NCBI RefSeq assembly: GCF_055900595.2
Contig: NZ_CM148325.1
DNA: 64,000 bases
Direction: 5' to 3' (one strand)
Shown here: positions 1 through 64,000 of the stretch, piece after piece
Position numbering within the stretch: position 1 is the stretch's first letter
Layout of the letters: the number at the start of each line of letters is the position of its first letter
Made by a program: the position numbers and the translations under genes
Notes under the pieces: generated by a model
The model's database searches: none
Seen by the model: the letters and a program-made list of their open reading frames with translations, nothing else
What the model was told of the DNA's origin: nothing

Positions 1-676
1 ACGACAATCGTTCAACTTCCTCATCAAACAGCTCCACGCGAAGTGCAATGTCATCCGATTCTGCCGGGAAGATATCAATCACCTCGCCACGAACGCGGAA
101 AGTGCCACGCTGGAAGGCTTGATCATTCCGGGTGTATTGCAGCTCCGCCAGTCGACGCAGGATCGCGCGCTGATCGATAATCATACCGACCGTAAGATGG
201 AGCATCATCTTGAGATATAAATCAGGATCGCCCAGACCATAAATCGCGGAAACCGATGCCACCACAACCACATCACGCCGCTCCAGCATCGCTTTGGTGG
301 CGGACAAACGCATCTGCTCGATATGTTCGTTTACCGAGGCATCTTTCTCAATGAAGGTGTCGGAACTCGGTACATAGGCTTCCGGCTGATAATAGTCGTA
401 GTAGGAGACGAAATATTCCACCGCGTTTTCCGGGAAGAACTCTTTCATTTCGCCGTACAGTTGGGCCGCCAGCGTTTTGTTGGGCGCCAGTACCATGGTT
501 GGGCGCTGAAGGTCAGCAATGACATTGGCGATGGTGAAGGTTTTCCCGGAGCCAGTTACACCGAGTAACGTCTGGTGCGCCAGGCCATCTTCCAGCCCCT
601 CTTCGAGACGTCGAATCGCCTCTGGCTGATCGCCAGAAGGTTTAAAAGCGGAATTCAGTTTGAACGGTTTACTCAT
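1..676 (-). CDS. uvrB: UvrB excinuclease subunit B, N-terminal part (3' end lies left of window)
   Basis: Reverse strand from ATG 676-674 reads [27 protein letters not shown]... with GVTGSGKT Walker A near 540-565. The frame is open to the window edge, so it is absent from the ORF track. Confidence 0.9.
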
Positions 677-752
677 GAGTCGCTACCTGAAGGAGTTGGG
701 CGGGCAGGTATGTAATTTTACTCGTCGTACTTAATTATGCCAACAAATTATA

Positions 753-768
753 CTGGATAAAAAAACAG
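753..768. promoter_or_regulatory. SOS (LexA) box upstream of uvrB
   Basis: CTGGATAAAAAAACAG fits CTG-N10-CAG and lies about 80 bp upstream of the uvrB ATG. Confidence 0.6.
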
Positions 769-1071
769 TTCCCCACCATAATATTTCTGTTACAGCGTAA
801 ACTCTGCTGTCAATCATGAGCAAAATTTACTCTGTGGCGAGATAAAACTCCGGCCTTACGGGGTTATCCCCAAAGCAACGGCTTTTTTAACATTTGTCAA
901 GATGAGTGATGACAGTTTTATGGCAAGAGATGCCTCTTCAGTGACTGCCATTGCAATTATCTAACCAGTTAAAAAATAAAAGATATTTCTTTGAGCCGTC
1001 TTTAACGCCAATTCGCGTGCAAGCCGCGTATTCTCTCGCTTGCCTCGTGTTTTCTAACTCTAATACACATG

Positions 1072-1096
1072 GTTATCCACAGGAATAGTGGATAAC
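1072..1096. promoter_or_regulatory. Inverted pair of DnaA-box-like 9-mers
   Basis: GTTATCCAC-N7-GTGGATAAC; TTATCCACA matches the DnaA box consensus TTATNCACA. Confidence 0.35.
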
Positions 1097-1254
1097 TGTC
1101 TGCAGCCCCTATCCCCCGCCGCCTGGGCAATTCCCACATTCACCGCATGATGCGGAAGTAAAATTTTTTTCGTGATTATTTTAGAATTTAATTGGTTAAA
1201 TTGCAGTCAACCGAAGACGCGATCTCGCTCGCAATTTAACCAAATACAGGATGG

Positions 1255-1932
1255 CTACAACAAGGCAAGGTTTATGTACTTTCCGGTTGCCGCATTTTCT
1301 GGATTTTCTGCAAGCCAGGGAATTTCGCCCAGCAGCGGCGCGGGAATCATGCGGGTGAGCGTGGTCATATATTCAGCGTGACGTTTTCCAGGAGGCGTGA
1401 CATCATTCGCCACCCAACCCGCCAGAGTCAGTCCGGCGTGTTGTATTGCCTGTGCCGTCAACATCGCGTGATTAATACAGCCGAGTTTCACACCAACTAC
1501 CAGTATCACCGGCAGTTGTTCCTGTGTTACCCAATCCGCAAAAGTGAAAGTGTCAGAAAGCGGCGTAAACCAGCCGCCAGCACCTTCCACTAACACCCAG
1601 TCAGCCTGTTGTTCAAGCGCGCGTAATCCGGCGCTCATTACCAATGATTCTATCGGCCTGCCCTCTTGCGCGCTGATGATGTGCGGTGAAGTGGGTTCTG
1701 CGAAGGTGTAAGGATTTACCGTTGCGTAATCCAGCTGCAGGCTGCCGTTGTGCTGTAACGCCAGCGCGTCACTATTACGTAAGCCGTCCGGGGTCTTTTC
1801 GCTGCCAGAGGCGACCGGTTTATAACCTGCCGTCCGATAACCTGCTGCCTTCGCGGCTTGTAAAAGTGCACAACTGGCGACAGTTTTCCCCACTTCGGTA
1901 TCCGTTCCGGTGACAAAATAACGTTTACTCAC
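1255..1932 (-). CDS. bioD: Dethiobiotin synthetase
   Basis: ORF track 1255-1938. [17 protein letters not shown]-loop; GTG at 1932 gives the canonical MSKRYF start; last gene of bioBFCD. Confidence 0.93.
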
Positions 1933-2680
1933 GAGCAATCACTCCCAAAAAAAGATGATACGTCAGAGGATATCGCCCCTGTTGTTGCGGCCAGGCCAGT
2001 TGCAATCGCTGCAACTGCGAACGCGTTAATATTCGTGGGTAGCGCCCTTCATGAAGATGCGTGGCACCGATGCCTTTCAGCGAACGCATGGCACTGAGCG
2101 CATCAGCAAACCACAGCGTGATGGGCTGAATATGATGTTGATAATGCACGCTGTTCAGCGACTGTTCGATTTCATCTGGCGGTAAAAAGCGATTAGCATG
2201 CGGGCGCTCGTCCACCGCCTGCCACGCCTGATGCAATTCAGGGAGCGATCCCTGCACCAGCGTGGTAAACGCGACCACGCCTCCGGGGCGCACCACGCGA
2301 TACAGCTCGCGAAGTGCCGTGGATAAATTACCGCACCACTGCACCGCGAGATTGCTCCATGCAAGATCGAAGGTTGCAGTCGCTAACGGCAGGGATTCGA
2401 TATCTCCCGCCAGATAATGGTCTGCGGCATCCTTCTGGCGTGCCTGAACAAGCATTGGCGGCGAGAGATCTAACGCTGTCACCTGCGCGTGACGTTCCCG
2501 CCAGTGGCGACTCATCCAGCCTGGTCCACAACCCGCGTCCAGCACGTGGGTGTATTTACGCTGTGGGAGCATTGCCAGTAAGACGTCAGCACTCTGGCGC
2601 TGTAGATCCGCATGTTGCTCATAATGTGCGGCTGCCCGACCAAATGCCGCAGCAATGGCTTGTTTATTAACCGTTGCCAT
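1925..2680 (-). CDS. bioC: Malonyl-ACP O-methyltransferase
   Basis: ORF 1925-2719. Internal start [17 protein letters not shown] at 2680; SAM-MTase motif LDAGCGPG; overlaps the bioF stop. Confidence 0.92.
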
Positions 2681-3821
2681 GCAGCACCTCCAGCAGACGG
2701 TCGATATCCTGCATTTCATGCGCGGCGGTTAGCGTTAAGCGCAGTCGCGCAGTACCAGCGGGTACGGTTGGCGGGCGAATCGCCGTGACCCAGCAGCCTT
2801 GCTGGCGCAGTTTTTCTGCCAGTTGTAACGCACGGCTGTTATCACCGACAATCAATGGCTGGATGGCGCTGTATGAATCAGCAAGCGTAAACGGCAAATC
2901 CTGTACTCCGGCACGAAAACGCGTAATGAGTGCCGCCAGTTTTTCGCGCCGTGCATCACCCTCATCACTGCGAATGACCGCCAGCGACGCACGTAATGCC
3001 TGCGCCTGAGCGGGCGGCATACTGGTGCTGTAAATAAGATGGCGGGCAAATTGCAGTAGATAATCCGCCACCGTATCGGAGCAAAGCACCGCTGCCCCGC
3101 TGACGCCAAATCCTTTGCCAAAAGTCACCACCAGAAGTTCCGGTTTCACCTGCTGTTGCCAGCAGCTACCGCGCCCCTGTTCACCGATCACGCCCGTGCC
3201 GTGGGCATCGTCGACCATCAACCAGCCGTTGTGCTGTTGCGTTACCTGCTGGATTTCCGCCAGTGGCGCACTATCGCCGTCCATGCTGAACACGCCTTCT
3301 GTCACCACCAGTTGCTGCCCCGGACAGGGGGAAGCAAGCAGTCGCGCCAGATGAGCGACATCGTTATGGGTAAAACGGCGAAGCTGCGACGGGCTTAAAC
3401 TGGCAGCTTCCAGCAATGAGGCGTGACTCAGCCGATCGGCAACAATACGGTCCTCTTTCGCCGTCATCGCGGTAATGACTGCCTGGTTAGCGGCAAAACC
3501 AGAGATAAACAGCAGTGCCCGCGAATAGCCCAGCCACTCGGCCAGTTCTTCTTCCAGCGCCTGATGCGCCACGCTATAACCGCTGACGTGACCGGAACCG
3601 CCGCTACCGACGCCAAATTGCTCCGCACCCTGCTTCCATGCACGGATGATGTGCGGATGATGACTTAAACCTAAATAATCGTTACTGGAAAAGTTCAGAT
3701 ACTGGCATTCATCCGCCACCAGCCAGCGTCCGGCCCCTTGCGCCACCGGATAACGGCGACGCAGGGCATCGGCAGCACGCCGCGCATCGAGCGCCGCGTT
3801 GATTTTCTCCTGCCAGCTCAT
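2667..3821 (-). CDS. bioF: 8-amino-7-oxononanoate synthase
   Basis: 384 aa, [23 protein letters not shown]..., PLP-enzyme features, bio operon synteny. Confidence 0.95.
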
Positions 3822-4858
3822 AGTGCTGCCGCGTTGTAATATTCGTCAGTGTCCGGGGTCATCAGCGCCTGTTCAAGACGTTGCTGTTGTTCGTTATCGC
3901 CCGCCAGCACTGCGGTTTGCTGCGGATTTAACCCCAGTTTGCGGAACAGTTGCAGGTCTTTATCTTCTTCCGGATTCGGCGTGGTCAGCAATTTGCAACC
4001 GTAGAAAATCGAGTTTGCGCCAGCCATAAAGCACATCGCCTGAGTCTGTTCGTTCATCTGCTCGCGTCCGGCAGAAAGGCGCACGTAAGAGGTCGGCATC
4101 ATGATCCGCGCGACTGCAATAGTGCGAATAAAATCAAAGGCATCGACATCATCGTTATCTGCCAGTGGAGTGCCTTTCACCTTCACCAGCATGTTGATTG
4201 GTACGCTTTCCGGCGGCGTCGGCAGGTTTGCCAGTTGCAGCAATAATCCAGCGCGATCTTTTACCGTTTCGCCTAAACCTACAATGCCACCTGAACAGAC
4301 TTTGATCCCGGCATCACGCACTTTTTCCAGCGTGTCGAGACGTTCCTGATAAGTGCGTGTGGTGATGATATTGCCGTAAAACTCCGGCGAGGTGTCGAGG
4401 TTGTGGTTGTAGTAATCCAGCCCGGCATTCGCAAGGCGCTGCGCCTGAGATTCACTCAACGTGCCCAGCGTCATACACGCCTCCAGGCCCATCGCTTTTA
4501 CCCCCTGCACCATCTGTTCCAGGTACGGCATGTCGCGTTCGTGGGGATTCTTCCACGCCGCGCCCATACAGAAACGTGTCGATCCCGCCGCTTTCGCTTT
4601 TCGCGCCGACTCCAATACCTGTTCAACTTCCATCAACCGCTCAGCTTCCAGTCCGGTTTTATAACGCGAGCTTTGCGGGCAGTATTTGCAATCTTCCGGA
4701 CAAGCTCCGGTTTTAATTGACAGCAAAGTACTGACCTGCACCTGACGAGGATCGAAATGCTGACGATGCACCTGCTGCGCTTCAAACAGCAGATCCAGCA
4801 ACGGTTTTTCAAATAATTCTGTGACTTGCGACAATGTCCAGCGTGGGCGGTTAGCCAT
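3818..4858 (-). CDS. bioB: Biotin synthase (radical SAM)
   Basis: 346 aa with [10 protein letters not shown] radical-SAM cysteine motif; divergent from bioA. Confidence 0.96.
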
Positions 4859-4898
4859 GGGGCTTCTCCAAAACGTGTTTTTTGTTGTTAATTCGGTG

Positions 4899-4942
4899 TA
4901 GACTTGTAAACCTAAATCTTTTCAATTTGGTTTACAAGTCGA
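4899..4942. promoter_or_regulatory. bioO: bio operator/divergent promoters (BirA site)
   Basis: Inverted repeat TTGTAAACC (4904-4912) / GGTTTACAA (4929-4937) between the bioB and bioA starts. Confidence 0.8.
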
Positions 4943-4944
4943 TT

Positions 4945-6234
4945 ATGACAACGGACGATCTTGCCTTTGACCAACGCCATATCTGGCACCCATACACATC
5001 CATGACCTCCCCGCTACCGGTTTATCCGGTGGCGAGCGCCGAAGGTTGCGAGCTGATTTTGTCTGACGGCAGACGCCTGATTGACGGTATGTCGTCCTGG
5101 TGGGCGGCAATCCACGGCTACAACCACCCGCAGCTCAATGCGGCAATGAAGTCGCAAATTGATGCCATGTCGCATGTGATGTTTGGCGGTATCACCCATG
5201 CGCCGGCCATCGAGCTATGCCGCAAACTGGTGGCGATGACGCCGCAACCGCTGGAGTGCGTTTTTCTCGCGGACTCCGGCTCCGTAGCGGTGGAAGTGGC
5301 GATGAAAATGGCGTTGCAGTACTGGCAAGCCAAAGGCGAAGCGCGCCAGCGTTTTCTGACCTTCCGCAATGGTTATCATGGCGATACCTTTGGCGCGATG
5401 TCGGTGTGCGATCCAGACAACTCAATGCACAGCCTGTGGAAAGGCTATCTGCCAGAAAACCTGTTTGCTCCCGCGCCGCAAAGCCGCATGGATGGCGAAT
5501 GGGATGAACGCGATATGGTGGGCTTCGCACGTCTGATGGCGGCGCATCGTCATGAAATCGCGGCGGTGATCATTGAACCGATTGTTCAGGGCGCTGGCGG
5601 AATGCGCATGTACCATCCGGAATGGTTAAAACGAATCCGCAAAATGTGCGTTCGTGAAGGTATCTTGCTGATTGCCGACGAGATAGCCACCGGATTTGGT
5701 CGTACCGGCAAACTGTTTGCCTGCGAACATGCAGAAATTGCGCCGGACATTTTATGCCTCGGTAAAGCCTTAACCGGCGGTACGATGACCCTTTCCGCCA
5801 CGCTCACTACGCGCGAAGTGGCTGAAACTATCAGCAACGGCGAAGCCGGATGCTTTATGCACGGGCCAACCTTTATGGGCAATCCGCTGGCCTGCGCGGC
5901 AGCAAACGCCAGCCTGGCCATTATCGAATCTGGCGACTGGCAGCAGCAGGTAGCGACTATTGAAGCACAACTGCGCGAGCAACTGGCTCCTGCCCGTGAC
6001 GCCGAAATGGTTGCCGATGTGCGCGTGCTGGGAGCGATTGGCGTGGTCGAAACCACTCGTCCGGTGAATATGGCTGCGCTGCAAAAATTCTTTGTCGAAC
6101 AGGGTGTCTGGATCCGACCTTTTGGCAAGCTGATTTACCTGATGCCACCCTATATCATTCACCCGCAACAGTTGCAGCGCCTGACCGCAGCGGTTAATTG
6201 CGCGGTGCAGGATGAAACATTTTTTTGCCAATAA
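4945..6234 (+). CDS. bioA: Adenosylmethionine-8-amino-7-oxononanoate aminotransferase
   Basis: ORF 4882-6234. Canonical start [20 protein letters not shown] at ATG 4945; class III aminotransferase. Confidence 0.95.
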
Positions 6235-6292
6235 CGAGCAGTCAGCGTGAGGTTTTCTGGCTACACTTTCTGCAAACAAGAAAGGAGGGTTC

Positions 6293-6769
6293 ATGAAACT
6301 CATTAGTAATGATCTGCGCGATGGCGATAAGCTGCCGCATCGCCATGTCTTTAACGGCATGGGTTACGATGGCGATAATATTTCGCCGCATCTGGCATGG
6401 GATGATGTTCCTGCGGGAACCAAAAGTTTTGTCGTCACCTGCTACGACCCGGATGCGCCAACTGGCTCTGGCTGGTGGCACTGGGTAGTTGTTAACTTAC
6501 CCGCTGATACCCGCGTATTACCGCAAGGGTTTGGCTCTGGTCTGGTAGCAATGCCAGACGGCGTTTTGCAGACGCGAACTGACTTTGGTAAAACCGGGTA
6601 CGATGGCGCAGCGCCGCCGAAGGGCGAAACTCATCGCTACATTTTTACCGTTCACGCGCTGGATGTAGAACGTATTGATGTCGATGAAGGTGCCAGTGGC
6701 GCGATGGTCGGGTTTAACGTCCATTTCCACTCTCTGGCAAGCGCCTCGATTACTGCGATGTTTAGTTAA
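6293..6769 (+). CDS. ybhB: PEBP/RKIP-family protein YbhB
   Basis: 158 aa, MKLISNDLRDGDKLPHRHVFNGMGYDG...; sits between bioA and attB(lambda) as in K-12. Confidence 0.9.
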   Translation: MKLISNDLRDGDKLPHRHVFNGMGYDGDNISPHLAWDDVPAGTKSFVVTCYDPDAPTGSGWWHWVVVNLPADTRVLPQGFGSGLVAMPDGVLQTRTDFGKTGYDGAAPPKGETHRYIFTVHALDVERIDVDEGASGAMVGFNVHFHSLASASITAMFS

Positions 6770-6859
6770 TTGCTCAACCAGATGGCGCAATGCTATCTGG
6801 TATCACTTAAAGGTATTAAAAACAACTTTTTGTCTTTTTACCTTCCCGTTTCGCTCAAG

Positions 6860-7020
6860 TTAGTATAAAAAAGCTGAACGTGAAACATTAAAAGCCATTA
6901 ATATCAATGCATTACAATATTTTTAGTCTAAAAAATAGACTACATAATGCTACAAAACACAACATACCCAGTCACTATGAATCAACCACTTAGATGGTAT
7001 TAGTGACCTGTAACAGAGCA
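6860..7020. other. attR-type junction (P-O-B'): att core plus lambda-like P arm
   Basis: Reverse complement reads ...CGTTCAGCTTTTTTATACTAACTTGAGCGA. The inner 150 bp resembles the lambda P arm (CTGTTACAGGTCACTAATACCATCTAAGT...) with scattered substitutions. Confidence 0.85.
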
Positions 7021-7061
7021 TTAGCGCAAGGTGACTTTTTGTCTTCTTGCGCTAATTTTTT
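7021..7061 (+). terminator. sib: sib/tI-type hairpin terminator (int retroregulation element)
   Basis: TTAGCGCAAG-N14-CTTGCGCTAA followed by TTTTTTG. It matches my recollection of lambda tI/sib and becomes contiguous with int only after excision. Confidence 0.7.
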
Positions 7062-7265
7062 GTCAAACACATTACGTCGTTTGCTGAATTTACAACCATG
7101 CTCAGTATCTCGATAAGCGCAGAGAAATGATGCAGTGGTGGGCGGATTGGCTTGATGAAAAGGTGTAGCAACCAACATTGCTATATCTCAGATAGCACAA
7201 AGCCTTGCAATCCAGTGCAAAGCTTTGTGTGTCTCAGTTTTGTCTCATCGGTAATTATGTGTTCG

Positions 7266-7565
7266 CTACGATGCAAGAATCCATACCAATAAGCATCCGA
7301 TAATTGGGAAAGAAAAATCCAACAAACTTCCCACATCCCACACGCGTGGATCAAAACCTCCCCACCACGGCATGTTGACACGTTTCCCTTTCCCAAACTT
7401 TTCTATCCAGCGATATTCTGCCTGGGTGTGTTCACGCGCAATGAAGAACGTACAACCGGCTATCGCACCGTAAGCCCAGTTTCCGGTAAAAATACCAACC
7501 AGTACCTGAGCCGCAAAAGCGCAAAGCGAGTGAAGAAATGGAGTGACATCAATGCTCTTAATCAT
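7266..7565 (-). CDS. Small integral membrane protein (about 3 TM), unknown function, coupled to tailspike stop
   Basis: 99 aa. Hydrophobic stretches [46 protein letters not shown]. Its ATG overlaps the tailspike TGA (ATGA at 7562-7565). Confidence 0.6.
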
Positions 7566-9619
7566 GAAACTTCCCCATTGGTTGAAAATATGGCTCCTCC
7601 AACTCCAAGTGTATTTCGTGTTGTGCTCAACCTAAGAGGGCTGGAGTCAGAATTAGAATATCCTGTAGCAGAAATAAAAGATCCTCCACTAATAGTCAAC
7701 TGCGGAACATCGGCTATATCTGAATAAGTTCTGTCAGCAACAGTATTATTTATAGCCACATGTGATCCAAAAAAACTTCTTATTGTTTGGTTTTTAACTT
7801 TACTTCCTTCAATGGTTATCCTACTACCACAGTCAGCAATAAATCCTGAATCTGCATCCAGCGTTGCATTCATAAAAGAAGCTTCAGATCTCTCTACATC
7901 AATCCATCTAATATCTTTTGTGGGATTTGCACCAAATACATGACAAATATTAGAGTTAAACCTTACACCATCTTGGAGGTGCATTAATTTTTTTATATCT
8001 GTACCCCATAGCCTTGGAAAATTAACAGATGCTCCTGCATGGCAATCAAATCCCAGCTCAACCCCTGAGATATCTACAGCCTTTCCGGAAATAACAGCAC
8101 CAGTGTCTGCATTAACGGCTGTTCCACAATTGCGCATATCATTACCAGCAACATCAACACAACCCGCACCATCAATACGCACACCAAGTGCACATCCATA
8201 AAAACCTTTTTCAATATTTGGTTCAAGGACTTTACCACTTGTTTCTGCATCACTTTCTTCAACGTCATGTCGTCTTGCATCAACATATGCTGTATGAATG
8301 CACGTTAATCCACGATATGAGCAATGTATAGTTTTATGGTCGCGTATATTAACATTTGAACCATCTCTTACATTCCATCCTATATAACAATAGCTTGCAC
8401 TTGACCCCTGAAAATCTGCTTTAACATTATAAATACAATTAACTGACGCAACCGTACTCTCTGTGCACCGTTCAAACTTACTTACAGGCATTGATGCCTT
8501 GACATTATTTACCAGTTGCAGGGAAGAGTATCTGCTATAAGAAAAATCACATACGTAATACCCTTCTGGCATATATGCAGCAACACTTTCCTCATCAGGA
8601 GCACATCCGGTATGATATGCACTAATTTTTGCACCAAAACTACCATGAATTCCAACGTAGAACTTTCGAGCACCTGAATACGGATAGAAATTAAGTTCAG
8701 CTTTTTGAGTTACAATAAATGCACAAACATCGCTATCATCTCTATTTTCTTCAATCTGAATAGCAAATACAGGACTTTTTGCTGCATCGCAAATGTAAAA
8801 TAAATATTTGTATTCGTAATACGTCCTAACAGTTTTAGTAAACAAACTGGTATCAGAGAAAACCACTGAGTCTTCTGATATTATTTTAATCCATGATAAG
8901 TCACATCCTGCTGAAATTTCTATTTGCTCATTGAGCACAAAACCGGAAAGAATTTTAATTATGCAAAAATCAATGCCATTTTTCCATAGTGGACGCAGTG
9001 CAACAGCTGAGTTTAGAGCATCACTAATAGATTTAAAATTACCATATTCCCCAACTGTTATTGTGAATGCATACCTGGAATTAAATACTGCGGCACTCTC
9101 TCCAGAGTTAATAGCTGCAGATATCATGTCATAATTTGATATAAAATCATTTGGCGTGATTATTTCTGCGTTTTTATTGTGCTGTGTTCTAAGTTTTGAA
9201 TTTACATGAACACTTTTAACTGCAATACGGGAGTCGTCAACAAGTATTTCATTACCCTCTGTTGCTAACTCTTGTCTTAACTGATCCGGGTCATACTTCA
9301 GCACATTCGGAAAATAGAACTGCTGCACACCGTACGCATCATAAACAGCCATAGAATGGCCCTGTACAGTAACGAATTTGGCAATCTGTCCGTTATATAC
9401 CGGATATCCAGCAGCGTTAATGATGATTGGTTGCGAAACAGGAACGTGAGATCCATCTTCGTTCTCTACATAAACCTGAATCTGGTTTTCAGGATTTACA
9501 GGGGCAGTATCAATTTTACCGATATAAATTTTGCCATTGGCTACGGCTTTAAAAGAACGCGCCATAGTGAAGAGTTGCGAAGGCATACTCACTACAACAT
9601 TGGCTGTAATGTCTGTCAT
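7562..9619 (-). CDS. Tailspike (P22 gp9-type head-binding N-domain, unrelated low-GC receptor-binding domain)
   Basis: 685 aa. The N-terminal ~115 aa [34 protein letters not shown]...VLKYDPDQ parallels P22 gp9. The remainder is AT-rich with repeat-like beta-helix character. Confidence 0.85.
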
Positions 9620-9687
9620 TTAATTTGCTCCAGATACAAGGAATCGCCGCAGCATTGCCACAGTGATGCATTATTAATCAAACAAAG

Positions 9688-9702
9688 AGACCACTGTGGT
9701 CT
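9688..9702. promoter_or_regulatory. Mnt-operator-like palindrome
   Basis: Perfect 7-1-7 palindrome AGACCAC-T-GTGGTCT between the mnt start (9766) and the tailspike start (9619). Its half-site resembles P22 Omnt GTCCAC/GTGGAC. Confidence 0.5.
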
Positions 9703-9765
9703 TATTGAGGATGCAACCAGCAGATAATAAGATGCCGATCCACTCACAAAAGCGAGGCATCAAGA

Positions 9766-10134
9766 ATGGGAAGAGATGACCCGCAATTTAATCTGCGGCT
9801 ACCTTACGAATTAAAGGAAAAACTAAAACAGCGAGCCAAATCCAATGGCCGCTCTCTTAATTCAGAATTAGTTCAGATAGTGACTGATGCTGTATCAAAG
9901 CCATCCAAAATTTCAGGCTATCGAGACGATGCGGAACGCATCGCTGATGAGCAGTCAGAGCTTGTTAAGAAGATGGTGTTTGATACGCTGAAGGATTTGT
10001 ACAAAAACCCACCTGATGGTGGGTTCCATTTATTAGTCTTGCTTTGTGGACGGTATAAGGGATGCATTTGCCTCTTTAGGCTTCAAGGTATACATCCCAC
10101 CATTAAATGGATCTACAGCAAGCCAACCAATTAA
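9766..10134 (+). CDS. mnt: Mnt-like ribbon-helix-helix repressor with non-homologous C-terminal extension
   Basis: MGRDDPQFNLRLPYELKEKLKQRAKSNGRSLNSELVQIV...SELVKKMVFDTLKDLYK parallels P22 Mnt (83 aa). The ORF then runs 43 more codons through a terminator hairpin and into the convergent lipoprotein gene. Confidence 0.75.
   Translation: MGRDDPQFNLRLPYELKEKLKQRAKSNGRSLNSELVQIVTDAVSKPSKISGYRDDAERIADEQSELVKKMVFDTLKDLYKNPPDGGFHLLVLLCGRYKGCICLFRLQGIHPTIKWIYSKPTN
10001..10025 (-). terminator. Intrinsic terminator downstream of lipoprotein gene
   Basis: Minus strand reads AACCCACC-ATCA-GGTGGGTT followed by TTTTTG. It lies immediately after the stop at 10033. Confidence 0.65.
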
Positions 10135-10452
10135 CCCACCAAACACAAGGTTTCCACCAATATACCAACCATTAGCATTGGCTTTGATTGGCAGGGTAAC
10201 TGGTTCGTACCCATCCTTCTCCATAGTGATCTGGTAGCTCTTTTTGCCAAAATAACTACCATCTGACTTGGCAAGAGTTACTCCTTGCGGGGTCTTACCT
10301 TGCGCAACAATCACGCCTGATTCGTCTTTTACCTTAAAGCTCGCACCGGAAGGATTGCTGTTCACTTGCACAAGCTGTGTTTCGTCACCAACAATAGTTG
10401 CGCACCCAGATAACATGATAACGCCAGCAACGACGCCAATAATCCTCTTCAT
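10033..10452 (-). CDS. Lipoprotein with PEGA-like beta domain and Gly-rich C-terminal segment
   Basis: MKRIIGVVAGVIMLSGC lipobox (start taken at the second Met, 10452). C-terminal GWYIGGNLVFGGLIGWLAVDPFNGG. AT-rich moron in the immI/sieA region. Confidence 0.75.
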   Translation of the reverse strand: MKRIIGVVAGVIMLSGCATIVGDETQLVQVNSNPSGASFKVKDESGVIVAQGKTPQGVTLAKSDGSYFGKKSYQITMEKDGYEPVTLPIKANANGWYIGGNLVFGGLIGWLAVDPFNGGMYTLKPKEANASLIPSTKQD

Positions 10453-10569
10453 ATCAATTTCCATATTTAAAAAACCGGAAACATCCTAATGACAAACCAT
10501 TCAAATGTGAAGTAGGCAAAAGATGTTTACTTTTTTCATGGTATCCTGCTCAAAACTAAGGAGGTTGGC

Positions 10570-10959
10570 GTGAAGCAATTTCTTACTGCTATGTTCTTAT
10601 TCATATCTTTTGGGGCTACAGCAGAGTGCTGGGTCGTTGGAGATATGCGCGGAATAAGCTATTCAGAACGAAATAATTTCCATCCGGAAGAAGATGGTTT
10701 TAGTGGAACATTCATCATTAAGACAAACGGTGAAGATGCCAGCATCACATATTCTGGGACAGATGCGGGCGGCATGGCTTACAAAGCATTGTCTAAAAAC
10801 TCCATCATAGGAATCGGCGCGAATGGCGAAACTCAACGCGTTATCGACTCATGGGTAATACATCCTACTGGAACAGTTTTAATGTCAAAAACCATTTCCG
10901 GTTATGGAAATATGGATTCAACCAAAGCTTTTGTTGGAAAAGTAAAAAGAAAATGTTAG
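10570..10959 (+). CDS. Secreted (signal-peptide) protein, paralog of 36750-37154; unknown function
   Basis: 129 aa, GTG start after AAGGAGG. MKQFLTAMFLFISFGATA|ECW signal peptide and C-terminal Cys. Shares ECW-V, Y-ALS-N, STK-FVG-V-C blocks with the cI-linked ORF. Confidence 0.75.
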   Translation: MKQFLTAMFLFISFGATAECWVVGDMRGISYSERNNFHPEEDGFSGTFIIKTNGEDASITYSGTDAGGMAYKALSKNSIIGIGANGETQRVIDSWVIHPTGTVLMSKTISGYGNMDSTKAFVGKVKRKC

Positions 10960-10983
10960 CGATTGAATCCAATTTCCCATACG

Positions 10984-12825
10984 TTACTGCTGTGTTGCCT
11001 CAGTAGCAAACAGCGGTCTGATGGCATTCGCAGCGTTATTTATCGCTCTTTCATAGGCTGGTGTTCCTGCTTTGGTGTTTGCCAAACGAAGAAGCATATT
11101 CCTTGCTGCTTTGGACTCATACAAGCGCATCATTGCACCAAAACCAGCCTCAATCCCCATTGATACGCCAAGGGTCGCAGTTGCGCCAATCGTCCTTATC
11201 CTGTTGGCTTGCGATTGCCCCGTCTGAGTTACTACATTTGCGGTGTCTGACCTTGCTGTTTGCTGTAGAACTTCATGAAGAGCATCAAGCTCTTTCATGT
11301 GCTTTCCAGAAAAAATAGTGTTGTAAATTTCACCGCCTGACTGAGATTTCAGCTTATTAACTTCAGTGATGAACTTGGCTGGAGAGTCCCCGGCCTTTTC
11401 CGCTATTTTGCTGACGTAAGCTGCACGCATAGCATCTTTCCCCTTATCATCCAGTGCGCTCCAGATTCGTTTCACGTCAGATGGTTTTCTGCTTAATACA
11501 ACGGTATTTATAAGTTCAGGACTGGCTTCACTGCTTGCCTTGTTGAGCTTGTTGGCAATGTTTTTATTAAGCACCTTATTATAAACGTTTGCATAATCGG
11601 AATTTGCTTTAAGGTATTTTGCTGCGTCTGATGCACCGAGGTTTTTAGCAACTGCGTTACGAAGGTCTTTTGACATTGCATTCTCTACCATATTGGTAGC
11701 TGCTTTTGCCTGGTTGGGGAAGACCATAGCATCTCCCTGAACATTAGATCTAAATGCTGTTCTGTGCTGACGCAAGAGATCAAACGTAACATCCAAATCA
11801 GTTGCAGGGTTTGCTAATTCTTCACGTAGGTTACGCAAGGATGTAAGCAGGCTTTGATTGGCAGACGTCCCAAGCCGTTCCTGTCTTGCGATCGCTGTAT
11901 TCAGAGCATTCATGGTATTTGTGGTATCAACTGCGGCATTACCCATTTTATTGGTGACGTCATTGATAACAGCGCCAGCGGCATCCTTCCGCCCCCTTAA
12001 CGTGGTGGTCAGAGATTTCACCACATCATCAGGGTTGTACTCACCAAAACGGTCAAAATAATTGCTTACCAGCTTACTCCGCGTTGCATATTGCTCTGCT
12101 CGCTTTGAGCCCGTCCCGAGCAAAGCCCCCTCGGCATCCTGAGTAAGGCCGCGAGTGAAAGCATTTTTCGGCGGGATAACATCAGATGTCATTGGTGTCA
12201 CGCCCATCGATTCTGATGTGGCAATTTTCTTCGCCACTTCTGGCGCAATATCACCTTTTATAGCCGTTATTCCACGCCCTATTCCCTTTGCTGCTGCGGA
12301 AAGAACACCCTGAGCGGCAAGGTTAACTCCGGCATTTTTAGCTGCATTTTGTGCGAAATCGCCTTTCTGATTTGCGGCCTCTGCCAGCGATCCAATAGCC
12401 ATGCTTCCTGCCGTTCCAACTCCTGGAACTAAATACCCACCAATTGTTTCACCGGCTTGTGCGTATGGGTCTGTCGGTTTGTCTACTGGACGATAAACAT
12501 CATCCAAAACTTTTGGCCCACCAAGCCCCTGACTGATTGCATTAATCAGACTTGCGCCACCCTGCAATACGTCAAATGGTATGTTTACCAGACCACGACC
12601 AGCCTGTTCTGCAATTTGCCCTGCACTTTGACCACCAGTGAGCCAATCGCCAGCTTGTTGCATCAATGATGGTTCTTCACGTACTGGTGCATTATTGGCC
12701 TGATTAACTGTTTGTTGCTGAACAACCTGACCAGCAAAATAATCATCAATGGCGGCTCCAATATCTTCCGTGCTCGTACCATCAGGGAAGGTAAATGTCT
12801 TACCGTTTGCAGTTACTTTCATCAT
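10984..12825 (-). CDS. Ejection/internal virion protein, P22 gp16 position
   Basis: 613 aa (P22 gp16 is about 609 aa). Last gene of the 7-20-16 ejection-protein block by synteny. Confidence 0.75.
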
Positions 12826-14237
12826 TCCACCGTAAATTGAATGCCTGATTTTGAGGTATATGATCCAACCTGATTCCGTGGTTCTCCTGAAGGTGTCGAA
12901 TCTTGTGCTGGCGCTGCGTCAGTATTCATTGACATATACCGCTTAACGGCACTCCCCAATGATTCACCTTTTTTAACATCCAACCCCAATATCTGACCGC
13001 CATTACGCGATTGTCCAGGGTTGCCATTCGCGCTCATCCACTCGGCTTTAAACTCATTAAACTGCGCGTTTCGTCGCTCAAGGTTTGCCATTGCATCAAG
13101 CCATCTTGCTACCGTCTCAGGGTTATCCATGTCAGTTGGAGCACCCTGTCGAACGATCTCAACGTCTTTATCCGTTGCGGGGCCGGGAGGTAGGAATTTA
13201 AGAACCTGACTGTTAACAAGGGCATTTTGGCGGATGCGCAAATCACGCAATGTTGTATCGCTTCCGGTAAGTTTTGCGAACATGTTCTGTGCGTTACCGA
13301 ACAAACCTGTCGTTGGTTTTTCTGCTCTGAACTGTTGAGCAAGCGCACTCATAGAATTGGCTGAGTTTGATGATGCTGTAGCATTGTTTACAGCCGTCTC
13401 GATGCCTTTTTCCATGTTTACTGACAGCTTAGGTGCTTCGCTAATCAACTGCTGAGCCTTTTCCTGTGCTTGCTGCATCTTAAACCCGAACTCTTGCTGA
13501 TCCAGAGCCAAGCGTTGTGCTGCGATATTGTGCCCAGTCATTGCTGACTGATAGGAAAGGTTTTGCCCTCTCGCCTGAAGTGCTTCTCCAGCCTGATTGC
13601 TGCGGATTGTCTCTGCCAGTTTGCCTCGGTCAATTTCACGACCAGCCATCTTGTCCTGAACAGCAAACGCCTTTTCTGGTCCAAGCGCACCGAGAGACAT
13701 AGTAGTCAGCATGTGTGATAGCTGCTCTGGATTCTGGATACCTGTCTGAATCATCCAGTCAGCATTCGCCCCCACGCGATTTAACCTGTCCTTGTTGTCA
13801 GTAATGAATTTACTGTAGGCTTCCGGTCCCTGGGAAAGAGCGACGTTAGCCCTCATGGCTAAATCGCCCATATCGTTGCGTTGCTGCTCATTAAGACCGG
13901 AAAACGCCTGTTGTGCCTGTGCAACAAACGCTGGATTTTCCTGGGCAAACTTAAATAGTCCAGATGGATCACCAGAAGCCCATGCATCAGCGTGAACCTT
14001 ATTGAACGCACTAATAGCTTTCTGTTGCTGTTCCTGATTGTAAATATCAGCAACTCCAGCCAGACCACGTAACGCGGTCAGACCAATGTTATTTGCACCT
14101 GAGCGAGCCAGTTCATTGTTTTCGCGGATCAGACCAAGCGTTGCGTTAATGTCGCTTGCCTTTGGCGCATTCTCATTTTGCGTACCGATGCCAGCCAGAA
14201 AACCACCAGAATTAATACCCTGTTGCCACGTAGCCAT
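12822..14237 (-). CDS. Ejection protein, P22 gp20 position
   Basis: 471 aa, the same length as P22 gp20. Overlapping stop/start with neighbours. Confidence 0.75.
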
Positions 14238-14247
14238 TGATTACCCC

Positions 14248-14940
14248 TTAAAACAACGAGCCAAGCAGACCAAGACCGCCGCCGATCGCAGCCCCCCACG
14301 GAGTTGATGAACCAATTAATTTCGCAAGTCCGGCCCCAGCAATAGCACCAGACGCACCTCCGCCAATAGCAGATTGCATTGCTGATGGTCTGTTGGCATT
14401 TGCCGCTGCAAGAGCCGCACTTTGCTGCGAAATCTGACTCATATTGTTGGCATATGTTTGCCCGGCGTTTGCCTGACCTTGCAGTGCGCCAAGACCAATA
14501 TTTGCCAGATTCTGGTAGTTGTTCATCTGACCAGATAGCCATTGCTGACCAAGCGTTGGTGCGATTGTTGCTAACTGATTACCGGTTGCAGTGGAACCCA
14601 ATCCACCTGTTGCTTCCGCTGCCGCCAGACTCTGATAGCGAGCCTGACCAGCAAGATCTTTGTACTGCTGAGAGTTGTAATACTGGTTAAGTGCCTGACC
14701 TTGCCCTTCCAGAGACGATAAGTTCTCGAGGCTGCCGACATACTTATCAGCCAGAGGAGTAAACGGCTTCAGGTTGTTCATGATGGTGTTGAACTGCTGA
14801 TTTTGCAGGTCTGCGGCATACTTCTGGGCTTCTGCGGCATACTTTGCGCTTTTATCAGAACTGCCACCTTTGCCGCCTTTTTCAGGGCACCAAGGTTCCT
14901 CGCCGCACAGTTTTCTGCCCAGCTTAAATGCATATAACAT
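14248..14940 (-). CDS. Ejection protein, P22 gp7 position
   Basis: 230 aa (P22 gp7 is 229 aa). Q/N-rich with a Gly-rich hydrophobic C-terminus. Confidence 0.7.
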   Translation of the reverse strand: MLYAFKLGRKLCGEEPWCPEKGGKGGSSDKSAKYAAEAQKYAADLQNQQFNTIMNNLKPFTPLADKYVGSLENLSSLEGQGQALNQYYNSQQYKDLAGQARYQSLAAAEATGGLGSTATGNQLATIAPTLGQQWLSGQMNNYQNLANIGLGALQGQANAGQTYANNMSQISQQSAALAAANANRPSAMQSAIGGGASGAIAGAGLAKLIGSSTPWGAAIGGGLGLLGSLF

Positions 14941-14942
14941 GG

Positions 14943-15398
14943 CTATCTCCCGTGATTCAGGAAGTCGATTAGTTCTTCGCGTGTGGCGCTGTAAAAAGTC
15001 ACGTCATCCACGCCTTTAAAGTATTTCTTGATGGTTCCGACACGCTTAAGGCCAATCATTGCGCAGTAAATCTGCCCGTGGCGGAATTTGCGTGCGGCGA
15101 ACGATGTGACGCACTGAACGGTGGTGTTAGTCAGAATGTATCGCCAGAAAGCCAGCCCGATTTCCTTGCTGAAGCCGCGAATCTCTGGCAGGTACATGGC
15201 GTGGCAATCAAAGGTCAGCGGCTGAATCTCCTGATAGTAAACAATTCCGCCGAACTGCCCGTGCACGTTAACCTCAAAGTAACGGCATTCAGGTTTGTAG
15301 TCGTATCCATCACCGTTGTTGCTCCCGGCGATAATGTCAGGGTGATTTCCTACGGCTTCTATCAGGTCGATGTTTCGCGTTGGTTTGAATGTAATCAT
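14943..15398 (-). CDS. P22 gp14-position protein (head assembly/ejection accessory)
   Basis: 151 aa; lies between the tail needle and gp7 equivalents. Confidence 0.6.
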   Translation of the reverse strand: MITFKPTRNIDLIEAVGNHPDIIAGSNNGDGYDYKPECRYFEVNVHGQFGGIVYYQEIQPLTFDCHAMYLPEIRGFSKEIGLAFWRYILTNTTVQCVTSFAARKFRHGQIYCAMIGLKRVGTIKKYFKGVDDVTFYSATREELIDFLNHGR

Positions 15399-16099
15399 CA
15401 GTCAATCAGCCCATGTAATCTAAGTGCCGTTTCAAGCGCCAGAATACGCTGCCGCGCCTGCTGCAAACCTGTAGCGAGTGCTGCGACTTCGGATTGTGTG
15501 TACGTAGTGCCGACTGTGTATGACTGGTTAGCGTTGAATGAGCCAAGAAGAGGTGTACCTGTGGCTGCAGTCCATCCGGTATTTCTTGCTCCAATAACCT
15601 GAATTCCATCAACTGAATATGATGTTTTTACATCCAGCGGTGACGCAAGAGACTGCGATTCGGTTACGGTTTTCGATACGTAATCACTCTTAATGTCAGA
15701 TACATCGCTTTCTACGCCATCCAGTCTTTGGTCAACAGTGACCAGATGCGCCTGAATATCGATAACCTCATCCAGCAAGTAATCAACATCGCTACGCAGT
15801 ACGACTATCTTCCCTTCGGCGGTTGTTAACCTGACCTCAAGGAGATTTATCGCTTTTGTGTTTGCGGTGATTCTTGAATCGTGATCTGCCAGTTCGACGT
15901 CCTGTTCATCGTTTTTCACCTGAGCATCGTAAGCGCCCTGACCAGCCTGATTTGCCTTCCCGGCAATTGCGCCGACATCAGCCCCCTGATTAATGACATA
16001 CAGCAGGTAAGACTGGCTGAATATATTGCGTGGAAGGATTGATGTATCTAGTCGTGTAGCCTGAACCACAACAGGTGTATTGAGATTCGAATCAGCCAT
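15398..16099 (-). CDS. Tail needle (P22 gp26-type trimeric coiled coil)
   Basis: 233 aa, equal to the length of P22 gp26. [18 protein letters not shown]... with heptad-rich centre. Confidence 0.8.
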
Positions 16100-17517
16100 T
16101 ACTCGATCCTTATCTGGCAGCCTGACAGAGTGACAGGTGACTTAGTGATAACACGCAATTTGAAGCCGACATTTTTCCTGATGCGCCCAACTCGCTTCCA
16201 CAAAACGCGTTTGTCGTAAACGAACGGTTCATTCTGCTCAATCATCTGCTCACGCCCGTAATTGATGCCGTCAGTGGTTGCAGAGAGAAAAAGGCGGTCA
16301 GCATACTGCGCAACTCCAGTTGACGATTCAACTTCAAGGTCGAAAACTCTGGCGTTATCCGCTTTGAACAACGGAGTAAACAGCAGGTGTTCCTGCTGCT
16401 TGTCGTACTGACTGCTGATATCGAACTGCAATTTCCCGGTCACCGATTCCAGCTTATCGCCGCACGTTATCTGATTTCCTTCGTAAATGAAGTCGATAGC
16501 GCGGTACACATCGTCATACAAGCCTGTTTTCAGTACACACCATTGCGGACCATTGGCGCTTGAAGATGCGTCGTACACGAGGACGTGACGCGGAAGGTGG
16601 ATAATCAGCAACTCATGAGCATCAAATCTCAGAGACTCCATCACACCATCAGCCAGTTCATCAGCAGTGTAGGAGCGTAGTATTTTCTCAATGCTCGCGC
16701 TGGCGATTGGTGATACCTGACCGGAGCCGATGATGTATACAGATGGCGCACCAGTTGCCGGATTGCTGATGAACGCATACGAATCAGCGAATGGCGTTTT
16801 GCAGTAAGTCCCGGCAATGCCTTTCTGCACCATCAGCGATGGCTGTGCGACATACAAAGCGGCACCAACGGTGGTTGCGCCAGTCAGGGAGAAATATTCA
16901 ATCGTCGATGAACCAAAGCAGACGATGAAGTCTCGCCATGTTCCGATGCCGATGATGCCGTCCGGCTGCGATTCTGCGCGATATTGTGCGCTGTAGCGGT
17001 CAGGATGTGATTCGTCTTCAAGGTCAGTGATAAACCATGAATCAGTGCCGTCTTTTGACCACGCATAACGGCCACGTAAGCGCGTAATGTCGCGGACTGA
17101 GCCTAACTCGTACTGTGTGAATCCGCTGTCTGTAGGCCAGTTTGAGACGGTTTTAACCGTGCCATCATAGCGATACTCGACCAGTTGACCATTAACGCCT
17201 ACCGCCTGTGATGTCCGACCATGCGCCATTGATACACGACCACTTCCGGCGACGTCACCGACTTCGCTTTCGCCTTTGTAGAGCTTGCCGCCACACACAC
17301 GATAAACAGCATTCTGCGCCATGTTGTACTCGACGCCGCGCGATACGCCGTTTACATCAGAGCGTTTGGCAATGCCCGGGAATGAGCGAAGATATCCGCT
17401 GCTGTTCAGGATTTCTTTGGGTGTAGCCAACATATTCACTGGCAGATAGTCGATATAGTCGGCGTTTCGAAAGTCTTTGCCGACACCTTTCATAAGCGGA
17501 AGTTGCTGAATCGGCAT
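16099..17517 (-). CDS. Tail hub/adaptor protein (P22 gp10-type)
   Basis: 472 aa, equal to the length of P22 gp10. Synteny 4-10-26. Confidence 0.8.
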
Positions 17518-17526
17518 TTATTCACC

Positions 17527-17988
17527 TCACGTACTCGGATCATCTTTCTCGATGTAAAACCGATTCCACGTAAACGCGCTTTTGTTACCACTACCGCGAG
17601 GCATGTCATTTCGCCGCTCAAGTGGTGGTATTTTGGTTAAAGCGATACAGATTGTCTGATATGCACTGTCAGCAGCGGTAAGGAGAACGTCTGACGGCTG
17701 AATGACGTTATCCATGCACACTTGCACAGCGAGTTTCAAAGCGACGCCATCATTTGCCCATGCAGGGATACCTGAATCATCGTCAGGTAACGGCATGATG
17801 CCATTTTCTGTATCCGCAAACTGATATCCAAGCTCGATACCTTTCGCCTGCCATGCTGCCATCATGTCTTCGAGGTCATTAATGGCATCTTCAATTGCCT
17901 GAGGGTCGGCATCTGTCAACGTGGCATTGGAATACAGCCCGGCTTTTCGTAAAGCCTTAAGAACGAGATCACCCTTCGTTTTCGCCAT
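17527..17988 (-). CDS. Head-tail adaptor (P22 gp4-type)
   Basis: 153 aa; lies between the coat block and gp10. Confidence 0.7.
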   Translation of the reverse strand: MAKTKGDLVLKALRKAGLYSNATLTDADPQAIEDAINDLEDMMAAWQAKGIELGYQFADTENGIMPLPDDDSGIPAWANDGVALKLAVQVCMDNVIQPSDVLLTAADSAYQTICIALTKIPPLERRNDMPRGSGNKSAFTWNRFYIEKDDPST

Positions 17989-18157
17989 CTTCTTCCGCCT
18001 TAGCCACTTTTTGCTTCGTTGCGGTTTCTTCAGGAGTTTTTACCCAGCCTTTTTTCAGGTGAGATTTAACTTCTTCGTCATCAACAATGATGTAATCGAC
18101 AGTAAACTGACCACAGGTGATCATGTTGCCCGGCTTATAGAGCATTGTTCGTGCCAT
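17969..18157 (-). CDS. Small protein between coat and gp4, unknown
   Basis: Start MARTMLYKPGNMITCGQF at 18157 after GGAGAAG; 62 aa with an acidic tail. Confidence 0.5.
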   Translation of the reverse strand: MARTMLYKPGNMITCGQFTVDYIIVDDEEVKSHLKKGWVKTPEETATKQKVAKAEEDGENEG

Positions 18158-18198
18158 TGTCTTCTCCCAATAAAAATGGGGCCGAAGCCCCACCAAAA

Positions 18199-19458
18199 TT
18201 ACTGCCCGGCAATAACGATGCCCGTATATTCAGGAACAAGTACAGAGCAACCGTACAGAGTGGTGAAACGAGCAGTGGTTACGCCTTTGATGTGGTCGAA
18301 GGCGTAAGACATGATCAGCGTAGCGCCCTGCTCGGTGGTTGCTGTCATTACCTGTGGACCCTGACCAGTCGGGAACGCCAGTTTGCCGTACATCAGCTCA
18401 ACAGAACCATCAGCCCAGAACAGGTTAGCAGGTGCTGCGTTCTTGTTGAGAATGGTGATTGCTGCAGTTTCTGCCGGCTTGGCATCGACGTTTGCATATG
18501 GACGGCTCGCAACATCGGCATTTTCAACAGGGAGAATCTTTGGAGAGATTGTTACGGTGGTTCCTGCTGTGTCTACTGCCAGAACGCGGAATACCTGCGG
18601 CTGCCCGGTGGTATCTTTGGTGATCTGGTGTACGGAATTCACACCTGCGATGGTAAACGCATCGCCAACCTGCAAGCCTTTAGCAGATACCGTAATAGTC
18701 CCCTGTCGGTTATCAACTGGCATACCATTTGAATCTTTCGCTTCAACCTTGTGTTCAGGTTGGCCTGATACTGTCAAGGATTCAGCGCTTCCTTTCGGTA
18801 ATCGACCAGAAATATCGGTCTTGTAGCTATCAAAGGAAGCAACCGGAGGGATCTGCGCTTTTTCGTATGCTGTCAGGGTTGCGCCCTGAGCGTAGGCACG
18901 GTGCCCAAGCTCGCCAGCAAGGTCTTTGTAGTTGAAGGGGTTCCAGAAAGAGCGACGGTTGATACCCTGAGGTACACCAATCGCCGTCATGGTGGCATCA
19001 ATATCTGCCGCACCATTCCACAAGGCAAGGCCCCGTGAGCCATTTTCTGAGGCAGGAATTGCGACCACGTTAGTAGCACGCTGCGTGACCATGGAAATCA
19101 GGTCAGAGTCAATCTGTGCAGCAAGGCGCATACCTGCGGCGCGACCAGCTTCAGTTTTATGTTCCGGGTCACGCATTTCACGCGCATCCAGAGTGTACAG
19201 AATGTTTTTCGGCTCCTTGAACACAGAAGGAACAAGGCGCTGAACCAGTGCTGTTGGCGTTTTGCCGCTGAGGTCTAGGCCTTCCTCAATGTTCATGTGG
19301 TAATGCTGCGGACGATACAGAACATCACCTGCTCGCTGCATTGCTGTATCACCGGGACGGAATTTTTTAGCGTTACGGGAAACTACGCAGGCAGCCTCAA
19401 AGCCTTCAACGTAGTTTTCGAACATGATTTCAAGGTCTTTTGCTAATTGGTTAGCCAT
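18199..19458 (-). CDS. Major capsid (coat) protein, P22/Sf6 gp5-type
   Basis: 419 aa; position after the scaffold gene; distant P22-coat-like blocks (e.g. NLFWADGS near the C-terminus). Confidence 0.85.
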   Translation of the reverse strand: MANQLAKDLEIMFENYVEGFEAACVVSRNAKKFRPGDTAMQRAGDVLYRPQHYHMNIEEGLDLSGKTPTALVQRLVPSVFKEPKNILYTLDAREMRDPEHKTEAGRAAGMRLAAQIDSDLISMVTQRATNVVAIPASENGSRGLALWNGAADIDATMTAIGVPQGINRRSFWNPFNYKDLAGELGHRAYAQGATLTAYEKAQIPPVASFDSYKTDISGRLPKGSAESLTVSGQPEHKVEAKDSNGMPVDNRQGTITVSAKGLQVGDAFTIAGVNSVHQITKDTTGQPQVFRVLAVDTAGTTVTISPKILPVENADVASRPYANVDAKPAETAAITILNKNAAPANLFWADGSVELMYGKLAFPTGQGPQVMTATTEQGATLIMSYAFDHIKGVTTARFTTLYGCSVLVPEYTGIVIAGQ

Positions 19459-19476
19459 GCTTAATGCTCCGATAGG

Positions 19477-20370
19477 TTATTTTTTTGCCTTTTTAGCGGC
19501 GAAATACGGCGTCCAGTCACCAGTTTCCAGCGCCTTGGCTTTCAGTTTGTCGAGGTTATTGATTACTGCGCCGTTGCTCCCCTTAACTGTCGGGATTGTG
19601 GCTGCCGTGGTTTTTGCTTTTGGCATGATTCTGGCCTTCGATTCGATACGTTCCAGCAGACGACCAATTGCTACGGGGTTGGTAGCTTCTGCCAGTTGCT
19701 TGCGCAGTTCAGCGTTGCGACCGAGCGCCAGAACAACGATTTCCGGCTTCTCTGACTCAAACAGGATCGCGTTTTGTGTCTCGATGGGGATTTCCTCGAG
19801 TACGGCCTGCTCAGCTTCCTGATAGCCAGGAACTTTGAGAGCCTTAACACGTTGCTGATATTTGGATAATCGCTCTTGATAGGCAGCCTGAAGCTCCTGC
19901 TCCTTCTGCTTGCGAGCCATCTCCTGTTGCTGGTACTTGCCGTTATCCTCTGCCCACTTAGCCATGCGTTGCTGGTAGATTTCTTCATCGAAACCGATGT
20001 CCTCATCATCCAGTTTTGGCATTCGCGGTGGTTGAGTGATTACCGGCTGCTGCTCGACAGATTTCTGAGACTGACGCATCAGCTCTTTCAGCTCGCGATC
20101 TTTCTCTTTAATCGTCTTGCGCAGGTGTTTTACCAGTCCATGCTCTGCGCTATCTTCGCTGGTTGGCGAATCCAGCTTTTCATCACCAAAGTAGAATTCC
20201 TGCTCTGATTCGTCGTCATCAGTTTCAGTAGCTTCCTCTGCATCATTGCCGGAGGACTCACTGCCATCTTCTGTTTCGACTTCTTCAGCCAGTTCGACAT
20301 CATCAGGAATCTGCTCTGACGCGTCGGTTTCGATTTCAACTTCTGGTGTGTTTTCTGCCATCTGGTCCAT
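19477..20370 (-). CDS. Scaffolding protein (P22 gp8-type)
   Basis: 297 aa, very acidic N-terminus, coiled-coil-rich, basic helix-turn-helix-like C-terminus; lies between portal and coat. Confidence 0.8.
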   Translation of the reverse strand: MDQMAENTPEVEIETDASEQIPDDVELAEEVETEDGSESSGNDAEEATETDDDESEQEFYFGDEKLDSPTSEDSAEHGLVKHLRKTIKEKDRELKELMRQSQKSVEQQPVITQPPRMPKLDDEDIGFDEEIYQQRMAKWAEDNGKYQQQEMARKQKEQELQAAYQERLSKYQQRVKALKVPGYQEAEQAVLEEIPIETQNAILFESEKPEIVVLALGRNAELRKQLAEATNPVAIGRLLERIESKARIMPKAKTTAATIPTVKGSNGAVINNLDKLKAKALETGDWTPYFAAKKAKK

Positions 20371-20460
20371 TTGTTACCCCTGTTTACTCGATGTTCAGCC
20401 CATCGGAAGGCAATAGGGTGCCAGGCCTCATAAAGACAGCCATTGCACGTTATGGGTTAA

Positions 20461-22665
20461 TTACTGCTGTGGTTGTTGCTGAGTTGATTTTTGCAGGATG
20501 CTGTTGATGTCCATGCGCTGCGCATGACCCTGTGCCTGACTTTTCAGGACAAGCTCTGCATCAGCACGGGCATTGTCTCCTTGCTGTTGCTGGAACTGTC
20601 CGAGCAGTTTCAGAGCCTCGCGGATATCAGATTTCTGCTGGCTATCGGCAGATGCGAGGATTTTCACAACATTTGCCGCTGCAACCTGAGCATCAGTCTG
20701 TGCCTGGAATGCTTTAACCTGAATGGCTGCCTGTTCGTTCTGCGCTTTCTGCAATTCAGCCTGACCAGCAAGAAGCTGACCTTGCGCTGCAACCATAGCC
20801 GGATCTGGCTGACTGGCCTGTTGTTGTTTCGCCTGTTCAACCATCTGCTGTTCTTCAGGCGTTCTCGGCTTGATAACGCCAGACAGAAGCAACTGATTGC
20901 GGTTGTATTCTTTCAGGTCGTCCATCCCTTCGCCGTCCATATTGTCGAGAATCATCGACGATACAAGGTCGTGCTTCGGAGTTCCTGGTGGGATAAGTGC
21001 CAGCATGGAAAGTAACGACTTAACCGTTGCATCACGGCGAGTAGCGAACGACTGGCCAACATCGACAGTCACTTCATAGTTACCCTGCGAAAGGTCATTA
21101 AGCGCGATAACCTGCCCTGTCTGACGGTCAACCACTTCACCAGTCATCAGCGCCACGTCATCGCTGCCGTCCTCATTAACGATACGCATCGGCGTATCAC
21201 TGCCATAGACTTCACGAGCCATAGAAAGCCACACGACGCCAGCACGGCGCATGGATTTAGCCATGTTGTCCATGTAGATATAGGACTGCGTGTCCATCCG
21301 GTTAAAGATGCTATCAACGGTATCGGTAGCGACGTTGCTCGGCATGTTCTCAAGCTGCGACGCACCTGTAATTTGCTGAATAGCCGTTCCGGTGTACTGC
21401 AATAGCCCAGCAAGAGCAGGAGGCATTTGTGTCGGAGGTGTATAACTGCTGACCTGAGCCTGCGCAGTAATATCTCCGTTTTTGTTTTTCAGACTGACCA
21501 TCGGCAGGAACGCCGGGCGCTTTTTGTTGCGCTCCGCCCAATGAGTGGCAAGAGGACCAGGAATCATGTCAACATCAACTACAGGAATGCCATCGCCGCC
21601 AGCCTGAGTGGCGTTATCTGCAATCATGGAAACCATCAGGTTCTCAAGACGCTGTGCATCCATCGCTTTTGCTGCGTGGCCTTCGATTCGCTCCTGATTA
21701 TCAACAAATGATCGACGCCCATATACCGGGATGAGAGGAATATGTTCGCCCGGAATACGCTTCGGTTCTTCCAGCCATTCAGCGCCAGACAGAAGACCGC
21801 AATAAACTCTGCGTTTCTTCACTGTCCGCTCACCAATCAGTTCGAATGCGCCATCGGTCAGCTCGTCGACAATATCTTTGATTTGCTCTTCATCATAGAT
21901 TGCCGTTTCTCCGCTGACAGGGTTGCGCCATGCCGTGAGCTTCACCTTCTCTATGCGAACTTCGTAGTAGCGACCAACATAGATAGCATCAGGGGTTGAC
22001 CAGTCATATTGAGTGCCAGTGTCATCACGAGAAAGGCTTGCTGCGATGGAATCAGGGTATTCAGCCTCGAACGCTTTAGGCGTCATGGAGAACATTTCCA
22101 TAGCCCACATAGCATCAGAGCGGTCATATTGCTTGCTGTCCTGATCGAAGAAGACGCATGTCGCCGGGTCGTAAACAGGAAGAAGGCTGATGCGTCGCTG
22201 CTCGTTACTTGGGTCCATTTCATCTTCGTAATCGGCACACATGCGGAAACAACCGAATCCGCCCGTTACGGCATCATCAAATGCGTTATCACACGCTTCG
22301 CCACCGGATGTTTCCTGATAGTCAGCGCGGAATTTGCCGTTCATCTTTTCGGCTAACGCTTCCGATGCCTTATCGTCCTTCGGCCTGAATTTAACGCTTA
22401 TGCGATTCTGTCGATACTCGCCAATGATGCGATCACATTCACGGGCAATCTTATTCAGTTCAAAGCGCGGGTAATGCTCAAACCTTCCTTCATCAAATGA
22501 GTAACCAGCGTTTGTGCTGCCTTCCCACTGTGCGCCGGACACCCGGACGAAACGTTGAGCCTCAATAATCTGCTCTCGCATATCCTGCGTTGCTGACCAG
22601 GCATTATCAAAGTTGCACAGCACCTTGCGATGCCAGTAAGTCATCTTTCTATCATCAGCCATCAT
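20461..22665 (-). CDS. Portal protein (P22 gp1-type, with long C-terminal Q-rich barrel helix)
   Basis: About 734 aa. ...GEHIPLIPVYG... and C-terminal QAELQKAQNEQAAIQ parallel the P22 portal. ATG at 22665/22662 overlaps the TerL stop. Confidence 0.9.
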   Translation of the reverse strand: MMADDRKMTYWHRKVLCNFDNAWSATQDMREQIIEAQRFVRVSGAQWEGSTNAGYSFDEGRFEHYPRFELNKIARECDRIIGEYRQNRISVKFRPKDDKASEALAEKMNGKFRADYQETSGGEACDNAFDDAVTGGFGCFRMCADYEDEMDPSNEQRRISLLPVYDPATCVFFDQDSKQYDRSDAMWAMEMFSMTPKAFEAEYPDSIAASLSRDDTGTQYDWSTPDAIYVGRYYEVRIEKVKLTAWRNPVSGETAIYDEEQIKDIVDELTDGAFELIGERTVKKRRVYCGLLSGAEWLEEPKRIPGEHIPLIPVYGRRSFVDNQERIEGHAAKAMDAQRLENLMVSMIADNATQAGGDGIPVVDVDMIPGPLATHWAERNKKRPAFLPMVSLKNKNGDITAQAQVSSYTPPTQMPPALAGLLQYTGTAIQQITGASQLENMPSNVATDTVDSIFNRMDTQSYIYMDNMAKSMRRAGVVWLSMAREVYGSDTPMRIVNEDGSDDVALMTGEVVDRQTGQVIALNDLSQGNYEVTVDVGQSFATRRDATVKSLLSMLALIPPGTPKHDLVSSMILDNMDGEGMDDLKEYNRNQLLLSGVIKPRTPEEQQMVEQAKQQQASQPDPAMVAAQGQLLAGQAELQKAQNEQAAIQVKAFQAQTDAQVAAANVVKILASADSQQKSDIREALKLLGQFQQQQGDNARADAELVLKSQAQGHAQRMDINSILQKSTQQQPQQ

Positions 22666-24158
22666 CCAACTCCGCAAGGTATGTTGTAGCTTGAGTAATC
22701 AATCTCTTTAGGATCTTTGATGTCTCGCATCTGTATTGCATAACGCCTCATCATGTAGCCATAGCGAACAGCAGAAAGGATGTCGTCATTTAGCTTGACG
22801 ATCTTCCCGTTCTCATCGCGGTGATACAGGCGAAACTCTTCAAAGAATGGCTCGCAGGTGTTAAATACCTTGAAACGACCGTCGAGCATCATGTCGCGTA
22901 TCTCTGCTATCCCTGGTTCGACCGCATTACCTCCATCAGGCCATGTTGCATGATCTGGCAACATGTCGAACCCAGCGTCGGCGTATTGTTCCTTGAGCTG
23001 AGCGCCGCCTCCCTTTTCGTGCTGATGCCCGTCATGAGGCCAAGCCGTAGGGGTGTTTTTGCTCCATGCTTTAACAGCACTCCATGCCTCTGTCGCCTTC
23101 TTCTGTTTGGCCTTCCAGACGCGAGAAAGATAAATCACGTCCTCGTCTTTATCCCACCAAAGCTGGATATGTGCCTGTGGGTGATCCCATCCGAAGTCCA
23201 TTGCATTGATGACGTAGAAGTGATCAGGACACTCGAACGGCTGACACTTAATCGTCTCTTCCGGTATCTGGAAGATTCGACCGCTACCCATCGTAGGAAT
23301 ACCGCGAGCACGCGCCTCTCTCTCATGCTCGGGATAGGATGCGATGATTTGCTCTTTCTGCTCGTCGGTGTAGTGCTCAGCGTCATAGATGGTCATGTTG
23401 ACCACTTTCTGCGACTTGCTGGGATTCTTCAGGAACTTGGTAACAACGTCAGACATCCCCATCAGCGGGGTAAACGTCAGAATTGAGAATTGCCCGTATT
23501 TGTTGGTACGGGTAAGACCTTCGCCATAAATGCTGTATGGTGGCTCTTCGTCAAACCACACGCCGTGGATTGTGTCACCCTGCCAGCGAGCGCGGCCTTG
23601 CGAGTATGGTTTGAAGTAGCAGATTGAAATGCCATCTTCAACGCCATCGGCCGTGTGATGCTTAACCAGAAGATGATCAACAAGGTTCGGAAAGAAAGGA
23701 GACTTCTTCCAGCTAATGATGTCTTCTTTAGGTATGGAACCGTAGCCTGGCTCATCATTCTCTTCGATACGACCACACAGGATGCGTTGAGTCGTTTTGG
23801 TTACAGTCTCGTTTGTCTCGCCGCCAATCCAGAAGACAACAGGCTCATAGAAACGCTTACCTTTCCACTCACCGCCATATTTACCATCAGCAGGATAGCC
23901 TTTTGTGCCCGGATAACGCCCGGTAAGGTGAAACGCGACTTCAGCAGCACCAGTAAATGACTTACCAAGCTGGTTACCAGCCATAAAACATCGCTCTGGA
24001 TAGTCATGCCCGGCGTCGATGAACTCACGCTGTTTGCTGTATGGCGTAAATTCATATAGCAGGTGTGTGTTACGGTAGTTCTCTTCTTCTTCGAGTAGCT
24101 CGAGCAATTCGATTTGCTCTTCGTCGCTCAGGTTATCAAGAATCGCGTCCAGTTCCAC
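22662..24158 (-). CDS. Terminase large subunit (P22 gp2-type)
   Basis: 498 aa (P22 gp2 is 499 aa). ATPase motif region MAGNQLGKS; lies upstream of portal. Confidence 0.9.
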
Positions 24159-24624
24159 GGTTGAATAGCTCCTTGATACGAGAGCGTCGCTTATCGCGAT
24201 CTCCCTTATCAGGTGTCACGTCTTCAACTTGCGACTGCTCTTTGAGGCCCAAATCACGGGCGATGATGTTAGCGTTGAGAAGGTCAGCAGCAGCGCCAGA
24301 GAATTTCTGGTCGTAGATGACCTGTTCTGCTCGCGTAACGACTTCAGATAAATCTTCTCGCAGGCGATATGTGCGCCATGTTTCAAGCGTCACATCAATG
24401 AACAGAGTGAGTCCGGTAATGGTCATCGCTCGCATCTTGGCGATAGGCTCTTGTATCACTTCACCCTGATACGAGAACGCCTTCATCTCCCATAGCGGGT
24501 TAGCTTCCACCCACTCGAAGTATTCACAACAAGCAGCCCACAGCGCCTCAGGCGATTCGAATTTAGGGTTTCGCCCATGACTACTGCGGGCCTCCCAAAA
24601 TCGGTTGCCCTTTGGTGCTGCCAT
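24136..24624 (-). CDS. Terminase small subunit (P22 gp3-type)
   Basis: [29 protein letters not shown]... matches my recollection of P22 gp3 (162 aa). Confidence 0.88.
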
Positions 24625-24647
24625 ATTCATCTCACTTAGTTGTTATT

Positions 24648-25046
24648 TCAGGCTGATGACTCTTTCGCGCTTTCAATCAGTGACTGCTTCAGCAAGTAAC
24701 CTTCGAGCATCCAGATTTTGTTTACAGCATTCTGCCGGGCAATCTTCCGACCAATTTCTGCATCAAAGTTTTCCGGGCTTGCACAGGCACTCTCTCCGGT
24801 GACGGTGAAGCCATTCTTCAGCACCAGTACGCAGAAAGTGAGCAACTTCAATGGTGATAAATCACGATCGCCTTCTTCTGGTTTTTCCCTGCCACAATAT
24901 TCGTTGCTGGAAATGGCACCATTACGTCCATCATAAGCAGTAAAGTAATGCTCGCTTTTAATCACGTCTTCGATGTGCTGAGGAGTGATTCGCGGGGCTG
25001 TTTTGCCTTTCTCAACGATTTCTTTTTCGATTTGCTGGTCGCTCAT
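24648..25046 (-). CDS. N4 gp49 / Sf6 gene-66 family protein
   Basis: 132 aa immediately upstream of terS, as Sf6 gene 66. The family call is from recollection of the motif layout. Confidence 0.5.
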   Translation of the reverse strand: MSDQQIEKEIVEKGKTAPRITPQHIEDVIKSEHYFTAYDGRNGAISSNEYCGREKPEEGDRDLSPLKLLTFCVLVLKNGFTVTGESACASPENFDAEIGRKIARQNAVNKIWMLEGYLLKQSLIESAKESSA

Positions 25047-25334
25047 AATTATGACCCTGTAGAGTGGTTGCTTGATTAGGATGTCTTTCCATCAGTCCGC
25101 CACCACAAAGAATCTTTTTTGCCATAAGGCAGGAGGTTCATCTTTCAGTGGCTGCCGGTGTTATTTCCCCACTTACTGGCTTGGGTTGCTTCGTGGTACT
25201 GCCGTAACTGGTTGCCAAGAATAAATTCCGGTTTCATTATCAAGCCCACCCGTAGATGGGCTTTGTAATGGATAGCCGTTGCTCAGTTCTCGTAATGCTT
25301 TGATTTTTCCGATAACGCAGTTTTGCGTTTGCCA

Positions 25335-25856
25335 TCAGCACGCGATATCGAGAGTCAACTGCAGTTGCTCGCGCCAGTACTCAACATTTGCTTCAATAAC
25401 CGGCTTATCCCATCGCCAGCGAGCCATCTCTCTTGCCCCATTGCTGGCTTTTGATTTCCGGTCATCGCGAATGCGACATGCTTGCTCATATTTCTGCTGC
25501 TCAGTCAGTTCACCGCGAAGCAGACTATCAATGTGCAGGTCGCACCACACAGCAAAACGAGCATCACACCAACGGGCAAATGCAACTGAAAGTTTTGGAT
25601 GTAGCCACGTACCACCACCCCTGTCCTTTCGTGCCTTGCTGGTTTTTACATACCTCGATTGTGAGGGATGTAAAATTTGAGATTCTTTCCCGGTCAACGC
25701 TTCGTCTAAAGCACGAACGTATTCAAGCGTTTCTGCCAAACGCATCCAGTTATCAATGCGTTTCCCAAATCTCTCAGCAACACCTGTGACGTTGATCCAA
25801 CCATCAGTGTTGAAACTGACAATTTCACCTTTGTAATTAAGTGGCACGATATTCAT
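25335..25856 (-). CDS. KilA-N domain protein
   Basis: 173 aa. ...GGTWLHPKLSVAFARWCDARFAVWCDLHI is typical of KilA-N. Isolated gene with flanking non-coding DNA. Confidence 0.7.
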   Translation of the reverse strand: MNIVPLNYKGEIVSFNTDGWINVTGVAERFGKRIDNWMRLAETLEYVRALDEALTGKESQILHPSQSRYVKTSKARKDRGGGTWLHPKLSVAFARWCDARFAVWCDLHIDSLLRGELTEQQKYEQACRIRDDRKSKASNGAREMARWRWDKPVIEANVEYWREQLQLTLDIAC

Positions 25857-25970
25857 AACGTTTACCTACCATTTGAAATGAACCTTTGCCGCATAGGAAA
25901 CCAGCCCACCGAGGCTCGCCAGCACTAACTGGTATCCTCAAAGGCCCATTCCAAAGGGGCAGGTTCGGTG

Positions 25971-25996
25971 TAAAAAACATGCGTTGCGGTACGCAT
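25971..25996 (-). terminator. Intrinsic terminator (second of tandem pair after Rz)
   Basis: Minus strand reads ATGCGT-ACCGCA-ACGCAT then GTTTTTTA. Confidence 0.55.
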
Positions 25997-26002
25997 TTAT
26001 TG

Positions 26003-26025
26003 CAAAAAGCCCCGCATCGCGAGGC
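26003..26025 (-). terminator. Intrinsic terminator (first after Rz)
   Basis: Minus strand reads GCCTCGC-GAT-GCGGGGC then TTTTTG. Confidence 0.6.
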
Positions 26026-26057
26026 TCATTAAATTGACTTTGTGATTTGCAAAAAAA

Positions 26058-26495
26058 TTATTTCAGGCATTGCGTCCTGATGTATTCCTGCAGGTAGTTA
26101 ACCTGCGCGGTTATCTTGTCGATTCCACTTCGGAGACGGTAATAATTGAGTTCAGCATCTGCTGTAAGTCTTGGGCTTTCTCCATCGCCCATGCCGCTGG
26201 CTCCGGTCTTTGACTTTGCACAGGAGGCGGCGACTTGCAGCCGCTTACGCCCAGCAGAAACATCATCACGGAGACTTTCGATAGTCGCGTTAGCATCAGC
26301 AAGCTCCTTTGTATATCTGGCATCGAGTTCTGCTACATCACGTTGACGCTTCTGCATATCAGCGATGATGGATGTGGCTTTATCGCGCTGGTCTTTGTAG
26401 GCGATGGCGTTATCACGGTAATGATTAACAGCCCATGACAGGCAGACGATGATGCAGATAACCAGAGCGGAGATAATCGCGGTGACTCTGCTCAT
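26058..26495 (-). CDS. Rz: Spanin, inner-membrane subunit (Rz)
   Basis: 145 aa with N-terminal [20 protein letters not shown] and coiled coil; follows the R gene. Confidence 0.9.
26111..26296 (-). CDS. Rz1: Spanin, outer-membrane lipoprotein subunit (Rz1), embedded in Rz
   Basis: Alternate frame within Rz. [20 protein letters not shown] lipobox followed by Pro-rich [13 protein letters not shown]. Confidence 0.65.
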
Positions 26496-26968
26496 ACCTC
26501 AATCTCTCTGACCGTTCCGCCCTCTTCTTTGAATTTTGCAATCAGGCTGTCAGCCTTATGCTCGAACTGACCATAACCAGCCCCCGGCAGTGAAGCCCAG
26601 ATATTGCTGCAACGGTCGATAGCCTGACGGATATCACCGCGATCAATCATCGGTAAAGCGCCACGCTCTTTAATCTGCTGCAATGCCACAGCGTCCTGGC
26701 TTTTGGGAGAGAAGTCTTTCAGGCCAAGCTGCTTACGATAGGCATCCCACCAACGGGAAAGAAGCTGGTAACGTCCGGCTGCTGTTGATTTGAGTTTGGG
26801 GTTTAGCGTGACAAGTTTGCGAGGGTGATCGGAGTAATCAGTAAATAGCTCTCCGCCAACAATGACGTCATAACCATGATTTCTGGTTTTCTGACGTCCG
26901 TTATCTGTCCCCTCTGACCACGCCAGCATATCGAGGAACGCCTTACGTTGATTATTGATTTCCACCAT
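26492..26968 (-). CDS. R: Endolysin, lambda R-type lytic transglycosylase
   Basis: 158 aa, [39 protein letters not shown]..., near-identical to my recollection of lambda R. Confidence 0.95.
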
Positions 26969-27275
26969 CTTCTACTCCGGCTTTTTTAGCAGCGAAGCGT
27001 TTGATAAGCGAACCAATCGAGTCAGTACCGATGTAGCCGATGAACACGCTCGTTATATAAGCGAGATTGCTACTTAGTCCGGCGAAGTCGAGAAGGTCAC
27101 GAATGAACCAGGCGATAATGGCGCACATCGTTGCGTCGATTACTGTTTTTGTAAACGCACCGCCATTATATCTGCCGCGAAGGTACGCCATTGCAAACGC
27201 AAGGATTGCCCCGATGCCTTGTTCCTTTGCCGCGAGAATGGCGGCTAACAGGTCATGTTTTTCTGGCATCTTCAT
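26952..27275 (-). CDS. S: Holin, lambda S-type (dual-start MKMPEK)
   Basis: 107 aa, [39 protein letters not shown]..., as lambda S107/S105. Confidence 0.95.
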
Positions 27276-27597
27276 GTCTTACCCCCAATAAGGGGATTTG
27301 CTCTATTTAATTAGGAATAAGGTCGATTACTGATAGAACAAATCCAGGCTACTGTGTTTAGTAATCAGATTTGTTCGTGACCGATATGCACGGGCAAAAC
27401 GGCAGGAGGTTGTTAGCGCAGCCTCTTGCCACCCGCTTTCACGAAGGTCATATGTAGAAGGCCGCAGCATAACTATCACTGATGAATTCAGGATAGCCAG
27501 TGGCTACGGCTCAGTTTGGGTTGTGCTGTTGCTGGGCGGCGATGACGCCTGTACGCATTTGGTGATCCGGTTCTGCTTCCGGCATTCGCTTAATTCA

Positions 27598-28102
27598 GCA
27601 CAACGGAAAGAGCATTTATGGCTCGCATCGCGGGAAAAAGCCCACGGTAGAGAGTCGAACTCTACAAATACTCTTACCTGTTGTGCGCTCCGTTTCGTGG
27701 AGCTAACGGCGACGCTAGTACCGGTCTATGCGTCGCACCCTTGAGGGATTTACTAAGGCGACATGCCCGTTGTTACCCACTCAATTGGACCCTCCCCGTC
27801 GCCATCTGGGTCTAGTCAGGAATCGAACCTGCCGAGGGTACATTTGAATGGGTGCCCATTATTAATCACACCGGGCCAGTGCGCCGAATTTGGTAGCGGG
27901 GAGTCGGAAGACCCCGTGATTTTGGTTTCTTAGGCCGCCATCAACATCAAATCATCGTTTGCATTTATCTTTGTGGTCAGTTTCTAAAAACCCGCAAAGT
28001 CGCCAACTCTGACGAAAACTATCGTTGTGCTGCCACAACGATAAGAGCACTCGGTGCATTTAAGCCAAGCCCCATAAGGGAGAATGCTCTTACCTGTTGT
28101 GC
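27598..28102 (-). ncRNA. ORF-free structured late-leader segment containing a 416-bp insertion (candidate structured RNA or decayed tRNA-like island)
   Basis: The 16-mer CTCTTACCTGTTGTGC is duplicated at 27671-27686 and 28087-28102. Each copy has its own complementary arm (27598-27614, 28032-28049). The interior carries T-arm-like GGTTCGATTCC and TAGAG-TTCGACT-CTCTA plus several 6-9 bp stems. No credible ORF. Confidence 0.3.
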
Positions 28103-28105
28103 AAA

Positions 28106-28137
28106 CGCAAAAAGCCCTGAGCTATTAACTCAGGGCT
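28106..28137 (-). terminator. tR'-type terminator of the short PR' leader transcript
   Basis: Minus strand reads AGCCCTGAG-TTAATAG-CTCAGGGCT then TTTTTGCG, about 30 nt downstream of the predicted PR' start. Confidence 0.75.
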
Positions 28138-28165
28138 TTATTTAACGAGTGCATTTATCCATCGT

Positions 28166-28201
28166 TGAGTCAAATTTACCCAACTTTATTCAATAAGTCA
28201 A
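28166..28201 (-). promoter_or_regulatory. Late promoter PR' with qut region
   Basis: Minus strand reads TTGACT-17 nt-TAAATT followed by TGACTCAACGATGG. This matches my recollection of lambda PR'/qut, just downstream of Q. Confidence 0.7.
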
Positions 28202-28243
28202 TATCATGCCGTTAATATGTTGCCATCCGTGGCAATCATGCTG

Positions 28244-28867
28244 CTAACGTGTGACCGCATTCAAAATATTGTCTGCGATTGACTCTTCCTTGTGGCATTG
28301 CACCACCAGAGCGTCATACAGCGGCTTAACAGTGCGTGACCATGTGGGTTGGGTAAGGTTGGGGATTAGCATCGTTACAGCGCGATATGCGGCGCTTGCT
28401 GGCATCCTTGAATAGCCGACGCCTTTGCATCTTCCACACTCTTTCTCAACAACTCTCCCCCACAGCTCTGTTTTGGCAATATCAACCGCACGGCCTGTAC
28501 CGTGGCAATCTCTGCATCTTGCGCCCGGCGTCGCGGCACTACGGCAATAATCAGCATAAGCGAATGTTGCGAGCACTTGCAGTACCTTTGCCTTAGTATT
28601 TCCTTCAAGCTTTGCCACACCACGGTATTTACCCGATACCTTGTGTGCAAATTGCATCAGATAGTTGATAGCCTTTTGTTTGTCGTTCTGGCTGAGTTCG
28701 TGCTTACCGCAGAATGCAGCCATACCGAATCCGGCTTGTGATTGCGCCATCCCCATAGCAGCCATCACATCAGTACCGGAAAGGGAGTCAGAAGCCGTGG
28801 CCCGTGGTGAGTCGCTCATCATCGGGCTTTTTGGCGAATGAAATTTAGCTACGCTTTCGAGTCTCAT
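28244..28867 (-). CDS. Q: Late antiterminator Q (lambda-type)
   Basis: 207 aa, [39 protein letters not shown]..., as lambda Q. Confidence 0.95.
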
Positions 28868-29529
28868 GCGCCTTCTCCCTGTACCTGAATCAATGTGAGG
28901 TTTCCGCAGAACACTGCTCCGGTATCGATATACATTTGGTTGGCAAACTTGAGTGGTTTCACTGCTGGCGTATGACCAAAGATGAACGTGTCCGCTCCTT
29001 TGATTTCTTTTACGATCCCGTCTTGTGAGTTGCTGATTCGTTCGCGGTTCCAGATTACCTGCTGATGAACAACTGGCTTTCCAAACTCGTATTCGTCACA
29101 AGGATAATCGGCGTGGCAGATAACATATTTTTTACCTTTGCTCACCAGTTCAATGATTAACGGAAGTTCATCTGCTTTATGGGCAAGAGCTTTAGCCAGA
29201 ATTTCTTTGTCGTAATCGAGATTAAAGAACCAGCCACCGCCATTAAACAGCCAGTGATTGACGTTTCCACGCTCTGATAAGCCCTCAATCATCATTTGCT
29301 CATGGTTTCCACGTACAGCTCTGAACCAGGGGAATGTGATTAATTCCAGGCATTCAACGTTCTCTGCACCACGATCAACCAAATCGCCCACCGAGATAAG
29401 CAGGTCTTTTTTGTTGTCGAATCCAATCGTATCCAGTTTGTTCATCAGGTTCGTGTAGCATCCGTGCAGATCGCCAACTACCCAAATATTTCGGTATTTG
29501 CTGCCATCAATTTTTTCGTAATAGCGCAT
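28864..29529 (-). CDS. ninI: Ser/Thr protein phosphatase NinI
   Basis: Start [24 protein letters not shown] at 29529; GDLVDRG and GNHE metallophosphatase motifs. Confidence 0.92.
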
Positions 29530-29713
29530 CTCTTTCACTCCATCCGCGATGAACCATAAGAACGTCGTTGACGATGGCGTGCATTTTCCCGTCTTTATCA
29601 TCAACGTATTTTCTGACCGTACCGCGACTACATTTCAGTCTGCGTGCTACTTCTGTCTGGTTTCCGTATGCTTCAACGAGCATGTCTGGAATGGTTTTTA
29701 CTGAGAACGTCAT
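29507..29713 (-). CDS. ninH: NinH
   Basis: 68 aa with HTH-like [20 protein letters not shown]; lambda nin synteny. Confidence 0.85.
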
Positions 29714-30315
29714 GCGGCCTCACTTCTGCTATTTCGCAGGTCTTTGAGTTTCTGTTGGTACTCTGCCTTGATCGCCTTGCACTCTTCGACAGTCCAGCGA
29801 TGGCGGCTATGGTTTGATTCGATTTCGTCTACTGCTTCCTGCCCGATGCGGTTAATCAGTTCGACGCGATACGGAACGAGATTTCCGCTTTTGTGCTGGT
29901 TGCACACCACGCATTGCTTGTGAATATTGCGTTCATCAAATCGGAGTTGAGGTGCCGCAGCAGTTGTCCGGTAATGTCCGGCATCCCACTGAGCAGACGT
30001 GAGCGTTCCGCACGAGATACATGGTAAGTCGCGGTCTCTTTCTCTGATGAAGGCGTTTACGGCTTGTTGGGCTTGTTTAATCCAGTAACTGCGGGGCTTT
30101 AAGGCGAGTTTTCGAATCTTCAGTTTATCTTTCTGTTTCTGCTCCTCTCGTCGTCGTTTCTTCTCTGCTGCTTTTTCCGCTTTTTCGCGTTCTTTACTTC
30201 GTCGTTCGAGTGCTAATTGAGTTCCGTGTTCCGGGCTGCACCACCACTGATTTGAGAATGCCGGGTGAAACCATTCCTTGCAGATTTTGCATTTCCTTCG
30301 CGCTGGTTTAGCCAT
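29710..30315 (-). CDS. ninG: NinG/Rap recombination endonuclease
   Basis: 201 aa; Cys clusters CKICKEWF...CISCG...CVVCN; lambda nin synteny. Confidence 0.88.
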
Positions 30316-30478
30316 CGTCTTCTTCCTCGTACATTGAGCTATTCGGATCGCTCATCAGTTCTGCGCAGCAGTGCTCACACACGTGAACTTCCAGCACATG
30401 CAGCTTCTGACCGCAGTTAGCGCACGTTAAAGCCCGCTCGACGCTTTGTTGTTCGTAACTTCGATTTGGGTCAATCAC
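30308..30478 (-). CDS. ninF: NinF
   Basis: Not in the ORF track (56 aa). GTG at 30478 overlaps the ninE stop. Reads [56 protein letters not shown]. Confidence 0.65.
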
Positions 30479-30657
30479 CTTGTTTTCCTCGCACGTTCTC
30501 TAAGCCACCGGATATCCCACAGGTGAGCCGTGTAGTTGAAGGTTTTTACGTCAGATTCTTTCGGGATTGGCTTGCGTTTATTTCTGGAGCGTTTCGTTGG
30601 AAGGTATTTGCAGTTTTCGCAGATTATGTCGGTGATACTTCGTCGCTGTCTCGCCAC
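30475..30657 (-). CDS. ninE: NinE
   Basis: 60 aa, GTG start, [29 protein letters not shown]... Confidence 0.8.
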
Positions 30658-30797
30658 ACGTCCTCCTTTTCCTGCGGTAGTGGTAACACCCCTGTTGGTG
30701 TTCTTTCACGCCGGAGACACCATCGATTCCAGTCAGGTTGATTTGGTCGGAAGCGGTTATCTTCTTTGCATTCACCGCACCGATAACATCGCATCAT
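30624..30797 (-). CDS. ninD: NinD
   Basis: 57 aa from [16 protein letters not shown]; its ATG overlaps the ninC stop (ATGA). Confidence 0.7.
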
Positions 30798-31666
30798 GCA
30801 GCTTCCCTCCCGAAGTCGAAATAAAGCTGCCCTCCAAATATTTCGCATGACTCAGAACAAGAGCCGGTATCGAATCTTTTAGCTCGTACCATGTCCTGAT
30901 ACAGGGCTTGATAATCATTTTCTGAATACATTTTCGCGATACCATCCAGCGACATTCTTCCTCGGTACATAATCTCCTTTGGTGTTTCCCGATGTCCGTC
31001 ACGCACATGCGATCCCGTGATGACCTCATTAAAAACACGCTGCAATCCCTCCTCATCTTTACAGGCAAGTCCGATTTTTTGCGTTGATTTTTTAATGCAG
31101 AATATGCAGTTACCGAGATGTTCCGGTATTTGCAAATCGAATGGTTGTTGCTTCCACCATGCGAGGATATCTTCCTTCTCAAAGTCTGACAGTTCAGCAA
31201 GATATCTGATTCCAGGCTTTGGCTTTAGCCGCTTCGGTTCATCAGCTCTGATGCCAATCCACGTGGTGTAATTCCCTCGCCCGAAATGGTCATCACAGTA
31301 TTTGGTGAAGGGAACGAGTTTTAATCTGTCAGTGCAGAACGCGCCGCCGACGTATGGAGTGCCATATTTCTTTACCATATCGATAAATGGCTTCAGAACA
31401 GGCATTTTCGTCTGAATATCCTTTGGTTCCCATACCGTATAACCATTTGACTGTCCAAGCTCTGGGTTGATATCAACCTGCAATACAGTGAGCGGTATAT
31501 CCCAGAACTTCACAACTTCGCGGATAAACCGATATGTCATCGGGTGTTCACAACCTGTATCCATGAAAACGTAATGCACGTCTTCACCTGCCTGTCGCTT
31601 TTGCTCCATTAGCCAGAGCAAATATGCTGACGTCCTGCCACCGGAGAAACTAACGACATTTATCAT
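30794..31666 (-). CDS. ninC: NinC (PAPS-reductase-like)
   Basis: 290 aa from [24 protein letters not shown] (SGGxxS PP-loop); its ATG overlaps the ninB stop. Confidence 0.92.
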
Positions 31667-32103
31667 GCAGCCCTGTCTCCCCATCTTGCTTTCCACTCCA
31701 GAGCCAGTCGCGCTTCGTCTGACCACTTAACGCCACGCTCTGTACCAAATGCCTGTATAAGCTCTAATAGCTCCGCAAATTCGCTTACACGCATCCTGCT
31801 GGTTGACTGGCCTATTACCACAAAGCCATTCCCGGCAAGGTTAGGAACAACGTCCTGCTGCTTTAATGCTGCTGTAAAAACGCACTTCCAGCTTTCTGCA
31901 TCCAGCCAGCGACCATGCCATTCAACCTGACGCGAGACGTCACCAAGGCAAGCCCAAAGTTTCCGATTTTGGTCTAAGCTGCGGTTACGTTCCTGAATGG
32001 TTACTACGATTGGTTTGGTTGGGTCTGGAAGGATTTGCTGTACTGCGTGAATAGCGTTTTGCTGATGTGCTGGAGATCGAATTTCAAAGGTCAGTTTTTT
32101 CAT
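31663..32103 (-). CDS. ninB: NinB (Orf) recombination mediator
   Basis: 146 aa, MKKLTFEIRSPAHQQNAIHAVQQILPDPTKPIVVTIQERNRSLDQN... Confidence 0.93.
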   Translation of the reverse strand: MKKLTFEIRSPAHQQNAIHAVQQILPDPTKPIVVTIQERNRSLDQNRKLWACLGDVSRQVEWHGRWLDAESWKCVFTAALKQQDVVPNLAGNGFVVIGQSTSRMRVSEFAELLELIQAFGTERGVKWSDEARLALEWKARWGDRAA

Positions 32104-32296
32104 GACTTCCCTCTCTAACAGATTTCAGGTTATTCCACTCCGTTACCGCACTGCGATAATTCGCGGCCGCCACAGCAGCGTGGTTAGCGCAGTAGATTTG
32201 GCACCCGTTCTCCATGTCGAATATTGTCGGTGATTTTCCGCATTTACATTTTTTGGCACGCGGTGCGTCTGAACACATTCCGTTAACGGTGTCCAT
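32084..32296 (-). CDS. Small Cys-rich protein, tentatively Lar-family (restriction-alleviation-like) zinc ribbon
   Basis: 70 aa. KCKCG...C.IYC followed by SAVTEWNNL, resembling the Lar-family ending A..AWN. Occupies the lambda ren slot. Confidence 0.4.
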   Translation of the reverse strand: MDTVNGMCSDAPRAKKCKCGKSPTIFDMENGCQIYCANHAAVAAANYRSAVTEWNNLKSVREGSHEKTDL

Positions 32297-32322
32297 TAGG
32301 ATCCCCCTAGTTCTTAATCCAA

Positions 32323-32351
32323 TAAAAAAGGGCTACTGTGTAAATAGCCCC
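32323..32351 (-). terminator. Intrinsic terminator after primase-helicase (tR2-like position)
   Basis: Minus strand reads GGGCTA-TTTACACAG-TAGCCC then TTTTTTATT. Confidence 0.65.
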
Positions 32352-32381
32352 TGTTATTAGCCCAGTGATGTAGATGGTCAT

Positions 32382-34262
32382 TTAATACTCCGTCACGTTT
32401 TCCTGTCGCCACGCCTCGTCATATTCCGATTTCGGCATATTGGCGATGTAGCTATATGGCGATCCTGATTCAAGTTGCAGGAACTGGTGCGATTGCTCGT
32501 CAAGGAACAACGGGACACCACCTTCCCAACCTTCGCCGTTACGTTGTTTTTCAAGCATCAAAACAGATGCCGGAGATGCCAGTAGCTGTTCGTCCTTCTC
32601 TGACATCTTTTCACCACTCTGAACTCTCTGTAACGCTCTCTCGCGAGCCTTGTTACGCCAGATGATGAAAAGGTTGTCTGTCAGGTCTGTTATCGCTCCA
32701 GAGCCTTTTACGTCCATTTTCCCGGTTGGTTTTTCTTCGCTGTCTCCTTTTCGCGAGTGAGTAACGAGAATGACGTGGGAGTTTGTTTTGTTTTTGAAGT
32801 CGCAAATCGAGTCAACAAACGCCTTCTGCCCGTTATAGTCATCGTCGCCTATGCCACATTTCATCAGGCTGTCGATGATGAATAACTGGATCCCGTATCG
32901 GCGGCGAGCGTAGTCGAATATTTCGATCAGCCTGTCGGCTTTCGCCGTTCCGGTCAGGCCAAACACCCAGAGTCTTTCGTCATAAAATTTAAATGCAGAG
33001 TCAATTTCCAGCACTGGCGGCATCTTGCAGCACGTTGCCTGACGGGTAAGGCGCTTAAGGAGAATACCAGGCTTCAGCTCAAGTGACGCGATGCACGTCT
33101 TCACACCCTGACGCATTGCCTCAAGTGCCATATGCCCGACAACCTCCGTTTTTCCGTGACCGTTCACACCATTGACCAGCGTCAACTCGGCCTCACGGAA
33201 CTGGAATTTATCTGCCAGAGATTCCCACGGTGGATTAAACAGATACTGCTGCTTGCCGTAGAAAGCGTTGATAGTGTCCTGGTAAAACTCTCGCGCGCTG
33301 TAGAGTTCTTCAGGATCGAAGTAGGATGCCGTGCCAATGTACTGCCAGATTTCATCCTCGGTAACACCGTTCATCAGGCATTCGTTGATGTCTTTGTACG
33401 GCAGAGTAACAAGACGGCAACGATGTTCACCGAGTCGGCTTGCGATTTCCCTTGCGGCTTCACGACCAACATCATCAACGTCCATCGAGATGAATATTTC
33501 CTCAAACCTGTCGAGGTTGTGATACTCAAACTCAATCCACTGCTGCTTAGCGCCTTTCCCGCCACCAAACGGCACGGATAACGCCGAGATGCCGTATTGC
33601 GCATAGCTCATACAGTCAATTTCGCCTTCGCAAAGTACAACAGCCCTCACGCCAGCGTCCAGAGCCTGCCATCCGAACAGACAAGGTTCGCAATCACCTT
33701 CTGCCATAATGACTTTCTTCCCGTCCGGGCGCTCAGTGCTGATTCGCTTGACCTGCAACAACTCACCATCGCGTTTGTACGGAATCACCAGAGCATCCAG
33801 TTCCCGCTCTCCATTCCACACCTTGCCGCTGACAACCTCGTATCGCTTTACGATTTCTGGCGATATGCCACGCGATTGCAGGTACTCAAGATGGGATTCT
33901 GTTCTGGTAACGTAGCGGGCTATTTTCTTGCGATCAGGTCTGGAGAATTTCTTCTCACGTTTGGCATCGAAATGGTGATCGTCATCCTTGATACCGAGAA
34001 ATGCTTTCGCTTCCTGCATAGCCTGATGCAGGTTAATTCCACGACATGCCATCCACAAATCAAGCATGTCACCGCCGTCTCCCTCAGCGAAATCAGCCCA
34101 TTTTTTCTTGCCGCTAAGATTGACCTTAAGGCTGTTTCCCTTGTCACCGTTGACGTTACCGGCAACCCACTCATGCCCCTCTTTCTTGCCGTTTGGCAAC
34201 AGGTGCGGAGCCACCCTGTCAACCTGCGCCCAAAGCAGGTCGCTAAGTTCACTTGGCGTCAT
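32382..34262 (-). CDS. Fused primase (Toprim) / DnaB-like replicative helicase
   Basis: 626 aa. Central ...VVLCEGEIDCMS... is a Toprim-like acidic motif. C-terminal LVNGVNGHGKT is Walker A, with ...LFIIDSLMK as Walker B. Replaces lambda P. Confidence 0.8.
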   Translation of the reverse strand: MTPSELSDLLWAQVDRVAPHLLPNGKKEGHEWVAGNVNGDKGNSLKVNLSGKKKWADFAEGDGGDMLDLWMACRGINLHQAMQEAKAFLGIKDDDHHFDAKREKKFSRPDRKKIARYVTRTESHLEYLQSRGISPEIVKRYEVVSGKVWNGERELDALVIPYKRDGELLQVKRISTERPDGKKVIMAEGDCEPCLFGWQALDAGVRAVVLCEGEIDCMSYAQYGISALSVPFGGGKGAKQQWIEFEYHNLDRFEEIFISMDVDDVGREAAREIASRLGEHRCRLVTLPYKDINECLMNGVTEDEIWQYIGTASYFDPEELYSAREFYQDTINAFYGKQQYLFNPPWESLADKFQFREAELTLVNGVNGHGKTEVVGHMALEAMRQGVKTCIASLELKPGILLKRLTRQATCCKMPPVLEIDSAFKFYDERLWVFGLTGTAKADRLIEIFDYARRRYGIQLFIIDSLMKCGIGDDDYNGQKAFVDSICDFKNKTNSHVILVTHSRKGDSEEKPTGKMDVKGSGAITDLTDNLFIIWRNKARERALQRVQSGEKMSEKDEQLLASPASVLMLEKQRNGEGWEGGVPLFLDEQSHQFLQLESGSPYSYIANMPKSEYDEAWRQENVTEY

Positions 34263-34366
34263 GATTCCCTCAGATTGAGATTTTTAAACCAGAAATCGAC
34301 AAATGAAATACTTAACCAGCCGTGGTTATAACCAGCGACCAGTAGCGATTTGATTTTTGATTTCAT
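34259..34366 (-). CDS. Possible 35-aa hydrophobic peptide between the O-like gene and the primase-helicase gene
   Basis: AGGTGA-N3-ATG. MKSKIKSLLVAGYNHGWLSISFVDFWFKNLNLRES. Its stop overlaps the primase ATG (ATGA). Below the ORF-track cutoff. Confidence 0.3.
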   Translation of the reverse strand: MKSKIKSLLVAGYNHGWLSISFVDFWFKNLNLRES

Positions 34367-34369
34367 GGT

Positions 34370-35230
34370 TCACCTGTCGAAAAACACGTAGCCAGTTTTC
34401 GATACGGTGATTGCGGATGATGGTTTGGATTGTGGTTGAATGGTTTCTGGCTTTTCGTCGTTCCAGCGTTGACCGTTCAGGTAGCTCGATGGTAACAACC
34501 TGTCGAATCCGAACTGCTTACCATTCCTGCATGCGATGTCTTCTGCCAACATCGTGGCAAACTCGCTTGCCGTACCCCTGGTAGTTTTACGCCATTCCCT
34601 GAACTGTGTTCTGAATGCCGAAGCTGCGTTTTTCTTCCCGGCTTTCCGCATGCCTGCACACCAGAATATTTCCTCGAATGCCTTGTCGGTTTCTTCGTGA
34701 CGGTCAGGTGATTTTTCACACTCCGTCCGAACACTTTCGGACATAGTGTTTTTATTATTTCTTTTTTCTTTTGTAATAGTTTCTTTTGTGTGTCCCTGTT
34801 TTGGTGACAGCGCTGTCACCATTTTGGTGACACTTTTTGTCACCAATGCAGTGACATTATCACCAGAGTAGTGACACCCTTCGATTTGCCATTCCTCGAT
34901 GTTCTTGTTAGGCCCGATTTGCTGGCCTTCGCGAAGGATAACCTTCATCGCGATAAGCTCATTCTTGGCCTTGTTTACCTTCTGTCTTGGCAGCCTGGTA
35001 ATTTGAGCTAACTGACTATCAGAGATGCGATCCATCTTTTTACCGTAGCCGTATGTTTTACGGCATATGGCGTGGGCAACCTTGCTCTGATTTTTCGTTA
35101 AATCTGCGCCGATAAGCTCTTCATACAGGGCATTTGCAAGACGGGTATAACCATCTTCAACTTCTGCCACACGACGCTCCACAGGCCGTTGTGAAGGCCT
35201 TAAATGTGTTACGGTTGCAAGATTACTCAT
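34370..35230 (-). CDS. Replication initiator (lambda O-like N-terminal domain)
   Basis: 286 aa. ...[48 protein letters not shown]... is typical of the phage O N-domain. Contains an internal iteron array. Confidence 0.85.
34748..34880. repeat. ori: Replication origin: AT-rich tract plus four GGTGAC/GTCACC iterons inside the O-like gene
   Basis: TGGTGACAGCGCTGTCACC (34802-34820), TGGTGACACTTTTTGTCACCA (34825-34845), GTGACATTATCACC (34850-34863), GTGACACC (34870-34877). These are preceded by a T-rich tract at 34748-34800. Confidence 0.75.
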
Positions 35231-35369
35231 GACCTTTCTCCTTCTGCATCAGCTTCACTTTTTCCAACTCAGCCCGGAATCGACCAGGCTGCTTGAAGCT
35301 GGACAGGAAGCGATCACGTAGTATGTGTTTGTGAATTTTGTCCTGGTAAGGACTGAGTTGTTTTGTCAT
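35223..35369 (-). CDS. Small 48-aa protein between cII and the O-like gene
   Basis: ATG 35369, [48 protein letters not shown]. Its 3' end overlaps the O-like start. Below the ORF-track cutoff. Confidence 0.4.
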
Positions 35370-35377
35370 AATTACTC

Positions 35378-35446
35378 CTGTGGATTGATCCAGTCTTTCT
35401 ACATCAGGCCTCGAAGAATTCGCCGTTCTTCGGGGCTTTTTCTTTT
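35378..35446 (+). ncRNA. oop: OOP-like antisense RNA overlapping the 3' end of cII
   Basis: Plus-strand terminator GCCTCGAAGAA-TTCGCCG-TTCTTCGGGGC plus TTTTTCTTTT (35408-35446). Candidate promoter TGGTAA-17-CATAAT (35344-35372). Geometry as for lambda OOP. Confidence 0.5.
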
Positions 35447-35682
35447 GTCAGCATTCTGGCTACTTTCTTAGCCAGTTCCGCCAACTCCTCGTCTTCAACA
35501 CCCCATTCAAGAACAGCCAGAAGCATTCCCATTTTTGGGATGAAGCTGTCTTTCCATCGTGAAATTTGCGATTCATTAATCCCTAACGCGTCGGCCACCT
35601 TTCGCTGACCACGTACAGCAATTCGATTTAGGATGTTGCTTGTAATTGCATTCGCTTTCTTGCGAGTACTTGTAAGTTGCAT
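35404..35682 (-). CDS. cII: CII-type lysogeny-establishment activator
   Basis: 92 aa from [44 protein letters not shown]...LLAVLEWGV parallels lambda CII / P22 C1. The lambda-like leader is upstream. Confidence 0.85.
35636..35649 (+). promoter_or_regulatory. CII box of PRE (TTGC-N6-TTGC)
   Basis: TTGCTTGTAATTGC on the plus strand inside the 5' end of cII, oriented toward cro/cI. Confidence 0.65.
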
Positions 35683-35761
35683 ATGTAAGTATTTCCTTAG
35701 ATAACAATTGATTGAATGTATGCAAATAAATGCATACACCATAGGTGTGGTTTAATTTGAT

Positions 35762-35793
35762 GCCCTTTTTCAGGGCTGGGATGTGTAAGAGCG
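35762..35793 (-). promoter_or_regulatory. nutR: nutR (boxA CGCTCTTAC, boxB GCCCTGAAAAAGGGC)
   Basis: Minus strand reads CGCTCTTACACATCCCAGCCCTGAAAAAGGGC, downstream of cro. Confidence 0.85.
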
Positions 35794-35801
35794 GGAATGT
35801 C

Positions 35802-37154
<1,353 letters not shown>

Positions 37155-37203
37155 TCCCCACCTCAATCTCGATAACCAAAAACAAACTATTTTTCATTTA
37201 AAA

Positions 37204-37290
37204 ACAATGGAGTTTGTTTTTCACGCCCCTTTTTACAATATTTCTTGTTTACAACATACAATCTTTCTTGTAATTTTAAGCCATCAGCAG
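37204..37290. promoter_or_regulatory. OL1-OL3 operators with PL (434-type)
   Basis: ACAATGGAGTTTGT (37204-17), ACAATATTTCTTGT (37235-48), ACAATCTTTCTTGT (37258-71), followed by the lambda-like leader ATCAGCAGGACGCACTGACC. Confidence 0.88.
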
Positions 37291-37313
37291 GACGCACTGA
37301 CCACCATGAAGGT

Positions 37314-37346
37314 GAGGCTCTTAAAAATTAAGCCCTGAAGAAGGGC
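37314..37346 (+). promoter_or_regulatory. nutL: nutL (boxA GCTCTTAA, boxB GCCCTGAAGAAGGGC)
   Basis: GGCTCTTAAAAATTAAGCCCTGAAGAAGGGC. Confidence 0.85.
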
Positions 37347-37544
37347 AGCATTCAAAGCAGAAGGCTTTGGGATTGGATGAATGAGCAGGCTGATGCTCGA
37401 CCAATGTATAAACAGCGCTCATGGCAAGCAGTAACCAATCTGCGCCTCAAGACAGCGTCACTGGTAGTGCGGGCGCTCTAACCAGTAAGCCGGGGTTCAG
37501 CGCCGGCCATCCAATCACCAAAGCTAACTGACAGGAGAATCCAG

Positions 37545-37877
37545 ATGGATGCACAAACACGCCGCCGCGAACGTCGCGCAGAGAAACAGGCTCAATGGAA
37601 AGCAGCAAATCCCCTGTTGGTTGGGGTAAGCGCAAAACCAGTTAACCGCCCTATTCTCTCGCTGAATCGCAAACCGAAATCACGAGTAGAAAGCGCACTG
37701 AATCCGATAGACCTTACGGTGCTGGCTGAATACTACGAACAGATTGAAAGCAACCTGCAACGTATTGAGCGCAAGAATCAGCGCACATGGTACAGCAAGC
37801 CACGGAGTGAAATGGGTGTGACATGCTCAGGCCGCCAGAAGCAACGCGGAAAATCAATTCCGGCTTATTACGATTGA
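37545..37877 (+). CDS. N: Antiterminator N (lambda-type)
   Basis: 110 aa. MDAQTRRRERRAEKQAQWKAANPLLVGVSAKPVNRPILSLNRKPKSRVESALNPIDLTVLAEY... contains the Arg-rich motif. The C-terminal ~25 aa diverge from lambda. Confidence 0.93.
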   Translation: MDAQTRRRERRAEKQAQWKAANPLLVGVSAKPVNRPILSLNRKPKSRVESALNPIDLTVLAEYYEQIESNLQRIERKNQRTWYSKPRSEMGVTCSGRQKQRGKSIPAYYD

Positions 37878-37885
37878 GGTGAGAT

Positions 37886-38137
37886 ATGGAATTTCATGAA
37901 AGTGCGATTTGTGATTTTCGCGCTAACGCAAATTCAGTAAAACCACAGCCAATTGCAGTTCTTTTTAAAACAATGGGAGCGTGGGCTGTTTTATGCTTCG
38001 CCTCTGACGACACTGATGCAAGAATGGCAATAGGCCAAGAGATGGAGATGGACCCGACAAACGATGAATTCATAATTTATGGCGCTCCATCTAATTACTT
38101 ACTTGATACCTGCAACATTTACAACAAGGCTGCCTGA
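37886..38137 (+). CDS. Hypothetical 83-aa acidic protein (first gene after N)
   Basis: Strong SD GAGGTGAG; its stop lies in the loop of its own terminator. Confidence 0.6.
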   Translation: MEFHESAICDFRANANSVKPQPIAVLFKTMGAWAVLCFASDDTDARMAIGQEMEMDPTNDEFIIYGAPSNYLLDTCNIYNKAA

Positions 38138-38156
38138 TGGTGGCCTTTATTTTTTT
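38128..38156 (+). terminator. Intrinsic terminator
   Basis: GGCTGCC-TGAT-GGTGGCC then TTTATTTTTTT. Confidence 0.65.
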
Positions 38157-38196
38157 GCCGTAAATAATTTCATGATTATTACAATCAAGGTGATAT

Positions 38197-38385
38197 ATGA
38201 AACGTAAATTTGAAATTTGGTTGGATTCCGGAGCAAACATTCACTCTTGCAAAAAGACAGTTGTAACACTCGATGATCTTGGCTTATCCGAGAATGAGTG
38301 GAATGAAATGGATCAGGACGAAAAAGACGAAAACATGCGTGATGTAGCATTTGAAACGCTTGATTGGGGATGGAAGGAAATTTAA
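38197..38385 (+). CDS. Hypothetical 62-aa strongly acidic protein
   Basis: SD AAGGTGA. 16 D/E versus 8 K/R; sequence ...SENEWNEMDQDEKDENMRD... Confidence 0.6.
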   Translation: MKRKFEIWLDSGANIHSCKKTVVTLDDLGLSENEWNEMDQDEKDENMRDVAFETLDWGWKEI

Positions 38386-38390
38386 GTGAT

Positions 38391-38415
38391 GGCCGCATAG
38401 TCGGCCTTTATTTTT
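38391..38415 (+). terminator. Intrinsic terminator
   Basis: GGCCG-CATAGT-CGGCC then TTTATTTTT. Confidence 0.65.
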
Positions 38416-38444
38416 GGCATAAACAACAGAATAAACACAGCACT

Positions 38445-38558
38445 GTGTATTCATTCCAACGAGTGAATACACGGAGCAATGTCGCTCGTAACTAAACAGG
38501 AGCCGACTTGTTCTGATTATTGGAAATCTTCTTTGCCCTCCGATGTGAGGGCTTTTTT
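38445..38558 (+). ncRNA. Candidate small RNA unit (9-bp hairpin plus strong terminator), ORF-free
   Basis: GTGTATTCA-N10-TGAATACAC (38445-38472) and GCCCTC-CGATGT-GAGGGC plus TTTTTT (38535-38558). I could not place a convincing promoter. Confidence 0.25.
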
Positions 38559-38624
38559 ATATGCATACCAATAACGCTTCACTCGAGGCGTTTTCGTTAT
38601 GCAATCAAACAGAAGGAGCATCCT

Positions 38625-38795
38625 ATGCAACAGTTCGCTATTGCAGGGGCGGCATCGGTTCGCCCTTTCAACCCGATTTTATCGGTACAGCATTCACGAA
38701 AAAATATTTTAACCGGAGCAGACTTTAAACAACCAAGAATGAAAAGTTTGCTCGAAAAGCTTTGGGATATTTTGAAACAACAAGGCCGTCCATGA
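38625..38795 (+). CDS. Hypothetical 56-aa protein
   Basis: AAGGAG-N6-ATG at 38625; MQQFAIAGAASVRPFNPILSVQH... Confidence 0.45.
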   Translation: MQQFAIAGAASVRPFNPILSVQHSRKNILTGADFKQPRMKSLLEKLWDILKQQGRP

Positions 38796-38950
38796 GTTTT
38801 ACGGATAACTGGTCAGACGAAGAATTCATTCGTCAGATGAAAGAATTAATCGGTAACGAAGGAGATATTCATGTCACTTGCAACCACAGTGAAGGAGAGC
38901 AAGTTACAGAGACGCATGTACACGCAGAAAGCTCTCTGGTATCGCCATAA
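38792..38950 (+). CDS. Hypothetical 52-aa acidic protein
   Basis: ATG overlaps the preceding stop (ATGA); MSFTDNWSDEEFIRQMKELIGNEGD... Confidence 0.4.
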   Translation: MSFTDNWSDEEFIRQMKELIGNEGDIHVTCNHSEGEQVTETHVHAESSLVSP

Positions 38951-39041
38951 TGGCGACCGCGAAGGAATGCGGGTATGCCTTAATTTGTCCCGAGTCGAAG
39001 TATTAAATCAGCGTTATTTCCTTGGGCCATGTCCATTCTGA
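38871..39041 (+). CDS. Alternative-frame 56-aa ORF overlapping the previous one
   Basis: GGAGATATTC-ATG; MSLATTVKESKLQRRMYTQKALWYRHNGDREGMRVCLNLSRVEVLNQRYFLGPCPF. Ends 9 bp before the annealase ATG. Confidence 0.35.
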   Translation: MSLATTVKESKLQRRMYTQKALWYRHNGDREGMRVCLNLSRVEVLNQRYFLGPCPF

Positions 39042-39049
39042 GGTGATTT

Positions 39050-39757
39050 ATGGATTTGAATAAATTCGATGAGCCATTCAGCCCTGAAGATATCGAATGG
39101 CGAATACAGCAAAGCGGTAAAACACGCGATGGCAAAGTGTGGGCTATGGTGCTGGCTTATGTCACGAACCGGGCAATCATGAAACGCCTGGACGATGTTT
39201 GCGGCAAAGCAGGATGGCGCAATGAATACCGCGATATTCCCAACAACGGCGGAGTTGAATGCGGCATATCAATCAAGATTGATTCCGAATGGGTAACCAA
39301 ATGGGATGCCGCTGAAAACACGCAGGTAGAAGCCGTCAAAGGTGGTCGTTCCGGTGCAATGAAGCGCGCTGCCGTTCAGTGGGGAATCGGTCGGTATCTG
39401 TATAACCTTGAGGAAGGTTTTGCACAAACATCTCTCGATAAAAAGCAGGGATGGCACAGGGCAAAACTCAAGGATGGAACAGGATTTTACTGGCTCCCTC
39501 CATCGCTGCCGGGATGGGCAATCCCAGCATCAGATAACAAACCATCACCAGAAAATACCAACCAGAAATCTCCATCGGTTGACTGCGAACAAATCCTGAA
39601 AGACTTCAGCGATTATGCGTCAACAGAAACTGACAAGAAAAAACTCATCGAGCGTTATCAGCGTGACTGGCAATTAATGGCTGGCAACGAGGAGGCGCAG
39701 GCTAAATGCGTTCAGGTAATGAACATCAGAGTTAACGAACTAAAACAGGCGGCATAA
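39050..39757 (+). CDS. Single-strand annealing protein: Rad52/Rad22-type N-domain with P22 Erf-like C-terminal tail
   Basis: 235 aa. ...GGRSGAMKRAAVQWGIGRYLYNL is a Rad52-family motif. C-terminal ...TETDKKKLIERYQRDWQL...KCVQVMNIRVNELKQAA parallels the P22 Erf C-terminus. Confidence 0.75.
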   Translation: MDLNKFDEPFSPEDIEWRIQQSGKTRDGKVWAMVLAYVTNRAIMKRLDDVCGKAGWRNEYRDIPNNGGVECGISIKIDSEWVTKWDAAENTQVEAVKGGRSGAMKRAAVQWGIGRYLYNLEEGFAQTSLDKKQGWHRAKLKDGTGFYWLPPSLPGWAIPASDNKPSPENTNQKSPSVDCEQILKDFSDYASTETDKKKLIERYQRDWQLMAGNEEAQAKCVQVMNIRVNELKQAA

Positions 39758-40225
39758 ATGTCTCACTTGGACGGAATTATTAAAAGATTCGAGTCCAGCT
39801 ACAAAGTTAATGAAACAACAGGTTGCTGGGAGTCTACCTATTCAAAAAACAAAGGAGGATACACAAAATTTGTAGCCTTTGGCGTAACAATGCTTTCTCA
39901 TCGGGTTGCTTTTGAGCTTTATCACTCCCCCATTCCATCTGGGAAGATGGTTTGCCACAAATGCGATAACCCATGCTGCGTTAATCCTGAACATCTCTTT
40001 TTAGGTAGCGCGCAAGAAAACATGGACGACAAGATAGCAAAAGGAAGGCATCGTGGAGCCAAGAAAGGTCATGCTCATCATGGTGCAAAATTAACAGAGT
40101 GGCAGGTTATAGAAATTAGGAAAAGACTCTCTGAAAAAGAGAGTCAGTACAAGATAGCAAAAGACATGGGTGTATCTCAATCAATTATAAGCAACATAAA
40201 AACTGGCAAGAGGTGGAGCAAATGA
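39758..40225 (+). CDS. HNH homing-type endonuclease with C-terminal HTH
   Basis: 155 aa. ...[38 protein letters not shown]... (HNH_3-like) and C-terminal [24 protein letters not shown]. Confidence 0.8.
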
Positions 40226-40728
40226 GTTCTCGCGGGATAAATAAGGTGATTATTCTTGGTCGGGTAGGACAAGACCCGGAAGTTCGATACTCACCATCAG
40301 GAACAGCGTTCGCTAACCTGACAATAGCCACGTCAGAACAATGGCGAGATAAAAATACTGGCGAGCAAAAGGAATTGACTGAATGGCATCGTGTTGCTGT
40401 ATCCGGGAAACTGGCTGAGGTCGTGGGGCAGTATGTGAAAAAAGGTGATCAGATTTATTTCGAGGGAATGCTGAGAACCAGAAAGTGGAAAGACCAGTCA
40501 GGGCAAGACCGTTACACAACCGAGGTTCATGTCGGAATTAATGGTGTGATGCAAATGCTTGGCGGCATTGGCGACAGCAAACAACAAGCATCCAGCAGGC
40601 AATCACAGAAGCCACAGCAGCAATCATCACCAGCACAACACAACGAACCTCCGATGGATTTTGACGACGATATACCCTTTGCACCAGTAACTCTCCCCTT
40701 CCCTCGTCACGCTATTCACGCAATTTAA
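40222..40728 (+). CDS. ssb: Single-stranded DNA-binding protein
   Basis: [23 protein letters not shown]... OB fold and acidic tail [11 protein letters not shown] overlaps the HNH stop. Confidence 0.92.
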
Positions 40729-40741
40729 TCAGGAGAAAATC

Positions 40742-41035
40742 ATGCCAGCGCCTCAGTATGGTGCGGATGACCCGCGCCGCTGTTCCGGCAATTCCGTATC
40801 GGAGGTGCTGGATAAATTCAGAAAAAACTACGACCTGATAATGTCGCTACCGCAGGAAACGAAAGAGGAAAAGGAATTTCGCCATTGTATATGGCTTGCA
40901 GAGAAAGAAGAACGCGAGCGAATTTACCAGACATCAATCCGACCATTCCGCAAAGCCACATATACCCACTTCCCTGAAATTGACCCGCGCCTGCGTAATT
41001 ACCGCTCACGCTATGGCGCTATCAGTAATGACTGA
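40742..41035 (+). CDS. Hypothetical early protein (97 aa)
   Basis: ORF track; tightly packed in the PL operon. Confidence 0.55.
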
Positions 41036-41045
41036 GGAATTTACC

Positions 41046-41210
41046 ATGAGAGGACTTGCATACAATCCCGGCATTCTTCCGGCAGAAATGATTATTCGCC
41101 AACGCGTAAAGCCAATGCCATCGAGAGAGGAATTGCTTAAGAGAAATTCTTTTCCATCAGTGTATCAAAACAAATATCTGAATGCAATGTGGCGGAGTGG
41201 GAAGAAATGA
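41046..41210 (+). CDS. Hypothetical early protein (54 aa)
   Basis: GAGGAA-N6-ATG; [34 protein letters not shown]... Confidence 0.45.
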
Positions 41211-41626
41211 AACAAATGTCACTAATTGAGATGGATGGATTTCTGAAAGGTAAATGCATCCCAAGTGATTTAAAGGTTAACGAAACAAACGCTGATTATC
41301 TGGTGCGTAAATTTGCTGAAGCGGAGGCCAAGTGCGCGGCGCTTGCGGCGGAGAATGAGCTGGCTCGTAAGGCAGTTCAGGCATTCTGCGATGTTGTTGG
41401 CGACAACACCGAGGTTATCGCTGAGGTGGTTGGGCGAGATGGCGTTCTGGTTATTTTGGAGGCCATGAAGGCAACAGGAAATATGCCAGCCACCGATGCT
41501 TTTCTGGCTGAAGTACGGGCGCAGGGTGTTGAATTGTTGCGCGAGCATCCTGCTATCCAGATTTGCTCTTTAACGCACGTATGCGACGAGTTCGCCGCCC
41601 AGCTTCGTCAGGGGGAAGCGGTATGA
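41207..41626 (+). CDS. Hypothetical early protein (139 aa, Ead/Ea22-like region)
   Basis: ATG overlaps the preceding stop (ATGA); coiled-coil [20 protein letters not shown]. Confidence 0.55.
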
Positions 41627-41940
41627 GCATAGTTGATGATTCACATCTTACAGACGAAGTGGTTAACGCCGCTTTCGAAGGTACCAATTTCGGGCGCACT
41701 GATTTCCGCACCATTCTGGCAGAAACAGTTATGAAGCGTGCTGCTGGCTATCACTCTGGCTACACGGCAACGACTATCTGTATTCGCCTGGGATTGCTTG
41801 GCAAACACGATCGCCCGACAAAACTCGGCCTGACCTTCGCTTTCCATCACTACTACAGGCCATGCGTTCGCGAAGCGCTGATTTCGCATAACAGCCTTGA
41901 AGTATGGGCAAAACTTGGAGCACAGGAGTCCGCCAAATGA
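41623..41940 (+). CDS. Hypothetical early protein (105 aa)
   Basis: ATGA overlap with the upstream gene; [20 protein letters not shown]... Confidence 0.55.
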   Translation: MSIVDDSHLTDEVVNAAFEGTNFGRTDFRTILAETVMKRAAGYHSGYTATTICIRLGLLGKHDRPTKLGLTFAFHHYYRPCVREALISHNSLEVWAKLGAQESAK

Positions 41941-42224
41941 GCAACATCAACAAACAGGCGCTGATTGCAAAAATCAAAAAGCAGGCCGAAAGCTTCGACA
42001 CAGTGGTGTTGAGAGAGGATGAAGCTAACGCGCTGCTGGATGAGCTGGAAGCAGCAGAGAAGCGGATTGCTGAACTGGAAGCGCGGGAAATACTGCTCCC
42101 GGAACGTAGCAGCATGCTTCATCGAACAGATTTTCACGATGATTACCAAACGGTAATGGCATACAAAGTTTCTGAAGTCATCGATGCAATCCGCGCCGCT
42201 GGCATTCGTATCAAAGGAGAGTGA
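41937..42224 (+). CDS. Hypothetical early coiled-coil protein (95 aa)
   Basis: ATGA overlap; MSNINKQALIAKIKKQAESFDTVVLREDEANALLDELEAAEKRIAELEA... Confidence 0.55.
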   Translation: MSNINKQALIAKIKKQAESFDTVVLREDEANALLDELEAAEKRIAELEAREILLPERSSMLHRTDFHDDYQTVMAYKVSEVIDAIRAAGIRIKGE

Positions 42225-42225
42225 T

Positions 42226-42447
42226 ATGGCTAACTCATTACTTGAAACCTGCAACAACTGGCAGATTCAGAGGGCGGAGATTTTATCTCGCAATCCAGAT
42301 ATGGCAATGACAATTGATAATCTGGACACGCTAATTGAACGGACCGTGCGTTCTGCAATTGATATAGCACATCGAGTGGATTGGGATTTCAGAGAAGCGG
42401 AGCGACTTGCTAAAGAGCAGGCGAAAGCAGCGGGTAAAGGAGAGTGA
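42226..42447 (+). CDS. Hypothetical early protein (73 aa)
   Basis: GGAGAGTGATATG context; MANSLLETCNNWQIQRAEIL... Confidence 0.5.
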   Translation: MANSLLETCNNWQIQRAEILSRNPDMAMTIDNLDTLIERTVRSAIDIAHRVDWDFREAERLAKEQAKAAGKGE

Positions 42448-42448
42448 T

Positions 42449-42646
42449 ATGGATAAAAACACCACTGCTTACTGGAGTCTTTCACTTGATACCGAATGTC
42501 CCAAATGCGGCCACAATTTCGATCTGCTTTGCGATGCTGATTTCTGGGAATTTTCTGGAGCAAAACAGGCATGTGAAGAAATAAAAGGTTACGAAACATG
42601 CTGCCCAGAATGTAACCATGAATTTAAAACAGATTTTGTGTATTGA
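42449..42646 (+). CDS. Small zinc-ribbon protein (65 aa)
   Basis: Same GGAGAGTGATATG context as the previous gene; CPKCG...CCPECN. Confidence 0.55.
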   Translation: MDKNTTAYWSLSLDTECPKCGHNFDLLCDADFWEFSGAKQACEEIKGYETCCPECNHEFKTDFVY

Positions 42647-42656
42647 GGCATAACGA

Positions 42657-43857
42657 ATGACCACTTTTACTAAAGAACAATTAATAGAGATAATTAAGCG
42701 CAATATAACGGTTATGGATCGTTATCCTGATTTAGTAACTGCACAAATGGATCTGGAAGTATACAAAATTGCGCTGGCATCACTGGAAGCAGAACCAGTT
42801 GCTTATATTTTCAAACATCCGGCCGGGAAATTATTCTGGGCTTTAACGGATGAAAGCAATAAAGAGCAACCGGACGTTATTCCTGTTTATGCTGACTCAC
42901 CTGCGCCGGTTGTGCCGGATGAAATAGACGTAAACGATGTACCAAGGGCGGTGACATATTTCAAGACACACAGAGATTGTTACGCAGATGGCTGGAACGC
43001 CTGCCGCGCCGCCATGCTTCAGTCCGGAAACTTTCGGGAAAACAAGAATTCGTCAACCAATAATTTTCGGGAAATCGCGGAAACGTCAACCAACTATCCG
43101 GTAATTCCTAGTGAGGTGTTGTCCGCAATCCTGAAGGTTGCCAAGATTCGTGCCGATTTCGATGATTTTGACGGTGACAGGCGAGGTATCGGTGATTGTC
43201 TGGATGAGGCTGAGCAAGAGCTTATCGTTACCATTAACAAATATGCCAGTCAGTTGGCAGCAGAACCGATAGCGACTAATGACGTTCGAGAGCAAACAGC
43301 CGTTCCGCCAGTTCCTGTAATACAGGCTGATGTCGCGCAGGCAATTGAAAAACTCAAACGGAAATTAGTGGAATGCAATCGCTATAACTACTGCGCAGAT
43401 GCAGTTAAGGGCGTTGAGTATGCCTGCCACGCTGCCACGCTGCCACGCTGCCATGCTTCAGGGTAGCCAACCTGTAAGCCAAACTTACAAGTTTCCAGTT
43501 AATACACCTTGCCAGGATGCGCCAGCCCATATCTGGCTGCAAACAGCTGGAGTATGGCCAGAAGATGGCGAGTTAAGCGAATTAACGTGGTGCAGCCACA
43601 ATCAGCACCATGATGACACGCTATATGTTCGAGCTGACTTGGTAAATGGCAATTCTCCGGTAACTCCGGATGGTTGGATAAGCTGTAGTGATCGAATGCC
43701 AAACGAAGAAGATGTTTTGGTTTATTGCTCAGACACTAAAGAGCAGATGGTAGGGTTTCACAAAGGTAAAGGGTTATTTCAATTCTTTTACATGAATGGT
43801 GTTGAGGGGGTATGTGAGCCGTCACACTGGATGCCGCTACCAGAGCCTCCACTTTGA
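42657..43857 (+). pseudogene. Ea22/Ead-like plus DUF551-type early gene split into two ORFs (42657-43466, 43399-43857) by an octamer expansion
   Basis: ORF1 ends ...VEYACHAATLPRCHASG*. ORF2 reads ...HAAMLQGSQP... Removing two of the three CTGCCACG units joins them as ...YACHAAMLQGSQP... The C-terminus HWMPLPEPP is DUF551-like. Confidence 0.55.
43424..43455. repeat. Tandem octamer (CTGCCACG x3 plus CTGCCATG)
   Basis: Read directly: CTGCCACG CTGCCACG CTGCCACG CTGCCATG. Confidence 0.95.
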
Positions 43858-43953
43858 AAGCGAAGCTTATACATATCTTTTACATCAGCAATCTATTGTT
43901 AATCTCCAATCAATGTTACGTTGTCATCTCACTCATGCTTTGGAGGTAGTGAT

Positions 43954-44133
43954 ATGTCTTGTCCAAAATGCGGTTCTGGAAATATTGCAAAAGAAAAAAC
44001 AATGCGTGGATGGTCTGGTGATTATGTGTGCTGCGATTGCGGATACAACGACTCTAAAGACGCATTTGGAGAGCGTGGTAAAAACGAGTTTGTCAAAATT
44101 AATAAAGATCGCGAAGGCAACGGAAAAAGCTAA
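43954..44133 (+). CDS. Small zinc-ribbon protein (59 aa)
   Basis: GGAGGTAGTGATATG; MSCPKCGSGNIAKEKTMRGWSGDYVCCDCGY... Confidence 0.55.
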   Translation: MSCPKCGSGNIAKEKTMRGWSGDYVCCDCGYNDSKDAFGERGKNEFVKINKDREGNGKS

Positions 44134-44196
44134 TTTATTTATTCATATATGAAAACAATGTAACCAATATTCGAATTGAAGAACTGAAAGAACACC

Positions 44197-44220
44197 AAGC
44201 CGCCTGATGGCGGTTTTTTC
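44197..44220 (+). terminator. Intrinsic terminator upstream of xis
   Basis: CCGCC-TGAT-GGCGG then TTTTTTC. Confidence 0.6.
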
Positions 44221-44234
44221 TTGCGTGTAATTGC
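44221..44234 (+). promoter_or_regulatory. CII box of PI (int promoter)
   Basis: TTGCGTGTAATTGC (TTGC-N6-TTGC), just upstream of and overlapping the xis start region, as in lambda. Confidence 0.7.
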
Positions 44235-44246
44235 GGAGACTTTGCG

Positions 44247-44465
44247 ATGTACTTGACACTTCAGGAGTGGAACGCACGCCAGCGACGCCCAAGAAGCCTT
44301 GAAACAGTTCGTCGATGGGTACGCGAGTGCAGGATATTCCCTCCTCCGGTTAAGGATGGAAGAGAGTATCTGTTCCACGAATCAGCGGTAAAGGTTGACT
44401 TAAATCGACCAGTAACAGGTAGCCTTTTGAAGAGGATCAGAAATGGGAAGAAGGCGAAGTCATGA
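44247..44465 (+). CDS. xis: Excisionase (lambda Xis)
   Basis: 72 aa, MYLTLQEWNARQRRPRSLETVRRWVRECRIFPPPVKDGREYLFHESAVKVDLNRP... Confidence 0.95.
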   Translation: MYLTLQEWNARQRRPRSLETVRRWVRECRIFPPPVKDGREYLFHESAVKVDLNRPVTGSLLKRIRNGKKAKS

Positions 44466-45513
44466 GCGCCGGGATTTACCCCCTAACCTTTATATAAGAA
44501 ACAATGGATATTACTGCTACAGGGACCCAAGGACGGGTAAAGAGTTTGGATTAGGCAGAGACAGGCGAATCGCAATCACTGAAGCCATACAGGCCAACAT
44601 TGAGTTATTTTCAGGACACAAACACAAGCCTCTGACAGCGAGAATCAACAGTGATAATTCCGTTACGTTACATTCATGGCTTGATCGCTACGAAAAAATC
44701 CTGGCCAGCAGAGGAATCAAGCAGAAGACACTCATAAATTACATGAGCAAAATTAAAGCAATAAGGAGGGGTCTGCCTGATGCTCCACTTGAAGACATCA
44801 CCACAAAAGAAATTGCGGCAATGCTCAATGGATACATAGACGAGGGCAAGGCGGCGTCAGCCAAGTTAATCAGATCAACACTGAGCGATGGATTCCGAGA
44901 GGCAATAGCTGAAGGCCATATAACAACAAACCCTGTCGCTGCCACTCGCGCAGCAAAATCAGAGGTAAGGAGATCAAGACTTACGGCTGACGAATACCTG
45001 AAAATTTATCAAGCAGCAGAATCATCACCATGTTGGCTCAGACTTGCAATGGAACTGGCTGTTGTTACCGGGCAACGAGTTGGTGATTTATGCGAAATGA
45101 AGTGGTCTGATATCGTAGATGGATATCTTTATGTCGAGCAAAGCAAAACAGGCGTAAAAATTGCCATCCCAACAGCATTGCATGTTGATGCTCTCGGAAT
45201 ATCAATGAAGGAAACACTTGATAAATGCAAAGAGATTCTTGGCGGAGAAACCATAATTGCATCTACTCGTCGCGAACCGCTTTCATCCGGCACAGTATCA
45301 AGGTATTTTATGCGCGCACGAAAAGCATCAGGTCTTTCCTTCGAAGGGGATCCGCCTACCTTTCACGAGTTGCGCAGTTTGTCTGCAAGACTCTATGAGA
45401 AGCAGATAAGCGATAAGTTTGCTCAACATCTTCTCGGGCATAAGTCGGACACCATGGCATCACAGTATCGTGATGACAGAGGCAGGGAGTGGGACAAAAT
45501 TGAAATCAAATAA
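44443..45513 (+). CDS. int: Tyrosine integrase (lambda Int)
   Basis: 356 aa, MGRRRSHERRDLPPNLYIRNNGYYCYRDPRTGKEFGLGRDRRIAITEA...HELRSLSARLY...LLGHKSDTMASQY. Confidence 0.96.
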   Translation: MGRRRSHERRDLPPNLYIRNNGYYCYRDPRTGKEFGLGRDRRIAITEAIQANIELFSGHKHKPLTARINSDNSVTLHSWLDRYEKILASRGIKQKTLINYMSKIKAIRRGLPDAPLEDITTKEIAAMLNGYIDEGKAASAKLIRSTLSDGFREAIAEGHITTNPVAATRAAKSEVRRSRLTADEYLKIYQAAESSPCWLRLAMELAVVTGQRVGDLCEMKWSDIVDGYLYVEQSKTGVKIAIPTALHVDALGISMKETLDKCKEILGGETIIASTRREPLSSGTVSRYFMRARKASGLSFEGDPPTFHELRSLSARLYEKQISDKFAQHLLGHKSDTMASQYRDDRGREWDKIEIK

Positions 45514-45601
45514 TGATTTTATTTTGACTGATAGTGACCTGTTCGTTGCAACAAATTGATAAGCAATGCTTTTTTATAATGCCAACTTAGTATAAAAAAG
45601 C
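45514..45601. other. attL-type junction (B-O-P'): lambda-like P' arm plus att core
   Basis: AATGATTTTATTTTGACTGATAGTGACCTGTTCGTTGCAACAAATTGATAAGCAATGCTTTTTTATAATGCCAAC, then core TTAGTATAAAAAAGC (45587-45601), then host AGGCTTCA. Confidence 0.9.
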
Positions 45602-45647
45602 AGGCTTCAACGGATTCATTTTTCTATTTCATAGCCCGGAGCAACCT

Positions 45648-46931
45648 GTGAACACATTTTCAGTTTCCCGTCTGGCGCTGGCATTGGCTTTTGGCGTGAC
45701 GCTGACCGCCTGTAGCTCAACACCGCCCGATCAACGTCCTTCTGATCAAACCGCGCCTGGTACCTCTTCTCGCCCGATTCTGTCGGCAAAAGAAGCGCAG
45801 AATTTCGATGCTCAACACTATTTTGCGTCCCTGACGCCAGGTGCTGCAGCGTGGAATCCTTCCCCGATTACTCTGCCTGCGCAACCTGACTTTGTTGTCG
45901 GCCCGGCGGGTACTCCGGGTGTAACGCATACCACGATTCAGGCGGCGGTAGATGCGGCAATTATCAAGCGCACCAACAAGCGCCAGTATATTGCCGTGAT
46001 GCCTGGTGAGTATCAGGGAACGGTGTATGTCCCTGCTGCTCCGGGTGGAATTACTCTGTACGGTACAGGTGAAAAACCGATTGATGTGAAGATTGGGCTT
46101 TCCCTTGATGGGAGCATGAGCCCTGCCGACTGGCGTCACGACGTCAACCCGCGCGGCAAATATATGCCAGGTAAACCAGCGTGGTATATGTACGATAGCT
46201 GCCAGAGCAAACGCAGCGACAGTATCGGCGTTCTGTGTTCTGCGGTCTTCTGGTCACAAAACAACGGCCTGCAACTGCAAAACCTGACCATCGAAAACAC
46301 GCTGGGTGATAGCGTAGATGCGGGTAACCATCCGGCGGTGGCACTGCGTACTGATGGCGACAAAGTGCAGATCAATAACGTCAACATTCTCGGTCGTCAG
46401 AATACATTCTTTGTCACCAACAGTGGTGTGCAAAACCGTCTGGAAACCAACCGTCAGCCGCGTACTCTGGTGACCAACAGTTACATTGAAGGGGATGTGG
46501 ATATCGTTTCTGGTCGCGGCGCAGTGGTGTTCGATAATACCGAATTCCGCGTGGTGAACTCACGTACTCAGCAAGAAGCGTATGTGTTTGCACCGGCTAC
46601 GCTGTCTAACATCTATTACGGTTTCCTCGCCGTAAACAGCCGCTTCAATGCTTCCGGTGATGGCGTGGCGCAACTGGGCCGCTCGCTGGATGTTGATGCC
46701 AATACCAACGGTCAGGTGGTGATCCGTGATAGCGCCATCAACGAAGGTTTTAACACGGCTAAACCGTGGGCCGATGCGGTGATTTCCAATCGCCCGTTTG
46801 CGGGTAATACTGGCAACGTTGATGATAACGACGAAGTACAGCGTAATCTGAATGACACTAACTACAACCGCATGTGGGAATACAATAACCGCGGCGTGGG
46901 TAGCAAAGTGGTTGCAGAGGCGAAGAAGTAA
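45648..46931 (+). CDS. ybhC: Pectinesterase-family outer-membrane lipoprotein / acyl-CoA thioesterase YbhC
   Basis: 427 aa, GTG start, lipobox LTACSS, parallel beta-helix family; flanks attB(lambda) on the gal side. Confidence 0.9.
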   Translation: MNTFSVSRLALALAFGVTLTACSSTPPDQRPSDQTAPGTSSRPILSAKEAQNFDAQHYFASLTPGAAAWNPSPITLPAQPDFVVGPAGTPGVTHTTIQAAVDAAIIKRTNKRQYIAVMPGEYQGTVYVPAAPGGITLYGTGEKPIDVKIGLSLDGSMSPADWRHDVNPRGKYMPGKPAWYMYDSCQSKRSDSIGVLCSAVFWSQNNGLQLQNLTIENTLGDSVDAGNHPAVALRTDGDKVQINNVNILGRQNTFFVTNSGVQNRLETNRQPRTLVTNSYIEGDVDIVSGRGAVVFDNTEFRVVNSRTQQEAYVFAPATLSNIYYGFLAVNSRFNASGDGVAQLGRSLDVDANTNGQVVIRDSAINEGFNTAKPWADAVISNRPFAGNTGNVDDNDEVQRNLNDTNYNRMWEYNNRGVGSKVVAEAKK

Positions 46932-46947
46932 AAGCGATTAACTTTTT

Positions 46948-47150
<203 letters not shown>

Positions 47151-47163
47151 CACATGGCGCTTT

Positions 47164-49425
47164 TTACATCTGACGGTTTTTATTGAAGTTAATCAAACTA
47201 CCCGCCTTGATAATCTCGCGCTCTTCAGCAGTCAGACTTTCCATATAGAGCGTAATCTCTGTTACCGGCGCATCTTCATGGATCACATAACCTTTAAACG
47301 TCGTCCCCGGATTATCCAGCGCCGCTTTAATGCCAGGGATGTAAATGTAATCGCCCACTTCAAAGTTCGGTGCTTCCGCCATCTGCAGCGGTAACATTCC
47401 CCAGTTGATGACGTTAGAACGGTAGCGTTTAGTCGCGTATTCCTCGGCAATATTCGCCAGACCGCCAATCACACGCTGGCAGCTCGCCGCCTGCTCACGC
47501 GCAGAACCATCGCCTGGTTTCACCGCATAGACCATGCTGCCAATTTCAGTTTGCAGCGGATCAATATGCTCCTGACCAGCAATCTGCTTAATGCGCGCAA
47601 ACACCTCTGTCAGCTCGCTGACATTGCCCGCCAGACGCTGATTTTCCAGCTCAGCAGTCGCTTTACTTCTGCCAACATAACCTGGATCGCGGCGTGACAG
47701 GGTAAACTCCGCCAAACCAATCGGATTTGAACGATAAGAAGAGGTTTCACCGGAAGGAATCAGTTCGTCGGTGGTGGTGACTTCGTCGAGGATCTTCGAG
47801 CACACTTTGAGGACGATATTGTCAGTCAGCGCCCCCAATTCCGGCCAGTCTTTAATGTTCGGTCCGTAAATCAGCGGTTGCTGGGTCGCCCCTTTCACAA
47901 AGCCCTGATAAACACGGTTTTTATACGGCGTTACATCGAAGGCGTACTCCGGCACGTTGTCCCAGCAATCGAGTTCGCTGGCAGAGGTTAAATAGCCTCC
48001 GTTTGCCGCAGTCGCAGCAATAGAACGGGCGTCCATCAACGCCACCGCTGACATCTGACCATTAGCTGGCTTAGAGCCTTCGCGGTTCGGGAAGTTACGC
48101 GTGGTGTGGCGAATACTCAAACCGTTGTTGATTGGCGTATCACCCGCACCGAAGCATGGGCCGCAGAACGCGGTTCTGATGATTGCGCCTGCGCCAATCA
48201 AATCTGCTACCATGCCTTTTTTGGCTAAATCCATAAACACCGACTGTGATGACGGATAAACCGCCAGCGAGAAGGTGTCATTGCCACAGGATTGACCGCG
48301 CAGCGCATTCGCCGCCGCGATGACGTTTTCGTAGTTACCGCCAGAACAGCCCGCGATAATCCCCTGCTGCACTTTCAGGCGACCATTTTCCACTTTATCC
48401 AGCAGCGAGAGTTTGGCTTTACCGTGCGCCACGCGCTCGGACTCAATTTCAATCTCACGCAGAATGTCAGTCAGGTTCTGGTTCAGCATGTCGATTTCAT
48501 ACACGTTGCTCGGGTGGAACGGCAGCGCAATCATTGGTTTGATGGCGCTTAAATCAACGCTGATGCAGCCATCGTAGTACGCCATCGGTTGAGGGTTAAG
48601 CTGGCAGTAATCCTGGCCGCGACCGTGCAGCGCCAGCCAGTTATGGACTTCTTCATCAGTTTGCCAGACAGAACTTAAACAGGTAGTTTCAGTGGTCATC
48701 ACGTCAACGCTGTTACGGAAATCGGTAGAGAGCGCCGCAACACCGGGACCCACGAACTCCATCACTTTGTTTTTGACGTAGCCGTTTTTGAACACGGCAC
48801 CGATGATAGCCAGCGCCACATCCTGCGGCCCCACATACGGCGCAGGTTTTCCGGTCAAATGCACCGCAACAACTCCCGGATAGTCGATATCCCAGGTGTC
48901 ATTAAGCAGCTGTTTTACCAACTCACCGCCACCCTCACCGACTGCCATTGTCCCTAATGCACCGTAACGGGTGTGGCTGTCTGACCCGAGGATCATTTTG
49001 CCGCCGCCTGCCATCATCTCACGCATATATTGATGGATGACCGCAATATGTGGAGGCACAAAAATACCGCCATAACGCTGCGCTGCCGATAAACCAAAAA
49101 CATGGTCATCACCGTTAATGGTGCCGCCGACGGCGCAGAGTGAGTTATGGCAGTTGGTCAGCACATACGGCAGCGGGAAACGTTCCATACCGGACGCTTT
49201 AGCGGTCTGTACAATACCAACAAAGGTAATATCGTGAGAGGCTAATGAATCAAACTTAATTTTAAGTTTATCCATATTTCCGGACGTATTATGAGAAGAG
49301 AGAATAGACCAGGCAATAGTGCCTTTTTTTGCTTCTTCTTTTTTAATTTCGCCGGTGAAATGTTCTTCGGCAATTATTTCGTTATTACTGGCGAGAAACA
49401 CGCCTTTTTCAGATAACTTGATCAT
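47164..49425 (-). CDS. ybhJ: Aconitase-family hydratase YbhJ
   Basis: ORF 47164-49449; start taken at [18 protein letters not shown] (49425); aconitase-type domains. Confidence 0.88.
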
Positions 49426-49480
49426 CAAATGCTCCAGATATCTGCGCACCGTTAAGTACGCAGAAAGATAATAAATGGAT

Positions 49481-49605
49481 ATACTCTAAATAATTCGAGT
49501 TGCAGGAAGGCGGCAAGCGAGTGAATCCCCAGGAGCTTACATAAGTAAGTGACTGGGGTGAGCGAACGCAGACGCAGCACATGCAACTTGAAGTATGACG
49601 AGTAT
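49481..49605. repeat. ERIC (IRU) element
   Basis: Contains GTGAATCCCCAGGAGCTTACAT and AAGTAAGTGACTGGGGTGAGCG (the ERIC1R/ERIC2 primer sequences). Terminal inverted ends ATACTC...GAGTAT. Confidence 0.85.
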
Positions 49606-49607
49606 AT

Positions 49608-51041
49608 TTACAGCATGTTCCAGCCGATCAGCATATTCCACCACCACACGCCGAGGGTGATATGTACCAGGAAGGTTAATATCGTCAGTACCGCACCGAC
49701 TAACCACCAGGATTTAATATCGTTATAGCCTACGCCGAAGATGACCGGACCTGCCGCACCGCCATAGTGAGTAACCATGCCGCCATAGGAGTTGGAGAAA
49801 AGCAGCGCCAGCGCAGTTAACATTAACGGTGCGCCGGAGACGTTCGCCAGCATGGCAAATACCGGTAACATGGCAACGATATAGGCACTACCGGAAGCAA
49901 AGAAATAACGCACGATGATGCTAAGGAAAATAATAACGAAGAAAGCTACGTTACCATGACCGTCAAATGCCAGGTTATTTTTAAAGACTTCAGCTAACCA
50001 TTCGAAGAATTTAACTTTCGATAATAAGGAGCTTAAGCCGATAATACCGCCGTACCAGATTAAGGTATTCCAGCCGCCTTTATTTTTCACCACGTCTTCC
50101 CAGGTAACGATCCCCAGCAGCAGCATGGTCGCCATAACAACGATTGCCACAGTGGATTCATCTACCCCGAGCGTTTTACTGAAAATCCAGCCCAACAGCG
50201 CCAGCACAAAGACACCGAGCAGCATTTTTTCGCGGATTTTCATCGGCCCCAGTTCAGCAAGGCCCGCTTTGGCGATAGTTTTGTTATCCACTTTCTTAAT
50301 TTCTGGCGGATACATGGTGTAAATCACCAGCGGAGTGACCAGCAGCATAATGATGCCCGGTAAACCAGCGGCCAGTGCCCATCCACCCCAGCTAATTTGC
50401 AGGTGCAGAATGTCGTTGATCATTTTCAGCGCCAGAATGTTCCCCGCCATTGCGGTAAAGAACATATAGCTGGTGGTTTTGGTGACCATGTAAATGGACA
50501 TCATCAGGTAATGTCCGACACGACGCGGGCTTTTTTCAGGTTCTGACCCCAAAGCCACCGCCACGCTGTTGATGATCGGTAACACAATGCCGCCCGCACG
50601 CGCGGTGTTAGACGGTGTTGCCGGAGCCAGTACCAGATCGAGGAATACCGTAACGTAACCCAGCCCCAGCGTGGTGTTACCGATTTTACCAATCAGCAGA
50701 TAGGCTATACGTTTGCCTAAGCCGGTGGTCACAAATGCGGCGCTTAAGGTAAACGCCGAGAACACCAGCCAGGTGGTACCTGAAGAGTAACCGCTTAATA
50801 CGGCGGTAGTCTTAAATGCACCAGCGGATAAATTACCGACCACCACCATTGAGGCAGCAACGGCAATTAACAGTACGACAGGTTCCGGGAAAGGCTTGAT
50901 AACCAGCCCGACGATTGCTGCCAGGTAAATACCAAAAAGCACCCACGCCAGTTCGCTTAATCCTGCCGGAGCTGGCATAAAGCCAATAATACATGGGATC
51001 GCTAATATCAGAATTAGCTTCCATAACGATTTTTTATTCAT
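49608..51041 (-). CDS. ybhI: DASS-family anion:sodium symporter YbhI
   Basis: 477 aa polytopic membrane protein; K-12 synteny. Confidence 0.9.
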   Translation of the reverse strand: MNKKSLWKLILILAIPCIIGFMPAPAGLSELAWVLFGIYLAAIVGLVIKPFPEPVVLLIAVAASMVVVGNLSAGAFKTTAVLSGYSSGTTWLVFSAFTLSAAFVTTGLGKRIAYLLIGKIGNTTLGLGYVTVFLDLVLAPATPSNTARAGGIVLPIINSVAVALGSEPEKSPRRVGHYLMMSIYMVTKTTSYMFFTAMAGNILALKMINDILHLQISWGGWALAAGLPGIIMLLVTPLVIYTMYPPEIKKVDNKTIAKAGLAELGPMKIREKMLLGVFVLALLGWIFSKTLGVDESTVAIVVMATMLLLGIVTWEDVVKNKGGWNTLIWYGGIIGLSSLLSKVKFFEWLAEVFKNNLAFDGHGNVAFFVIIFLSIIVRYFFASGSAYIVAMLPVFAMLANVSGAPLMLTALALLFSNSYGGMVTHYGGAAGPVIFGVGYNDIKSWWLVGAVLTILTFLVHITLGVWWWNMLIGWNML

Positions 51042-51115
51042 TTAAAATCCTGTTCTTTCTGTATGACTTATACAGAAGTCCTTTGTTAATTGCCCTTATC
51101 ACGACAACGACCTTT

Positions 51116-52168
51116 TCAGGGAAGATAAACTTCACCGGAAAATATTTTTCTGGTCGTCCGAATAACAGATGCGCGTAAGGTTGTGGCATCCTGACCTTCA
51201 TTGCTTAAATGAACGTCGAGCGCACCACTGGGATGTTCAATATTGATATTGCCATATCCTACAGAAGGGACGATTTGTCGGGTGACGGTGCCTTCCAATG
51301 CACAACTACTGGAAATGGCAATAGCACCGGTTATCGCCAGCGCACGATGGCAGGAGTGCGGCATAAAATAACGCACATTAATTGCCCCGCCTTTCTGTGC
51401 TGGAGAAATAAGCACAGGCTTAGGGATAACCATATTACTGACATCACCTAAGCCCATTGCTTTACCCGCTTGTAGGCGGATAGATTCAATGCGGGCTAAT
51501 AATGTTTTGTCGGCATCCAGTTCCGCCGGTAATTCATAGCCTGTTTTACCCAAATAATCAGCCGGAATAATGACGACTGGCATCGCCATATCGATACAAG
51601 TCACTGGAACATCGTCAAAATAATCGATCTGATTATCAGTCGGGAAAACTTTTCCGGTTTTGGTTCCAGCGGCATTCAGGAAAGTGAGCGCAACCGGTGC
51701 GGCAGTACCCGGTACGCCGTCAATTCTGGTGCTACCCTCGTACTCGACAACACCATTTGGCGTTTGCACATCAGCTTCGATGAACGTACCCGTATTGACG
51801 TTGCGGATACGTACGCGGGTAACTGGCGAAGTCGCTGCAATCAAACCATTTTCAATGGCGAATGCCCCAACGCCAGACAGCATATTGCCGCAGTTAGGTG
51901 TAGTGTCGACACGTTGCTCATGGACGATAACCTGAGCAAACAGATAATCGACGTCAGCACGCGGATCGCTGGAACGGCTAATTATGGCGACTTTACTGGT
52001 CAGCGGATTACCGCCGCCAATACCGTCAATTTCCAGATCGTTACCGGAACCCATAATTGCCATCAATATTTTATCGCGCTGCGTTTGATCTTCGGGTAGA
52101 TGTTCCGCTAACAGGAACGCGCCCCTCGAGGTTCCACCTCGCATCATCACGCAGGGTATTTTTTTCAT
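51116..52168 (-). CDS. ybhH: PrpF-family isomerase YbhH
   Basis: 350 aa, MKKIPCVMMRGGTSRGAFLLAEHLP... is a typical PrpF/AcnD-accessory N-terminus. Confidence 0.9.
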   Translation of the reverse strand: MKKIPCVMMRGGTSRGAFLLAEHLPEDQTQRDKILMAIMGSGNDLEIDGIGGGNPLTSKVAIISRSSDPRADVDYLFAQVIVHEQRVDTTPNCGNMLSGVGAFAIENGLIAATSPVTRVRIRNVNTGTFIEADVQTPNGVVEYEGSTRIDGVPGTAAPVALTFLNAAGTKTGKVFPTDNQIDYFDDVPVTCIDMAMPVVIIPADYLGKTGYELPAELDADKTLLARIESIRLQAGKAMGLGDVSNMVIPKPVLISPAQKGGAINVRYFMPHSCHRALAITGAIAISSSCALEGTVTRQIVPSVGYGNINIEHPSGALDVHLSNEGQDATTLRASVIRTTRKIFSGEVYLP

Positions 52169-52351
52169 AATAATGCCCTCAATTTAAAAACATAACTTAT
52201 TGCGATATGGTTACATTAAGGGCAAAGCATCTCTAATGACTTTAGCTCAACGATTAATAACATTTTTTCATTAATTTAAGTTGGCTAAATGCAGTTAAAA
52301 TTTTTAACGGCCTGTCATCCAAAATCGTCGCATCCATTTTTCGGAGTAATA

Positions 52352-53305
52352 ATGAAGCATGAATTATCAAGTATGAAGGCATTTGTCATACTGGCAGAGT
52401 CCAGTTCATTTAACAATGCTGCTAAATTACTCAATATTACGCAACCTGCATTAACGCGAAGAATAAAAAAGATGGAAGAGGATTTACATATTCAACTATT
52501 TGAGCGTACAACTCGCAAGGTTACGTTAACAAAAGCAGGAAAAAGGTTGCTCCCGGAGGCACGGGAATTAATAAAGAAATTCGATGAAACGCTTTTTAAT
52601 ATTCGTGATATGAATGCTTATCATCGTGGTATGGTGACGTTAGCGTGTATTCCGACCGCAGTATTTTATTTTTTACCACTGGCAATCGGTAAATTTAATG
52701 AGCTGTATCCCAATATTAAAGTGCGGATTCTGGAACAAGGCACGAATAATTGCATGGAATCGGTGCTGTGTAACGAATCAGACTTTGGCATAAACATGAA
52801 CAACGTCACAAATTCATCCATTGATTTTACCCCACTGGTCAACGAGCCGTTTGTGCTGGCCTGTCGGCGTGACCACCCATTAGCCAAAAAGCAGCTTGTA
52901 GAATGGCAGGAGTTAGTAGGTTACAAAATGATTGGCGTACGCTCCTCCCGCGGCAACCGACTGCTGATAGAACAGCAACTGGCCGACAAGCCCTGGAAGC
53001 TGGATTGGTTTTACGAAGTGCGTCATCTTTCGACGTCGTTAGGACTGGTAGAGGCGGGACTGGGGATTTCAGCGCTTCCTGGTCTTGCAATGCCCCATGC
53101 GCCCTATTCTTCCATTATTGGTATCCCGCTGGTGGAACCCGTTATACGTCGGACATTGGGGATTATTCGCCGCAAAGATGCCGTACTTTCTCCGGCTGCA
53201 GAACGCTTTTTTGCCTTGCTGATTAATTTATGGACCGACGATAAAGACAACTTGTGGACCAATATCGTCGAACGCCAGAGACATGCGTTACAGGAGATAG
53301 GTTAA
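52352..53305 (+). CDS. ybhD: LysR-family regulator YbhD
   Basis: Start MKHELSSMKAFVILAESSSFNNAAKLLNITQPALTRRIKKMEEDL (HTH); divergent from ybhH. Confidence 0.9.
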   Translation: MKHELSSMKAFVILAESSSFNNAAKLLNITQPALTRRIKKMEEDLHIQLFERTTRKVTLTKAGKRLLPEARELIKKFDETLFNIRDMNAYHRGMVTLACIPTAVFYFLPLAIGKFNELYPNIKVRILEQGTNNCMESVLCNESDFGINMNNVTNSSIDFTPLVNEPFVLACRRDHPLAKKQLVEWQELVGYKMIGVRSSRGNRLLIEQQLADKPWKLDWFYEVRHLSTSLGLVEAGLGISALPGLAMPHAPYSSIIGIPLVEPVIRRTLGIIRRKDAVLSPAAERFFALLINLWTDDKDNLWTNIVERQRHALQEIG

Positions 53306-53345
53306 TACTCCGGCGCAGGAGAGACTGCGCCGGGTGAATCAGCGG

Positions 53346-54377
<1,032 letters not shown>

Positions 54378-54495
54378 CTAAAATTAGTCGCTTTTGGCGG
54401 TGAATGCTGAATTAAAACGCAGAATTTTGTCCGATAGTGGTATCGGTGTACCATTCGCGCAGACGAAAATTCTTAACCTTAATCTGGAATACGCC

Positions 54496-55314
54496 ATGAC
54501 CACACGCGTGATTGCACTCGACTTAGACGGCACCTTATTGACCCCGAAAAAAACCTTGCTTCCTTCATCGATAGAAACCCTGGCCCGCGCTCGCGAAGCA
54601 GGCTATCAATTAATCATCGTCACGGGCCGCCATCACGTCGCTATTCATCCTTTTTATCAGGCGCTGGCGCTGGATACACCTGCTATTTGCTGTAATGGCA
54701 CCTATTTGTATGATTATCATGCAAAAACAGTACTTGAAGCCGATCCAATGCCCGTTAATAAAGCCCTGCAACTCATTGAGATGCTGAATGAACACCACAT
54801 TCACGGTCTGATGTATGTGGATGATGCAATGGTCTATGAGCACCCGACCGGGCATGTCATTCGCACGTCTAACTGGGCGCAAACCCTGCCGCCGGAACAG
54901 CGTCCGACCTTTACCCAGGTTGCTTCACTGGCCGAGACAGCGCAGGAAGTTAACGCAGTATGGAAGTTCGCCCTGACACACGATGACCTGCCGCAATTGC
55001 AGCATTTTGGTAAGCATGTTGAACATGAATTGGGACTGGAGTGTGAATGGTCCTGGCACGATCAGGTTGATATTGCCCGCGGTGGTAACAGCAAAGGTAA
55101 ACGCCTGACGAAATGGGTTGAGGCGCAAGGCTGGTCGATGGAAAACGTCGTCGCATTCGGCGATAATTTTAATGATATCAGTATGCTGGAAGCCGCTGGT
55201 ACAGGCGTGGCGATGGGCAACGCTGATGACGCAGTAAAAGCGCGTGCCAACATTGTGATTGGTGATAACACCACCGACAGCATTGCCCAGTTCATTTATA
55301 ACCACCTGATTTAA
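54496..55314 (+). CDS. ybhA: HAD-family phosphatase YbhA (PLP phosphatase)
   Basis: Start MTTRVIALDLDGTLL (HAD motif I). Confidence 0.9.
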   Translation: MTTRVIALDLDGTLLTPKKTLLPSSIETLARAREAGYQLIIVTGRHHVAIHPFYQALALDTPAICCNGTYLYDYHAKTVLEADPMPVNKALQLIEMLNEHHIHGLMYVDDAMVYEHPTGHVIRTSNWAQTLPPEQRPTFTQVASLAETAQEVNAVWKFALTHDDLPQLQHFGKHVEHELGLECEWSWHDQVDIARGGNSKGKRLTKWVEAQGWSMENVVAFGDNFNDISMLEAAGTGVAMGNADDAVKARANIVIGDNTTDSIAQFIYNHLI

Positions 55315-56373
55315 TCAGGCGGTTATCGAGACACTTTTAATTTGCGCGTATAGCCACAGGCCAGGTTTGATCGCCAGTTCATCCCTGGCCCACGGGCTTA
55401 TTCGCGCCCACAGCGTTTTACCGCCGACTTCCAATTCCACTTCCACCTGACCGTTGTCGTCATAGCTATTGACGACTTTGGCGCGCAGCACATTGCGGAT
55501 GCTGGTTTGTTGCGGCGGTTGTAAAACCAGAGAAACATCGGAAGCCTGGATGCGGATGCGTAGCGCGGCTTGCAGCGGTTCATCCAGCTTATTAACCCAC
55601 AAATGCTGATCGCCCAGCGCCAGCGCGGTCATCGCGTAATGCGGATGATGTTCCAGTACCGTTACTTTCAGAATGCTGCTTTGTTGCTCTTTCGGCAACC
55701 ATGGATTCATTACGCTACTGCCCCAGACTTCTTCCAGCGCACCGAACGCTTTCACCTGGCCGTTTTCCAGTACCATCACTCGGTCTGCCAGATGGAGGAT
55801 CTCATCCAGCGAATGGCTGACATAGAGCATTGGAATGTTGATTTCCCGCGTCAACCGTTGCAGATAAGGCAATAGCTCGCGTTTTCGCGGAAGATCCAGC
55901 GAGGCCAGTGGTTCATCCAGCAACAGCAATTCCGGTGCTGTCAGCAAAGCCCGCCCAATCGCCACACGCTGTTTTTCGCCTCCGGACAGGCTGCCTGGTA
56001 AACGGTCAAGCAACGGTTCAATGCCTAAAAGCGCCACCAGCTTATCGAACTGATCGGCCATGCTTTTCGCCATGCCGTAGCGCAGATTTCCACGTACTTT
56101 GTAATGCGGAAACAGCCGCGCATCCTGAAACACATAACCAACGCGACGCTTTTCTGGCGAAAGGCAGATCCCTTTTTCGGCGTCATTTAGTACCCGACCA
56201 TTGAGGACAATCCGCCCTTTTTGCGGACGTGTCAGCCCACTGATGGCATTAATCAGCGAGGTTTTTCCGGCACCAGAGACGCCAAAGATAGCGGTGATAC
56301 CATTGGCGGGCAGCGTTTCATTAATGGCCAGGCAATGATTGCCCAACGTCTGGGAAAAATTCAGTTCCAGCAT
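55315..56373 (-). CDS. modC: Molybdate ABC transporter ATPase
   Basis: 352 aa; Walker [10 protein letters not shown], signature LSGGEKQR, C-terminal Mop domain. Confidence 0.95.
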
Positions 56374-56375
56374 GA

Positions 56376-57065
56376 TTAGCGCCCCGCCCGTTCACGGCTG
56401 ATTCTGGCCAGCCATTCAGAAATCAACAGGGAGATCATCGCCAGCGCAATAGAGATAATGCACAGTCTCGCCGCGCCACTTTCCCCGCCGGGAGTCTGGA
56501 TCAGGGTATACATGGCAGAAGGAATGGTTCGCGTTTCACCAGGAATGTTAGAAACAAAGGTTATGGTTGCCCCAAACTCACCGAGCGAACGAGCGAATGC
56601 CAGTACCGTACCGACGATAATTCCCGGTAGGGTCAGCGGTAACGTGATAGTAAAGAACACGCGCCAGCGCCCTGCCCCCAATGTTCTTGCGGCCTGTTCC
56701 AGTTTGACATCAACCCCTTCCAGCGCCAGACGAATTGCCCGCACCATCAACGGAAACGACATCACGGCGGCAGCGAGAACCGCGCCACGCCAGCTAAAGG
56801 CGAAGGTAATGCCAAACCAGTCATACAGACGTTCACCGATAAATCCGCGCCGTCCCATCGAAACTAATAACAAGTAACCGACGACCACGGGCGGTAACAC
56901 CAGCGGTAGATGCAGTACGCTATCGAGCAGAGCTTTGCCCGGAAATGTGCAACGCACCAGTAACCAGGCAAAAAAGATCCCAAACGGCAGGCTAAACAGC
57001 ACAGCCAGGGAAGAAACTTTCAGGCTTAATAAAACCGCCTGCCATTCTGGATCGGTCAGTATCAT
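56376..57065 (-). CDS. modB: Molybdate ABC transporter permease
   Basis: 229 aa membrane protein between modA and modC. Confidence 0.95.
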
Positions 57066-57838
57066 TACTTGGTTGTAAATCCGTAGCGTTTAAAAATTTC
57101 CGCAGCCTGCGGTCCCTTCAGATAATCATAAAATGCTTTTACTGTCGCATTGTTATGTCCTTCCACAACAGCAACCGGATATTCCACTTTTTTATGTGAA
57201 TCTTCCGGGAAGGTGGCAACCACTTTTACCCCTTTGCTGGCAACAGCGTCAGAACCGTAAACAATACCCAGCGGCGCTTCATTGCGTTCGACCAACGCCA
57301 GCGCGCCACGAACATCTTCCGCCGGAGCCAGTTTCGGGGAGAGCGTATCCCATGCGCCCAGTTTTTGCAGTGCTTCTTTTGCATAAATGCCAGCGGGAAC
57401 ATGTTCCGGATCACCAACCGCCAGGCGACCGCCATTCAGCAGCGAAGTCCAGTTGGTTTTGCTGTCAATGGAGAAATCTTTCTGCTCGCTGGCTTTCGGT
57501 GCTACAACAACCAGGCTATTACCGAGTAGAGTCTGACGCGAGGCCGTATCGATCGCTTTTTTATCAACCGCATAATCCATCCATTTCTGATCGGCAGAAA
57601 TAAACAGATCCGCAGGCGCACCCGCTTCAATCTGACGGGCCAGGGTAGAAGACGAGGCGAAAGAAGAGACGATATCTACGCCTTTCTCTTTTTTATACTG
57701 CGTAGCGATGTCCTGCATTGCGTTAGTCAGTGATGCGGCGGCGAACACCGTGATTTTTCCTTCATCTGCCAGTACATTGCCAGCAACAGCGAAAGAGAAT
57801 GCCGCCCCGGCAAACAAGTTCAACCATTTACGAGCCAT
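57065..57838 (-). CDS. modA: Molybdate-binding periplasmic protein
   Basis: 257 aa with signal peptide MARKWLNLFAGAAFSFAVAGNVLA. Confidence 0.95.
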   Translation of the reverse strand: MARKWLNLFAGAAFSFAVAGNVLADEGKITVFAAASLTNAMQDIATQYKKEKGVDIVSSFASSSTLARQIEAGAPADLFISADQKWMDYAVDKKAIDTASRQTLLGNSLVVVAPKASEQKDFSIDSKTNWTSLLNGGRLAVGDPEHVPAGIYAKEALQKLGAWDTLSPKLAPAEDVRGALALVERNEAPLGIVYGSDAVASKGVKVVATFPEDSHKKVEYPVAVVEGHNNATVKAFYDYLKGPQAAEIFKRYGFTTK

Positions 57839-57857
57839 TGGTAACCCCTTAATGTGA

Positions 57858-57881
57858 CGTTATGTAGGCGACAATATAACG
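57858..57881. promoter_or_regulatory. ModE operator at the modA promoter
   Basis: Inverted repeat CGTTATGT-N8-ATATAACG, about 20 bp upstream of the modA ATG. Confidence 0.5.
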
Positions 57882-58003
57882 GCAAGTTCAGAATTTTCCC
57901 AGCAGTTATTGCTAACCTTTGTGAGGTTGATGAAAAAAATATCGGCAGGAAAAGCAGGAAGTTGAGAAAAAGAAAATGCCCGACTAAGCGGGCATTCAGA
58001 GAA

Positions 58004-58171
<168 letters not shown>

Positions 58172-58281
58172 TCATGAGACTATTCTAACCGCTAAGCACA
58201 GAAAAGCACTCCCCTTTTGTGCGGTCAGCTTTGCGTGGCGTTCGTTTTCCGTCACAATAAGACTTTTGCCAGGACATTGTT

Positions 58282-59070
58282 ATGCAGGCCGAAATCCTTC
58301 TCACCCTTAAGCTCCAACAAAAATTATTCGCCGACCCGCGCCGCATTTCGTTACTAAAACACATTGCGCTTTCCGGTTCCATTAGCCAGGGAGCGAAAGA
58401 TGCCGGTATCAGCTATAAAAGCGCCTGGGATGCCATTAACGAGATGAATCAGTTAAGTGAGCATATTCTGGTTGAGCGCGCAACAGGCGGTAAAGGTGGC
58501 GGCGGCGCAGTACTGACCCGCTATGGTCAGCGACTGATTCAGCTCTATGATTTACTGGCGCAAATCCAGCAAAAAGCCTTTGATGTGTTAAGTGACGATG
58601 ACGCCTTGCCGCTGAACAGCCTGCTGGCCGCGATCTCACGTTTTTCACTGCAGACCAGTGCCCGTAACCAGTGGTTTGGCACCATCACCGCCCGCGATCA
58701 TGATGACATTCAACAACATGTTGATGTCTTACTGGCCGATGGCAAAACACGCCTTAAAGTCGCGATTACCGCACAAAGTGGCGCACGTCTGGGACTGGAT
58801 GAAGGCAAAGAAGTGTTGATTCTGCTGAAAGCGCCGTGGGTGAACATTACTCAGGATGACACTGTCGCCCAGGGTGCCGACAACCAATTGCCGGGCATTA
58901 TTCGTCATATAGAGCGCGGTGCAGAACAGTGCGAAGTATTAATGGCGTTACCTGACGGGCAAACTCTGTGCGCCACGGTGCCGGTAAATGAAGCAGCTTC
59001 TCTTGAACAAGGGCAGAATGCCACGGCTTACTTTAACGCCGACAGCGTGATTATCGCTACGCTTTGCTAA
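58282..59070 (+). CDS. modE: Molybdate-responsive regulator ModE
   Basis: 262 aa, MQAEILLTLKLQQKLFADPRRISLLKHIALSGSISQGAKDAGISYKSAW... Confidence 0.95.
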   Translation: MQAEILLTLKLQQKLFADPRRISLLKHIALSGSISQGAKDAGISYKSAWDAINEMNQLSEHILVERATGGKGGGGAVLTRYGQRLIQLYDLLAQIQQKAFDVLSDDDALPLNSLLAAISRFSLQTSARNQWFGTITARDHDDIQQHVDVLLADGKTRLKVAITAQSGARLGLDEGKEVLILLKAPWVNITQDDTVAQGADNQLPGIIRHIERGAEQCEVLMALPDGQTLCATVPVNEAASLEQGQNATAYFNADSVIIATLC

Positions 59071-59137
59071 GCGTGTTGACAATTTGTTATGAAACACGTA
59101 TCCCTGTCAGTAATCGCTGCAAAAAATGGGATATAAA

Positions 59138-60610
59138 ATGTCATCGTTGCAAATTTTGCAAGGCACGTTTCGTCTTAGCGACACAAAAACGCTGCAATTG
59201 TCTCAGCTAACGTTAAACGCGGGTGATAGTTGGGCGTTTGTCGGTTCGAATGGAAGCGGGAAGTCGGCGCTGGCCCGCGCGCTGGCGGGGGAACTTCCGC
59301 TTTTGAAAGGTGAACGACAAAGTCAGTTTTCCCACATCACTCGTCTCTCCTTCGAGCAATTGCAAAAGCTCGTCAGCGACGAATGGCAACGGAATAACAC
59401 CGATATGCTCGGCCCTGGCGAAGATGACACCGGACGCACTACGGCTGAAATCATTCAGGATGAAATTAAGGATGCACAGCGTTGTGCGCAGTTGGCGCAG
59501 CAGTTCGGCATTACCGCCCTTCTCGACCGACGCTTTAAATACCTTTCCACTGGCGAGACGCGAAAAACCCTGCTGTGTCAGGCGCTGATGTCGGAGCCAG
59601 ACTTGTTGATTCTTGATGAGCCGTTCGATGGCCTGGATGTTGCCTCACGTCAGCAGCTGGCTGAGCGACTCGCCTCGTTACATCAGTCCGGTATTACCCT
59701 GGTACTGGTGCTCAATCGCTTCGATGAGATCCCGGAATTTGTCCAGTTTGCTGGCGTGCTGGCGGATTGCACGTTAGCGGAAACTGGCGCTAAAGAGGAA
59801 CTGCTCCAACAAGCACTCGTCGCGCAACTGGCGCATAGCGAACAGCTTGAAGGTGTGCAACTGCCGGAGCCAGATGAACCTTCAGCACGTCACGCCTTAC
59901 CTGCCAACGAACCGCGCATTGTGCTGAACAACGGCGTGGTTTCTTATAACGATCGCCCCATTCTTAATAACCTTAGCTGGCAGGTGAATCCAGGCGAGCA
60001 CTGGCAAATTGTCGGGCCAAATGGCGCGGGAAAATCGACGCTATTAAGCCTGATTACAGGCGATCATCCGCAAGGTTACAGCAACGATTTAACACTTTTC
60101 GGACGACGTCGCGGCAGCGGCGAAACCATCTGGGATATCAAAAAGCATATCGGTTACGTCAGCAGTAGTTTGCATCTGGATTACCGGGTCAGCACTACCG
60201 TGCGTAATGTGATCCTTTCTGGCTATTTTGATTCGATTGGCATTTATCAGGCCGTTTCAGATCGCCAGCAAAAACTGGTGCAGCAGTGGCTGGATATTCT
60301 CGGCATTGATAAACGCACGGCTGACGCTCCTTTCCATAGTCTTTCCTGGGGACAGCAGCGTCTGGCGCTGATCGTTCGCGCACTGGTGAAGCATCCGACT
60401 TTGCTTATTCTTGATGAACCTTTACAGGGCCTTGATCCACTCAATCGCCAGCTTATCCGCCGTTTTGTTGATGTGCTGATTAGCGAAGGTGAAACGCAAT
60501 TATTGTTTGTTTCACACCACGCCGAAGATGCGCCCGCCTGTATTTCACATCGTCTTGAGTTCGTGCCGGACGGTGACCTCTATCGTTATGCGCTGACAAA
60601 AATAAACTGA
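59138..60610 (+). CDS. modF: ABC-family ATPase ModF (two ATP-binding cassettes)
   Basis: Start MSSLQILQGTFRLSD; Walker A GSNGSGKS and GPNGAGKS. Confidence 0.92.
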   Translation: MSSLQILQGTFRLSDTKTLQLSQLTLNAGDSWAFVGSNGSGKSALARALAGELPLLKGERQSQFSHITRLSFEQLQKLVSDEWQRNNTDMLGPGEDDTGRTTAEIIQDEIKDAQRCAQLAQQFGITALLDRRFKYLSTGETRKTLLCQALMSEPDLLILDEPFDGLDVASRQQLAERLASLHQSGITLVLVLNRFDEIPEFVQFAGVLADCTLAETGAKEELLQQALVAQLAHSEQLEGVQLPEPDEPSARHALPANEPRIVLNNGVVSYNDRPILNNLSWQVNPGEHWQIVGPNGAGKSTLLSLITGDHPQGYSNDLTLFGRRRGSGETIWDIKKHIGYVSSSLHLDYRVSTTVRNVILSGYFDSIGIYQAVSDRQQKLVQQWLDILGIDKRTADAPFHSLSWGQQRLALIVRALVKHPTLLILDEPLQGLDPLNRQLIRRFVDVLISEGETQLLFVSHHAEDAPACISHRLEFVPDGDLYRYALTKIN

Positions 60611-60776
60611 GTCGGTAATGCTGACTGTACCGGAGGCGGCCTAAGCGCCCTCTCCGGCCTAAAGTTCGACGCATCCAGGCATGAAACCGCGACTTTTTTC
60701 AGATAAAAAGCGCAATCATTCATAAACCCTCTGTTTTATAATCACTTAATCGTGCATAAAGAACGGCTAAATTCTT

Positions 60777-60870
60777 GTGTAAACGATTCCACTAATTTAT
60801 TCCATGTCACACTTTTCGCATCTTTGTTATGCTATGGTTATTTCATACCATAAGCCTAATGGAGCGAATT
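60777..60870 (+). promoter_or_regulatory. gal promoter region: OE operator, CRP site, P1/P2
   Basis: OE GTGTAAACGATTCCAC (60777-60792), then ATTTATTCCATGTCACACTTTTCG and TATGCTATGGTTATTTCATACC. Confidence 0.85.
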
Positions 60871-61887
60871 ATGAGAGTTCTGGTTACCGGTGGTAGCGGT
60901 TACATTGGAAGTCATACCTGTGTGCAATTACTGCAAAACGGTCATGATGTCATCATTCTTGATAACCTCTGTAACAGTAAGCGCAGCGTACTGCCTGTTA
61001 TCGAGCGTTTAGGCGGCAAACATCCAACGTTTGTTGAAGGCGATATCCGTAACGAAGCGTTGATGACCGAGATCCTGCACGATCACGCTATCGACACCGT
61101 GATCCACTTCGCCGGGCTGAAAGCCGTTGGCGAATCGGTACAAAAACCGCTTGAATATTACGACAACAATGTCAACGGTACTCTGCGCCTGATTAGCGCC
61201 ATGCGCGCCGCTAACGTCAAAAACTTTATCTTCAGCTCCTCCGCCACCGTTTATGGCGATCAGCCCAAAATTCCATACGTTGAAAGCTTCCCGACCGGCA
61301 CACCACAAAGTCCTTACGGCAAAAGCAAGCTGATGGTGGAACAGATCCTCACCGATCTGCAAAAAGCCCAGCCGGACTGGAGCATTGCCCTGCTGCGCTA
61401 TTTCAACCCGGTTGGCGCGCATCCGTCGGGTGATATGGGCGAAGATCCGCAAGGTATTCCGAATAACCTGATGCCATACATCGCCCAGGTTGCTGTAGGC
61501 CGTCGCGACTCGCTGGCGATTTTTGGTAACGATTATCCGACCGAAGATGGTACTGGCGTGCGTGATTACATCCACGTAATGGATCTGGCGGATGGACACG
61601 TCGTGGCGATGGAAAAACTGGCGAACAAGCCAGGCGTACACATCTACAACCTCGGCGCTGGCGTAGGCAGCAGCGTGCTGGACGTGGTGAATGCCTTCAG
61701 TAAAGCCTGCGGCAAACCGGTTAACTATCATTTTGCACCGCGTCGCGAGGGCGATCTTCCGGCCTACTGGGCGGACGCCAGCAAAGCCGACCGTGAACTG
61801 AACTGGCGCGTAACGCGCACACTCGATGAAATGGCGCAGGACACCTGGCACTGGCAGTCACGCCATCCACAGGGATATCCCGATTAA
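60871..61887 (+). CDS. galE: UDP-glucose 4-epimerase
   Basis: 338 aa from MRVLVTGGSGYIGSHTCVQLL (Rossmann GxxGxxG). Confidence 0.97.
   Translation: MRVLVTGGSGYIGSHTCVQLLQNGHDVIILDNLCNSKRSVLPVIERLGGKHPTFVEGDIRNEALMTEILHDHAIDTVIHFAGLKAVGESVQKPLEYYDNNVNGTLRLISAMRAANVKNFIFSSSATVYGDQPKIPYVESFPTGTPQSPYGKSKLMVEQILTDLQKAQPDWSIALLRYFNPVGAHPSGDMGEDPQGIPNNLMPYIAQVAVGRRDSLAIFGNDYPTEDGTGVRDYIHVMDLADGHVVAMEKLANKPGVHIYNLGAGVGSSVLDVVNAFSKACGKPVNYHFAPRREGDLPAYWADASKADRELNWRVTRTLDEMAQDTWHWQSRHPQGYPD
60890..60905 (+). promoter_or_regulatory. gal internal operator OI
   Basis: GTGGTAGCGGTTACAT inside the 5' end of galE. Confidence 0.8.
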
Positions 61888-61896
61888 GGAACGACC

Positions 61897-62943
61897 ATGA
61901 CGCAATTTAACCCCGTTGATCATCCACATCGCCGCTACAACCCGCTCACCGGGCAATGGATTCTGGTTTCACCGCACCGCGCTAAGCGCCCCTGGCAGGG
62001 GGCGCAGGAAACGCCAGCCAAACAGGTGTTACCTGCGCACGATCCAGATTGCTTCCTCTGCGCAGGTAATGTGCGGGTGACAGGCGATAAAAACCCCGAC
62101 TACACTGGGACTTACGTTTTCACTAATGACTTTGCGGCCTTGATGTCTGACACGCCAGATGCGCCAGAAAGCAACGATCCTTTGATGCGTTGTCAGAGCG
62201 CGCGCGGTACCAGCCGGGTGATCTGCTTTTCACCGGATCACAGTAAAACGCTGCCAGAACTGAGCGTTGCGGCTTTGACGGAAATCGTCAAAACCTGGCA
62301 GGAGCAAACCGCAGAACTGGGGAAAACATACCCGTGGGTGCAGGTCTTTGAAAACAAAGGCGCGGCGATGGGCTGCTCTAACCCGCATCCGCACGGACAG
62401 ATTTGGGCAAATAGCTTCCTGCCTAACGAAGCTGAGCGCGAAGATCGCCTGCAAAAAGAATATTTTGCCGAGCAAAAATCGCCAATGCTGGTGGATTATG
62501 TTCAGCGCGAGCTGGCAGACGGTAGCCGTACCGTTGTCGAAACCGAACACTGGTTAGCCGTTGTGCCTTACTGGGCTGCCTGGCCGTTCGAAACGCTACT
62601 GCTGCCCAAAGCCCACGTTTTGCGGATCACCGATTTGACCGACGCCCAGCGCAGCGATTTGGCGCTGGCGTTGAAAAAGCTGACCAGTCGTTATGACAAC
62701 CTCTTCCAGTGCTCCTTCCCCTACTCTATGGGCTGGCACGGCGCGCCATTTAATGACGAAGAGAATCAACACTGGCAGCTGCACGCGCACTTTTATCCGC
62801 CTCTGTTGCGCTCCGCCACCGTACGTAAATTTATGGTTGGTTATGAAATGCTGGCAGAGACCCAGCGAGACCTGACCGCAGAACAGGCAGCAGAGCGTTT
62901 GCGCGCAGTCAGCGATATCCATTTTCGCGAATCCGGAGTGTAA
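61897..62943 (+). CDS. galT: Galactose-1-phosphate uridylyltransferase
   Basis: 348 aa; HPHGQ active-site motif. Confidence 0.97.
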
Positions 62944-62946
62944 GTA

Positions 62947-64000
62947 ATGAGTCTGAAAGAAAAAACACAATCTCTGTTTGCCAATGCATTTGGCTACCCT
63001 GCCACTCATACCATTCAGGCGCCTGGCCGCGTGAATCTTATTGGCGAACACACCGACTACAACGACGGTTTCGTTCTGCCCTGCGCAATTGATTATCAAA
63101 CCGTCATTAGCTGTGCGCCACGTGATGACCGTAACGTTCGCGTGATGGCAGCCGATTATGAAAATCAGCTTGACGAGTTTTCCCTTGATGCGCCCATTGT
63201 CGCTCATGAAAACTATCAATGGGCTAACTACGTCCGTGGCGTGGTGAAACATCTGCAACTGCGTAACAACAGCTTCGGCGGCGTGGACATGGTGATCAGC
63301 GGCAATGTGCCGCAGGGTGCCGGGTTAAGTTCTTCCGCTTCACTGGAAGTCGCGGTTGGAACCGTATTGCAGCAGCTTTATCATCTGCCGCTGGACGGCG
63401 CACAAATCGCACTTAACGGCCAGGAAGCAGAAAACCAGTTTGTTGGCTGTAACTGTGGGATCATGGATCAGCTAATTTCCGCGCTCGGCAAGAAAGATCA
63501 TGCCTTGCTGATCGATTGCCGCTCACTGGGCGCCAAAGCGGTTTCTATGCCGAAAGGTGTGGCTGTGGTCATCATTAACAGTAACTTCAAACGTACCCTG
63601 GTCGGCAGCGAATACAACACCCGTCGTGAACAGTGCGAAACCGGTGCGCGTTTCTTCCAGCAGCCGGCCCTGCGCGATGTCACCATTGAAGAGTTCAACG
63701 CTGTTGCGCATGAACTGGACCCGATCGTGGCGAAACGCGTGCGTCATATCCTGACTGAAAACGCCCGTACCGTTGAAGCAGCCAGCGCACTGGAGCAAGG
63801 CGACCTGAAACGTATGGGCGAGTTGATGGCGGAGTCTCATGCTTCTATGCGCGATGATTTCGAAATCACCGTGCCGCAAATTGACACTCTGGTAGAAATC
63901 GTCAAAGCTGTGATTGGCGACAAAGGTGGCGTACGCATGACCGGCGGCGGATTTGGCGGCTGTATCGTCGCACTGATCCCGGAAGAGCTGGTGCCTGCCG
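62947..64000 (+). CDS. galK: Galactokinase (3' end beyond window)
   Basis: ATG 62947, [48 protein letters not shown]...; open to the window end, hence absent from the ORF track. Confidence 0.95.

Follow-up and report, generated by a model that had tools for sequence, protein, structure and literature searches.

Between the mnt gene and the gp16-type gene of a P22-like (Lederbergvirus) prophage of E. coli, two small genes for predicted envelope proteins lie side by side as independent add-ons that do not form a functional unit. One of them, here named hex2, fills the exact position of the sieA cassette of P22 and, judged from its sequence, encodes a diverged second Hex protein in a prophage that also carries a 434-type Hex; the other encodes a predicted bacterial lipoprotein. 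We consider it an even bet that the two genes are independent lysogen-expressed envelope cassettes, of which Hex2 would serve as a periplasmic superinfection-exclusion factor. The window, i.e. the whole stretch of DNA that was analyzed, comprises 64,000 nucleotides of contig NZ_CM148325.1 (NCBI RefSeq assembly GCF_055900595.2) and contains the following relevant features.

9766..10134, + strand: mnt repressor gene (Pfam Arc, 7.9e-22; Repressor_Mnt, 3e-18)
10006..10025, both strands: bidirectional intrinsic terminator between mnt and the lipoprotein gene, from a terminator scan
10033..10452, − strand: gene for the 139-aa predicted lipoprotein, which starts MKRII and has the lipobox LSGC (Cys as the first residue after cleavage, Ala at +2)
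10483..10511, − strand: candidate sigma-70-like promoter of the lipoprotein gene (TTCACA-17-TAGGAT), from a consensus scan alone
10537..10569, + strand: conserved cassette head with an extended −10-like sequence, TGGTATCCT (10539-10547), and the SD sequence AAGGAGG (10558-10564)
10570..10959, + strand: hex2, for a 129-aa predicted secreted Hex-family paralog (GTG start, SD AAGGAGG at 10558-10564)
10984..12825, − strand: gene for a gp16-type ejection (DNA transfer) protein, convergent with hex2 across a 24-bp gap
36121..36753, + strand: 434-type cI repressor gene, from a sequence match
36750..37154, + strand: gene for a Hex ortholog of 134 aa, with 97.8% identity to phage 434 Hex/Sf6 gene 38

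hex2 occupies the sieA cassette position of P22

The integration point of the prophage is flanked by ybhB and ybhC. Because both ORFs are located between mnt on one side and the gp16-type gene on the other, their position corresponds to the sieA/immI region of P22, as a sequence-only reading of this DNA had proposed. The interval that contains them is best explained as a reduced version of the "ant moron" or immI-sieA region of a Lederbergvirus prophage; arc and ant are absent from it. One A is missing from an A-run just ahead of the usual stop of mnt, and this 1-nt deletion extends the ORF from 83 to 122 aa. The missing A is evident in an alignment with epsilon34 and 720R6, and mnt of EC332 is annotated as a pseudogene by PGAP. 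Rfam detected no RNA family in 9400-11300, and searches with PADLOC and NCBIfam returned nothing informative for the locus.

hex2 shares with P22 sieA the slot, the strand, the promoter-like and SD sequences, and the convergent gene 16, and expression in lysogens is expected. Specifically, hex2 lies between homologs of gene 16 and gene 9, on the opposite strand, and behind the PsieA region. Its constant neighbor is the 3′ end of gp16, which adjoins it in 79 of 80 hex2 loci in IMG/VR. On the upstream side, the cassette head at 10537-10569 (~33 bp) is the sole part conserved across 47 different contexts of hex2, and it is identical to the DNA just 5′ of P22 sieA. This head, GGTATCCTGNNCAAAACTAAGGAGGTTGG, precedes hex2, P22 SieA (92% identity), and at least 10 other small cargo proteins; at least 12 unrelated ORFs, SieA included, are found behind it, and most of these cargos are membrane or secreted proteins. 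In P22, 85 bp of upstream DNA together with sieA in single copy is sufficient for expression, and exclusion is obtained (PMC10883804). We regard the head as a candidate PsieA-like promoter of hex2, a call based on conservation and the consensus-like extended −10 only. Terminator scanning and RNA folding identified no terminator 3′ of hex2.

The products behind the two heads differ. SieA, 164 aa long, spans the inner membrane several times, and its targets, identified through escape mutants, are the gp16 and gp20 C-termini, whereas Hex2 is a predicted soluble, secreted β-barrel. Hex2 lacks a multi-pass inner-membrane topology and has no sequence similarity to SieA of type A, B, or C, and in BLASTP at E ≤ 1e-5 it clustered separately from SieA. 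Hex and SieA have in common that both exclude P22.

Hex2, the Hex family, and the published Hex mechanism

Hex2 begins with MKQFLTAMFLFISFGATA followed by ECW, and a heuristic call predicts residues 1-18 to be the signal peptide and E19-C129 to be the mature protein. The N-terminal segment is the single hydrophobic one (GRAVY of the mature part, −0.33), and the protein is modeled as a small eight-stranded β-barrel (pLDDT 93). The sequence-only reading had recognized this 129-aa signal-peptide protein and had called it a paralog of the ORF at 36750, and the comparison bears this out: the two proteins are 28% identical over their full length (BLASTP, E = 9e-12), both match PHROG 2651 (E = 3e-61 and 1e-58; 2.9e-61 for hex2), and a profile search places both in one group. 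That reading was also right that one family is present at two loci, both of them classical lysogen-expression loci; however, the family, which it had taken for an unknown periplasmic one, is that of 434 Hex and Sf6 gene 38.

The start of the Hex ortholog at 36750 overlaps the stop of cI (ATGA), and cI is directly upstream in all 80 Hex434-type loci. In phage 434, hex is cotranscribed with cI in lysogens (PMC3564112). hex2 is not located behind cI/PRM; the coupling to cI, which the copy at 36750 has, characterizes the 434 subtype and not the whole family. Hex2 resembles 434 Hex/Sf6 gene 38 in full-length homology, size, signal peptide, C-W motif, C-terminal Cys, and a lysogen-expressed locus in a temperate lambdoid phage but differs in its sieA cassette with a PsieA-like head, its lack of cI/PRM coupling, and its strong divergence. 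Among 5426 complete E. coli genomes, ~146 carry hex2.

Hex2 has the architecture of the family, i.e. a Cys just past the cleavage site, a mature domain of ~110 residues, and a terminal Cys. Heuristic calls on 132 full-length representatives gave a signal-peptide-like region in 130, an N-proximal Cys in 129, a C-terminal Cys in 125, and all three together in 121. The only invariant columns in an alignment of 90 sequences are C20, G28, and C129, and Cys20 and Cys129 of Hex2 are thus invariant. Also by heuristic call, a disulfide probably joins both ends of the mature barrel. The signal peptide and the Cys pair fit the oxidizing periplasm, not the cytoplasm. Hex-family proteins look secreted via Sec and, being exported, would therefore act in the periplasm.

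Relatives of Hex turn up repeatedly in slots for exclusion or defense. A second P22-like phage has two tandem paralogs in its sieA slot; the gene for a protein matching Pfam Phage_P22_gp16 adjoins a divergent Hex homolog; one member, with RexA/RexB beside it, lies in the gap that separates the tape-measure gene from that of the tail chaperone; and one gene overlaps the 3′ end of a repressor-like gene. Some members are far from any repressor, and at least one is chromosomal and outside a prophage, between the atp operon and metA. A Pfam scan of 90 members gave no consistent family and no MliC/PliC or lipocalin signal, and the idea of a lysozyme inhibitor is without sequence support because no MliC/PliC signal was found in these 90. 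PDB sequence searches with the Hex-family and lipoprotein-family profiles yielded no match, BFVD yielded no significant match, and a further word-indexed protein search added few Hex-family members. Glo of Vibrio phage K139, which is annotated as involved in phage exclusion, resembles Hex in that it is small and Sec exported, has its gene downstream of cI, and contains N-proximal and C-terminal Cys residues; unlike Hex, it looks helical by sequence rather than β. We rejected Glo as a distant homolog since hhalign aligned the signal peptide only.

Hex (heterologous exclusion) was named for the exclusion of P22 in lambda-imm434 lysogens of Salmonella (PMC3564112). Deletion of hex increased spontaneous induction 30-fold, in recA+ cells only, and in vitro a fragment, sHex, kept the repressors of 434 and P22 from being cleaved under RecA stimulation; the mechanism put forward is cytoplasmic (PMC3564112). 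That work used a refolded 61-residue half-barrel fragment and toxic overexpression of the full-length protein, and export was nowhere considered, the words "signal" and "periplasm" being absent from the paper (PMC3564112). The 158-aa ORF described there would start at 36678 in the window. The active sHex fragment starts at Glu43 of this ORF, exactly the residue with which the product predicted for signal peptidase cleavage between ANS and ECW would begin. The predicted export of the family does not fit the published cytoplasmic mechanism. A literature search returned nothing on Hex beyond this 2013 paper.

The lipoprotein gene and its independence from hex2

As the sequence-only reading had described, the ORF on the − strand encodes a 139-aa protein with a lipobox, and both proteins of the locus are predicted to be envelope targeted. 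Across 47 homologs, Cys17 and Ala18 are invariant and Gly16 is conserved in ≥90%; LPAM_1 matched 6 of the 47. A start at 10464, where an upstream ATG is in frame, would extend the protein to 143 aa, but this codon is not conserved in phage 720R6, and the likely start is therefore at 10452, which makes the intergenic region to hex2 ~117 bp rather than the 105 bp initially assigned to a shared control region. The candidate promoter region (10483..10511) is identical in epsilon34. The gene has its own terminator, as had been noted: the hairpin at 10006-10025 has a stem of 10 bp and, on the − strand, a U5 run after it (−15 kcal/mol, z = −2.7 by RNA folding) and is annotated as rho independent in epsilon34. 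The protein is the ortholog of epsilon34 gp15 (PHROG 6823; 99.3% identity), with position and terminator shared and no notable difference; in that phage, gp15 has been described as conserved, hypothetical, and part of the "ant moron" (PMC2629481).

Residues 25-93 form a transthyretin/PEGA-like β-sandwich, seven-stranded and prealbumin-like, that is followed by a conserved C-terminal hairpin. The PEGA-like domain suggested from the sequence therefore stands at the level of the fold, while the Pfam PEGA family (PF08308) scored below its gathering threshold (17.6 versus 20.8 bits), with weak matches in 14 of 47 homologs. Similarly, the C-terminal region described as Gly-zipper-like does contain a hydrophobic Gly-rich segment at residues 95-118, WYIGGNLVFGGLIGWLAV, which is of low confidence in the model, but no Pfam Gly-zipper family matched at E ≤ 1.

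The lipoprotein family is a widespread, recurring prophage moron. Its homologs occupy the slot of the HK97 gp15 exclusion gene in siphophage prophages of E. coli and Proteus, the E. coli homolog being located exactly there, with the tail chaperone on one side and the tape measure on the other, although the lipoprotein has no sequence similarity to HK97 gp15. In common with HK97 gp15, Cor, and T5 Llp, the lipoprotein is small, belongs to the envelope, and has a candidate promoter and a terminator of its own. The match to Cor (phrog_1119) covered the lipobox and signal peptide alone (residues 1-20). Porin morons adjoin some homologs, and many in Enterobacterales are annotated merely as "lipoprotein." A literature search found nothing on this family.

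The sequence-only reading had suggested that the secreted protein and the lipoprotein work together as a dedicated two-component envelope system under a common divergent control region. The genes are indeed adjacent and divergent, both products are predicted to be envelope bound, and the pair recurs. However, the lipoprotein gene adjoins hex2 in only 22 of 80 IMG/VR hex2 loci (~27%), leaving 58 without it. Likewise, adjacency in ~39 of the 146 hex2-carrying E. coli genomes matches the number expected by chance (146 × 123/451 = 39.8), and ~84 of the 123 lipoprotein-carrying genomes lack an adjacent hex2. The lipoprotein gene also neighbors other cargos (hkcB-like, 62-aa, and 75-aa ones, including in epsilon34 and 720R6), and it was found with the hkcB-like cargo in 8 of 9 cases versus 6 of 13 with hex2; the enrichment for hex2 is mild and not significant (odds ratio 3.2; Fisher p = 0.08). 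In other phage types, siphophage prophages among them, either family is found without the other, and both genes show clear presence/absence polymorphism. Finally, a mosaic recombination junction between the two genes, at ~10537, lies inside the "shared" control region. Of the parts of a moron, the lipoprotein gene has a promoter-like site and a terminator, and hex2 has a promoter-like head but no detectable terminator. A two-component system is largely refuted by this gene distribution, and we consider it highly improbable.

Possible functions of Hex2 and the lipoprotein

In the explanation that we favor, cassette 1 (10537-10959, + strand) would combine the sieA position and a sieA-type head with a diverged Hex as cargo, while cassette 2 (10006-10511, − strand) would be a self-contained promoter-gene-terminator unit for an envelope lipoprotein, the two having been brought together by mosaic recombination. 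Hex2 would be made constitutively in the lysogen and exclude superinfecting phages by hindering DNA delivery in the periplasm, e.g. how the P22-like gp7/gp20/gp16 conduit assembles or works, and could thus be a functional substitute for the inner-membrane protein SieA. The lipoprotein probably has a role in envelope modification or exclusion, which is much less certain than the role of Hex2. If so, an orphan "hypothetical" gene of ~146 of the 5426 complete E. coli genomes would be tied to the named exclusion gene hex, and a single prophage could hold a pair of diverged Hex copies, each under a lysogenic control regime of its own. The ~33-bp PsieA/SD head would mark a slot at which at least 12 small envelope proteins are interchangeable, and the cargos behind it would be a catalog of candidate injection-blocking proteins for P22-like phages. 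Moreover, the family-wide signal peptide and Cys pair together with the start of sHex at the predicted cleavage site would open the mechanism published for a classical lambdoid gene to a direct test. Against this explanation, the published mechanism, if correct, does not require that Hex be in the periplasm; a chromosomal family member with no prophage around is found in at least one case; and hex2 lacks a detectable terminator.

A broader version, plausible but somewhat doubtful in our view, is that the whole Hex family, including 434 Hex, consists of periplasmic exclusion factors that block, from the periplasmic side, the DNA conduit of P22-like ejection proteins, that repressor protection is indirect or an in vitro artifact of a cytoplasmic half-barrel, and that the sieA slot is a general plug-in site for unrelated envelope proteins, among them inner-membrane SieA, periplasmic Hex2, and at least 10 further ones, that offer alternative blocks of the same injection step. 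The reverse possibility, that Hex2 is a cytoplasmic factor that binds the 434-type cI or the cI-DNA complex, damps RecA-stimulated autocleavage, and so adds a second lysogeny-stabilizing dose, would agree with the recA-dependent induction phenotype, with the activity of sHex in vitro (PMC3564112), and with the 434-type repressor in this prophage. We find it improbable: a signal peptide that looks cleavable and a conserved Cys pair are present in Hex2 and in almost all 132 representatives, the work on Hex nowhere considered export and used the refolded fragment and the toxic full-length protein (PMC3564112), Hex2 is only 28% identical to Hex, other phages fill the hex2 slot with membrane exclusion proteins, and members of the family exist far from repressors. 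It is also possible, but unlikely, that lysogenic conversion is the role of Hex2 and/or the lipoprotein, to the benefit of the host and with no relation to exclusion. They could, for instance, act in envelope stress, serum resistance, or colonization or be a periplasmic barrel of the lipocalin, avidin, or PliC type that binds a ligand or serves as an inhibitor. The chromosomal gene at the atp operon/metA, the porin morons beside lipoprotein homologs, and the many Enterobacterales homologs annotated simply as lipoproteins are in line with this possibility. The 90 members, however, gave no MliC/PliC or lipocalin signal, the founding Hex has a genetic exclusion phenotype, and the Hex family is found in four kinds of exclusion or defense slots, i.e. 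behind cI, at the sieA position, in the gap between chaperone and tape measure, and beside RexAB.

Gene order around hex2 in a P22-like prophage

The interval with hex2 and the lipoprotein gene lies inside a P22-like (Lederbergvirus) prophage with the following features.

Features of the prophage and its flanks (window coordinates)
6293-6769, ybhB, left prophage flank
~6.9 kb to ~45.6 kb, extent of the prophage
7562-9619, (-), tailspike gene
9766, (+), mnt
10006-10025, bidirectional terminator
10033-10452, (-), lipoprotein gene, separated from the 129-aa gene by an intergenic region
10570-10959, (+), hex2, the 129-aa gene
10984-12825, (-), gp16-type ejection-protein gene
44443-45513, integrase, right prophage end
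45648-46931, ybhC, right flank

The two ORFs and their position, and the paralogy of the 129-aa gene to the cI-linked gene, as reported in the sequence-only reading, were confirmed, and its anatomy was borne out with the exception of small points; phage 720R6 does not conserve the upstream ATG, which makes 10452 the most likely lipoprotein start. The mnt/sieA-type region of this prophage lacks arc and ant and corresponds to the "ant moron" of Casjens and colleagues (PMC2629481). In the P22 annotation, sieA is located in the corresponding region.

The 1.4 kb surrounding the two genes is 100% identical to Escherichia coli EC332. The distance from the hex2 region to cI is ~470 bp longer in EC332 (NZ_AP039429.1) than in the window (about 11100-36121), and the window is therefore not identical to NZ_AP039429.1 throughout, although 9700-11100 matches at 100%. 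We note that an A-run in mnt, five codons ahead of the normal stop, has lost 1 nt (10000-10010; ACAAAAACC in the window versus ACAAAAAACC in epsilon34 and 720R6), and the ORF consequently runs antisense into the lipoprotein gene and encodes 122 aa; in EC332, mnt is a pseudogene according to PGAP. With arc and ant missing, mnt is left without an obvious target, except for a possible Pant-like promoter before the tailspike gene. Immediately downstream of the tailspike gene, where the prophage ends, lies a 99-aa ORF (7266-7565, (-); hypothetical protein in PGAP) that has several hydrophobic segments and is possibly another moron.

Hex2 and the exported Hex family

The ORF at 36750-37154 overlaps the end of the cI gene, and its product is 97.8-99% identical to the post-cI proteins of 434, lambda imm434, Sf6 (gene 38), Sf101, HK446 and HK633. 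Its phage 434 counterpart is hex, which is cotranscribed with cI from PRM (Shkilnyj, Colon and Koudelka, Viruses 2013, PMC3564112), owes its name to the finding that lambda-imm434 lysogens of Salmonella exclude P22 (Susskind and Botstein 1980, as given in PMC3564112), and whose deletion increases RecA-dependent spontaneous induction 30-fold (PMC3564112). Hex2 is a genuine paralog of the cI-linked copy, with which it shares 28% identity across its entire length (E=9e-12), and both match PHROG 2651 with E below 1e-58. The sequence-only reading had taken the secreted family to be unknown and had named placement of its two proteins in known families as counting against it; for the secreted protein, homology searches give such a placement. 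Hex2 is also 97% identical to orf129 of Salmonella phage Emek, the likeness of which to Sf6 gene 38 was already remarked by Emek's annotators.

In an exhaustive profile search clustered at 50% identity, we identified 171 Hex-family representatives, almost all of them single-domain proteins of 120-140 aa. A hydrophobic, signal-peptide-like N-terminus is seen in 130 of the 132 full-length representatives, a Cys no more than a few residues from an AxA-type cleavage site (usually C-W, C-Y or C-F) in 129, and a Cys in the last 13 residues in 125, with 121 combining all three features. Only C20, G28 and C129 are invariant in an alignment of 90 sequences. The family matched no Pfam family and had no sequence relative in the PDB and no match in BFVD. 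Mature Hex2 is hydrophilic (GRAVY -0.33), from which we infer that the barrel would be soluble in the periplasm and not inserted in the outer membrane.

The published work on Hex nowhere mentions a signal peptide or the periplasm; it describes full-length Hex as toxic when overexpressed and an "active fragment", sHex, that begins at Glu43 of the 158-aa ORF (PMC3564112). Glu43 is exactly where the predicted signal-peptidase product begins (ANS|ECW). The start of sHex and the toxicity fit an exported Hex and are not easily squared with a direct action on repressor in the cytoplasm, a side result of specialist interest. RefSeq/PGAP begins both genes of EC332 (NZ_AP039429.1) at internal Met codons, giving a Hex of 103 aa that has lost the whole signal peptide (1581581-1581892, window 36843-37154) and a Hex2 of 122 aa (1608246-1608614, window 10591-10959), and the database proteins thus conceal the exported nature of the family.

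Hex genes recur in particular settings. In each of the 80 Hex434-type loci, the gene immediately follows a 434-type cI, which it overlaps by ATGA. More distant members are found elsewhere. Another P22-like phage (L221) carries two tandem, mutually diverged paralogs (3359-3745 and 3778-4164) in the sieA slot adjoining the gp16 gene. Others lie between the tail chaperone and tape-measure genes of siphophage prophages, in one of which (L224) the Hex-family gene (4001-4384) is beside RexB (4559-5002) and RexA (5013-5822); one overlaps the end of a small gene that resembles a repressor gene and diverges from a Cro/YdaS-like gene, and one lies where a P2-like prophage remnant ends. One member was found at a non-prophage chromosomal site. 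This recurrence at exclusion and defence hot spots supports an exclusion role. Glo of K139, which is encoded in a cI operon and acts in exclusion from the periplasm, is an analog of Hex and not a homolog. The double-Hex arrangement recurs and is uncommon (about 3 of 72 among the genomes listed); at least one other viral contig carries both genes (IMGVR_UViG_648276644_000012; L038 and L260), and in two further genomes they lie on separate contigs.

The sieA cassette and its shared head

In 79 of 80 IMG/VR contigs carrying hex2, the gene is convergent with the gp16 gene, and its upstream neighbourhood varies widely. Only ~33-40 bp are conserved among 47 distinct upstream sequences, (C)ATC(T)GGTATCCTGNNCAAAACTAAGGAGGTTGG(Y)GTG, within which are TGGTATCCT, resembling an extended -10 element, and a strong Shine-Dalgarno sequence. 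An IMG/VR scan for this cassette head returned at least 120 stretches; in the 80 examined (L095-L174), it precedes at least 12 unrelated ORFs of P22-like phages. Most encode small proteins that start with a transmembrane or signal segment, and one of the ORFs encodes P22 SieA (92% identity). In P22 itself (L215, 1467-1500), an identical element directly precedes sieA. The ~33-bp head (window 10537-10569) acts as a recombination boundary, and a head common to many cargos is a side result of specialist interest. Based on the shared head and the gp16-side position, hex2 is one alternative cargo of the sieA slot, and we infer from the head sequence that hex2 would be expressed in lysogens. A single copy of sieA with 85 bp of upstream DNA is sufficient for exclusion, escape mutations map to gp16 and gp20, and only 22 of 66 P22-like phages have sieA (Leavitt et al., mBio 2024, PMC10883804).

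The lipoprotein and its relation to hex2

The lipoprotein is 99.3% identical to epsilon34 gp15 (PHROG 6823). It has 726 homologs, mostly from Enterobacterales. Across 47 homologs, the lipobox Cys never varies and Ala always occupies position +2. In E. coli, Ala at +2 directs lipoproteins to the outer membrane, which suggests the same predicted location here. Residues 95-118 are hydrophobic, Gly-rich and poorly modelled, and are followed by a conserved hairpin (DPFNGGMYTL). A promoter-like site lies ahead of the gene and a good terminator behind it.

The sequence-only reading had proposed that the two proteins work together as a two-component envelope system. The lipoprotein gene adjoins hex2 in 22 of 80 IMG/VR hex2 loci. 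In complete E. coli genomes, hex2 is present in 146 and the lipoprotein gene in 123, and the two stand next to each other in ~39, compared with 39.8 expected if independent in a roughly chosen universe of 451 genomes matching any part of the region. Across 75 loci with the head, the lipoprotein gene adjoins 6 of the 13 hex2 cargos, 8 of the 9 hkcB-like ones, 3 of the 7 of 62 aa and 0 of the 6 SieA cargos (hex2 versus other cargos, Fisher's test, p=0.08, on counts that are not phylogenetically independent). In epsilon34, the whole intergenic region is shared with the window up to the start codon, after which a different gene follows. hex2 and the lipoprotein gene are not a system; of the earlier interpretation, the sieA slot and the Hex paralogy stood, while the unknown family and the two-component system did not. 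The best explanation, to which we give an even chance, is that they would be independent envelope morons, each expressed in the lysogen, and that Hex2, held in the sieA cassette of a P22-like prophage, would act in exclusion from the periplasm.

Homologs that are 69% identical to the lipoprotein occur as morons in E. coli lambdoid and Proteus prophages, where they lie between the genes for tail chaperone T and the tape measure, the position of the HK97 gp15 exclusion moron. From this context, our guess is a role in exclusion or envelope modification. In E. coli lambdoid prophages (L008/L010), the homolog in the HK97 gp15 slot is at 6001-6414, and the same tail cluster has a porin (Porin_1/Porin_4) moron at 10261-11424, between the M and L tail genes.

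Follow-up and report, generated by a model that had tools for sequence, protein, structure and literature searches.

The leader between genes Q and S of a lambda-like prophage, analysed here within a window of 64,000 nucleotides (contig NZ_CM148325.1; all coordinates are those of this window), carries on its minus strand a 170-nt RNA element, hereafter the core, that resembles the message half of a tmRNA. Judged from sequence, the core is homologous to the coding pieces of two-piece phage tmRNAs, has a conserved resume context and shows conservation of a tag reading frame at the level of codons; its stop helix and two pseudoknots covary, and a tRNA-like domain (TLD) is absent from the element as well as from two complete phage genomes that carry it. 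We consider, with a probability of about 0.5, that the core, carried by phages, derives from the coding piece of a two-piece (permuted) tmRNA, has lost its TLD entirely and is still decoded by ribosomes as a tag template. An earlier note on this segment, which had read it as either a decayed or recombined tRNA island or a distinct structured RNA, overlooked this main element and the conserved tag frame of its message domain.

The late leader as an array of RNA modules

With PR' at 28201-28173 and tR', which is read through only with Q, at 28139-28111, the segment rides on the Q-antiterminated late transcript. The features of the region, in the order of transcription, are as follows.

28244-28867: gene Q
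28173..28201, minus strand: late promoter PR' (TTGACT-17-TAAATT), identified by consensus scan, position after Q and near identity to lambda PR'
28106..28139, minus strand: terminator tR', a 13-bp stem and a U tract
28032..28102, minus strand: hairpin A, a lambda-type long hairpin (5' arm 28102-28085, loop 28084-28050, 3' arm 28049-28032)
28020..28043, minus strand: small alternative hairpin CGUUGUG-GCAG-CACAACG, scored as terminator-like
27854..28023, minus strand: core, a TLD-less tmRNA-like RNA of 170 nt (5' domain, tag frame, stop helix, two pseudoknots)
27776..27852, minus strand: hairpin C (CCCAUUCAA...UUGAGUGGG), within which lies the T-arm-like CAGG-UUCGAUU-CCUG (27831-27817)
27687..27778, minus strand: module M2 (GGGUAACAACGGGCAUGUCGCCUUAGUAAAUCCC..GGUG, hairpin GCGACGC/GCGUCGC, hairpin GCUCC-ACGAAAC-GGAGC)
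27598..27686, minus strand: hairpin B, a second lambda-type hairpin, with the T-arm-like GUAGAG-UUCGACU-CUCUAC and a further hairpin, CGUGGG/CCCGCG, in its loop

The flanks (Q and PR' on one side, about 27600 down to S on the other) match lambda nearly base for base, as the earlier note had stated, and lambda has a single copy of the long hairpin (L001, 989-1066). In the window, the 16-mer GCACAACAGGTAAGAG does occur twice on the minus strand, at 28102-28087 and 27686-27671, and a separate complementary arm lies 3' of each copy (TGCTCTTATCGTTGTG at 28049-28034 for the first, TGCTCTTTCCGTTGTGC at 27614-27598 for the second); in a repeat search, the two direct copies extend over 20 nt with 95% identity and lie 416 bp apart. 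Also confirmed were all of the minus-strand stems that had been listed before (GCGACGC-N14-GCGTCGC, GGCGAC...GTCGCC, CGGGG-N10-CCCCG and AGCTCC-ACGAAAC-GGAGC) and both T-arm-like motifs, CAGG-TTCGATT-CCTG at 27831-27817 and TAGAG-TTCGACT-CTCTA at 27664-27648. The segment is, however, not one insertion, as had been proposed, but a chain of separable modules that recombine at shared hairpin arms, in the minus-strand order hairpin A, 170-nt core, hairpin C, M2 and hairpin B.

In many homologous loci, too, tR' precedes hairpin A, and across loci the arms of hairpin A are conserved and its loops hypervariable; the small alternative hairpin extends into hairpin A (3' arm) on one side and into the core (5' end) on the other. 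Hairpin C shows a compensatory CGGG/CCCG change in one locus (L004), the loop of hairpin B is reused as the upstream hairpin in another (L056), and the T-arm-like hairpins recur across loci with covarying stems and a constant loop, UUCGANU. M2 is an independent conserved RNA module: it was found on 46 viral contigs, 20 of which lack the core in up to 420 nt upstream (the available DNA ends within 150 nt in 4 of these 20), and the stem of its ACGAAAC hairpin covaries. A hammerhead in a neighbouring loop of L028-type loci, convincing by eye, was rejected with a score below Rfam gathering. No credible ORF is present (the longest are 35-73 aa and are not conserved across loci), and the small ORFs of the region gave no match better than E=0.0025 against PHROGs. 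The earlier note was right about an ORF-free structured RNA on every late transcript, and a distinct structured RNA was the better half of the alternative that it offered. The Q-S 'leader' of lambdoid phages is thereby revealed as an array of RNA-gene cassettes.

Similarity of the core to tmRNA coding pieces

The core consists of the following parts, all on the minus strand.

27963..28023: 5' domain, (GAU)AGUUUUCG, a small variable hairpin, then CGACUUUGCGG..UUUUUAGAAAC..ACAAAGAUAAAU
27930..27962: tag frame, GCA AAC GAT GAT TTG ATG TTG ATG GCG GCC TAA, i.e., ANDDLMLMAA-stop
27917..27944: stop helix (helix-5-like), formed around the stop codon and the final codons of the tag
27884..27916: pseudoknot a, stem CGGGG/CCCCG with loop CCGA pairing with downstream UCGG
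27854..27883: pseudoknot b, stem CGCAC/GUGUG with loop GCCC pairing with GGGC after AUUAAUAAU

At gathering score, Rfam reported nothing in the region (elsewhere only tRNAs, int-alpA and naRNA4); weak matches, however, fell exactly on the tag region (tmRNA_permuted, E=0.023; beta_tmRNA, E=0.011) and were repeated in other loci, with core scores of at best 22.9-26.3 versus a gathering score of 47 bits for RF04321 and 11.7 versus 47 for RF00023. For comparison, more than 120 IMG/VR contigs with two-piece phage tmRNAs were found. In a set of 120 phage tmRNA loci, ARAGORN called 92 as permuted and 5 as standard, with tags such as ANDEQFALAA and ANDNAFLMAA. An nhmmer profile built from enterobacterial cores matched 115 members of this set with E<10, the best at E=5e-9, and the matches span profile positions ~40-135, which cover the resume context, tag, stop helix and first pseudoknot.

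Two-piece (circularly permuted) tmRNAs are known from phages such as the OM43 phage Melnitz (PMC9004378). In common with their coding piece, the core shows UAAAU|GCAAACGA as its resume context and an AND..-type tag of 10 codons with a final AA or VA, and its stop codon is held in a helix that is followed by a pseudoknot; the similarity in profile reaches the E=5e-9 given above. The two also share UAGUUU(U)CG..CGAC near the 5' end, a motif that lies in the D-loop region of the two-piece phage tmRNAs. By contrast, the core lacks both a 5' acceptor strand (GGGGNUG, G3-U70) before this motif and an acceptor piece (T-arm, CANCUCC-A-CCA) upstream; the place of PK1 appears to be taken by another 5' domain, and a second pseudoknot is added at the 3' end of the core. 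Its hosts, unlike those of the two-piece system, are Enterobacteriaceae, whose own tmRNA is one-piece.

The folding energy of the core as a single sequence was not better than that of shuffles (z=0.17), and structural support comes from comparative data instead. Across 72 homologs and 22 named pairs, 95.7% of cells were paired versus 85.1% in shuffles (0 of 500 reached 95.7%) and 32-46% in slid controls, and 14 of the 22 pairs showed changes on both sides. Covariation, which the earlier note had proposed to look for, is seen in the stop helix (CUGG/CCAG, CUGA/UCAG, UGA/UCA) and is strong in the two tandem H-type pseudoknots, a (both-side changes in 7 of 9 pairs) and b (CAG/CUG, AUCC/GGAU, CCCUGA/UCAGGG, GGCGGGAG/CUCCCGCC). 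The 5' domain, which is closed by the resume context UAAAU, is the part of the core that is best conserved in sequence; no covariation was found in it, at least none that is clean, and a possible CUUUG/CAAAG pairing, considered for a pseudoknot PK1 ahead of the resume codon, changes register within one subfamily. A processed RNA of about 170 nt would be expected to begin near (GAU)AGUUUUCG and to end near AAUAAUGGGC; CUUUGCGG represents a conserved unpaired segment.

Absence of a tRNA-like domain

The core has no acceptor stem, T-arm or CCA, and the sequence upstream of it is not conserved across loci. ARAGORN called no tRNA or tmRNA in the whole window and no tmRNA in any enterobacterial-type core locus scanned (L002-L109, L455 and L456), the sole tmRNA call there (L104) being spurious in that it borrows a tRNA-Met. 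A scan for a T-arm followed by 7 nt, N and CCA found nothing credible in the window and only ordinary tRNAs around all loci and in whole genomes, and the complete genomes of HK620 and CS01 contain no tRNA, tmRNA or T-arm with NCCA anywhere. Complementarity between the core and Escherichia coli SsrA overall was not in excess (94 of 300 shuffles were as good), and in an invasion test of the 5' domain against the 3' strand of SsrA helix 2, 224-479 of 500 shuffles were as good or better.

These results bear on the proposal that the segment is a decayed or recombined tRNA gene island. Its position does match that of the tRNA islands of related phages, T-arm-like motifs are present, and, as had been noted earlier, this is a slot where relatives carry tRNA genes: the core is a regular member of phage tRNA islands, and many homologous loci have genuine tRNA genes (e.g., Ser, Arg and Met) on the strand of the core and within ~1 kb of it. 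The islands of Stx-type lambdoid phages, between Q and the lysis genes, occupy the same late-transcript slot, and in many relatives the core is co-linear with real tRNA genes; unlike these islands, the window holds no tRNA genes, its cargo being a tmRNA-like RNA and other structured modules. Against the proposal, no tRNA-like alignment appeared at any threshold tried (including Rfam in E-value mode over 27300-28500), and the conserved core has a tag frame and pseudoknots but no cloverleaf elements, so that neither a tRNA gene nor a tRNA pseudogene describes it. Since no part of the segment can be aligned with a known tRNA gene that has suffered inactivating deletions, the label of a degenerate remnant of phage tRNA genes does not fit the core either. 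The proposal, to which we give hardly any credence, is largely refuted for the core and could apply only to the two T-arm hairpins.

Alternatively, the element may be a complete two-piece tmRNA with an unrecognised acceptor piece, for which hairpins C and B would be cut out, given CCA by the host enzyme (T4 tRNAs likewise need CCA addition) and paired with the core, with CCA-ending tRNA-like RNAs taking this role in other phages. This would account for the recurrence beside the core of T-arm-like hairpins with covarying stems, and phage Cba120 has two tRNA-like elements with an NCCA end that ARAGORN does not call; the first of them follows the core at a distance of ~75 nt. It is nevertheless distinctly improbable: HK620 and CS01 have the core but no credible T-arm, the T-arm-like hairpins being absent from both; the nucleotides 5' of AGUUUUCG, where the acceptor strand would be expected, are unconserved (UGGCAGAU, CUUUCCGAU, CUUUCC, UUUCAGG...); and no G3-U70 candidate was found. 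The T-arms in the window are followed by CUAGACC-C-AGA and CGUGGGC-UUU, neither with a complementary 5' strand, and no acceptor strand next to these hairpins has a partner.

[quoted passage not shown] The frame comprises 10 codons and a stop in all 76 distinct variants (177 loci), and the stop codon is UAA or UAG only. The variants encode 17 tag peptides (among them ANDDLMLMAA, ANEEMYLAVA and ANDEQFLAVA), all of which match A-N-[DE]-[DEQ]-x-[YFMV]-[LM]-x-[AV]-A. Codons 4-10 show synonymous changes, and in the variant of Cba120 codons 1 and 2 are also synonymously changed (GCU AAU; ANDNTFLAVA); codon 6 (AUG, UAU, UUC, UUU or GUU) is chemically conserved though variable in nucleotides. Since codons 7-10 at the same time form part of a helix, they are conserved in part for structural reasons. 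The other two frames are not conserved; they reach a stop after 2-15 codons, or have none within the 68 nt read in 10 variants. Two further candidates were rejected, an AUG-initiated ORF in the +1 frame (MQTMI*, MQTKKCIWQ*...) and an in-frame upstream start: length is not conserved, and upstream indels of 1 nt disrupt the frame. The tag frame evolves like a translated gene although only the message half is retained.

This pattern of change weighs on the possibility that the core is a decoy, an untranslated mimic of the message and pseudoknot part of tmRNA that soaks up a factor binding that part (candidates are ribosomal protein S1, secondary SmpB sites and RNase R) and thereby damps or redirects host trans-translation late in infection. 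A decoy would be consistent with the loss of the TLD, with the conservation of the resume context and pseudoknots, and with the high expression predicted from the late transcript or from a promoter of its own. But binding of a protein needs neither a fixed 10-codon frame with a conserved UAA or UAG stop nor synonymous third-position changes and a chemically conserved sixth codon. SmpB, moreover, binds mainly the tRNA-like domain of tmRNA, and this main binding part is missing. We therefore regard a decoy as unlikely, if deserving of some weight. The TLD-only truncated tmRNA of mycobacteriophage DS6A, of which a decoy would be the mirror image, provides a precedent, as this RNA is proposed to inhibit through titration of SmpB (PMC4131195, PMC11915505).

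Distribution of the core among phages

Of 50,697 GenBank phage records, 463 contain the core, as do 136 (2.5%) of the 5,426 complete genomes of E. coli; an annotation as RNA gene is almost always lacking. Carriers include Drexlerviridae, P22-like phages, lambdoids and Ackermannviridae, as well as HK620, T1-like and ViI-like phages and others, and comprise both virulent and temperate phages. At approximately 14 loci the core starts 7-10 nt behind a consensus σ70 promoter (TTGACA-17-TAGATT), which marks it as a gene in its own right. A scan of genome contigs with a loose pattern (14 specified bases) yielded essentially chance matches and 2 unrelated tmRNAs; this pattern is too loose, and the host range of the core hence rests on the phage and E. 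coli collections. No description of TLD-less tmRNA-like RNAs of phages was found in the full-text literature searched.

This distribution is hard to reconcile with a relic, i.e., the vestige of a two-piece tmRNA gene of phages that is in decay, is carried along with recombining hairpin modules and whose present role, if any, is merely structural (e.g., in transcript stability or leader spacing). While a part essential for tmRNA function is missing and the region is one of rampant module shuffling, the element is retained in those 463 records across unrelated families of virulent and temperate phages, its 126 distinct variants keep their helices intact via compensatory changes, the frame is intact in each of 76 distinct tag-region segments, and some phages provide a consensus promoter of its own. 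A relic thus appears very unlikely.

Discussion

Our preferred reading, a coding piece that lost its TLD and still serves as a tag template, suggests the following course of events. In this prophage the core would be made as part of the Q-dependent late leader, and the flanking long hairpins and T-arm hairpins, as putative processing sites, probably serve its excision. Ribosomes would then decode the core in a reaction of the trans-translation type: translation would resume at GCA after UAAAU, add the peptide ANDDLMLMAA and terminate at UAA within the stop helix. By analogy with the E. coli SsrA degron ANDENYALAA, which it resembles, the added tag may direct proteolysis. The alanyl-tRNA-like function would have to come from elsewhere, most plausibly from host Ala-tmRNA with SmpB. 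No mechanism is known that would admit a message domain to the ribosome unless a tRNA-like domain is linked to it, covalently or by base pairing; with the tRNA-like half lost, no known mechanism thus accounts for use of the core.

Another conceivable route, which we hold to be rather improbable, is TLD-independent template switching, where the phage would tag proteins without aminoacylated tmRNA. The headless RNA would dock on a ribosome stalled at a broken mRNA end, positioned by its pseudoknots and 5' domain in the manner of the tmRNA ring, perhaps with free SmpB, and UAAAU|GCA would be threaded into the empty mRNA channel; an ordinary Ala-tRNA would then read GCA, and the nascent chain would gain a phage-specified degron. 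In a weaker form, host Ala-tmRNA and SmpB would be hijacked and the template alone replaced.

Placed beside E. coli SsrA, the core is alike in its message-like domain, where the resume codon is one for Ala and is preceded by an AUA-type triplet, in its tag (ANDDLMLMAA versus ANDENYALAA) and in the H-type pseudoknots that follow the ORF in series; it differs in having neither helix 2 nor any of the tRNA-like domain, and in its length of ~170 nt versus 363 nt. Truncated tmRNA derivatives are represented by the tmRNA of DS6A, also phage-carried, and by plastid tmRNAs without a CDS; the truncations are opposite, however, as DS6A keeps the TLD and loses the tag frame whereas the core keeps the tag frame and loses the TLD.

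In every trans-translation system described to our knowledge, tRNA-like and message-like functions reside on one molecule or on a base-paired pair. If the core is translated, it would represent an unrecognised entry route to ribosome rescue or a reprogramming of host tagging by the phage; if it is a decoy, it would represent a new anti-tmRNA strategy complementary to that of DS6A. Either reading is testable in well-developed systems, including E. coli with HK620 and T1-like phages and with ssrA and smpB mutants. Tools that are keyed to the TLD, such as ARAGORN and tmRNA covariance models, miss this headless class of tmRNA-like RNAs.

Results

The late-leader segment is a chain of separable RNA modules

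As described in the earlier note, the 16-mer GCACAACAGGTAAGAG occurs twice in the segment between tR' and the holin gene (28102-28087 and 27686-27671, minus strand), with a spacing of 416 bp, and each copy has its own complementary arm, TGCTCTT(A/T)(T/C)CGTTGTG (28049-28034 and 27614-27598); the two copies are the 5' arms of two long imperfect hairpins. Comparison with lambda confirmed a single such hairpin at the equivalent site as well as closely similar flanks, the stems and both T-arm-like motifs quoted in the note were all found on the minus strand, and the segment indeed contains no credible ORF. Neither ARAGORN nor Rfam at curated thresholds found anything in the segment. Comparison with approximately 190 homologous loci showed that the proposed 416-bp insertion consists of several modules that are separable from one another and meet at conserved hairpin arms; of the interpretation offered, a structured RNA in the slot of a tRNA island was upheld, while decayed tRNAs were not. 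Since PR' and tR' lie directly upstream, the whole segment represents Q-antiterminated late leader ahead of S, R, and Rz.

28201-28173, minus strand: PR', just upstream of the segment
28139-28111, minus strand: tR', just upstream of the segment
28102-28032, minus strand: hairpin A, first module
28023-27854, minus strand: core (170 nt, tmRNA-like), second module
27852-27776, minus strand: hairpin C, third module, with a T-arm-like hairpin inside its loop
27778-27687, minus strand: module M2, fourth module
27686-27598, minus strand: hairpin B, last module, likewise with a T-arm-like hairpin
26952-27275: S gene, followed by R and Rz

Elsewhere in the window, a match to naRNA4 (Rfam RF02564, a nucleoid-associated ncRNA or REP-type element; 47000-47070, minus strand) exceeded the gathering score with 71.9 bits.

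The core carries a conserved tag frame

The resemblance to tmRNA first emerged from an Rfam search in E-value mode, with weak matches of tmRNA models on AUAAAUGCAAACGAUGAUUUGAUGUUGAUGGCGGCCUAA; translated from GCA, this sequence reads ANDDLMLMAA-stop, as compared to ANDENYALAA for the E. coli SsrA tag. In IMG/VR, scanning with exact patterns yielded 126 different variants of the core, among which the tag frame behaves like coding sequence in its evolution. In all 76 distinct tag segments (177 loci) the frame is exactly 10 codons long and closes with UAA or UAG, and the 17 tag peptides all match A-N-[DE]-[DEQ]-x-[YFMV]-[LM]-x-[AV]-A. Synonymous changes are found at codons 4-10 (GAA/GAG, GUU/GUG/GUA/GUC, UUC/UUU, CUG/UUG, GCC/GCU/GCG, and others), and a distant copy in the ViI-like phage Cba120 (GCU AAU GAU AAC ACG UUC CUG GCA GUA GCU UAA, i.e., ANDNTFLAVA) adds synonymous changes at codons 1 and 2. 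The other two frames are unconserved and reach a stop within 2-15 codons, except in 10 variants that are stop-free over the 68 nt read. This codon-level signature argues that ribosomes read the tag frame; that the core RNA instead acts as a decoy, with the frame conserved for some other cause, ranks second among the readings considered and seems rather unlikely to us.

The five bases ahead of the resume codon are UAAAU in all IMG/VR copies, and the distant Cba120 copy has AUAAUC, as compared to AUAGUC in E. coli. Neither a start codon nor a Shine-Dalgarno sequence for the tag frame is conserved among the compared cores, and upstream 1-nt indels disrupt any longer frame. Together with the resume context, these features argue for a start of the trans-translation type rather than ordinary initiation.

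The core folds into a stop helix followed by two pseudoknots

The final tag codons and the stop sit in a helix (CUGG/CCAG, CUGA/UCAG, UGA/UCA), which is followed by pseudoknot a (stem CGGGG/CCCCG; loop CCGA pairing with UCGG) and then by pseudoknot b (stem CGCAC/GUGUG; loop GCCC pairing with GGGC). In a 72-sequence alignment, the 22 pairs of this model were 95.7% paired versus 85.1 +/- 0.4% in column shuffles, with 0 of 500 shuffles equaling the observed value and with two-sided changes at 14 of the 22 pairs (188 cells); slid controls were 32-46% paired. The single-sequence folding energy of the core is unremarkable, as is usual for pseudoknotted RNAs.

The core is a widespread gene in its own right

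By blastn, 463 of 50,697 GenBank phage records match the 173-nt core (Salmonella, 192; Klebsiella, 107; Escherichia, 95; Erwinia, 24; and others), including Drexlerviridae (CS01), HK620, Ackermannviridae (Cba120), 72-kb podophages, and SJ46; in these records, the matching sequence mostly lacks annotation and is now and then labeled a hypothetical protein. Among 5,426 complete E. coli genomes, 136 carry the core as well, in each case on the chromosome and without annotation. In lambdoid and P22-like phages it lies between tR' and the holin gene, like in the window. At approximately 14 loci, by contrast, the upstream hairpin is absent and the core starts 7-10 nt past a promoter of consensus type (TTGACA-17-TAGATT); downstream of the core come first a hairpin and then genes for tRNA-Ser, -Arg, and -Met; a second large family (55-99 kb contigs) shows a terminator, the core, and then two tRNAs. 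The T1-like phage CS01, whose core has its own promoter, encodes a polynucleotide kinase, an RNA-repair-type enzyme (locus L456, 27042-27527).

Hairpins and module M2

Among the homologous loci, the hairpin arms are kept and the loops are hypervariable (35 to approximately 190 nt); in other phages, these arms border genuine tRNA genes (e.g., ..NCCA|GCACAACAGGTA). The lambda-type long hairpin (28102-28032 and 27686-27598; lambda, L001, 989-1066; many other loci), with a bulged A and a U.U mismatch in its arms, is a recurrent spacer among RNA genes, including the core, M2, and real tRNAs, and may represent a processing site or a recombination linker. The stems of the T-arm-like hairpins covary (CAGG/CCUG, CGGG/CCCG, AGGG/CCCU, GCGG/CCGC, AUGGG/CCCAU) around an unchanged UUCGANU loop; these hairpins are not obligatory core partners.

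M2 is an independent conserved RNA, composed of GGGUAACAACGGGCAU.UCGCCUUAGUAAAUCCC..GGUG and two hairpins, one of them variable and the other covarying, with ACGAAAC as its invariant loop (27778-27687, minus strand; L431-L454); it likely contains a pseudoknot and had no match in Rfam. It is present in late leaders both with and without the core: 20 of the 46 viral contigs with M2 have no core within up to 420 nt upstream, although in 4 of these 20 the sequence ends within 150 nt. A minimal hammerhead could be fitted by eye to the hairpin loop just 3' of the core at six loci (L028, L045, L064, L068, L084, and L087; UGCGCGC-CUGACGA-GUCC AUGAG GGAC-GAAA-CGC AUUA GCG-UC|GCGCGG); the L028-type loop scored under the Rfam gathering score. 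The T-arm-like hairpins, M2, and the hammerhead-like loop suggest that the hairpins serve in processing, freeing RNAs from the long transcript.

Three further elements were observed in the leader. A small hairpin with a terminator-like score (CGUUGUG-GCAG-CACAACG followed by UUUUCG; 28044-28019, minus strand) competes with the 3' arm of hairpin A and overlaps the 5' end of the core, and thus allows for alternative pairings. Straight after hairpin B (27598-27515, minus strand) lies a further long-range stem, GUGCUG...CAGCAC in lambda and the window and homologous GTGGTGAATGCGCAGGCTGATGCGC...GCCGGAGATCAGCACCGGCCACCAC in other loci, whose interior again varies among phages. Finally, some phages (L031, L023, L021, L037, L081, L431, and L449) carry a small conserved ORF, MKSCNATQGFDNP(T/N)KFREEWDRQTKEA, between tR' and hairpin A.

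The core resembles the coding piece of two-piece tmRNAs

A scan for GTTTCGAC-N40-70-AAATGCAAACGA returned >120 environmental phage contigs, in which ARAGORN called 92 permuted (two-piece) and 5 standard tmRNAs, with tags including ANDEQFALAA, ANDERFALAA, and ANDNAFLMAA. The two-piece layout starts with ..UUCUGGAC, a T-arm, CANCUCC-A-CCA (3' acceptor strand and CCA end), and a linker hairpin, and continues with GAU-GGGGNUG (5' acceptor strand, G3-U70), ..GGUUUCGAC, PK1, and UAAAU|GCAAACGA... A profile built from the enterobacterial core sequences matches 115 of 120 of these loci at E<10 (best E=5e-9), spanning resume context, tag, stop helix, and first pseudoknot, and (A)UAGUUU(U)CG...CGAC is common to the cores and the D-loop region of two-piece RNAs. 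The 5' acceptor strand, however, is not found in the enterobacterial cores, in which the bases ahead of AGUUUUCG vary with context, and no acceptor piece for these cores was found: no tRNA, tmRNA, or credible T-arm with NCCA turned up in the complete HK620 (temperate) and CS01 (virulent) genomes, nor in the 64-kb window. Similarity to two-piece RNAs combined with these absences identifies the core as a headless relative of the two-piece coding piece. We infer an origin in one deletion within a permuted gene, reaching from its T-arm to its D-loop, which would have left the ..UUUCG-(small loop)-CGAC.. junction.

Discussion

We propose, with a probability of about one half, that the core is a decoded tag template for which the tRNA-like function would be supplied in trans, most plausibly by host Ala-tmRNA/SmpB. 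As entry routes, general complementarity of the core to E. coli SsrA and invasion of SsrA helix 2 by the similar-looking core 5' domain were both tested and rejected. Loading of the core, independently of a tRNA-like domain (TLD), into the channel left empty in a non-stop ribosome is another option, as are acceptor RNAs that went unrecognised. The latter would fit Cba120 (L455), in which a 2.1-kb RNA island without ORFs (826-2995) holds the core and then two tRNA-like elements that end in CCA (...CUCCAAU-C-CCA, approximately 75 nt past the core, and ...AAACGGC-U-CCA), neither of which was called by ARAGORN and one of which carries, instead of an anticodon arm, a 7-bp arm capped by GAAA; HK620 and CS01, however, have nothing comparable.

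With regard to the fate of a tagged protein, SspB binds the AAND..(aromatic or hydrophobic) part of SsrA degrons, and ClpX and ClpA recognise hydrophobic ..AA or ..VA type ends. The phage tags retain both features, making a role as proteolysis tag plausible, judging from the peptide sequences.

Census papers list phage tmRNAs only for mycobacteriophages and Bacillus phage G, in addition to the TLD-only DS6A RNA (PMC4131195, PMC11915505), and marine phages are known to encode two-piece tmRNAs (PMC9004378). The full-text literature searched, which excludes most subscription journals and hence may miss a prior description, contained no description of a TLD-less tmRNA-like RNA. The main element of the segment is a headless tmRNA coding piece whose tag frame is under selection and which is widespread in enterobacterial phages.

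Follow-up and report, generated by a model that had tools for sequence, protein, structure and literature searches.

A probably slippage-prone octanucleotide repeat toggles the reading frame of a mosaic DUF551-ending gene in Escherichia coli prophages and P1-like phage-plasmids

Contingency loci of Haemophilus and Neisseria carry tetra- to heptanucleotide repeats within their open reading frames. Their tracts are long and their switching rates high, and the genes serve mostly surface or restriction-modification functions. To our knowledge, very few simple-sequence switches exist in E. coli and its phages, and neuO in CUS-3 is the textbook case. The neuO gene of this E. coli K1 prophage contains the heptanucleotide AAGACTC in 2–93 copies and is ON only when the copy number is a multiple of three; its switching was measured to be of high frequency, and the phenotype is O-acetylation of the capsule with a dose-dependent enzyme activity (PMC3046976). 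The Ea22-type genes of the exo-xis region are known as mosaic genes with portable C-terminal domains, DUF551 among them (PMC10834534, PMC7093339).

Here, we analyse an octanucleotide tract in a DUF551-ending prophage gene. The window, that is, the whole stretch of DNA under study, comprises 64,000 nucleotides of contig NZ_CM148325.1 (RefSeq assembly GCF_055900595.2). The closest analogue of the locus is neuO of CUS-3. Both are accessory genes of E. coli prophages with an intragenic repeat, of which only every third copy number gives a full-length protein; in both the copy number varies among isolates, by what is accepted or proposed to be slipped-strand mispairing. However, the two repeat sequences are unrelated. 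The repeat is translated as RLKTQDS in neuO and as TLPRCHAA in the DUF551 gene, and the neuO tract follows the start codon at a distance of 2 nt, whereas the octamer tract is located mid-gene at a module joint, with 2 units as the dominant form. The Haemophilus and Neisseria loci follow the same frame-toggling logic and also have OFF stops near the tract, but the octamer tract is short and usually minimal. With the Ea22/EaA/DUF551 genes of the exo-xis region, our gene shares the place upstream of xis-int and the mosaic architecture, although its protein lacks the PF13935 signature. In the literature consulted on these mosaic genes, repeat-length polymorphism or frameshift alleles are not described, and literature searches returned nothing on this locus, whether for the TLPRCHAA peptide, the repeat DNA itself or phase-variable 8-bp repeats in phages.

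The tract occupies positions 43424–43455 of the plus strand and consists of CTGCCACG three times, followed by CTGCCATG. This is a 4-unit allele, and it is out of frame. TRF reports an array at 43424–43457 with a period of 8, 4.2 copies and 96% matches, and together with direct reading it confirms the three perfect octamers and the fourth, variant unit named in the preliminary description. No further array with a period of at least 7 and at least 3 copies was detected by TRF in the 64-kb window. The period-8 self-match run extends over 22 consecutive positions and ends near 43444; other runs at periods 4–12 in the window reach at most 9, and the maximum among 200 first-order Markov resamplings was 14. 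The tract lies inside a coding region, as do many SSR/VNTR tracts of phase-variable loci.

Perfect and much longer (CTGCCACG)n arrays were observed in unrelated genomes, namely Haematobacter missouriensis (L026), Carnimonas sp. (L013) and three IMG/VR contigs (L006–L008). The IMG/VR contigs hold 8–9 units, which are unrelated to the DUF551 gene, and the Haematobacter contig holds 19 matches to the CTGCCACG pattern at 24-bp spacing, far more units than the IMG/VR contigs. A scan for (CTGCCACG)n in one genome per species gave 51 loci, every one from an unrelated taxon and outside this gene family. Likewise, a scan of IMG/VR for at least 3 units of CTGCCACG gave unrelated arrays only.

Two open reading frames meet at the tract. 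ORF1 (42657–43466, plus strand, 269 aa) is preceded by a GAGG Shine-Dalgarno sequence and contains the N-terminal (phrog_5117) and middle (phrog_14306) modules. Truncated by the frameshift, it ends in ...YACHAATLPRCHASG* at the stop codon TAG 43464–43466, 9 nt past the tract. ORF2 (43399–43857, plus strand, 152 aa), taken from the ORF list and a Pfam search, runs in the +1 frame and contains the linker module and the C-terminal DUF551 domain (aa 92–151). Its sequence recurs unchanged at the C-terminal end of the intact 402-aa protein of sister prophages. The exact ORF1 protein is on record only in GCA_050484865.1 and in Logan SRR22575581.

By rebuilding the locus in silico with 1–9 units, we obtained one continuous ORF with 2, 5 and 8 units, of 394, 402 and 410 aa, respectively. 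The 2-unit allele reads ...YACHAAMLQGSQPVSQ... through the joint. With 1, 4 or 7 units the product ends in ...CHASG*, and with 3, 6 or 9 units it ends in ...TLPCFRVANL*, so that both OFF frames of these in-silico alleles meet a stop codon at most 25 nt past the tract. Among in-frame alleles, every three added units insert TLPRCHAA. Because the unit is 8 bp long, only copy numbers of 2 modulo 3 (2, 5, 8) yield the full-length protein of about 394–412 aa. Natural alleles obey the same rule: 2 units give 396 aa in a P1-like plasmid, 5 units give 402 aa in the E. coli EC332 prophage, and the products of 3, 4 and 9 units are truncated. The preliminary description had placed the two ORFs at the same coordinates and in different frames, had expected the removal of two units to join them into about 395 aa, and had proposed that changes in repeat number toggle the frame. 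All three statements are borne out, with 394 aa in silico and about 394–396 aa for natural 2-unit alleles. The downstream DUF551 frame is still open in all out-of-frame alleles examined, and an undamaged downstream module is consistent with recent events.

The full-length protein is composed of three recognizable parts, with residues 1–123 matching phrog_5117, residues 111–262 matching phrog_14306 and residues 342–401 matching Pfam DUF551 (67 bits). In ORF2 alone, DUF551 (PF04448) scores 69.1 bits against a cut-off of 22 (E = 6e-19, aa 92–151), and a Pfam search of ORF1 gave no family match. The gene had been introduced as an Ea22-like/DUF551 early gene. The DUF551 half of that name stands, but the Ea22 half does not, as Ead_Ea22 (PF13935) has no match at E ≤ 0.1 to ORF1, ORF2 or the fused proteins. 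A weak Ead_Ea22 remnant is found upstream, in the ORF at 41904–42224 (18.4 bits against a cut-off of 27). Homologous segments occur in phage records labelled EaA, Ea22 or DUF551. The EaA gene of phage Gally has the MLQGSQ...DUF551 segment in common with our gene at 97% DNA identity (match H206), and EaA of POCJ13, Ss-VASD and JL22 gave similar matches; this homology is partial and concerns modules only. An EaA-like, DUF551-ending mosaic gene of the exo-xis region is the more fitting description.

The PHROGs families matched are all without an assigned function. The proteins of the gene have no match among the PADLOC defence families or in a PDB sequence search, and the sole NCBIfam match, at 16.6 bits against a 360-bit cut-off, is at chance level. 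Structure prediction with AlphaFold on P0041, a 2-unit full-length homologue, and 48 homologues gave a mean pLDDT of 47.7 and a pTM of 0.27. In the predicted model of P0041, the joint sits at the end of a helix and is followed by low-confidence sequence, a model too poor to prove a linker.

Downstream of the DUF551 gene lie a small zinc-ribbon protein (43954–44133, plus strand; Lar-like by a weak match, annotated Eag), an excisionase (44247–44465, plus strand) and a lambda-type integrase (44443–45513, plus strand). With xis and int just downstream, the gene belongs to the exo-xis early-left accessory region of the prophage. In lambda biology, the pL early-left operon is silent in lysogens. A promoter and terminator scan around the gene found 6 promoter-like sites against 7.5 expected, and nothing above the shuffle expectation that would point to expression in the lysogen. 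The prophage occupies the lambda attachment site and adjoins ybhC, and the near-identical EC332 copy, with P22-like structural genes, is inserted between ybhC and ybhB/bioA. We notice that two small zinc-ribbon ORFs of the CxxC...CxxC type flank the gene, at 42449–42646 and 43954–44133; one has sub-threshold zinc-hook/TRASH matches, and the other is the weak Lar (restriction alleviation) match annotated Eag.

The tract encodes the motif C-H-A-A-M-L-Q (motif site 43436–43461). A first joint motif, C-R-A-A-M-L-Q-S-G, is read from the sequence at 43002–43028 (plus strand), between the N-terminal and middle modules, and corresponds to the upstream copy claimed in the preliminary description at about 43000–43025. 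The two sites have GCCATGCTTCAG in common, but the upstream one lacks the octamer duplication. Many phage BLAST matches end or begin exactly at the tract (query 1–138, or 137/166–272). In EaA of phage Gally, the N-terminal module runs to CRAAMLQ and passes directly into GSQPVSQ, with the middle module absent. In Upf89.5 of P7, an unrelated C-terminus follows the joint, and in Stx2 phage 86 the protein stops just after CRAAML and a separate DUF551 gene comes next. These boundaries identify C(H/R)AAMLQ as a conserved joint at which the modules of the mosaic family are exchanged, which fits the published mosaic picture (PMC10834534). The His version of the joint (TGC CAC GCT GCC ATG) contains a 7-of-8 octamer duplication and the Arg version (TGC CGC GCC GCC ATG) does not; from these codons, it appears that only the His version can seed slippage. 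On the side, loci L093, L094 and L095 together with the window suggest that a short conserved DNA linker mediates the shuffling of modules.

To count natural alleles, we used a query of 272 nt centred on the tract and retained the E. coli complete-genome records that span both flanks (n = 58). The number of units was taken from the length in exact 8-bp steps, and from the sequence for fetched records. Two units are present in 53 of the 58 records, 3 units in two, 4 units in one and 5 units in two. PLSDB plasmids have 2 units in 22 of 23 cases and 3 units in the remaining one, and a pattern scan allowing 2–5 units found 2 units in all 8 metagenome loci and all 18 IMG/VR loci (26/26). Longer in-frame and out-of-frame forms also exist: homologue P0086 is an 8-unit in-frame allele of 412 aa, and one 91-kb P1-like contig carries 9 units, the maximum tract seen. 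Altogether, natural alleles have 2, 3, 4, 5, 8 or 9 units, always in whole 8-bp steps. The added units are all perfect CTGCCACG, and the tracts are pure. The homologue family is overwhelmingly full length, that is, fused, at 390–427 aa.

Exact-sequence look-ups placed the 3-, 4-, 5- and 9-unit alleles all on an identical N-terminal backbone of 256 aa. On this backbone, the 3-unit product was found in 6–9 contigs, the 4-unit product in 2, the 5-unit product in 11–12 and the 9-unit product in 1. Four-unit alleles come from three independent assemblies (GCA_050484865.1, Logan SRR22575581 and the complete genome of strain 90-1). The 5-unit in-frame allele is combined with at least 5 different sets of N- and C-terminal modules and also occurs in Salmonella. 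Its presence in such varied module contexts shows that expanded alleles persist and spread, and it would agree as well with tract length having a functional role. The expanded alleles in the unbiased DNA census, 2 in frame and 3 out of frame, are too few to separate neutrality from selection. The comparison of copy number in homologous prophages, which the preliminary description had named as a check, thus yields 2–9 units with 2 dominant and an intact two-unit ORF. It had set against its own reading an arrangement of three units with two genes in all homologues; we find instead that 3 units are rare and most homologues are fused. Meanwhile, a second 4-unit type was observed in Logan SRR22575581 (L088, 3319–3350), where the last unit is CTGCCACG and not CTGCCATG (CACG for CATG). 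This difference is synonymous in the ORF1 frame and removes the Met codon of AAMLQ; either true variation or a mistake in assembly could explain it.

Superimposing the window on the E. coli EC332 prophage (L004/L005) revealed about 36 kb of aligned sequence, at about 7,000–28,800 and 30,560–45,700 of the window. Over this length, the two prophages differ by 2 substitutions, one swapped module and a single indel, which is one octamer unit. The host flanks differ by 25–68 mismatches per kb (3–6%). Near-identical prophages between divergent host flanks indicate that the phage entered two divergent hosts recently and that the tract changed within that short time. The host flank of the window (ybhD–ybhI) has a match of at least 99% in only 8 of 5,391 E. 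coli genomes, which places the host in a rare, divergent E. coli lineage that acquired the phage recently. The swapped module at 28,880–30,484 has no megablast match to EC332 except for a 138-nt piece, which suggests that a module of the nin/late-regulatory region was replaced.

Five independent assemblies of the same phage, including EC332, have 5 units. Outside the tract, sister loci differ from the window by one substitution over 3.4 kb (L001) or by none over 2.6–3.2 kb (L096–L099). With five near-identical 5-unit sisters, parsimony makes the 4-unit allele of the window a one-unit deletion from an in-frame parent, and most likely it is a recent loss of one unit by replication slippage. The earlier proposal of a recent inactivating duplication therefore holds in part: the frame break is most likely recent, but the expansion gives way to a probable one-unit loss from the 5-unit sister allele. 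In the P1-like group, the 9-unit and 3-unit loci differ by 3 mismatches in 2.8 kb, which suggests that tract length kept drifting after the frame had been lost. One tract change per about 2 substitutions in 36 kb would correspond, as a rough estimate, to 1e-6 per generation, well under the classical contingency loci. Put differently, and on the basis of one event, the tract would change per site roughly four orders of magnitude faster than the average base.

Taken together, the locus is probably a slippage-prone intragenic octanucleotide VNTR, a mutational hot spot that toggles the frame of an accessory gene over short evolutionary times and is nearly neutral there. We propose that it originated from a chance imperfect duplication, CTGCCACG CTGCCATG, in the DNA for the conserved C-H-A-A-M-L-Q joint of a mosaic EaA-like, DUF551-ending gene carried by lambdoid/P22-like prophages and P1-like phage-plasmids. 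Slipped-strand mispairing would then change the tract by whole units; it is favoured because tract length changes only by entire, perfect units and no impurities interrupt the tracts. Loops of more than about 4 nt are left uncorrected by E. coli mismatch repair, and the 8-nt loops of octamer slippage intermediates lie beyond its range and thus escape repair. In the window lineage, replication slippage most likely took the tract from 5 to 4 units by loss of one unit. The resulting protein is cut after its first two modules, and the intact DUF551 module in the +1 frame is left untranslated or is translated separately. We infer that the event, whether it abolished the function or split the gene, was nearly neutral for an accessory gene that stays silent in the lysogen, and that it does not reflect an evolved ON/OFF switch. 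Programmed ribosomal frameshifting was considered and rejected, as most homologues have a continuous ORF (2, 5 or 8 units) that does not need recoding; the sequence at the tract contains no homopolymer and no X XXY YYZ slippery motif.

The allelic series bears on two simpler accounts of the window allele. Short tandem repeats can be miscounted during sequencing or assembly, and the Logan contig with CACG for CATG in its last unit might be taken as a sign of this. We nevertheless regard an artefact as extremely unlikely, since the 32-bp tract lies well inside read length, the 4-unit count recurs in three independent assemblies, and the 3- and 5-unit counts recur in 9 and 12 contigs. A one-off inactivating duplication, with ordinary pseudogenization at a site without special mutability, agrees with the frameshift of the window allele and with the frequent decay of prophage accessory genes. 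It is very improbable given six tract lengths that are all multiples of 8 bp apart, several of them on identical or nearly identical backbones, in at least 3 kinds of replicon context, and a tract that is the only indel between prophages differing by 2 substitutions in about 36 kb. On these sequences, the pseudogenization account is already contradicted by the allelic series. The break might also be harmless, with the two halves working as separate proteins and the 4-unit allele representing a two-gene version whose DUF551 product starts at ATG 43420 or, by reinitiation, at ATG 43453. Stx2 phage 86 has such a two-gene arrangement in nature: its orf45 has a homologous pre-joint module ending in C-R-A-A-M-L (...CRAAMLKGDKS*) and is followed by the DUF551 protein orf44 through an ATGA overlap. 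Its stop is fixed, however, and its CRAAMLK DNA lacks the octamer repeat; it is not a product of slippage. In the window, AAGGG at 43407–43411 and ATG 43420–43422 (plus strand) form a possible ribosome-binding site and start. The anti-SD duplex of this ATG (−5.3 kcal/mol) comes close in energy to the one at the start of ORF1 (−5.6 kcal/mol), with 18% of the ATGs in the window at −4.0 or below. The ATG at 43453–43455 (plus strand), in the last repeat unit, codes for the Met of AAMLQ and is always in the DUF551 frame, without an SD-like sequence. The ORF1 stop just past the tract would permit translational coupling, and the modules of the family recombine freely. On the other hand, ATG 43420 shares the frame of the DUF551 module solely in alleles whose number of units is 1 modulo 3, such as that of the window, and the great majority of homologues are fused. 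Given the arrangement in Stx2 phage 86, a functional split in the window is possible, but we consider the two-gene reading unlikely.

The separate DUF551 genes in public annotation do not help this two-gene reading. RefSeq PGAP starts a separate 'DUF551 domain-containing protein' at the equivalent of ATG 43453 even where the ORF is continuous. On an intact 402-aa ORF (L001; 3349–3609 and 3805–4209) and an intact 396-aa ORF (L002; 3349–3609 and 3781–4191), it reports a 'partial' DUF551 pseudogene fragment and a short DUF551 CDS. We therefore discarded the RefSeq label 'DUF551 (x2)' as evidence, since such labels over intact ORFs do not signify two genes.

A true contingency locus, in which the tract is selected for high-frequency ON/OFF or fused/split switching as in neuO, has several features on its side: an intragenic repeat with a unit that is not a multiple of three, natural ON (2, 5, 8) and OFF (3, 4, 9) alleles, OFF stops close behind the tract with the downstream module intact, and a precedent in an E. 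coli prophage (PMC3046976). Yet about 90% or more of the alleles have just two imperfect units, the minimal form and one expected to be fairly stable, and the longest tract counts 9 units, whereas neuO reaches 93. Instead of long tracts with ON and OFF states both common, each collection is dominated by 2 units (53/58, 22/23 and 26/26). The gene sits in the early-left operon, whose silence in lysogens is matched by the promoter scan, and the rough rate of change is under that of classical loci. Dominance of the 2-unit allele makes a mutational hot spot in a dispensable gene likelier than an evolved contingency locus, and we regard the latter as quite unlikely.

A related idea is an incipient contingency locus common to lambdoid/P22-like prophages and P1-like phage-plasmids of E. 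coli and Salmonella, which we likewise regard as quite unlikely. If it were true, tracts of more than 2 units would toggle among the fused protein, the split pair (via ATG 43420, at 1 modulo 3) and the truncated form. They would thereby produce heritable, reversible heterogeneity in phage development, for example in the lysis-lysogeny choice or in exclusion. Among the SSR-type switches of E. coli prophages known to us, it would then stand second, after neuO alone.

In the preferred reading as a slippage hot spot, the tract is a second, independent case in nature of a prophage gene whose frame is toggled by a tandem repeat with a unit length indivisible by three. It spans two very different kinds of mobile element, integrated lambdoid/P22-like prophages and P1-like phage-plasmids. 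It further represents a microsatellite at an early stage, with a chance 7-of-8 duplication in conserved linker codons and rare expanded lineages that keep changing. As a fast-evolving marker, the tract can distinguish prophages that are otherwise identical. The analysis also exposes an annotation problem, in that RefSeq gives a pseudogene fragment and a short DUF551 CDS where the ORF is intact.

Beyond the prophage, we notice another tandem repeat in the host DNA adjoining ybhC. At 46947–47141 of the window, a 92-bp unit is present in 2.1 copies with 96% matches and is REP/BIME-like (TGCCGGATGCGGCG...). It coincides with a gap in the EC332 alignment at 46,933–47,161.
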